DNA of 64,000 nucleotides, taken from NCBI GenBank assembly GCA_965655095.1, contig OZ296648.1:152210001-152274000 (forward strand), in the 5' to 3' direction. The position numbers and the translations under genes were made by a program. The DNA comes from Haplodiscus bocki. Lineage: Eukaryota. Numbering within the stretch: the first letter of the stretch is position 1; the number at the start of each line of letters is the position of its first letter. The notes beneath the pieces are model-generated. The model did not search any database, was not told the DNA's origin, and saw only the letters and a list, made by a program, of their open reading frames with translations. Shown here in pieces: positions 1 to 64,000 of the stretch.

Positions 1-1200
1 TGGGGTCGAGAGTTATCTTTCAGAGAAGCTTATCCCCACGCTCACCGGAAGAGATGCCCCTAATGAGACACAAAGAGAGCTGCTCTCACTACCACTGAGA
101 ATGGGTGGTCTCAACATCCAAATGCCATTAGATTACTCTGAGAACTTCAAGTGGTCCAAGATGACTTCTGAAGCCCTGGAAAAGGTTACCCCGGTGGTAG
201 CTGAAATCATCCAAAATCGGATCCTGAGCCACATCAAAACTGCCGAAGAAAGATTGAACAAGGCAAAACTTCACAGTATCAAATCAAAATTGAGCGAAGA
301 AGGGACTTACGCTTTAAATCTGGCATCCGAGAAAAGCTCCTCAAGCTGGCTGAACGCCCTACCTTTTGAAAGATACGGGTTCAACCTCACGAAGGGCGAA
401 TTCAGGGATGGGATATGTTTTAGATACAGCTGGGAGCCCATAAACACGCCTGCGAAATGCCCCTGTTCTCAAAAGTTCTCAATGGCACAAGCCTTGCACT
501 ACCCCTAAGGAGGATATACAATTATGCGCCACAACGAGATTAAGGATACCTTTGCCAATCTGATGGATGAATTTTGCCACGACGTTCAGATCGAGCCCGT
601 GCTTCAGGAGCTGCAAGGGGAGACCTTTGACAACAAAACCACCTTCTCTGACGAGGAAGTTCAACCTGACATCAAAACAAATGGACTCTGGGGACAAAGA
701 TTTGAGCGAACGTTTTTTGATGTGAAGATCTTCAACCCGCTTGCAAAGAGTTGCCCTAGAGAGATCAAGGAGGCATACAAATACCACGAGAATATCAAAA
801 AATTGAAATATGAAGACCGTATCCGCGAAGTCGACAACAGCAGCTTCAACCCGATTGTATTTGCTTGCACTGGAGGAGCAGGACCCTCAGCAAATAGAAT
901 CATGAAAAAGCTGGCAGAAAAAATTAGCATCAAGAAGAAAGAGAGCTACCCAGACACCCTCTCCTACATCCGGACTAGAGTTGGATTCGCCCTTATTAAG
1001 AATGCTATGCTCTGCATAAGAGGCTGCAGATCCCTGAAACCCCCTGTGCCTATAAACTATACTTCCGTATCCCCAATGATGTCAGAAGCTGAAATAAATC
1101 AATAGAATTCCACCTGAGAGCATTCCAAATGAGTACTCTAAGAGAACTATTTTTTTGATTTATTTGGTACATATTACTTATTGACTGTATCTAAGATACA
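1..1200 (+). mobile_element. CRE-clade non-LTR retrotransposon, 3' part (RT thumb region, CCHC knuckle, restriction-like endonuclease), disrupted
   Basis: ORFs 101-508 and 524-1105 read ...SSSWLNALP..FRDGICFRY..CPCS..HALH/YP*GGY-RHNEIKD..EPVLQEL.GE..PDIKTNGLWG..FFDVKIFNP..KKLKY..FNPIVFACTGG. This is the PD-(D/E)xK RLE signature typical of CRE-like elements. In-frame stop at 506-508. Confidence 0.88.
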
Positions 1201-1239
1201 AAATGAATTCAGTTTTTCTTTGAGATTAAAAGGAAGAAT

Positions 1240-2850
1240 CTAATGATTATTGGAATGTATAAAGGTGTTGTAGCAACTTATTGAACTTTAGTCGATTTGA
1301 CCTTCGGCCAGAATGCAGATCGCGTTTTCAATGGTGTTCGTCGATTTAAGGAATCTGCATCCTCTGATGCATAGAATGGAGCTCTTCAAAAGTGCAAAAC
1401 TTATTTTCGTCCGGATGAATGACATCACATCGGAGAATTTTTCTTCCCTTTTCTCGGAGATTTTCTGGGCCAGTCGTTCCATGGCCTTAGTCGCCTAAGG
1501 ACCTGCGCCTCCAGTTAACCAAAACACGATGGCGTTGAAAGTCCTGTTCTCGACGTCTCTAATCCTCTGTTCATATTTGAGTTTTTTGAGTTCTTCGTGG
1601 TATTTGTAAGAGTCTCGTATGGTTTTGAGGCAGCTCTTCGCTAGCGGTTTGTAGATCTTGACATCGAAGAATGTTCTTTCAAAGACTGTTCCCCAGAGAC
1701 CATTGGCCTTTATGTCAGGACGGGCGTCGTCCGTTGCAGTAGAGTTTCTATCGAAAGTTTCCCCATCCAGGGGTTGCAGTAACGGTTCGACGGCCACGTC
1801 GCAGAAGACCTTATTCATCAAGTTCGCGAATGTGTCCTTTATTTGTTTGTAACGAACTATTGTGTAGCCGCCTTTAGGGCAGTGCAAGGCATGAATCAGA
1901 CAGAAACTCTCTTCGCATGGGCAGTTGAGTTGGGCGCTTTTTGATTTCAAACTGAATCTAAGGCCGAGACCGTTTCGAAATTCAGATTTATTCAATTGAA
2001 ATCCGTATCGCTTCAGCGGGAGTACATTCAACCAGGCCGATGCTTCTTTTTCCGATGCTCTTCTTTTGAGTGCATATCTCTGCACCGTGCTTTTTTAAGG
2101 TTTGATATTTTCTTGGCGACTTTCTTCTTCTTCGCGTTTTATAGATCATCGAGGGTGCGCTTCTGCCAGAGTTCTGCTGTCAGAGGAATTTTGTCTTCCA
2201 GTGGCTCGGATAACTTCTTTGACAGTTTGTAGTCGTCGTGATGGTTTTCTGGGCAGTCTAAGGTTAGTCCTCCAGACTTGAGTTGCAGTGAGAATACTTC
2301 TTTTTCTACTGGTAAGGCTTCTCCTCCTGAGGTTAGCGCCGGAATGATGCTTTCTCTGAATATTGCTTCACATGTTTCCAAAAGGGCTGACGAGGAACGT
2401 GTTGTTCGGGTAAAGAGGTTCATTTTCTGTTTGACCCCTTTGGTAAGGCACGCATACACCTTCTGCGGATTCATTTTAGCGATGTCTGCTTGTTCCGATA
2501 GCAGTTTTTCTGCTGTGCGCTCTTGCCGTCGAAGAACTTGTCGCATGTTTCTTGTGTGCCTATGATTGAGCCTAGTACTCCGGTTCCGAGCGTTGTTTGC
2601 AGGTTTGATCAAGCAAACGTCTCCAGGGCGAGATCCATTTTCTTTTTTTCACTATCACTTGGCTTTTTGTGGGCGTTGACGAATTATCCATATCCTGGGC
2701 CTTCGCTTTTTAGAGCCTTGAACGTTTCATATAGGTAGGATATCGGTTCGCGCGCATTTCCATCATCCCATCATCTGCATACCATTTATGGATTACGTTC
2801 ACCTTTGCGATTTTCTGTGTCAGGGGGAGGATCGCAGCTCCGTACATGCA
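1240..2850 (-). mobile_element. Second CRE-clade retrotransposon, 5'-truncated in RT, frameshifted
   Basis: Minus strand KWYADDG at ~2765-2787. ORF 1495-2085 has AWLNVLP, CPC..HALHCPKGGY, ARPDIKANGLWG, FFDVKIY, LTGGAGP. ORF 1288-1482 is the C-terminus, paralogous to 524-1105. Confidence 0.88.
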
Positions 2851-2949
2851 CATTTTATTAGTTTGTTACTACTAATAAAATACTTAATTCTGTTGTGGTA
2901 ATACAAGATTGTGATATATGAAGTTTACAAATGCTTTTTAAGTCAAGGA

Positions 2950-3860
2950 ATTACAGTGATTTCAGTCACAATCTAGAGTCCAAAACTTTATTAGACTTTC
3001 ATTGAAGCAGAAAGTTGTTCGTTGTTGAAAATATTTAGTTAAAGCAGACTTCACAGTTTAAGGATGGTCACGTAAATCTAGTCTCATTTCTGATAGCTTG
3101 TTGGCAATTTGCCAGGCGACACCAAAGAAAGAAATTTTTTTCATCCTCGGTTTGCGTTTATTCATATTTTTGAAGCAAAGGTAGCGTTCAGAGCGGTTGT
3201 AAAGGACAGGAGTGAATATAAATGTATTTTGTTGAATCTGAAAAGAAAAAACCGTTGAAAATTTTGCGGAGGGAAACCATTTGTCTAATCATGATAGTGT
3301 AGCAGACTGGTAAAGAACTCGATGTAAAAAGGAGAGGTCGGTATATGTGATTCTCGACAGCCCATTTTCGAGCTCGTTCTCGAGACTGAAGAAGAAAGGA
3401 TTTTTTCTAACAACCATCTTTGGTCTCAATTGCCATCAGGAGGCTCTAACACGATCGAAGTCGGTTATTTTCTATTTGAATTCAAAAACGAAGAATAGAT
3501 TTTTTGGCACGACGCAATAAATAACCCTTTATCGTCGGATCAGAACAACTCCTAAAGTCTCTACTCGAGAAGAGAAAAAGAACAAATTCAAACCTTTATC
3601 GAGAAGACTAAATTCAATAATTTACTGTCAAAGAGACAGAACACACAATACTTACCAGTATCTAAAAACTTGCCTCTAGTCAGCATCACCTGAGATATCA
3701 TTTCAAAACGGAAAAAAAACAAATAGGAATTAAAAAGCATCAACCACTTCATCAACCTAATACCACTGAGTTGAAAACCTTCTTTATCATGCCAAAGCAA
3801 AAAGGAGTTGCGATGCGGACTTTGGGGAAAAACATCCTAAACGTCTAAACAACAGAAGAA
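2950..3860 (+). mobile_element. Highly decayed Penelope-like element RT fragment
   Basis: Degenerate colinear matches to Penelope RT motifs: VK.S.QF (~3040), SFDV.SLF-like (~3085), F.G..Y.Q.DGVA-like (~3265-3305), KFT.E.E-like (~3555), RK.THT.QYL...S.HP (~3635-3690). Confidence 0.5.
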
Positions 3861-4056
3861 GGAAAAACTTTAAACTCCTTGTGCAGAGCCAGAACAGTGT
3901 CAATTGAGTAAGTTTAGCATTCTTGTTAAAGGCTTGGAACTGAGTTGCTGTTTATCCTACGGACCGAATCTTGAGTACTAGGTTACAGGAGAGACAGTTT
4001 CGTGTTTTATGAGCCTTTTCTTCATTTATGTCAAACAAAACTAGGTTTCAATCGTA

Positions 4057-4921
4057 GTGGACTCGCTCTCATGTTGCCAAACATGCGAAAAAGGAATTCC
4101 AGCAAACGAGGAAGACTTTCACTGTTTCACTAGCCGGTGTAGGATGCATCTCAACGAGAAAAGCACACAGCTTAGTAAAACCGCAATCTTGGGGATAAAA
4201 GAGCTGGGCCAAAATGCACTCCGCCTCTCCAACAACTGTGTTGCTCTGCGAAAGGCGATGGTCTAATTGAAACCGCATCCAAAATTCAACAGCCGGCGCC
4301 CATTGAGGATAAATAGGTCAAGCCGCTACAAACTGAAGTGAATGATGTTGGGAAAGTGATAACTGACCTTAAAGTATCTACCGAGCAAAAGCTAAGTGAA
4401 CTTCCTAAACCATCTCTGCCAATCATCGAGACAGCAGACACCGCAAAGGAATTTGACGGAATAAGAACACGAGGTCTTCAAAAAAGTGACGTTGAAAGTT
4501 CTAGAGAAAGAAACGGGAGAAAGATGAGTCAAGTAAAAGCTATTCCAAACCTTCTAGAAATTGACTGCGAAATCACAGAACTACAAGGAAAGAACAACAA
4601 CAAGTAAACGGTAATAGAACACTAGTGTTCAAAGTTGCAAATAAATGGCATCTGAATCTTATCTTGCTCTCAGTCGCGGAACTAAAAAATCACAGTCAAC
4701 AAGTCTTTATAAGCAGAGAAATTAATGTTACAGAAGCGAAACTCCAGATGAAAACTCTCAATAAAAGGAAGGAGATAATAGAAAACAGGACCATTCGGAC
4801 GCATGTCAGAATACGTGACCTAAAGTTATATGAAAAAATAAAAAAAAACATGGCAAGAAGTAGAAACAAGCAAAAACTAAAATTCAGGAATATGACTAAC
4901 TGCTCCACCAGTACAAAATGA
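4057..4921 (+). pseudogene. LINE ORF1 (PHD-like zinc finger, coiled coil, C-terminal domain), fragmented
   Basis: ORFs 4057-4266, 4338-4607 and 4625-4921. Cys/His pattern at the N-terminus and a 'VFISREIN..E' motif typical of CR1/L2 ORF1 C-termini. Confidence 0.7.
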
Positions 4922-4924
4922 CCG

Positions 4925-7766
4925 AGTCATTCTTCTCAACAATGTTCGGAGCTCGGTTGATCTAAGTCAACGAATGTGTCTCTCCATGGCAATTTCAATA
5001 AGTGATTACTATGACCTTCTCAACTTAACGGAAACTTGGCTAAAAAGTGCAATTCCCGACATCGCATTATTTTTGAATAGCTAATCTATACATAGAGACG
5101 ACAGACTCTCAATAGACCCTAGAAGCAAAGACGAAGGCGTACTAATAGCTATAAACGCGTATATTCCACACACTAGAAATCGCATTGAACCAAAGTACTT
5201 AGAAACAGTCACAGTAGGAATCTGTTTACATGAAACCGTTTATCATATTTGTTGTTTCTACAGTGCGCCGATACCAAGCGAGTACCGGGTTCCTCTGCAA
5301 CCATTGATTGATTTGATAGACTTGCTCACAGCCGAGTCAAAAAAACACGGATGTGAAACTATACTCATCCTAGGTGATATCAACTTTGAAAACACAAATT
5401 GGGAGCAAATGCAATCAAATGACTACAGCGAAGATCTCGTTGAAAAAAACTTTCCGAAAACAGTTTCCAACAAGTAATAACTACTAAGAGCAAACTACTG
5501 GACGTTGTTCTGACAAATAACACTGACCCCGTTTTAAACGTCTCTGTTGATAGTAGAGTGAAGACACTTTATAAGTCCGACCACCTGCCATATAGGGCGA
5601 AACTTTCAGGACAAAGCTGGTACCGAGCGGAATTCAGAAAGAAGGAAGCCTAGAAAAACGACTTCACAGTCTCTTCTTACACAGGAGCTGATTGGGTCTT
5701 TTTACCCAAACACATTGAAGGAAATCTTTTTGTCCCATTTTGTCTCATCAATGTGGAGATTATGGTTTTGCTGTGGTATGAGTGGCTATGCAAATGTTTT
5801 CAATCTCACATCCCAAAGAAGACAGGACACAGAAGTAGTTTTGCTCCCTGAGTATCAAACGTAACCTCCAATCTCAATAAAAGGAAGCAAAGGTGGCAGA
5901 AGGCACCTCAAAGACAAGCCAATGAAAACCGTCAAAGGAAATTATAAGCGCTGAGTGGGAAAATACTTCCAGTTCTGGAGGCTGATCAACTTAACTTCGA
6001 GAATACAGTTTTTGACGGTGCAAAGTTCTCAGAGAATCAGAAATAATTCAAAAGAATATTACGTAATTCCCGGCGGAAATGCTTGGAAAATGAAATTGGC
6101 ACAACAGATCTGGAAAAAAATGAGCTTTTCAACATCTTTGAGCAATCTGTCTTCAACTGATTACCAGTTCAATTTTGCGCAGTTCAACTGACTACCAAAG
6201 CAAAGCAGAACTCAATTCACCAATGAAAATTGAGAAAAAGCTTTTCACTCTATCCGAAACTGAATCTGCTCTTGAACACCTCGATGTTGCCAAAGCAAAA
6301 GGTCCCGATGGGCTAAGCATTTTACCGCTCAAAAAGCTATCAAACTCACTGTCCAAATCAATATCACTAGTCTTCAGCACAATTGAAAAGAAACATGCAT
6401 ATCCAATTGCCTGGAAAACCAGCGAAGTCTCACACTTATTCAAAGACGGCGATAAACAAAACGTACCTAATTACTGCTTCATCTCTCTTCTCTCCTGCAC
6501 TTCAAAAGCTCTAGAGACTTTAATCTTTGGAAAACTTTATGAAGTAATCAAAAACATGAAGGCCCCTGAACAATGCGCCTTCCGCGAAAACCGTTCGTCG
6601 ATCACGCAGATAATTATATATATGATGAAATTAATAACAATCTTAACCCGACAACCTTAGCAACCATGTACTTGGACTTCGAAAAAGCCATCGACAAGGT
6701 CTCCCATGGAAAGATATTGGAAAAGAAGACAAACACAGGCATCAGAGGAGGTGTACTAGAACTAAACGAAAGCTATCTGAAAGGAAGAAAGCAGAAAGTT
6801 AAAATTGGATTATCTGTCTCAAGTGAATTTTTTGTTCAAAGTGGAGTCCCACAAGGATCTGTACTTGGACTTTTTTTATGATTCTGATTAAAGATCTTCC
6901 AAAATGTGTTATGTCAACATGCTTTGGATATGCCGATGACTATAGGTACATGGCAAAAAACGGGACAACACTTCAAATTGACGCCCATAAAATATGGAAA
7001 TGGTGCTCCATTAATCTCATGAGCCTTAATCTGAAAAAAGTAAAGTTCTTTGTTTGGAAGGTGTAGCAAAAGTCACTATACAAATTCATCAACTTGAAAA
7101 CAGTATCGTTGAAAAAGATTTGGGCATCATGATCTCAAACGATCTAACCTGGACAGCACAGGCAGAAAGAAGATGCGCAAAAACCTTGAAAGCCTTTCCA
7201 CTATCAAACGAAATTTTGCCAATGGCCACCCCGGATAACTAGAAAGAATCTTTACCGTAGCTACATTGTACCAATATTATATTATGGTGCATTAACTTGG
7301 AAACCAAGTAAAGCAGACCTAAAGTCAATCTAATCAATACATTTTAAGCAAGCAAATGGATACTGGGAACTAGTCAGCTAGAAAACAAGGAGCGATTAGG
7401 ACAAGTTAATCTTCTACCCCTCGCTTTGTACCACGAAATGCATGTCTTTTTGTTGTTTTTACAAATCGTCTTGAATACGTACGATCGTGAATGAAAGAAA
7501 TAAGAGTTTTTGAACAATTTCAAACAAAACAAGCAAGTGACTTTTGGATGCGATCGGTTTATTTGGCGGACTTATTTGGAACCTACTTCGGAACAAACGT
7601 CAACGAGTTGCAAAGCCCGAAAGTGATGATTTCCTATGTTTATTTCATGTATTTCGAAAAACAAATTGATCCTGGAATTAAGTCTACATGGTGGCTGTCC
7701 TGCTTTTGCACAGACTGTAGAACTGTTCGAAAAGTAGACTTTGACAGAAAAGACTTGGGAAACTAA
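4925..7766 (+). pseudogene. LINE ORF2 (apurinic endonuclease + reverse transcriptase), multiple frameshifts
   Basis: APE motifs at 4940-5585. RT fragments in ORFs 6175-6660, 6573-6881, 6878-7066, 7054-7242. C-terminal W..C.C..C in ORF 7491-7766. Confidence 0.9.
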
Positions 7767-7805
7767 AAATTTCTTGGGGCATTTAGCACTAAATTCAGTT
7801 TTTAT

Positions 7806-7838
7806 AGTATTATTATTGTTTATTATTATTATTAATAT
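7806..7838 (+). repeat. (TAT)n microsatellite 3' tail of LINE
   Basis: agtattattattgtttattattattattaata immediately after ORF2 and a short 3' UTR. Confidence 0.8.
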
Positions 7839-7839
7839 T

Positions 7840-10062
7840 AATAAGAGTTAACATTTCGCTCAGGTTTCCAATCGGAGCGACCCAAACCGTAACGCCGGAA
7901 AAACATCCTAAAGAAAACGTGGGTCTCTACGAGGTTGAATTTCAGACTCCTGGTTGCAATAAAAAGAACAGTTCTGCGTAAGAAGTGAAGAGCGCTACTC
8001 ATTTCGAAACATAAAAAAATATATGAGTTTTCCATTTGAAATCTTTGGAGATTATAACATAAAGATCTTTGATAGACAAATTAATTCCACCAAAAATAGA
8101 AAGAGGGTCATTTGCCCGGCTGTTGAAAGCAAAATTTTTACATATAGTCTAATGTATCAGTATTTGATTTTTTGATGACCACTCATGAAATAAGGCAATT
8201 TGATGAACAAAATTAGCGTTATTTTAGGTAACAAGTTTGGTATCGTCAGCGTAAAAAAGATCGGGCATTCAAAGTATTTTGATATGTCAGCAATAAACGA
8301 GACAAAGAGGGTTAACCTGAGGACACTGCCCTAAGGTACTCCGCTTGAAAGGGGCATAATGCTTGAAATCGTTTGTCTTACACGCACAAATTGATACCTG
8401 TTAGAAAGACAAGATGAAAGAAGTTATAAAAAAATCTTCATTCAGGCCAAAATTAGAAAGTCTTGTGATCAACCTAGAGGGAGGAACAGAGTCACAATCT
8501 GTATGAAGGTCGGAGTAGGCCGCAGTTGGAAAGTTGACACAACCGACAGCAGGTAAAACTTCTTGTATGTAGGCATTAATTTGAGTAACCAATGACTTCT
8601 TCGTTACAAAGTCATGTTGAGTTGAATTGAAACTCTTTATCAAATTGTTCAATAAAAACGCATTAAATGTTTGCTCAATTGCGAAAGAAAAAGGCGGTAG
8701 GATTTATATTGGTCTCCAGTTTTCAATTTTTTTTTACAAAAGCCCAATTTTTTGCATAGGCTGTTCAATCGAGATTTGCCATTCAGGAGCCGTTGACAAG
8801 ACTTCAGAAATTTGTACAATAGTGTTAAAACTAGAAGAGGAGGACATCCTTTAGGCAATGGAATACAATTGGAGGGACAGGATCGCTTGACTGGTGGCTG
8901 TTACTTTTAGCTAGAAAGATTCCTAAAAGAATTGATTGAAAGAACAGTATCTGTAAACTTAACACTATTGAGGATTTTTTTCCGCAACCAGGGTCTCATG
9001 AAATTGTTCCAATGGTAAAGGCGTGGTGAAATTTAATGCAATGAAATTGTTGAAAACTTCAGTTATTTCAAAGTTGATAGTTACTGGGTTTCATTGGTAG
9101 AGGAGTTTGTAAGGAAAAATTGAGTTACTTTTGAAGTGCCTGATGAACTTTTAGGCTTGGTTTACTTTTTTCGGAGAGCATGAAAAAAACAAAAGATTTT
9201 GTCCAATTCAATGGACTCGGTGAAGGCATGTTTTACTTAAACAACTTGCAGATCTTTTGTTTTCAAATCAGAAAGAAGCTCATTGGCCAAATGAATACTA
9301 TGTATAGGAAACACTCGTGAAACGCCGTGGCGAGTTTCTGGCGCCAAAATTGCCTGCCCTTTTCTCATTTTGAAAACAATTTTTAAAAAAGCTCCATCTT
9401 TACTACTGCTCCTTTAAACTCTCTAGCACAGGTGTTTTTTTAACAGAAGTCACAGATCCATATAAACCAAGATAAACTGGCAGCACTTGAATCTTTTTGT
9501 AAACACAATTATGAGTTTACTCATCACCTAAAACACTAAATCCGAAAAGTTCAACTATCATATTGCCATATGTTTCCATTTGGCCCAAATGTTGCATTGT
9601 GTGAGATAGTCTTTGGTGCGTCAGTGGCAAATCATCTTTTGTAGCCCTGAGACAATTTTTACTCGTTGCGGAAGTTCACTTGTCATGAAACACTGGGTTT
9701 CAGAGGTTGTAATAGCACTACCGATACGAGAAGGTAATGAGAGGAATTACTGTTTCCAAATCATCTGCGTCATCCTTCAATGTAGTGAGTGGGCGCGCAT
9801 TCACTGTTCCATCGACCAAACACATGGCAGTGCTCAAAACGTATAAGGCAAAACACCTCGTGTCCACGATAGAATGCAGGGATTTCTAGCAACTTCAAAA
9901 AATTCGTTCCCAAGCGCCATCAAAAATAACTGCCCCCTTCATGAACTTTCAACCCCAGTGAATAGAAATCTTTTCGAATTCACGTTTAGAACCCATGAGG
10001 TTGGTGCCATTATGACCAAGACGCCTGGGTGCTGTCCCACACATAGCCATGAATCTCGTTTT
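7840..10062 (-). mobile_element. Older CR1/L2-group LINE ORF2 fragment (APE-RT), truncated at both ends
   Basis: Minus strand SGVP*GSVL at ~8310-8346, LLLTY (FADD position) at ~8285, YSDLHTDCDSVP..LITRL (ORF 8401-8652), YRLFLS (ORF 8649-8858), and APE 'SWLC' at ~10040-10057. Confidence 0.8.
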
Positions 10063-12597
10063 TTTCCTTGATGCATGCATCTGCCCCCACTAACTCAACC
10101 AATTCAATGTGAATAACTCGTGTAGTTAAACAGGTAAGAAAGCAGCTCCAATACTTTGTTGTTTCTCTCTCGAAAAATTGAATCCGACCGGGCGGGAGTA
10201 GTCAATTCCAAGGTTGTGGAAAGCAATAGGAAACTCAATTGACACTAATGTTTTGCAAACTGAGATTTTTCGGCTGTATTGGTTGTGCTGCAGAAATTCT
10301 AAACTTGATACGTCTCCGTTTGATGCTGCGTAAAACATTACGTAGTCCAGTTATCCAAAATTCGACGTACCCAAAGCCTTAAAAGTCAATATGTGATTCT
10401 GTCATCATCAAAACCATCACGGGAATCTTAGCAGAGACTAACATTGGATGCTTCGACTGTCAGGTTAGGCTCAACTTTCTTCGTCGGCCTGGCAACCGGA
10501 CTCCGTCGATATCTAATAATGGAGACAATTTTATCAAATCATGTGCTATATTCTCATGTGTTCTCTGGGATAAGTACGTTGAAAGCACCTGGCAGACTTT
10601 TTTTGAGCCAGATGCAACACTGAAAACTTGGCGCGCTCTATCTCAATACCATCGATTGGGCCATTCTGTTTGCTGTCAGCTCTGAAACAGTATGCAGAAA
10701 CTTTGATTGGTCTTCGAAAGTTATTATATAGTTTGTCCAGTCGTTGACCTGAGGTTCCCTCGCTTGAGTCAAAAACGTAGTGTTAACATTTCGAGTCACT
10801 TTCTGGAGAGAATTTTCTGCTCTGGTCATTTTCAGGAATTTTGCGAAGCCAGTCCTGCTCTGTTAGGCATTCGGTAGCAAGCAATTAGCTTCTTTTTAAT
10901 GCTGGTGTTCCTATGTCAGCACGATTTAGCGTCCTTTCACATTTCTCCATTATTCGATTGTTGAGCTATCCATATAACGTCAACTCTGTTTAGCACAAAC
11001 ACCTGCTGTTTGTTGCCGGCTCAACATAACCACTGCAACCTTGTCAAAGAGTCACACCAACGACAAATGTTCACAGTTGCGATGTCAAGGTCTTCTTTAA
11101 AAAGTCGCCTTAATCTTGCGGCATAAAGCGCTGCTTGGATTGCTATATTAGGTAGGGTTTCTTTTTTCGTGGGTGTAGTTTGGCATTTCATTTACAATGA
11201 AGTTGATTACTTTCGATTTTGGGCTTTACTCTTATCCACATAGCTTCCAAAGTCCCGTCCATGAAAATACGAAGATCAACTGATTCCAGTTTTTATTGGA
11301 AGTAATGATCTAGCCAAATTCATATTTTCGTTTGCTGCAGTTTTTTCCGCCACATTGTCGAAACGTGATTTTTTGTCTCGGGCCATCTCGTCATCCCATT
11401 GTTGTCCGACTTTGAGCCATATGGTTTCCAACAGAAGTCGCATTAGCAATGAAGAAGTGGAATACATTCTCAGTGGATCAAAAACAGACGCCACAAATGA
11501 GAAGGAAAACAAAACACGCTGATTGTTTTTACTTGATACTTCTTTAACTGCTTCCAAAGTGACCTCGAGAGCGTTTGCTTGTGGATGAGGCCTTGGTTCA
11601 ACCAGGAAAGTCTTGATAGTTTTTCTCTCTTTTTTAGCTTTGTTGTCAAAGGATCCCATCACAGCATTGCTGCTATTGAGTAATCACGTCAACTGGGATC
11701 AATTGTTGTGAACAGTTTTTTTGGATTGTTTGAAGAAGTTATTGACTCTTCATCTGTTGCAACTGACTACCCAAAATCATCCATGTACAATTCGTTTTGA
11801 TGGCGAGAGGTTCGGTGGGGTAGGGAATATCCTTATCGCGTCCAGTTTGTTGAAGGGCAAAAAAGGGTGAAAGTGGAGATTTCGCAACAAAAAAAATTGC
11901 GTTGTTGGTAGACAGTAATTTGACTCGCAAAATCGTAGCTATGATATCCGCGGTCAAAGCGAACATCTGCAGACGAAATTCAAAAACCATTCCCTAGAGG
12001 CTCTGTGGGAGATCTGGGCCAGCCATCAAATCGTCATTCAGTGTGAAACCTTTGTTTTTTGGAGGGGAAATACACAACCGTCCGAATTTTTTGGCTTTGA
12101 TTGGATTGAACAGAGGGTGATGAGGAAGCTACCATTGAGGTTCCATTTGGGATTTTTCCAATTTCATGGAATACGTTTTCGAACATCAGTGTCATTCAAG
12201 TCCATTTATATCGTTGCTTCAAAAAACCTTGGCAGATTAGAGTCCCTCTGAAACGTGGGCTCCAACCAACACAGTTGAAAATACACTGCGTAGGTTTTTT
12301 GGGGAAATTTTCATCGTCTACCCACAAAAAGTCAACTTCCAAACTTTCATCTGAAAGTTTGATTGTTCTCACTTATAACTCAAATGCCCTCCAGCCATTA
12401 CATGAGCAACCACCTACGTTACCGCTGGATACAGAAGGCCTGGAACTCCACCAGGTTCTAAGCTGATCGACTAGCTCATCATAATCACTGAATGAGAAAG
12501 TTGTTGCCATATGTGCACTTTCATGTTTTCGTAGAAATCCACTGATAGTCCGACTTTGTTTTGCTTTCACAACCCAAGGTTGTTTCCGCTGACGTTT
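10063..12597 (-). mobile_element. BEL/Pao LTR retrotransposon pol fragment (RT, RNase H, integrase N-part), decayed
   Basis: Minus strand W*LPHHP (~12115-12136), LNDDLMAGPDL (~12010-12043), FR...ALTADI (ORF 11739-11990), ASVFDPL and QQWDD (ORF 11276-11662), IFMDG RNase H (~11260), AFHNLGIDYSRP and TRVIHIELV integrase (10085-10230). Confidence 0.9.
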
Positions 12598-12797
12598 NNN
12601 NNNNNNNNNNNNNNNNNNNNNNNNNNNNNNNNNNNNNNNNNNNNNNNNNNNNNNNNNNNNNNNNNNNNNNNNNNNNNNNNNNNNNNNNNNNNNNNNNNNN
12701 NNNNNNNNNNNNNNNNNNNNNNNNNNNNNNNNNNNNNNNNNNNNNNNNNNNNNNNNNNNNNNNNNNNNNNNNNNNNNNNNNNNNNNNNNNNNNNNNN
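12598..12797. other. Assembly gap (200 N)
   Basis: Run of exactly 200 N; adjacency across it is not guaranteed. Confidence 1.
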
Positions 12798-13244
12798 AGT
12801 TGACTAAAAAGAACATTTCAACGCCTACCGGCCATCGGCAGTCACCTCTGGACTCTAAAAATTGCGTTTGCTAGGGTTTCTTCAGAAATTTGAATTCGAA
12901 AATCTTGACAAGAAAAGACATAAAATGAACGTCTAGTTCTTTTCTAAATAATAATAATAATTTTTTGGCATCTTCGTATAGAATATATTTGAAAGTTTCC
13001 TTCCACACCTTGATTGTTTCACAACATCTTTTCTATGCAAGAATCAGTCAAAATCGGCTGGAACAAAATTTAGACTGTCACTCATATACCTTGATGCGAA
13101 GATGTTGTGATTGCCAAGTCACCAAGATATAAAGAACATGTTCACTAAAAAAAGGTGTTATGATCTTCTGAAGGATTGCGGAAAGAAACATTCAACCTGT
13201 TTGGATGAAAGTGATGTTTTTCAAAACGACTGATGTTGCAAAAA

Positions 13245-39084: not shown

Positions 39085-40242
39085 CATTTTTTTGACACTA
39101 CTCTGACCTATCCGGTTATCAAACATTCCCTTGAGTTTTACAGAAGTTCAAACGGAAAGACGTTCGGATCACCTTCCTTGTAAGCTCTACTTTTTTTTGT
39201 TAAGAAATCCGAGTATTTTGAACAACTTTTCGAAAAAAGGTCACTGTGACGTTGATTTTAGATTCAAAGGGCTCTTTCTTTCACTTAGCGGCAAAATCAT
39301 CGTCACTACCAGGAACCGCGTACAAAATTGGCTCAGTAGAGGGAGATTTGCCACAGTTCTACAGAGGCCTTCCAAAAATAAACTTTGTTAACAAGACATT
39401 TGATAGAATTGATGATCTTCACTTGTACATTTGTTCAAAATTATGTAGACTTCACTGTCAGAGAGATCCCACTGAGGATTTCGTGGAGTTCTGGTTCAGA
39501 GCGTAACCACAGAACATAACGATTTGGTTTCAAGCCACGTCAATGTCCAATTATTTTCTCATCAATGCCAGCGTTCCGAATGTCGAACACGTAGTTCAAG
39601 AAACTACAACAACAGGAAAAAAGTTTAAATTTTTCTACTCAAAAAAAGGTTTTGTTTTTTTTCTACAATCGCCATTATCTTAACAGTTTCTCCGACACTT
39701 GGAAGAACCTTTTTGATAGCAAGAAGACTTGATTTCCTTGTTCGTGAGGACTATCTCTAAGATTGGGGGAGTAAAGAATCAAAATCAGCCAACAACTTGC
39801 GGAATTACTTTACCTGGGGTTTGCAACTCAGGACTCGCTAGCTGAACTGCAGAAAAAATTTTGTAAACAATAGATTTTTGACGTTCAAGGACAAAGTTGA
39901 TATAAAAAAAGATTACATCAAAATAGGCATGCGTTCACCTTGACGCCCCGGCGGATACGTACCGCGTCTGACTCAAAAACTGAACGTCGCAGGGTCAAGT
40001 ATTGACAAGGGCAAGATGAAAGTAGACGTATTCTCTTGCAATTTTTGAAAGAAGTGTCTAAAAATTTTTCTTCTGCAACGAATTGTAAGACCGATATATT
40101 TCAAATTAGAAGTTTTAAATAACCTTCCACTACCAAAGATCGGTGTCAGGTTGGGAAAAACAGTTTTTCGGAGAGTGTTGCGAGAAATCGATGTAACTGA
40201 AACTGACTCTTCATAAAAATCATCGAAAAACCAAAGTTGGTG

Positions 40243-40314
40243 TGATTCGTGGTGCAGTTGTTGCGCACTTGAATACAGATGGCAAAGTTCCATTTCCATA
40301 GGATGGCGGGTCCA
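40243..40314 (+). pseudogene. tRNA-Trp-derived pseudogene
   Basis: TGATTCGTGGTGCAGTTGTTGCGCACTTGAATACAGAT...GGCGGGGTCCA; in array register. Confidence 0.55.
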
Positions 40315-43189
40315 CAAATACTTTGAGTTCATTTCCACCCATCTGGTTCTGAAACATTTCAATTACTTCTTTAAAGAGGCTCAAACGAAGAAATCATTAG
40401 ATCAGTTCAATTGTAGTGCTGTACTTCAGCTTCTGTTGAAACGACGGAACATTTTGAACGACCTGTCAAAGAGGTGGTCACTGTGACCTTGACACTCATT
40501 TTGGCAGGCACTCAATTTGAGTCAATACCTTTGTCACTACCAACCGAAGTGTAGGAAAGCGATTCAATATAGGAAAAAGTGCCCCGATTTGCTACTGAAG
40601 TGTCTCAAAAAAACAATGTTCACAAGGCGTTTGCTGAAGTTGATGACTATCAAAGGGACTGGTTTAGCTTTATGTAGACTTCACTGTCTGAGGCACCTCA
40701 CTTAGAGTTTCTTGGAGCTCTAGTTTAGCACATAACCACAAAACCAAAAGTTTTATGTTCAAATCAGGTCATTGTCGAATAATTTGTCCATCAATGCCAG
40801 TCTTTCGAATGTCGAACACGTAGCTGATTAAACTAGAAACAGCAAGAGAATTGTTATATATTTTCAACTCAGGAAGAACTTTTGCATTTTTCTACAGTCA
40901 AAAATTTTTAAAGTTTTTCATACATTTTGAAAAACCATTGTGATCCCAAGGAGACTCGACTTTCATTTCTAAAGTCTTTTCTCAAAGACTAAAGCAAAGA
41001 AATGGTCATTAGTGTCCAAGAACTTGCGAGATTAGTTCACTTGAAACCCATCATTCGCTAATGGAACTGCACGATTAGACTTGTTCCTAGTAGTTTTCTG
41101 ATGTTCAAAGAAAGTGTTGAGTAAAGCTGAGAAATTATCAAAAATAACCACCAACATTCACGCCGCGGCGGAAAGATACCGCTTCCGACTGGATTTCTGA
41201 GCGTTGGAAGGTGTGTGTTAACTTCTGAAGGATTTGCGTCCTGATTTTTCAAGTGAAGTTGAAACTACGAACAGGCTCTAATTTGACTTGATCTAATTTG
41301 AGTACTCAGATAATTTCTACATTTTTTCAATAATTTTAATGAGAATACAACTAATCTCTATTTGTCTAAAACTTCAACTCTAGATTGATATCTGGATCAA
41401 AAAATTCAAATTCCATTAAAGTCACAAATGGGAACTGTATACAAAGTTATATTTCAACCAATGACGTTTCAGGAACTTCTCTAAATTGCGTGTTTATTGT
41501 ATACATGCGGTTTTTATTTAAAAAAAAACTTCAAAACATGTTCATAAGAAAGTTTATCACGTTTCAGTGGGGTTCCAGTTTTATGATATAACTTAATGTC
41601 TGCAAAATCTTTTGTTCTCAGTGAAATGTTTCGGTTCTAGGAAAGTTCATTTTCAAAAAACTTCTCCTATTTCTCAGGATTTATCTGTAAATTATAATAA
41701 TTTGATCATATAAATCTTATGGGTTCGACTTTTAATTTCAGGTGGAGAAGAGTCATAAAGTATCAAACAATTGAGATTGATATCAGTTTATTGATCAATT
41801 GAACATTTTCCGAAAGTTTCAAAGTTGTGTTTTAGTTTGGGATTTTTAACACATGAGATTCTTACTTTATTCTGTTGTTCACATCAATGCATGAACTTGG
41901 ACGAACAACATGACAGTTCTCTTTGATGTCGTAATTTGACATAATTACATGTCAGTTCACTTGAATGACAGAGTTCAACTTGCTAAGGTGGCCATCAGAC
42001 ATGCAGGGGATTGCTAACATGTCAACGTGAGAACTAGTTCAAACTTATGAGAGGAAAAAGGAGTAAATGAGCAGTTTAGAGTGAGTTCTCGAATTCTTTG
42101 CAAATCGAGCAATTTTGCTGACTTTTCCCTCATTCCAAGTCTTCGGTTACAACAATGGTTTTTTTGTTCACTAAGTTTCCGTTACTTTGCTTTCGTTGCC
42201 ACAAAAAGAAAGTTGGAAACAAATCAAGCAAGTGTGAAGAAAAAGTGAACAATTTTGACTAGTTCCGACTGAAAAAAGGTGAAAATTGCAGGATATGCAG
42301 TTTTACATTAGAAACTCAAAATTTGGGCCGAAAAAATCTTTCCTCGGAATTGAAGAAGCTTCAGAAAATTGGTTCAAAAAATTTTCCTCAGAGAAGTGGT
42401 TCAAATTGTTTTGGATTTTGGATCATACGGAGATTTTTTCTCGAGTTTCAGAGTATTTTTAGAGAAGTTTTCAGTAGAAACATTTTTGGTTTGAACAAGT
42501 TATATAAAATTGAACTCCTTTTTTCAAAATTGATTATATCATGAAGGTACTAAAAGCTTTTGGGAGAACGAAAAACAAAGCAAGTAAAAACCGGGGGATA
42601 TACAAAGCACTTGTGATTATAAAGGTAATGTTTTGAAGTGAACAATTAAATTCAACACAGAAGAAGATATTTTAAAATCACAAAAAAATTATGGGTATTA
42701 TAACTTCAAACAAAGAGTTTTCGAATGTAAAATAAATTTTGTGAGATTAAAGGTTTTTGGTTAAAAGAATCCAAAGTTACTTTGTTCAAAAGACTTTTCG
42801 GGACCAGGTTTCACACTAAAATGCGTCAAATCTTTGCTTGCATCAGAGCAATAACTTGGGTGACGCAGAGGTGAAGCAGTTGAAGCATGAGTTGTTGAAA
42901 AGTGACAGTTAAGGCAGAGGGTTTTTCCTGAACCAGTGTGGGACCCAGTGCAATTGGGTTTATTCGACTGAGCAGTGGCAAGAAAATTGGATAGAAATCA
43001 CCGGTTCTTCAGGAAACATGAACAATCATATTAAAATCTTTACCAATGGAATGTGATATACCATTCTGCAGAGCCAGAGAATGCAGAAACATGGATTGCA
43101 AAACAGAAGAAGCAAAGCGAAAGAACCAAATGTTCAGAAATTCAAAAAGCCTTACTCTACTAATCCGGAGATCTGGCGGCAGACATGAT

Positions 43190-43298
43190 GGATCCAGAAG
43201 TCCAGTAATCAAAAAATCGAGTAATCCAGAAGTCCAGTGTAAGCCAGTGAGCCACTGAAGAATCAGTGAAGAGCCAGTGAAAAGCCAGTAGAGAGCCA
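43190..43298 (+). repeat. Short tandem repeats (agccagtga-like ~11-mers; ccagaagtccagt x2)
   Basis: Direct read; lies in the 3' UTR/LTR-proximal part of the Gypsy element. Confidence 0.6.
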
Positions 43299-43399
43299 TT
43301 TAATTGTTTTTCAGAAGAAAAAGAAAAAGGTATTCAAACTATAGAAGTTTGTGTTTTTGGAATATCAGTGAAACTTTATAGAACTTCCCAGAGTATTGG

Positions 43400-46250
43400 T
43401 TCATAGTTTTTCATAGTTATTGTTCCTAAAATTACAGAAGTATCTTTCATGAAATTTTCAGTATTCCAGAATTCTGTGAGGAGTTTATGAAGAATGGTTA
43501 GTTCATGGAATCTTTTTGTTTTTCCGAGACAGATTATTATAATGAGCCAGAATATTTTTCACAGGTTTCTTTTTCTGTGAAAAGTGCTATTGAGGATAAG
43601 GTATCCTAGAATACGGTTGAATTGGATCTTGAACTCTTTTGTCAATCTTGCAGAAGGATCTTGATGGGGGAGAATCGCAGTGTAGGATGAGAGTTAGTCA
43701 GAATTTGCGTAATTAACATGCAATGTATCACTTTGCACAGAGAATTCATCATCAGCAACGAAGTTTACTAAAAATTAATGAGATGCAAGTTGCTTAAGGA
43801 CATTTTCAGGGTTGTCAAATTATCCATGTTCTGGAGAAATTTCATTGTCTGAGGAAATGTCAAATTCACTTTGAGTGAAAACATTAAACGCTTCCTTTTT
43901 TATATTTTCAGCGGCAGTGTTCTTTTTATCAATTAAGGTTTCCCATGAAGGGTCTTGATTTCTCAGAAGAAGCAGCAGAGTATTGATGAGCGAATCATAG
44001 TCAATTTGGTTTTTTAACTGGTGTGAGAAAACTTTGAGGAATTGTAAATGAAAACGCTGGATGTTGATGGCACTGAAAAAATCAAAATCTTCAGGGTAGT
44101 CCTTCAGAGCTTGACACAAGCCTCGCTGAGAAGTACTCATAATGCAGCATTTTAATTTTTTTCAGATATTTGCGGATTCGGTGGTTTGATTGTGTCAACC
44201 AGGCAAAGATGTTGACATCGCTAGGAGACGGATGTGAGAAGAGAACTTCCGAAATAAAAACCTTGAATACGAAACTAATATACGTTGAATTACAAAGTTT
44301 TTTGCACGAGTTCAGTAGTTTGGATCTTAAACAAGCAGAAATGAAATTTCAAATAATAATCGAATGGTTCTCCTAAAAAGTATAAAAATTTTTTTCAGAG
44401 GTATAAGCTTATAAAAATTACAGTGGAAAAATTATTTCACTTCTATAGGATGTTTTCCGTATGAAAAAGTTTCAGTGTCAAATTTTCGAAAGGAGGTTAT
44501 CAGTGCAGAGTTATTTCCGTAATGTAACAGCAAAATGCATATCACAAGAAGAGTGTTGCATTGTCTTGAGATTCAATTGCGGATTTAACCAAAAAAAGTA
44601 TGCGGTGTGATATCCATGAAGAACTTTCTTAAAAAATTTAATATCAGATAATCGAGCAATATTAGCTCGGTCTGGTTCAAATGAGTCTTCAATTTGTTTG
44701 AGTTCAATTTTTCTAAAATCTTTTGATTGAGTATTGACAGCTTCAATTTCATAATTAATTTTCTCATAAAAGTTTGAATAAGACGTAACTTGAGCATAAG
44801 ATACAGTTCTTCAAACATTTGGAAAAGTGTGCTGATGTTGCTTCTTCAAAACAAAAGTCTCTGATTGAGCAACTAATCGGAGTTAATCACAAAACAAGTG
44901 TTGCGAAACAAAAGTAATATTTGTTGTCACGGCTTGGTTATTCAACGGATGGTCAAAAGCTTTGACAAATGAGGATACGGCTGAGAAACTTCGGTGGGAA
45001 TACAGTCAGAATCCACATGTGCAGAGTAGGTAGAAAAGAGACATTGCTGTGGAAAAGTCAAAAGTCTATCAGGACCTCTTTTTGTGGCAAATAAATAAAT
45101 TTGTTTCAGAGGATCAAATTTTTGCAACGAACCAAGTACATATGCAGGTTTCATATTATGAAAGAAATGCAACGAAAATGGAGAGGTAGTTTTTCTAATT
45201 TGAAAGATGAATTTTTTTTGGAGTTGGGAGGAAGGTTATCCCAAAAACGTTTGTATGTCTCATGATGTACACGTTTCTTACTCACAGGTTGAAAATTCAG
45301 ATTCTAATCATCAGTTTGTTAATCAAACACAGAGGGACGCAAGAACTTCATTTGTAAACTCAATAATATTTGGTTATTCTTAGTCCAGTACTGAATAGGC
45401 TACTTGTTTAGAGGCACGGCATAAGAGATGTAAAGGTCATTGTAACGATTAGGATTCAGTTGAAAATTATACGGTGTCGAAACCAGATAAAACAAAGTTG
45501 GATGAATTTTGAATTGAGTTCTTCAACAGACAATTGAGATGTCAAAGAATCATCTCGATGTGAATCAAGTTCCGATGGAGGCTTCAGAGTTGGCGGCATA
45601 AGATTTGAAGTTGAAAATGCAAGACCATTTAAATTGCTTTTTAATTCCTTTCGGGGACTTAGATGAATCCGGTTCACTGAGTTTATTTTTTCGCTGATTT
45701 TTTTTTACATCGATCCCAACAGTTGAAGGCGCAGTATTAGAGGCTTCTCGAATTTGCATTTCATTAGACAGAGAGGTGTTCGAACCAGATAACGAGTTGG
45801 TAACTTAAGTTAATGGGGTTGTATTTTGTCAAAAAATGGAAAGCGAGCTTCCTGGGGAATAAGATTTCTTTGTAAACATTTGAAATAGTTGTCAACTCCT
45901 AAAGAGAAATTGCTTACTTGCGAGATGAAATAAATTTACGCGTTGAAGCAATTGTTTGAAATTCCAGAAAGTCAATTATGTTTGACGGTTGATTTGAGGC
46001 AGGAAGTTTTGATAGTATGGGGTTGATTTTGCGGAAAATTAATTTAATTTGCAGAAGTGTTGTAGAAAAAAGTGTTGCTTTTTTAGTTCGCAGTTTTTTA
46101 TGGAGCACACATTATTCTCAAAGTTTCCGGTACTGAGTTTTTAGGAGAAGAATCACAGTGAAAAATGTATTTTACAGCCTGAATTAAAAATCTGATGAGA
46201 AGATAGAATTGCAGAGCTTAAAAGAAGAACTTGTTGCGAAGAGAGACAGA
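43400..46250 (-). pseudogene. Unidentified accessory ORF relics downstream of env
   Basis: Co-oriented ORF fragments 43820-44140, 44585-44818, 44942-45172, 45456-45677 and 45914-46108 with protein-like composition; no recognisable family. Confidence 0.4.
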
Positions 46251-46449
46251 GAAAGGTTGAAAGGGGTAGGAGTTTCGGGAAAATCAGAAGATCAGAGTCC
46301 TCATTAATAATAACTGATGATATTTTGTTTCAGAATTGTTTTTGCAATTTTTCGGTTTTGTTGATTCGATATGTTTTGTCATAAAATTAGTGAAACTATA
46401 TGATACGGAAATAGGGTGGTCATGGGTGATAAGTAGTTTTAACAATTGT

Positions 46450-48950
46450 TTGTGGGGTTTTATCAGAAAGTTGGGTCATAAATGGTGATGTAATCTGGTT
46501 ATTATCCAGAGAAGATTTTGCGGTTGACGTTTTTGTGTTATGCAATTGTGTGAAAGGAATAAAAAAACAATTCTCAGGTTCAATTCATCTGCCTTGATAT
46601 TTGTCTGTTTACAGTGAGCTTGACGGCTCCTTGACTTCAGAAATCTGAGCCCTGAGTTCTCGATTTTTTTAAAGAATTCATATGAGTCTTCCACCTACTA
46701 TTTTTTGAAGAATATTATGGAGGGTCATCGAAGAGTTTCACCCTTTTTTCACGTTCAGCATCATGCAAGTCAGTGACCATTTTCATTTTTTGTGTGGTAA
46801 TTTTGAAAAATCCCAAGACTATGGAAATCAGTAAAGCTATATTTTGATGTAGTCTATACCTATTTGATTTATATTTATAGAAAACCTGTAAGAATGTAAT
46901 GACATTTTGTAGAAACACAGAATTGGAAAAATAAGAACCACTTTGAGTTAGAATAAAACATGGAAAGCTAAATAAAAGAAAAAAAGAGCATCAGCAAACC
47001 ACTCAGGAGCAAACGGAGCGGCAGTGTTCGGGAGTTGATCAGGTAGACCGACCACTAAATCATTGTCTGGGTTAAATCGATTCACGTTACATGTTGAAAA
47101 AAATCATTTGGTTGTTTTTCAGAAGAGATGAAAAAAGATTTAAAAAAGCTTTTCACAAATGTTTCAGTGTGGTATCATAATGTTTCTTGAAGAAAACACA
47201 ATTCCAGAAACTTGTTAATTCAGCATTGGACTAGGTGCCAGGTTCATGTGCAGTGAAGGTGTTTGAGCTTCATGCACATTGAACTTGTTTTTGGTTAAAA
47301 AACAATGGGGTGGCTCGTAATACAGGTCTAGGAGTCAATACAAAGCGTTCACCTTTATCATGTTCTAAAACTATGACATTCTGTGGATTTTTATCACAGG
47401 ATATAAGATTAGCATAGCTAAAATGTTGTCCTGGAATGGGAACAATGTGCCTTACAGTGTCTTGATAGCATAAAAGTAAACGATCAAAGCACTTAACAGA
47501 TTAGTACAGAGGTGAAAGAGATTGAGGACAATCAAAAAACCAAACAGTAGAGCCTTCTACACAGAGAAGGTTATTGCAGTTTCCAGTTAAGTGGTAACCA
47601 GAGAGTTGAGTGTTTTGAGCAGAGATTGCTAATATAGCTTCCATTTGTGTTCTTTCTAGTTCAGGATAGGATTTAGTTTATTCAGTTGTTATACTGTCAA
47701 AGTTTTATAAACATGGTTGATAGAAAAATCTGTCTTTGCATTTTCGTGCGCCACAGTTTCGAAACTGTTTGAATCATTCAGTGGAGGAAAATAAATTTTA
47801 CTTTTTACCGAGTCGAAGGCTAGTGGTGAGGACATTGGACTTTGACTGAACGGTGGTCTTTGATCAACAACATTTGGGTTTTTGTTGCGAGTGTTCATTT
47901 TGGAGCGTTCACGATAAATGACAACACAGTAGGACACTGAGTTGTATCCATTTGTGCTGGTTTTTTACAGAAAGTTTTTCTGTGAAAAAGTTCCAGTCGT
48001 GATAATATTGGAGTAGTGGTTCCCAATGGTGAAAATGTATGTGCAAGTACAGTTGACAGTACCCCTTTATTATTTTTTCAGTATTTTTTCCCGTATTATT
48101 GAAGATGTCATCAGTTTACAACCAGTAGCGTTTGTGCAGTTTAGACATACGTCCGATGAAAGCAGAGATATGATTTATTAAAAACCTTTCCTCAGGAAAC
48201 CAGAAAATAGTATATGGATGTTTTGGTGTTAGTTTACAAAAGTCATCAGAATACAGACATGAAAAGGTATGAACTTGAAGTATTAGTTTATCTAGTTTAT
48301 TTTAATAGTCCACGAATAGCCGCAGAAGTTTCTTCAATATTTAATGAGGATTTATTTTTATCAATTAGATATTCTTGATTATCTTTGCATCTTGACTTTG
48401 AATTTTCAGTACTAGTAATACAAACATAAGCAATTGCTAGATAGGTGAATATAGCATTATGTACAGTGTTTAGTTTGGTTACAGTGAATGACGTCTGTCT
48501 TTTTTCAATTTGAACATAAAAACCTAGTCTGTCAAAGTACATGGAAGAGCCATTAAAAATTATTGATTCAGTTCAGCACTCTCCGTTCCATTGAGGTTCC
48601 GGATGTTAATTTTGCACACGTTTGGATATATTTCATCACTTTGTAGCATGGAATTAGTTTTGCCAATTTATAAAGTAGAATCTACGTTTTTCGTTGTGTG
48701 CACCTTTAGCACAAAACACTCGTGTCCTTTGAAAGGTTGTAGAGCAGCAAAAAATTTTAATTCCTTTTGTTTCCGCACGAATAAACGAAGAAGCAATTGT
48801 TGTATCATTTTCGATTTCAGAGGGAAGTGGATTTTGTACTCGAGATAGGCTAAAATGTCTCAGATTGTATTGTTTCGAACAATCATATTGAGTAGATAGG
48901 AGTTGGGCAATCCTAAAATTATCAGGTTGAATCAAAACTTCAGAAGTGAT
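46450..48950 (-). pseudogene. env-like viral glycoprotein relic (Cys-rich ectodomain + C-terminal TM)
   Basis: N-terminal YDCSKQYNLRHFSLSRV..FCC...RVFC (ORF 48654-48935). Internal EGSTVWFFDCPQ..KCFDRL..CDKNP (~47390-47570). TM IALLISIVLGFF (ORF 46715-46918). Confidence 0.75.
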
Positions 48951-51349
48951 TGTATTATTAGTTTGAAGCAGAAAATTTAAATATTACAGAGAATATTATC
49001 ATAGTCTTTAAGAAAATGAAAACATAGTTTCCAGAAAGTCGTCTCGTATTGCAAATCAGATATAGGGTTGCAAAGTCATTCTTCCCCATTGATGATCAAA
49101 TGGAGGTTGGTCAAGAAAGTGAGTTTTAACTTATTGACAACAAAAGGACTAGGGAAATTTCGGTGTTTTGTTTGACTTGAAGTCAGAATTGGATTAGGAT
49201 TCAATCCATTAATTTTTACTGTTACTTCAAAGTTTAATTCAGCAGTGGTTGGAAATACACTAGTCAGTTCGCAAAAATATATAAAAGTAGAAATCTGCAA
49301 ACTACTGTTTATTCTGTTTACAGGAATAATGTGGTCTCTGAGATAATCTCTGCAATGATAACTATTTTGAATATCAAATCTCAGTGGATAATGGTATGGA
49401 TCAGGTGTAGGAGGTCTTAAATTGTCGTTTAGTGCCTGACATGACAGTTCAGCATTATTAAAAGCACCCAGTGCAGAGACTGTTTGTTGATCTCCAATAA
49501 CAGCAGTGGATCTGGCGTATGAGTGAACAGTGAAAGAAGTTTCTATTTCAGAGGAAAGTCTCGAGGAAAGTGGAATATCAGAAAGAGAAGGAGGAAGCTT
49601 TTCAGAAGTAGATGAATGAGTTTGTGAAAGTGGACGCAGCATTGTAGAGATTGAGGTTGATGTTGATCTTGTACGAGAAGAAGAAGGGAACGTTGAAACG
49701 GTCTTGATCTCAAATCATAAGAAGGAGTTACTTTTTGGGCAGAGGTTGGGAAAGTTTTTTTTGATGAATCTTCGGATTCACAATTCAGAAAATCGTCAAC
49801 AAAGGATGTGCAGAACTAAAAATTTCAGAGCTGAGATCAGAAAGTTTTTTCTGATTTTGTGTTCTTTCAGAAGTAGACGGTTCATAAACTCTTCTTTCAG
49901 AGCAATGGTATAAGCCCTGTCACAGAGTGTAGCGTCGAATGTTTTTTGGTGTTTGAAAGAATTTGAATTTCTAACAACAGATTTAGTAGGAGATGGAGGT
50001 GGTAATGGAATTGGAGGAGAATCTATGTCACACGGATCCGGGTTATGAATGGGTCTAGGATTGGTAACCGGACTGAATGCTGGAGCTACCGGTGTCGGTG
50101 ATTAAGGAGGCCTTTCAACCTTCAGAGAAGTTTTGATTCAATTCTCAGGGGAAGAAAATGGTTTTTCAGAACTGGTTGACGTTTGTACAGTAGAGACACT
50201 ATGCATAAACTTCGACTTTTTTCAGAAACTGGGAGAGCAATGGTTAAATTCTCAATTTCAGTTGATTCCGAAGATAAATCCAGGATTACGTCAGTATCAG
50301 AGAAAAAAATTTTAGTTACCGTGTTTAGAGATTCTAAAACGTATTCAGTTTCATCAGCAGTTTTTGAATCGAAGTTAACATCTTTAAAAAACTTCAAAAC
50401 AATTTCGACTTTTATAAACCACAGTGGTTGCAAATTTCTCAAAATGAGTTTCGGGAAAAAAATCATTTTCTCGGTATGTTGGACTCCTGTCCAGATCAAA
50501 TAGCAGAGTCTCAAAGTCGAAACACAAGAGATACAATCTGAAAATAACAAGGATTCTACTCTTGTGGATGATTCCAGCGACTTTTGAGACTTTTCGATGA
50601 ACAAGTTCAATCAATTCGGGAGGCTTTAAAATGAATATTTATCTGGAGTAGAAGGTAATGGAAGAAAAAGACGACATTTTTCCCGGTAGTAGTGGTGAAT
50701 CACATTTGGTTCCAGTTTTTCTATTGGAGTGTTGTGATTGGTTGAAATGCAGAGAAGATTTTGATTTGTCTGTGTATGATGTAGGAGAGGCATAAACCCT
50801 ACCAGTGTCAGAAAGGTGAAATAATACAAGAAACTTACTGAAGGATTGAATTTTTAACGACCTTGATTTAGGATATGAAGTATCAGAATCAGATTTTAAT
50901 CGAGAAGCATGATGATGATCATCATTTGAATTACCAGAAGACTTGTATAATTCATTATCAAATATACCTGATGTGTCATCATTATCAATAAAATCGGTAT
51001 TATTTGAAACTGCAGATAGTTGTAATAATGTTTAGGTACTTTTCCTGAAGGTTTTTTTATATTGATTTAGGAATGGTTTCACAGCTTCGAATGAAAAAGA
51101 TTCCAGTGGTTCAGATATTATTTTTTTCCTTTAACATTGATCCGAAATGAGAATTGATGAATTCGGATGTCGGCTAGAAATTGGTGACAACGGTTTTTTT
51201 GTGGAGGAAGTACAGTTTCATGTCTCACTAAAAATAGTACACGTTTGGTTTGATTAACATAAGTCAGTGTTGCAAAACGAAATTGCAGAGGTAATTGTTT
51301 GTGTTTTAATCGATTCATTTGCAGATCAGTTTGAGTAAGCGAGCCGGTT

Positions 51350-53750
51350 TACATATCAAAAACAGACCGCTACAGGAAGACAATTTTCCTTTCGTTTAGA
51401 TGATACGAAGTTTCTGAAACTTTGCTAATTGCTCTTGTTCAGTGTAAACAATTCGAGAAAAGTTGCTTTTCGTGGTGGAACGGCTGGAAATTGGCTTGAG
51501 ATTATGCAAAACATTGATGAAAAGATCAGAGTCGATGATGTTGTGTTCACAAATTGTTAATGCAAATACGATTCCGATTATTTAAAGACAGGTAACTTAG
51601 AGTTCTAGATCACTGGCGGTAAAAACACGAGAATTGTATGAATTAATATCCAGTTTTCTTTTGTCTGTCATTTGGAGAAGGACACAGCCTAAACCAAGTA
51701 AAAAAATGATTTTACAGTGGTAAAGAACGAAAATTTTGTTTTAGGTAACGTCAGAAAAACATCTTTTGTAATAGATGTTTCATTTGCTGAAAAAGTTTTT
51801 CCAGATCTTTTCTCCGAAGAATGTCAACAAGTACTTGGACTAAATCATACAGAGGCTTCACAAAATATGAAGTTTTTCAATACATTCGGGGAAAACTTGT
51901 GTGAGCCCATGAACTTCATCAATTCGTTTTTCGTTGTTGAAGAAGGATTTTTCTGAATTGCAGCTATTTTGGGATGACCTGGTTTAAGGGTGTTGCAAAC
52001 AATTTCGTGACTGAGATATTTTACAACAAAAAACAAAAAGAAAGACTTTCGGGAAATAATTTCAGATTTGATTTCTCAGCGACATCATGGAAGTGATTGA
52101 TAAGTTGCAGCATATGTGGTTTGGAATTTGCTTGAATAAGACATCATCATCAAACCCAGCGCGAACATTTGTTGGATCAGATCTTTCACCAGAGTAAACA
52201 TTTGTTGTTTGAAATAGACTAAGACAAATTTAAGGTCCTAAATTCTCTAATGAAAGCAAAAAGTCTATCTCCAGATGAAAATCCAGTACGTTTACGAGTT
52301 TCATCAACCAATGTAACATAAACAATTGCATACATAAGATCCATTGCACATATGTAATTTTTATTTGCCTCGGAAGCTGTGTTGCTGGAAGTTGCAGTGG
52401 CTAAGATTGCGGTGGTTGATCGTTGTTTGAGTTGAGATGTCAGGCATCCAACACAGTTTTAAAAGAACCATTCGTTTTCAGATAATTCAAGGGAATTCTT
52501 GAAAGTACTCTCAAAAATTGGTTTTTCACGAGGCGTTCAGCCAATTTGTTTTATTAACTTATATGCAGACCATTCAATAAACATTCAGTTTTCCTTTATA
52601 TTGAATGAGAAGTTAGGTAAGTCTTAGTGTTTGCAGTTTAGTATCAAATTTCATTTTAATCCGAAAAGGAATCGAATTTTCTCTGCCATTATCACGGTGT
52701 GTTGCATAACTTTTCAATTTCAACAAGACTTTTTCAGAGTTGAATTTCTTCAGGCTTATGAGGATTAGAGTTTCTAAAAAGAAACTTCTTCAGAAGTTGT
52801 TAAAGTAGTTTGCAGCATGGTAAAGGTGGATGTAGTCGTGGAGCTAATTTCTGAGACAGTTTTACATTTTAAACAGTATTGTTAATCATAGGATCTTGAA
52901 AAAGATCATTCTGATCCACTCCCAAAAAAATATTTGTTTGTTGCATATCTTGGTAAGGAACATTGATGACTTGAGTTGTCTCAAGATGGTAGGTAAGATT
53001 TATTGAGTGCATCAATGTTTTTAAATCAATAGGTCGATAATGAGGTGGTTTCTCAGTACAAATGTGAATTTGAAATTACCCTGTTATTCCAGTTGGAAAT
53101 GTAGCAATGTGCGTAGTAATTTTTTTAAATAGTACGGACCAGGAATCTTCAGAGTTTTTCGGCACTAACTCTTTAAAGGAAAAGTATTGTTTCAGTTTTA
53201 ACAAAAAAGTGTTTGAAGTATTTCAGCGAAAAAAGATTCATTCTGTTCTGTTTTTAGCAGGAAGGTTTTTGTATTTTTGATAGGAATATGTAGATCTGGT
53301 ACCTTTTTGGATTTACTTTAAAATGGTTCGTTTGAATTAACTTGTGAATTAGAGGAAAAAAAAGAAATATTCTTTCCAATCAACGTGGTAAAAGAAGAAA
53401 GTGTGGTTTGATCCTTGAAAGAGTGTTCAAAATTCAAGGTAAAATTTCGAAGGTTTTTTTCATGAACTTCTTTTAAAGAGTGGTGTTCAGGGAACAATAT
53501 ATTTAATATCAACTACACCGAATGGAATCAAGAAATTTCTTGATTTTGTATCTATTGATGAGGATCAAGTTACAGAATTATAATGTTTCAATGGAGCTTC
53601 AGAAAAATTTGCAATAGTCAGTGTTTTTGATGTGTCATGTTGGTCATGCCCAAATTGAAAATTTAAGTCATCATCATATAGTTTGGTATATTAAGTACAG
53701 AATTATATGTACCGCTAACCAATAGACAAACGATTTCCAGTCTTGAAAAT
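51350..53750 (-). pseudogene. Gypsy pol: protease, spacer, RT, RNase H (decayed)
   Basis: Motifs as above; KYLSHEI..KIAAIQK..TTKNELMKFMGS in ORF 51845-52036. Confidence 0.9.
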
Positions 53751-56024
53751 ATAATTGAATCAGTTTCGCTTTGAGAACGAATACACAGATTAAGAAACCA
53801 ACTTGTTGGACTTACAGTGTTTGTAGTTTCAGTGGTAAACGTAATGATTTCGAATCCATCTTTCTATTCTGAAGTCTTTTGAGTTTAGTAACCATGATTT
53901 TGAGAGGAGTTTGCTTGTAAGTTTTTAACAAATCTTCCAGATGCAGACGCAGATCTTGAACGTGGTCCCAATGGAGGTCAATTTGAAGATTTATTTTTCT
54001 GTAGTACTGTAATACTGCTAGAAATTGATCCAGAAAAAGACCCATAACGAGTGTTTTTCAAAAAAGACAAATCTAGAGTTTCTTCGTTATCTATAAATGT
54101 CAGTGTATCTTGAGCGTAATGGAGCTGGATTTGAACTGATATCTCTCTCACAATGAGGATATCGAAAACGAAATATTTCACCCGGATCACGATAAATGGA
54201 AGCTGACCTGAAAGGAGACGATCGATAGGAAAAATATTGATTGCTTGAAAATAGGCTTTTAATTGAATCTATTTTACGTAACACTTACGGTTCACGAAAA
54301 CGCTGCAATGAAAGAAATCCATCTTCTCCATATCGATCCCCTCGTTTGAGGTCAACCTCAGTTCTTCGTGATTTGATTGAATATTTTCGTTTTCGATATG
54401 CTTATCGTAATAGAAAGTTCGGTTAAAGCGGAACTCCATAACGCTCATGATACAATGAATTTTTTAGACAACGGAAAAGCTCTAGATTTTCCTTTTTTTC
54501 GTGTTTCAGGAAAAATTGTTATTGATCTTTTGTGTAGATCTAACTCTAACAAAAGACATTGTTTCAGAACAGACAACTCTTTTGATTGTGACCTCCATCG
54601 AGACCATGTACATGATCTGCGTCTGCATTTAGAAGATATGTTAACAACACAACCAAAAACTTATCAAAATTATGATCATTACACTGAATAATTTTCAAAG
54701 TCGAAGGATAGATTTGAAGTCATTATGTAAATCACTGCAATCACAAAAACTGTAACTCCTAGAAGTTGTGTTGATAATATGTGTTTTTATTCTCAAAACG
54801 AAACTGATTCAAATATATTTTGAAAACTGGAAACCACTTTTCTATTGGATAGCGATGCATATAAATCGGTACTTAATATACCCAACTATGTGATGATGAC
54901 TCAAACGTTCAATGTAATCTTGATCAACATGGTATATCAAAAACACTGACTATTGCAAATTATTCTGAAGTTCCATTGAAACAATATAATTCAGTAACTT
55001 GTTTCTCATCAATGGATACAAAAGCAAGATATTCCATGATTCCATTCGTTGTAGTTGATATTAAATTTTTTGTTCTCTGAACACCTTTTTTGGAAAAAGA
55101 AATCATGAAATTAACCTTCAAGATTTTACTATGAATTTGAATGAATCTTCAAGGATTAACCCACAAGAGCTTCTTCTACGACGTTCTTTGGAAGGTGTTT
55201 TTTTCGTGTAATTCCCAAATTCTTTCAAAAGAGCCGAATTTTTGTGAACCCATCATTTAACAGCCTTTACATTTTCCTCTGGAGATACACAAACTTTACT
55301 GCTGAAAAGAATTAATCACTATCCGCTGGAAAACATCAAACAAATTTTTTGTTCAAGGTGAAACGATCTTTTTCCTTGATGGGACTGTTATCGAAAATTC
55401 TGAAGGTTCATTTTCAGTTTTTACAAAACTTTTACTACGCACATTGCTACATTTCCAACTGCATTAACAGCTTATACAGAAATTCCTACTACTACTGTGA
55501 AACCACCTACTTATCGAAATATTGTTTTAAATACACTGATGCATTCAGTAGTTCATACCTACCATCTTGATGTAACTGAACTCCTTAATGTTCATTACCA
55601 ATTTAGGAAACAAATCTATAGTTCTTTAGAAGTGAATCATATAGATTTTTTCAAAGGTCTTTTGATTAACAATACTGTTTGAACTATAAAATGTACAGCC
55701 CTCTCAAAACTTAGGTCGTCAAGTTTTTCCACCTTTACCATGCTGCATGAAAAGTTTACAGTTTCTGAAGAAATTTCTTTTTCAATACTCTGATCCTAAT
55801 GAATCTGAAGAAATTCAACTCTGAAAATTTCGTGTTGACATTAAAAACGGTTTTGCTACACTTCGTAATGATGAGGGTAAACTTCTACTCCATTTCGGAT
55901 TAGACTGAAACTTCATGCTAAACTGCAAACACAAAACCCCACCAGAGTTCGTCAACATTATAGGGAAAAATTGAATGATTTATTGGATGACCGGCAAAAA
56001 AAGTGAAGAAGAAAAAAATGCCTC

Positions 56025-58535
56025 AACGCCTCGTGAAAAACCAATTTTTGAGAATACTTTCAAGAATTCCCTTGAATTATCTGAAAACGAATGGTTCTTT
56101 TAAAACTGTGTTGGATGCCTGACACCTCAACTCAAACAACGATCAACCATCGCAATCTTAGCGACTGCAACTTCCAGCAACACAGCTTCCGAGGCAAATA
56201 AAAATTACATATGTGCAATGGATCTTATGTATGCAATTGTTTATGTTACATTGGTTGATGAAACTCGTAAACATACTGGATTTTCATCTGGAGATAGACT
56301 TTTTGCTTTCATTAGAGAATTTTAGGACCTTAAATTTGTCTTAGTCTCTTTCAAACAACAAATGTTTACTCTGGTGAAAGATCTGATCCCACAAATGTTC
56401 GCGCTGGGTTTGATGATGATGTCTTATTCAAGCAAATTCCAAACCACATATGCTGCAACATGCAACTTATCAATCACTTCCATGATGTCGCTGAGAAATT
56501 CAATCTGAAACTAACTCCCGAAAAGTCTTTCTTTATGTTTTTCGCTGTAAAATATGTCAGTCACGAAATTGTTTGCAACACCCTTGAACCAGGTCATCCC
56601 AAAATAGCTGCAATTCAGAAAAATCCTCCTTCAACAACGAAAAACGAATTGATGAAGTTCATGGGCTCACACAAGTTTTCTCCGAATGTATTGAAAAACT
56701 TCATATTTTGTGAAGCCTCTGTATGATTTACTCCAAGTACTTGTTGACATTCTTCGGAGAAAAAAACTGGAAAAACTTTTTCAGCAAATGAAACATCTAT
56801 TACAAAAGATGTTTTTCTGACGGTACCTAAAACAAAATTTTCGTTTTTTAACACTGTAAATTCTTTCATTTACTTGGTTTAGGCTGTGTCCTTCTCCAAA
56901 TGAAAGACAAAAGAAAACTGGATATTAATTCATACAATTCTCGTGTTTTTACCGCCAGTGATCTAGAACTCTAAGTTACTTGTCTTTAAATAATCGGAAT
57001 CGTATTTGCATTAACAATTTGTGAACACAACATCACTGACTCTGATCACTTCATCAATGTTTTGAATGATCACAAGCCATTTTCCAGCCGTTCCACCAAG
57101 AAAAGCAACCTTTCTCGAATTGTTTATACCGAACAAGAGCAATTAGCATAGTTTCAGAAACCTCGTATCATCTAACCGAAAGCAAAAAAGTCTTTCTGTA
57201 GCGGTTTGTAGTTGATATGTAAACCGGTTCTTTTACTCAAACTGAATTCTAACTGAATCAATTAAAACACAAAGAAATACCTCTGCAATTTAGTTTTGCA
57301 ACACTGACTCATGTTAATCAAACTAAACATGTACTATTTTTAGTGAGACATGAAACTGTATTTCCTCCACAAGAAAACCGTTGTCACCAAACTTTAGCCG
57401 ATTTCTGAATTCATCAATTCTCCATTCGTATCATTTTTAAAGGAAAAAAAATCATAACTAAACCACTGGATTCTTTTTCATTCGAAGCTGTGAAACCATT
57501 CTTAAATCAATATAAAAAACTTTCAGGAAAAACACGAAAACATTATTACAACAATCTGCAGTTTCAATTATTACCAATAATATTGATTATGATGACACAT
57601 TAAGTTAATTTGAAAATGAAATATACAAGTCTGTAAATTCAAATGATGATGATCATCATCCTTATAGAATAAAATCCGATTCTGATACTTCATATCCTGA
57701 GTCAAGATTGTTAAAATTTCAATCCTTCAGTAGGTTTCTTGTATTATTTCACCTTTCTGACACTGGTACGGTTTATGCCTCTCCTACATCATACACAGAC
57801 AAATCAAAATCTTCTCTGCATTTCAACCAATCACAACACTCCAATAGAAAAACTGGAACCAAATGTGATTCACCACTACTACCGGGAAAAAAGTCGTCTT
57901 TTTCTTCCATTACCTTCTACTCCAGATAAATATTCATTTTAGTGCCTCCCGAATTGAATAAACTTGTTCATCGAAAAGTCTCAAAAGTCTCTGGAATCAT
58001 CCACAAGAGTAGATTCCTTGTTATTTTCAGATTGTATCTCTTGTGTTTTGACTTTGAATCTCTGCTATTTGATCCGGACAGGAGTCCAACATACCGAGAA
58101 AAATTTTTTTTCCCGAAACTCATTTTGAGAAATTTGCAACCACTGTGGTTTATAAAAGTCGAAATTGTTTTGAAGTTTTTTAAAGATGTTAACTTCGATT
58201 CAAAAACTGCTGATGAAACTGAAAATAATTTAGAATGCATAAACACTGTAACTAATATTTTTTTTCTGATACTGACGTAATCCTGGAGTTATCTTCGGAA
58301 TCAACTGAAAATAAGAATTTAACCATTGCTCCCCCATTTTCTGAAAAAAAAATCAAAGTTTATATAAAATGTCTCCACTGTACAAACGTCAACTAGTTCT
58401 GAAAAACCAATTTCTTCCACTGAGAATTCAGTGAAAACTTGTGTAATTGTTGAAAGGCCTCCCTAATCACCGACACCGGTAGCTCCAGCTTTCAGTCAGG
58501 TTACCAACCTTAAACCCATTCATAACCCGGATCCA
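56025..58535 (+). repeat. Inverted near-identical copy of 50035-52537 embedded in the right Gypsy arm
   Basis: aacgcctcgtgaaaaaccaatttttgag.. at 56025 is the reverse complement of ~52537. The tract ends at cataacccggatcc (~58533), matching ~50035. ORFs 56615-56869 vs 51717-51956 and 57739-57942 vs 50626-50829 are almost identical. Confidence 0.95.
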
Positions 58536-60249
58536 ACTGAACAATTTTGGGGCTGTAACTGTATCTTATTCTCTTTCAAACAACAAATGTGTACTCTGGT
58601 GAAAGATCTGGTCCAACAAGATTTTGCGCTGGTTTTGATGAAGATGTCTTACTGAAGCAAATTCCAAACAACTTATGCTGCAACTTATCAAACACTTTCA
58701 TGTTGTCGCTGCGAAAATGAATCTGATTTTAGCTGCTCAAAAGTCTTTTTTTATGTTTTCCGCTGTAAAATATCTCGGTCACGAAATTGTTTGCAACACC
58801 ATTAAATCAAGTCATCCCAAAATATCTGCAATTCAAAGAATTCCTCTCTGAACAACGAAAAACGAATTGATGAAGTTCATGGGCTCATCGAACGTTTTTC
58901 CAAACGTTTTGAAAAACTGCATGTTTTATGAAGCTTCTGTATGATCTACTCCAAGTTCTTGTCAAAGTTCTCGCCGGCGAAAAGAACTGAAAAACTGTTC
59001 AAGGAAAAAAAACCTCTGCTACAAAAGATGTTTTTCTGACGTTACCTAAAACAAAACATTCAATCTTTAACACTGTAAATCTTCTTTTACTTGGTTTAGG
59101 TTGTGTCCTGTTCCAAATGAAAAACGAAATGAAATTAGAAATTTTTTCGTACAATTTTCGAATTTTTACCACCAATGATCAAAAACTCAATCTATCAGAA
59201 ACTCTATCAGAAACCCTACCAACTATTTTGAAATAGTCGGAATTGTAGTTTCAATAACATTATACGACTATATCATTATTGGCTCTGATCACTTTATCAA
59301 TGTTCTGACTGATCACAAACAATTTTGTAGCCGTTTTACCAAGAAAAGACAGCTCTTTCCAATAGTTTTTACTGCAAAAAACCAATTAGCATTTTTTCAA
59401 AGACTTCGGATTACTTATACGAAAGAAAAAGATCTGTCTATAGCTGATATGTTCAACCGTTCTAAGACTCAAAAACAACTGGAGCTGAATCAATTAAAAC
59501 ACACAAAAAGTCACTTCAGGAAATTCGATTTGCAACACTGATTCTTGATAATCAAATCAAACATGTGCAAAATTTGTTGAAAAATGAAATTGTATTTCCT
59601 TCACGGAAAGACGGTTGTCATCCAATTTTAGCTGCTATCCGAAATGATCAATTCTTCATTCGTATCAAGAATAAAGGAAAAAAGTCATACCTGAACCTCT
59701 GGATTTTTTTTTTCAATTGAAGCTGTGAAACCAATCCTAAATCAATATAAAAAAGCCTGTTAGGAATAATACCAAAACAGTATTACAACAATTTGCCTTT
59801 CTAATTGATAACAATTTTACTGATAAAGATGATCCAACTGAGAAAAAGATACCACAAGATGATGATTCTTTTTGCGGTATTTTATCACTGATTACGAATC
59901 CATCTACGTCTGGAAAAAAAATGATTCTGAAGGTGACAATCTGCAACTGCAAACTCTTCATGAAACATTCTCGTCTGTAATAAAACAATCATTGAACATA
60001 TCGTTCTTTGATCCATCATTTTTCAATCACACGTTAGAATTCAAAGATTTTTTATCTCCTGGTACTGCATTGAAGTTTGAAACAACTCTGAAATATCAAA
60101 AAGGAGGTCCTTTTCTGAAAAGTGTACACAAATGGATGACTGATAAATCAAGTCTTGTCACAAAACCACCAAATATCTCTGCTTGTCCATTCTTACTGGA
60201 ACATTAGCGATTAGTTTCCACTCTGTATATTGATGAACATACCGGAGTG

Positions 60250-61620
60250 ATGACTTTCGAAAACCAGCTTCCGGAAAATAATGACAAACTTCCACAGTAT
60301 GCTGATGACAAAATTTCCTCTTTATGTTCTCCACGGACTCTGTTTCAACGTGCTTTTAAAAAAGTTCATGTTTTTTTCCTATTGCCTAAAAGAACTTTAA
60401 CCAAAATTATCATAATACCTTTTCGCAAAAAGTGGCTATCGGTTTCGGGTCATGACTGTACTGATTGCCAAATTTATGAAAGCAACAGTATGAAACATGA
60501 AACAAAACAAAACTGCACTCTTACCATTTTCGAGTTTATCAATTTTTTTTGAACCATAGTCTTTTTCTGGAAAATAAATGTCCAATGCACCCCGCTTCTG
60601 ATGAAAATCTCTGAATTCATGTAACTGTGAATCGTTTCAGAAATTATAAAATAAAGGTACCATTTTCAAAAAATAACACATACCACGCTGTAATTTCATT
60701 ACATCACCACTGGATATCAAAGATTGGTCCGCTTCAATGCCAGATTACAGATAGATGAACGGAATAAATCAAATCTGAAACGACAAATTGCTGTTTTATG
60801 TTTAATACTCGACACTCTTCGAGAACTTCACATGCTCCTGGGACAAATGGAGTTGCTGAATTACAAATCAAAAACCGTGGAACTTCTTTATGAATGTTTT
60901 CACATGATAGTCCTGAAAACTGGTCTTTTTAAGGAAATTTCTTTGATGATGCTCACAAAACTCAACCAAAATTACATCTGCATACTTCACCGTATGAAAT
61001 AGTTTTCATTTGCAACTGCGTATCCCACTGAATTTTCATTTGAATCTTTCTCGGAATAAGTGTCGTGAATCTACTGCACAACACTGCTCTGACTTACAAC
61101 CTCTTTCTCATTACCATTTCACTGATATGAATCCGTTGTTTCAAAGCATTTTGTTGAAGCCAGTTTCCAATTGGTTTTTTGCTATTGTAAAATCGATGCT
61201 GCAAGTTGTTAATAAGTATATCAAGGCGAACTGAAAAAAATAAATTCTTTTGCCTAAACAATAGAAGACACACCTAGTCTTGATAAACCATTACCAATGA
61301 TTTCATTTTTTATATCGAATTTTTAATGCTGTTAAATTTTCTGACAAACTGAAGTTAAAATCTCAAATAAAATCTGATTCCCAACTTTTTTCTCTTAAAC
61401 CAAGATCTTCAACATTTCAATCCTTCAATAAATTCTCTGAAATATTTGACTTTTTTGACACTGGTATTGTTTGACTCTCCTACGTCATTCGATGACAAAT
61501 CAAATTTTTTTCCGCATTTCAACCAATCACAAGCCTCCAAAAGAAATACTGGAACCAACTATGGTTCACGACTACTATCGAGCAAAAATGTCATCTTCTT
61601 CGTCCAATACCCTCTACTCC
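60250..61620 (+). pseudogene. Gypsy integrase (zinc finger, DDE core, C-terminal domain), decayed
   Basis: HDCTDCQ (ORF 60247-60552), D.FS-like (~60630), GP...TDR, HAPGTNG.AE..IK and C-terminal domain at ~61350-61600. Confidence 0.8.
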
Positions 61621-63329
61621 AGATAAATAATCATTTCAACGCATTCGAATTGAAAAGTTGCTTATCGAAAAATCTTGAAAGTCCCCGGAAACATCACAAT
61701 ATTAGTTTTTTTGTTCTTTTCAGATTGTATCTCTTCTTTTTTGACTTTGAGATTCTGCTTTTTAATCTGGACAGAAGTCCAACATACTGACAAAAAGAGG
61801 TTTTTAATAAAAAATAAATAGAGAATTTTACAACAACTATAGTTCAATAGAAGTTGAATCATTTCGAAATTTTACAAAATTGATAGCGTTCATTCAAATA
61901 CTTCTGATGAAACTGGTCATGTCTTGAACCTATAAACACTAAAAGGAAAAATTTTTCGCCTGTTACTGGCGTAAAGCTGGATTCGTTTCCGGAATCAACT
62001 GAAAAACTTAATATACCTTCTACTCCGCCAGTCTTTGAATTAAATTGAAAAATTAGATATACTGGATCCACTGTACAAACATCAACTGTTATTGCAAAAA
62101 TCTATTTCTTCTTCTGAGAATTCAATAAAAAATTGTGTAACTGTTCATAGACCTCCTTTGTCACCAAAACCGGTAGATCCGGCTATCTGTTTTCTAACAA
62201 CCCCTAGACCTATTCCTATCCCGGATCCATCTTACATAGATCCTTCTCCATTTACATTACCGCCCTCACGTCTTACTAAACCTGTCGCTAGAAATTCAAA
62301 ATCTTTCAAACACAGAAAGTGATTCGACTCTAAACTCTGTGACAAATCTTCTACCACTTCCCTGCAAAATAAATTTGATGGAACACGTACTTCTGAAAAT
62401 ACACGTAACCTGAAAAAACTCCTCTGCTCTTAGCTCTGAAACTTGTTCTCTGTTATATCCAAAACTATCTTCAAGTTTGTTGTGCACATTTTTTGATAAT
62501 TTTTTGAAATGTGCAGCTGAAGTTTCATCAAATGAAATGGTATTTTAGCAACTTCTTCTCAAAAAGTAACTCATTTTTATGATTTGATATCAAGACCAAT
62601 TGAACGTCCTCTTCTTTTCGTACAAGATCAACAACCTCAATCTCTGCAATGCTGCTTCCACTTTCACAACTTCTTCCATCTACTTCTGAAAACCTTCCTC
62701 CTTCTCTTTCTGATACTCCACTTTCATAAAGGATTTCCTGTGGTAAAGAAACTTCTTTCAATGCTCGCTCTTTCCCAAGATCCACTGGTCTTATTGGTGA
62801 CCAAACATCAGTCTCTTCACTGAGTGCTGTTAGATTTGCTGAACTTGCATCTCATTCGCAAGCCGGAAGACTTAGACCTTCCTACAATTGACCCATATCT
62901 TTATCCGTAGAGACTTGGAAATCAAAACTTCAGACATCTCAGACAAAATCTGTGAAAACACATTTTTACTGTAAACAGAAAAAACGAAAGCCTGCAATAA
63001 TCTACAAAATCTGTTAATCGAGAACTGACTAGATTAACTCAAACTACTGCTGAGTTAAGGTTTGAAGTAACTGTCAAATTCAATTTATTGAAACCTCATC
63101 CATTTACGACTTCAACTCAAACTAAACACCGATCTCTCCCCAGTCCCTTTGTTGTGAATAGTTTACAATATGCTTGGCTGACGAACCTGAATTTGGTCAA
63201 CAGTGGGGAAGTTTAACTTTTTACAACCCCCTATTTCTGGTTTGAAATACATAACAACATCCTGAAAATTATGTTTTTATACTCTGTAAAGACTAAAAAT
63301 TTATTCTTGATTCACTGTAATAATTGTTT

Positions 63330-64000
63330 TTCCTCTGCTGCAAACTGTTAATACAATCGTTTGTGAAAAGTTAATTCAACTTAATGATTTTAGGAAAACT
63401 CAACTACTATCTACTCTTTATGATTGTTCGAAACAATACAATCTGAGAATTTTTCAGCTAATCTCGGGTGCAAACGCTAGTCAATCTCCCTCTGAAATCG
63501 GAAATACTTGAAAAATTGCTTCCCTGTATATTCGTGCGGAAGCAAAAACAATTAATGCTTTTTGTTGCTCTGCAACCATTCGAAAGACACGAGTGTTTTC
63601 TGCTCAAGGTGCACAGAACAAATACTGCAGATGTGATTGAATGGTTTGGCAATACTAATTCCATGCCACAACCTGAAGATTTAAATCCAAATGATTGCAA
63701 AAATTCTATCCGGAACCCGAATGGAACGGAGAGTGCTGAACAGAATCAATGTTCTTATATTGCCTCTATCACGTACGTTGATAGACTGAGTTTCTAAATT
63801 CAAATTAAAATGAAAGAAAAGCCATTCACTGTAACCAAATTGAACACCATAGATATTAAAATTTTCGCCTATCGACTGAATAATTATGGTTGTATTACTA
63901 GTACTGAAATTTCAAAGTCAAGATTCAAAGACGATCAAAGTTGTCTAATTGGTAAGGATTGATCATTAATTTTTGAAGAAACTTCTGTGGACTATGAAGA
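63330..64000 (+). pseudogene. env-like glycoprotein N-terminal part (right arm)
   Basis: LIQLNDFRKTQLLSTLYDCSKQYNLR and NTNSMPQPEDLNPNDCKNSIRNPNGT (ORF 63468-63797); paralog of 48300-48950. Confidence 0.75.

Follow-up and report, generated by a model that had tools for sequence, protein, structure and literature searches.

The interval 46423–48974 on the minus strand of the window (the whole 64,000-nucleotide stretch of DNA that we analyzed) is, with high confidence, the decayed envelope gene (env) of a Ty3/Gypsy LTR retrotransposon organized as LTR–gag–pol–env–likely extra ORF–LTR. For intact relatives of this gene, we predict class III fusion glycoproteins that are related to chuvirus-type G and have a gB-like fold; these likely mediated entry of the once-active element's particles into other cells. 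We observed the gene order, a Gypsy-type pol, homology of the relatives to PF24664, a hydrophobic N-terminus, a C-terminal membrane segment, 14 conserved cysteines, and decay. The element in the window is broken, without an uninterrupted gag, pol, or env.

To delimit the relic, we performed tblastn with P0023 and P0025, the latter an intact natural homologue of 876 aa. Residues 23–876 of P0025 aligned over 48974→46423 (−) in seven partly overlapping pieces that occupied all three frames, with 24–62% identity and a best E value of 1.9e-76; the best E values against five shuffled windows were 2–8. The relic contains many stops, which were present in six of the seven pieces, and several frame changes, and no open frame of at least 120 codons was found in 46450–48950. 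The stretch lies in the left arm of an inverted duplication, and the right arm carries the start of a second copy at 63281–64000 (+), with the first ~240 codons inside the window and the remainder running on to ~65900 in the neighboring stretch (L027). Together, the seven-piece alignment and the right-arm copy indicate that the env relic is real, spans ~850 codons, and is broken in both arms. A preliminary description of this DNA, made from the sequence alone, had proposed a relic of ~800 codons, which agrees well with this result; it had also placed env in both arms, and both copies were recovered, though the right-arm copy is only partly within the window. We rejected a chance ORF as a reading of the stretch.

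Three-frame translation of the minus strand located the motif YDC....N...FSL..V at 48887, followed by FFDC at 47539, CFDRL at 47491, and CD.NP at 47398, with the motifs scattered over different frames. Both the YDC start and the late FDC/C..RL/CD block had been described beforehand in this interval, as had a C-terminal transmembrane segment, to which hydrophobic stretches at ~46984–46936 (−) correspond. The left-arm relic keeps 10 of 14 conserved ectodomain cysteines, the other four being lost or unaligned. Read with X at stops, none of the three frames of the relic itself gave a Pfam match, so the assignment of the relic to PF24664 is made through its homologues.

These homologues form a large group, with 2171 representatives at E ≤ 0.001. 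A stop-free 277-residue piece of another genomic copy retrieved 18 longer database proteins, every one of which matched PF24664 (Monjiviricetes fusion glycoprotein), and the clusters of these proteins contain full-length ORFs of 876–911 residues. All three full-length homologues scanned were above the PF24664 cut-off (best E 3.6e-26). In an alignment of 32 rows with identities as low as 21%, 14 ectodomain cysteines were each retained in 93–100% of the covering rows. The term "Cys-rich" used in the preliminary description therefore holds for this conserved pattern and not for composition, as cysteine content was 1.7–2.5% in four homologues. In the same number of homologues, hydropathy alone showed a peak at the N-terminus and another close to the C-terminal end of the ectodomain, N-glycosylation sequons were present, and an RxK/RR (furin) site was absent (4/4). 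In Atlas, the feature matches fell in clusters of PF24664, gB, and rhabdovirus G; their recognition score was low, and we treat them as a lead only for that reason. An IMG/VR scan with P0023 gave no match, and a sequence profile of env gave none against PDB. A 115-row env alignment that included fragments was misaligned (10% column identity) and was discarded. A tree of 25 env sequences grouped P0025, P0004, and P0009 (support 100) apart from two young sister envs described below; it was built with a quick method, long branches meet in it, and we do not trust its deeper forks.

Next, we assessed the fold of env using a monomer model of P0025 rather than of the relic, with middling confidence values (pLDDT 61.5, pTM 0.38); an earlier model built on a shallow 15-row alignment (pLDDT 30) was discarded without being searched. 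Foldseek of the P0025 model against PDB listed only herpesvirus gB (best E 2.4e-10), with query-normalized TM-scores of 0.14–0.24 and an rmsd of at least 15 Å. Against BFVD, the top rows, with E 3e-27 to 6e-25, were glycoproteins of chu-like, qin-related, and xinmoviruses (~1e-26 compared to 2e-13 for herpes gB). VIA, an independent aligner, ranked gB first (Z 8.7 and 8.6), followed by rhabdovirus G (Chandipura G, Z 5.9) and thogotovirus Gp; domain IV of pseudorabies gB scored Z 8.2 with an rmsd of 3.9 Å over 157 residues. The best of these Z values sit near the level that the tool terms common. A single class I chain appeared in the VIA list, at rank 20 (Z 4.2) and amid unrelated rows. Identity in structural alignments of the model with gB and viral glycoproteins was only 9–15%. 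Each of these structural lines is modest, yet all point to a class III env, and the matches to gB and to chu-, qin-, and xinmovirus glycoproteins suggest this class rather than baculovirus F. F-like families were not among the top fold-search rows, an absence that by itself excludes nothing. The RxK/RR furin site that precedes the fusion peptide in F-type (class I) errantivirus env was missing from 4/4 homologues. The predicted fold and the PF24664 matches thus bear out the preliminary description, in which env was taken to be of a chuvirus/gB-like class III type and not F-like; the structure searches of the P0025 model did not return a class I or non-viral protein as best match, the outcome named beforehand as speaking against it.

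The element that carries env was traced through both arms. Between the integrase position and env, a Ser/Pro-rich coding stretch at 49076–50985 (−) is collinear in other copies and low in sense-strand stops; it is likely a long C-terminal extension of pol, and 49079–49714 gave no Pfam match. At 50976–50992 (−) we placed a deletion point where ~1.8 kb with integrase is missing from the left arm: other copies jump ~1.8 kb at this point, and the sequence that they match is at 59832–61353. Remnants of Ty3/Gypsy-type reverse transcriptase (RT) and RNase H were found at 51384–52729 (−) by tblastn with P0258, P0239, and P0233, with the DD motif at 52154 and an RT_RNaseH profile match on the relic (E 0.001) that falls below the curated cut-off. 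The C-terminal part of gag, an aspartic protease remnant (motif at 53728), and a spacer before RT occupy 52818–54250 (−), as seen from tblastn with P0251, the motif, and the mapping of full-length copies; this mapping also showed that the left-arm copy, cut within gag, lacks the 5′ part of the element. The right arm holds a pol remnant at 58543–63280 (+) with RT, RNase H, an integrase core (60555–61007; E 1.5e-11 against a sister-family pol), and the Ser/Pro-rich stretch. Downstream of env, a ~4-kb 3′ region at 42149–46322 (−) is common to other copies and has a weak sense coding signal from remnants of a likely extra ORF, for which two pieces of another copy gave no Pfam match and one piece gave no usable Atlas match. 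A 3′ LTR remnant at 41283–41500 (−), 67–74% identical to the LTRs of four other copies, ends the left-arm copy.

The pol order is PR–RT–RNase H–IN, with PR at 53728, RT at 52154, and RNase H to 51384 (−), and with IN following RNase H in the right arm. P0258, the closest database pol found, matched RVT_1 and, above cut-off, RT_RNaseH and RT_RNaseH_2, and its best PDB match was Ty3 RT/RNase H (E 1.4e-33), with other retroelement enzymes at 1e-19 or weaker. Two decayed pol pieces had weak SH3_Tf2-1 matches. The Pao-type profile Peptidase_A17 had no match among 59 pol-region pieces and five pol homologues; the profile does fire on an unrelated Pao peptidase remnant in the window (11279–11683, −; E 1.4e-7). 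The Gypsy host proposed in the preliminary description is borne out by the pol order, the Ty3 match, and the missing Peptidase_A17.

Several further features of the window were observed. The region 41283–64000 and L027 form one old fold-back (inverted) duplication centered at ~54280 (inverted repeat I15, 54247–54311), which cuts the element inside gag. The right arm contains a younger inverted copy of 50034–52550 at 56012–58534 (+), in which self-alignment showed the longest segments to be 92–99% complementary and two to be 85–87% complementary. This 2.5-kb copy of the left arm has the same integrase deletion and was placed in the right arm later, after integrase had been lost from the left arm. 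A LINE-type endonuclease remnant (5085–5474, +; E 3e-4), an old inverted repeat (488–1893, 66%), and old direct repeats (38247–41125, 65–67%) were also present.

To determine the state of the family, we searched the genome for other copies. A DNA search yielded a list of 46 matches (40 scored of 699 candidates), and in a protein search for env, 66 of the 67 listed matches held stops, the other being a 125-residue piece (51 of 8,610 scored). In all seven other copies that we opened, env is preceded by pol sequence and the order is the same; one of these copies is without its 5′ half and one without RT–IN. In one copy, ~275-bp TG…CA LTRs stand 18.6 kb apart, are 81% identical, and are flanked by a 4-bp target duplication; a second copy has a target-site duplication matching at three of four bases, and the LTR pairs of the two are 79–81% identical. 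In the window copy, all that is left of the LTRs is a remnant of the 3′ one. A TGG-type motif resembling a primer-binding site was seen in two of four 5′ LTR copies and is decayed in the other two. No polypurine tract was seen beside the 3′ LTR, and the bases before it formed a conserved C-rich stretch in 6/7 copies (e.g., L027, L039, L043). Sense-strand stop density was lower than in shuffled sequence in nearly all blocks between a point ~1.5 kb past the 5′ LTR and the end of env; 3′ of env it was again lower, but weakly. In these decayed copies, this low density points to ~3,200 codons of gag–pol coding sequence and to an additional ORF.

Across 17 of 20 loci (the self match and two partial loci were left out), the window env was 74.7–77.4% identical to 16 other copies and 79.3% identical to the right arm. 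Set against the LTR pairs, this identity between the arms suggests that the fold-back duplication is about as old as those insertions. Among the scored copies, this env-bearing Gypsy family looks extinct in this genome. No RNA runs were among the listed sequencing runs that hold the stretch, which thus give no evidence on expression. We found no literature naming the family in searches that were not designed as exhaustive. Beside individual copies, we observed a run of open ORFs (L036 and the start of L031) in place of the 5′ part of one copy; by eye, this run looks Polinton-like. We also observed a TRAF-like remnant (L042:444-947) upstream of another copy and outside its LTR, 35% identical to an ORF of a young family.

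The same genome contains young sister families. In a pol search, 46 of the 54 listed matches were stop-free, with 41–44% identity to P0258. The young families have open gag, pol, and PF24664 env frames. In each of the four young loci that we opened (L048–L055), gag and pol are followed by a homologous env, and additional ORFs are present. All Gypsy domains are present in the young sister pol, and the single env scanned matches PF24664. LTR pairs were 99–100% identical in three of the four elements, and in one young family 41 of 60 scored env copies were stop-free. One young family carries a TRAF/MATH domain at the end of an ORF 3′ of env (L049:5914-7236 +; E 5e-19). It also has a Macro domain, located between protease and RT (L048:4740-9998 +; E 1e-4, just over cut-off). 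Three young elements have a 517–523 aa ORF 3′ of env (L055:1993-3561 +) that appears coiled-coil-like by eye. For its 523-aa version there was no Pfam match and no credible PDB match (a single row, E 0.68), and the 3′ region of the decayed family showed no similarity to it. Unlike the C-rich stretch of the decayed copies, a G-rich tract precedes the 3′ LTR in the young s2–s4 elements.

These sister families bear on the origin of env. As families that are 41–50% identical in pol have homologous env genes at the same position, env predates the decayed family. Pairwise identities of pol and env in three families (49.6/37.5, 42.3/26.6, and 41.1/27.5) rank alike, which favors old co-inheritance over fresh capture; this co-divergence rests on three families, and P0258 and P0025 are not proven to share one element. 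From these comparisons, env and pol were likely passed down together from an old ancestor common to the decayed family and its sisters, rather than env being captured by the decayed family. The independent capture by this Gypsy lineage that the preliminary description had suggested is not supported. Its further suggestion of a novel family of endogenous retroviruses is preempted by the gB-type env genes already published in Gypsy elements across animals (Chary & Hayashi, eLife 2026, PMC13524379). The earlier structural guess was thus right, and the novelty claimed for it was already in print.

A capture further back, in which the clade of the decayed family and its sisters acquired a chuvirus-/xinmovirus-like G separately from the published gB-type errantiviruses, seems to us doubtful, though it deserves weight. 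It would fit the BFVD matches, which are far stronger for chu-, qin-, and xinmovirus glycoproteins (E ~1e-26) than for herpes gB (2e-13), and the size of the env family (2171 representatives). These similarities do not show the direction of transfer, however, and by eye the cysteine and fusion-loop pattern of distant homologues resembles that of published gB ectodomains from mosquito BEL and planarian Gypsy elements. In addition, PMC13524379 reports 114 gypsy elements found from BEL baits with the chuvirus-like glycoprotein of mosquito BEL elements. We consider equally tentative, and on balance unlikely, the fuller proposal that the decayed family is an extinct branch of a distinct, still-expanding clade of large, complex gB-type errantiviruses. 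Its class III env would stem from a chu-/xinmovirus-like source, in an acquisition distinct from the published cases; the clade would carry retrovirus-style accessory genes (TRAF/MATH, macrodomain, orphan ORFs), and would live in a host group outside the published survey.

Far less probable is that a BEL/Pao (Anakin-like) element carries env, or that env is a free insertion, derived from a chuvirus and nested within a Gypsy element. Pao elements with chuvirus-like glycoproteins have been described (Dezordi et al. 2020, bioRxiv 10.1101/2020.02.15.950899), and the window does contain a Pao peptidase remnant, but this remnant lies 35 kb from env. Moreover, env is fixed behind Gypsy pol in 7/7 decayed copies and 4/4 sister elements opened, and Peptidase_A17 is missing from the pol pieces and homologues scanned; we rejected a BEL/Pao carrier on this linkage and on the missing peptidase. 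We give almost no credence to the idea that the window env is a domesticated or still-working gene, even though solo chuvirus glycoproteins have been proposed to be domesticated in mosquitoes (bioRxiv 10.1101/2020.02.15.950899) and 10/14 cysteines survive in the left copy. The remaining four cysteines are lost or unaligned, its divergence from other copies fits general decay, and we rejected domestication on the stops in six of seven aligned pieces and the several frame changes. Against assembly errors as the cause of these breaks, four sequencing runs hold 81–97% of the sampled words of the stretch, though these runs may include the source sample.

For an env inherited with a Gypsy pol, we propose the following role by analogy with class III fusogens and Drosophila errantiviruses. 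The env product of the active element was most likely produced separately as a type I membrane glycoprotein, which would have entered the secretory pathway, formed class III trimers, and loaded onto budding Gag particles. Env-bearing particles may then have fused with another cell without furin cleavage and, as modeled on Drosophila errantiviruses, spread from soma to germline. An F-type env mediates such fusion of particles with another cell for Drosophila gypsy (PMC13524379); for gB-type elements, the same paper states that the entry mechanism is unknown.

While the window copy is a fossil, the useful lead is a genome in which dead env-bearing families coexist with young ones and which contains accessory genes and dozens of open env frames. 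This makes it a workable setting in which to ask whether a gB-type env drives fusion and cell-to-cell spread of retrotransposons, a role left open by PMC13524379. The genome is also workable for addressing the direction in which env genes have moved between RNA viruses and retroelements. More broadly, the analysis contributes a large family, and one more data point, to the view that class III env genes are of old origin and widespread among animal Gypsy elements.

Finally, we compared the family to known systems. It shares with the HSV/gB-type errantiviruses of PMC13524379 a Ty3/Gypsy pol, the gag–pol–env order, and a separate env ORF, and also a putative signal peptide, a presumably cysteine-bridged ectodomain, a C-terminal membrane segment, and no requirement for a furin site. 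The gB-like predicted fold and the similarity to chuvirus glycoprotein are likewise common to both. The family differs from these published gB-type elements in its size, its extra coding regions, and its missing polypurine tract. It measures ~18.6 kb from LTR to LTR, whereas the LTR annotation described in PMC13524379 dropped pairs more than 14 kb apart; it has long pol spacers, ~2 kb of Ser/Pro-rich coding sequence before env, and ~4 kb after it; and it has no clear polypurine tract. It is also decayed here, whereas that survey kept only intact elements. Anakin, a mosquito BEL/Pao element, has the same kind of glycoprotein in an LTR retrotransposon (bioRxiv 10.1101/2020.02.15.950899), though its carrier is Pao and ours is Ty3/Gypsy. 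The chu-like, qin-related, and xinmovirus glycoproteins share PF24664 and the best predicted-structure matches with the env homologues, and herpesvirus gB, a class III fusogen, is also among the best predicted-structure matches; these proteins belong to negative-strand RNA viruses or herpesviruses, whereas env here belongs to a retroelement. Burro, a giant planarian Gypsy element (PMC6431247), is also large and also has extra domains and an env similar to mononegavirus glycoproteins, and its MATH/TRAF domains have a parallel in one of the young sister families. Burro, however, is more than 30 kb long, with its env in frame between gag and pol. The env described here instead forms its own ORF downstream of pol, and the young sister family has its TRAF/MATH ORF 3′ of env.
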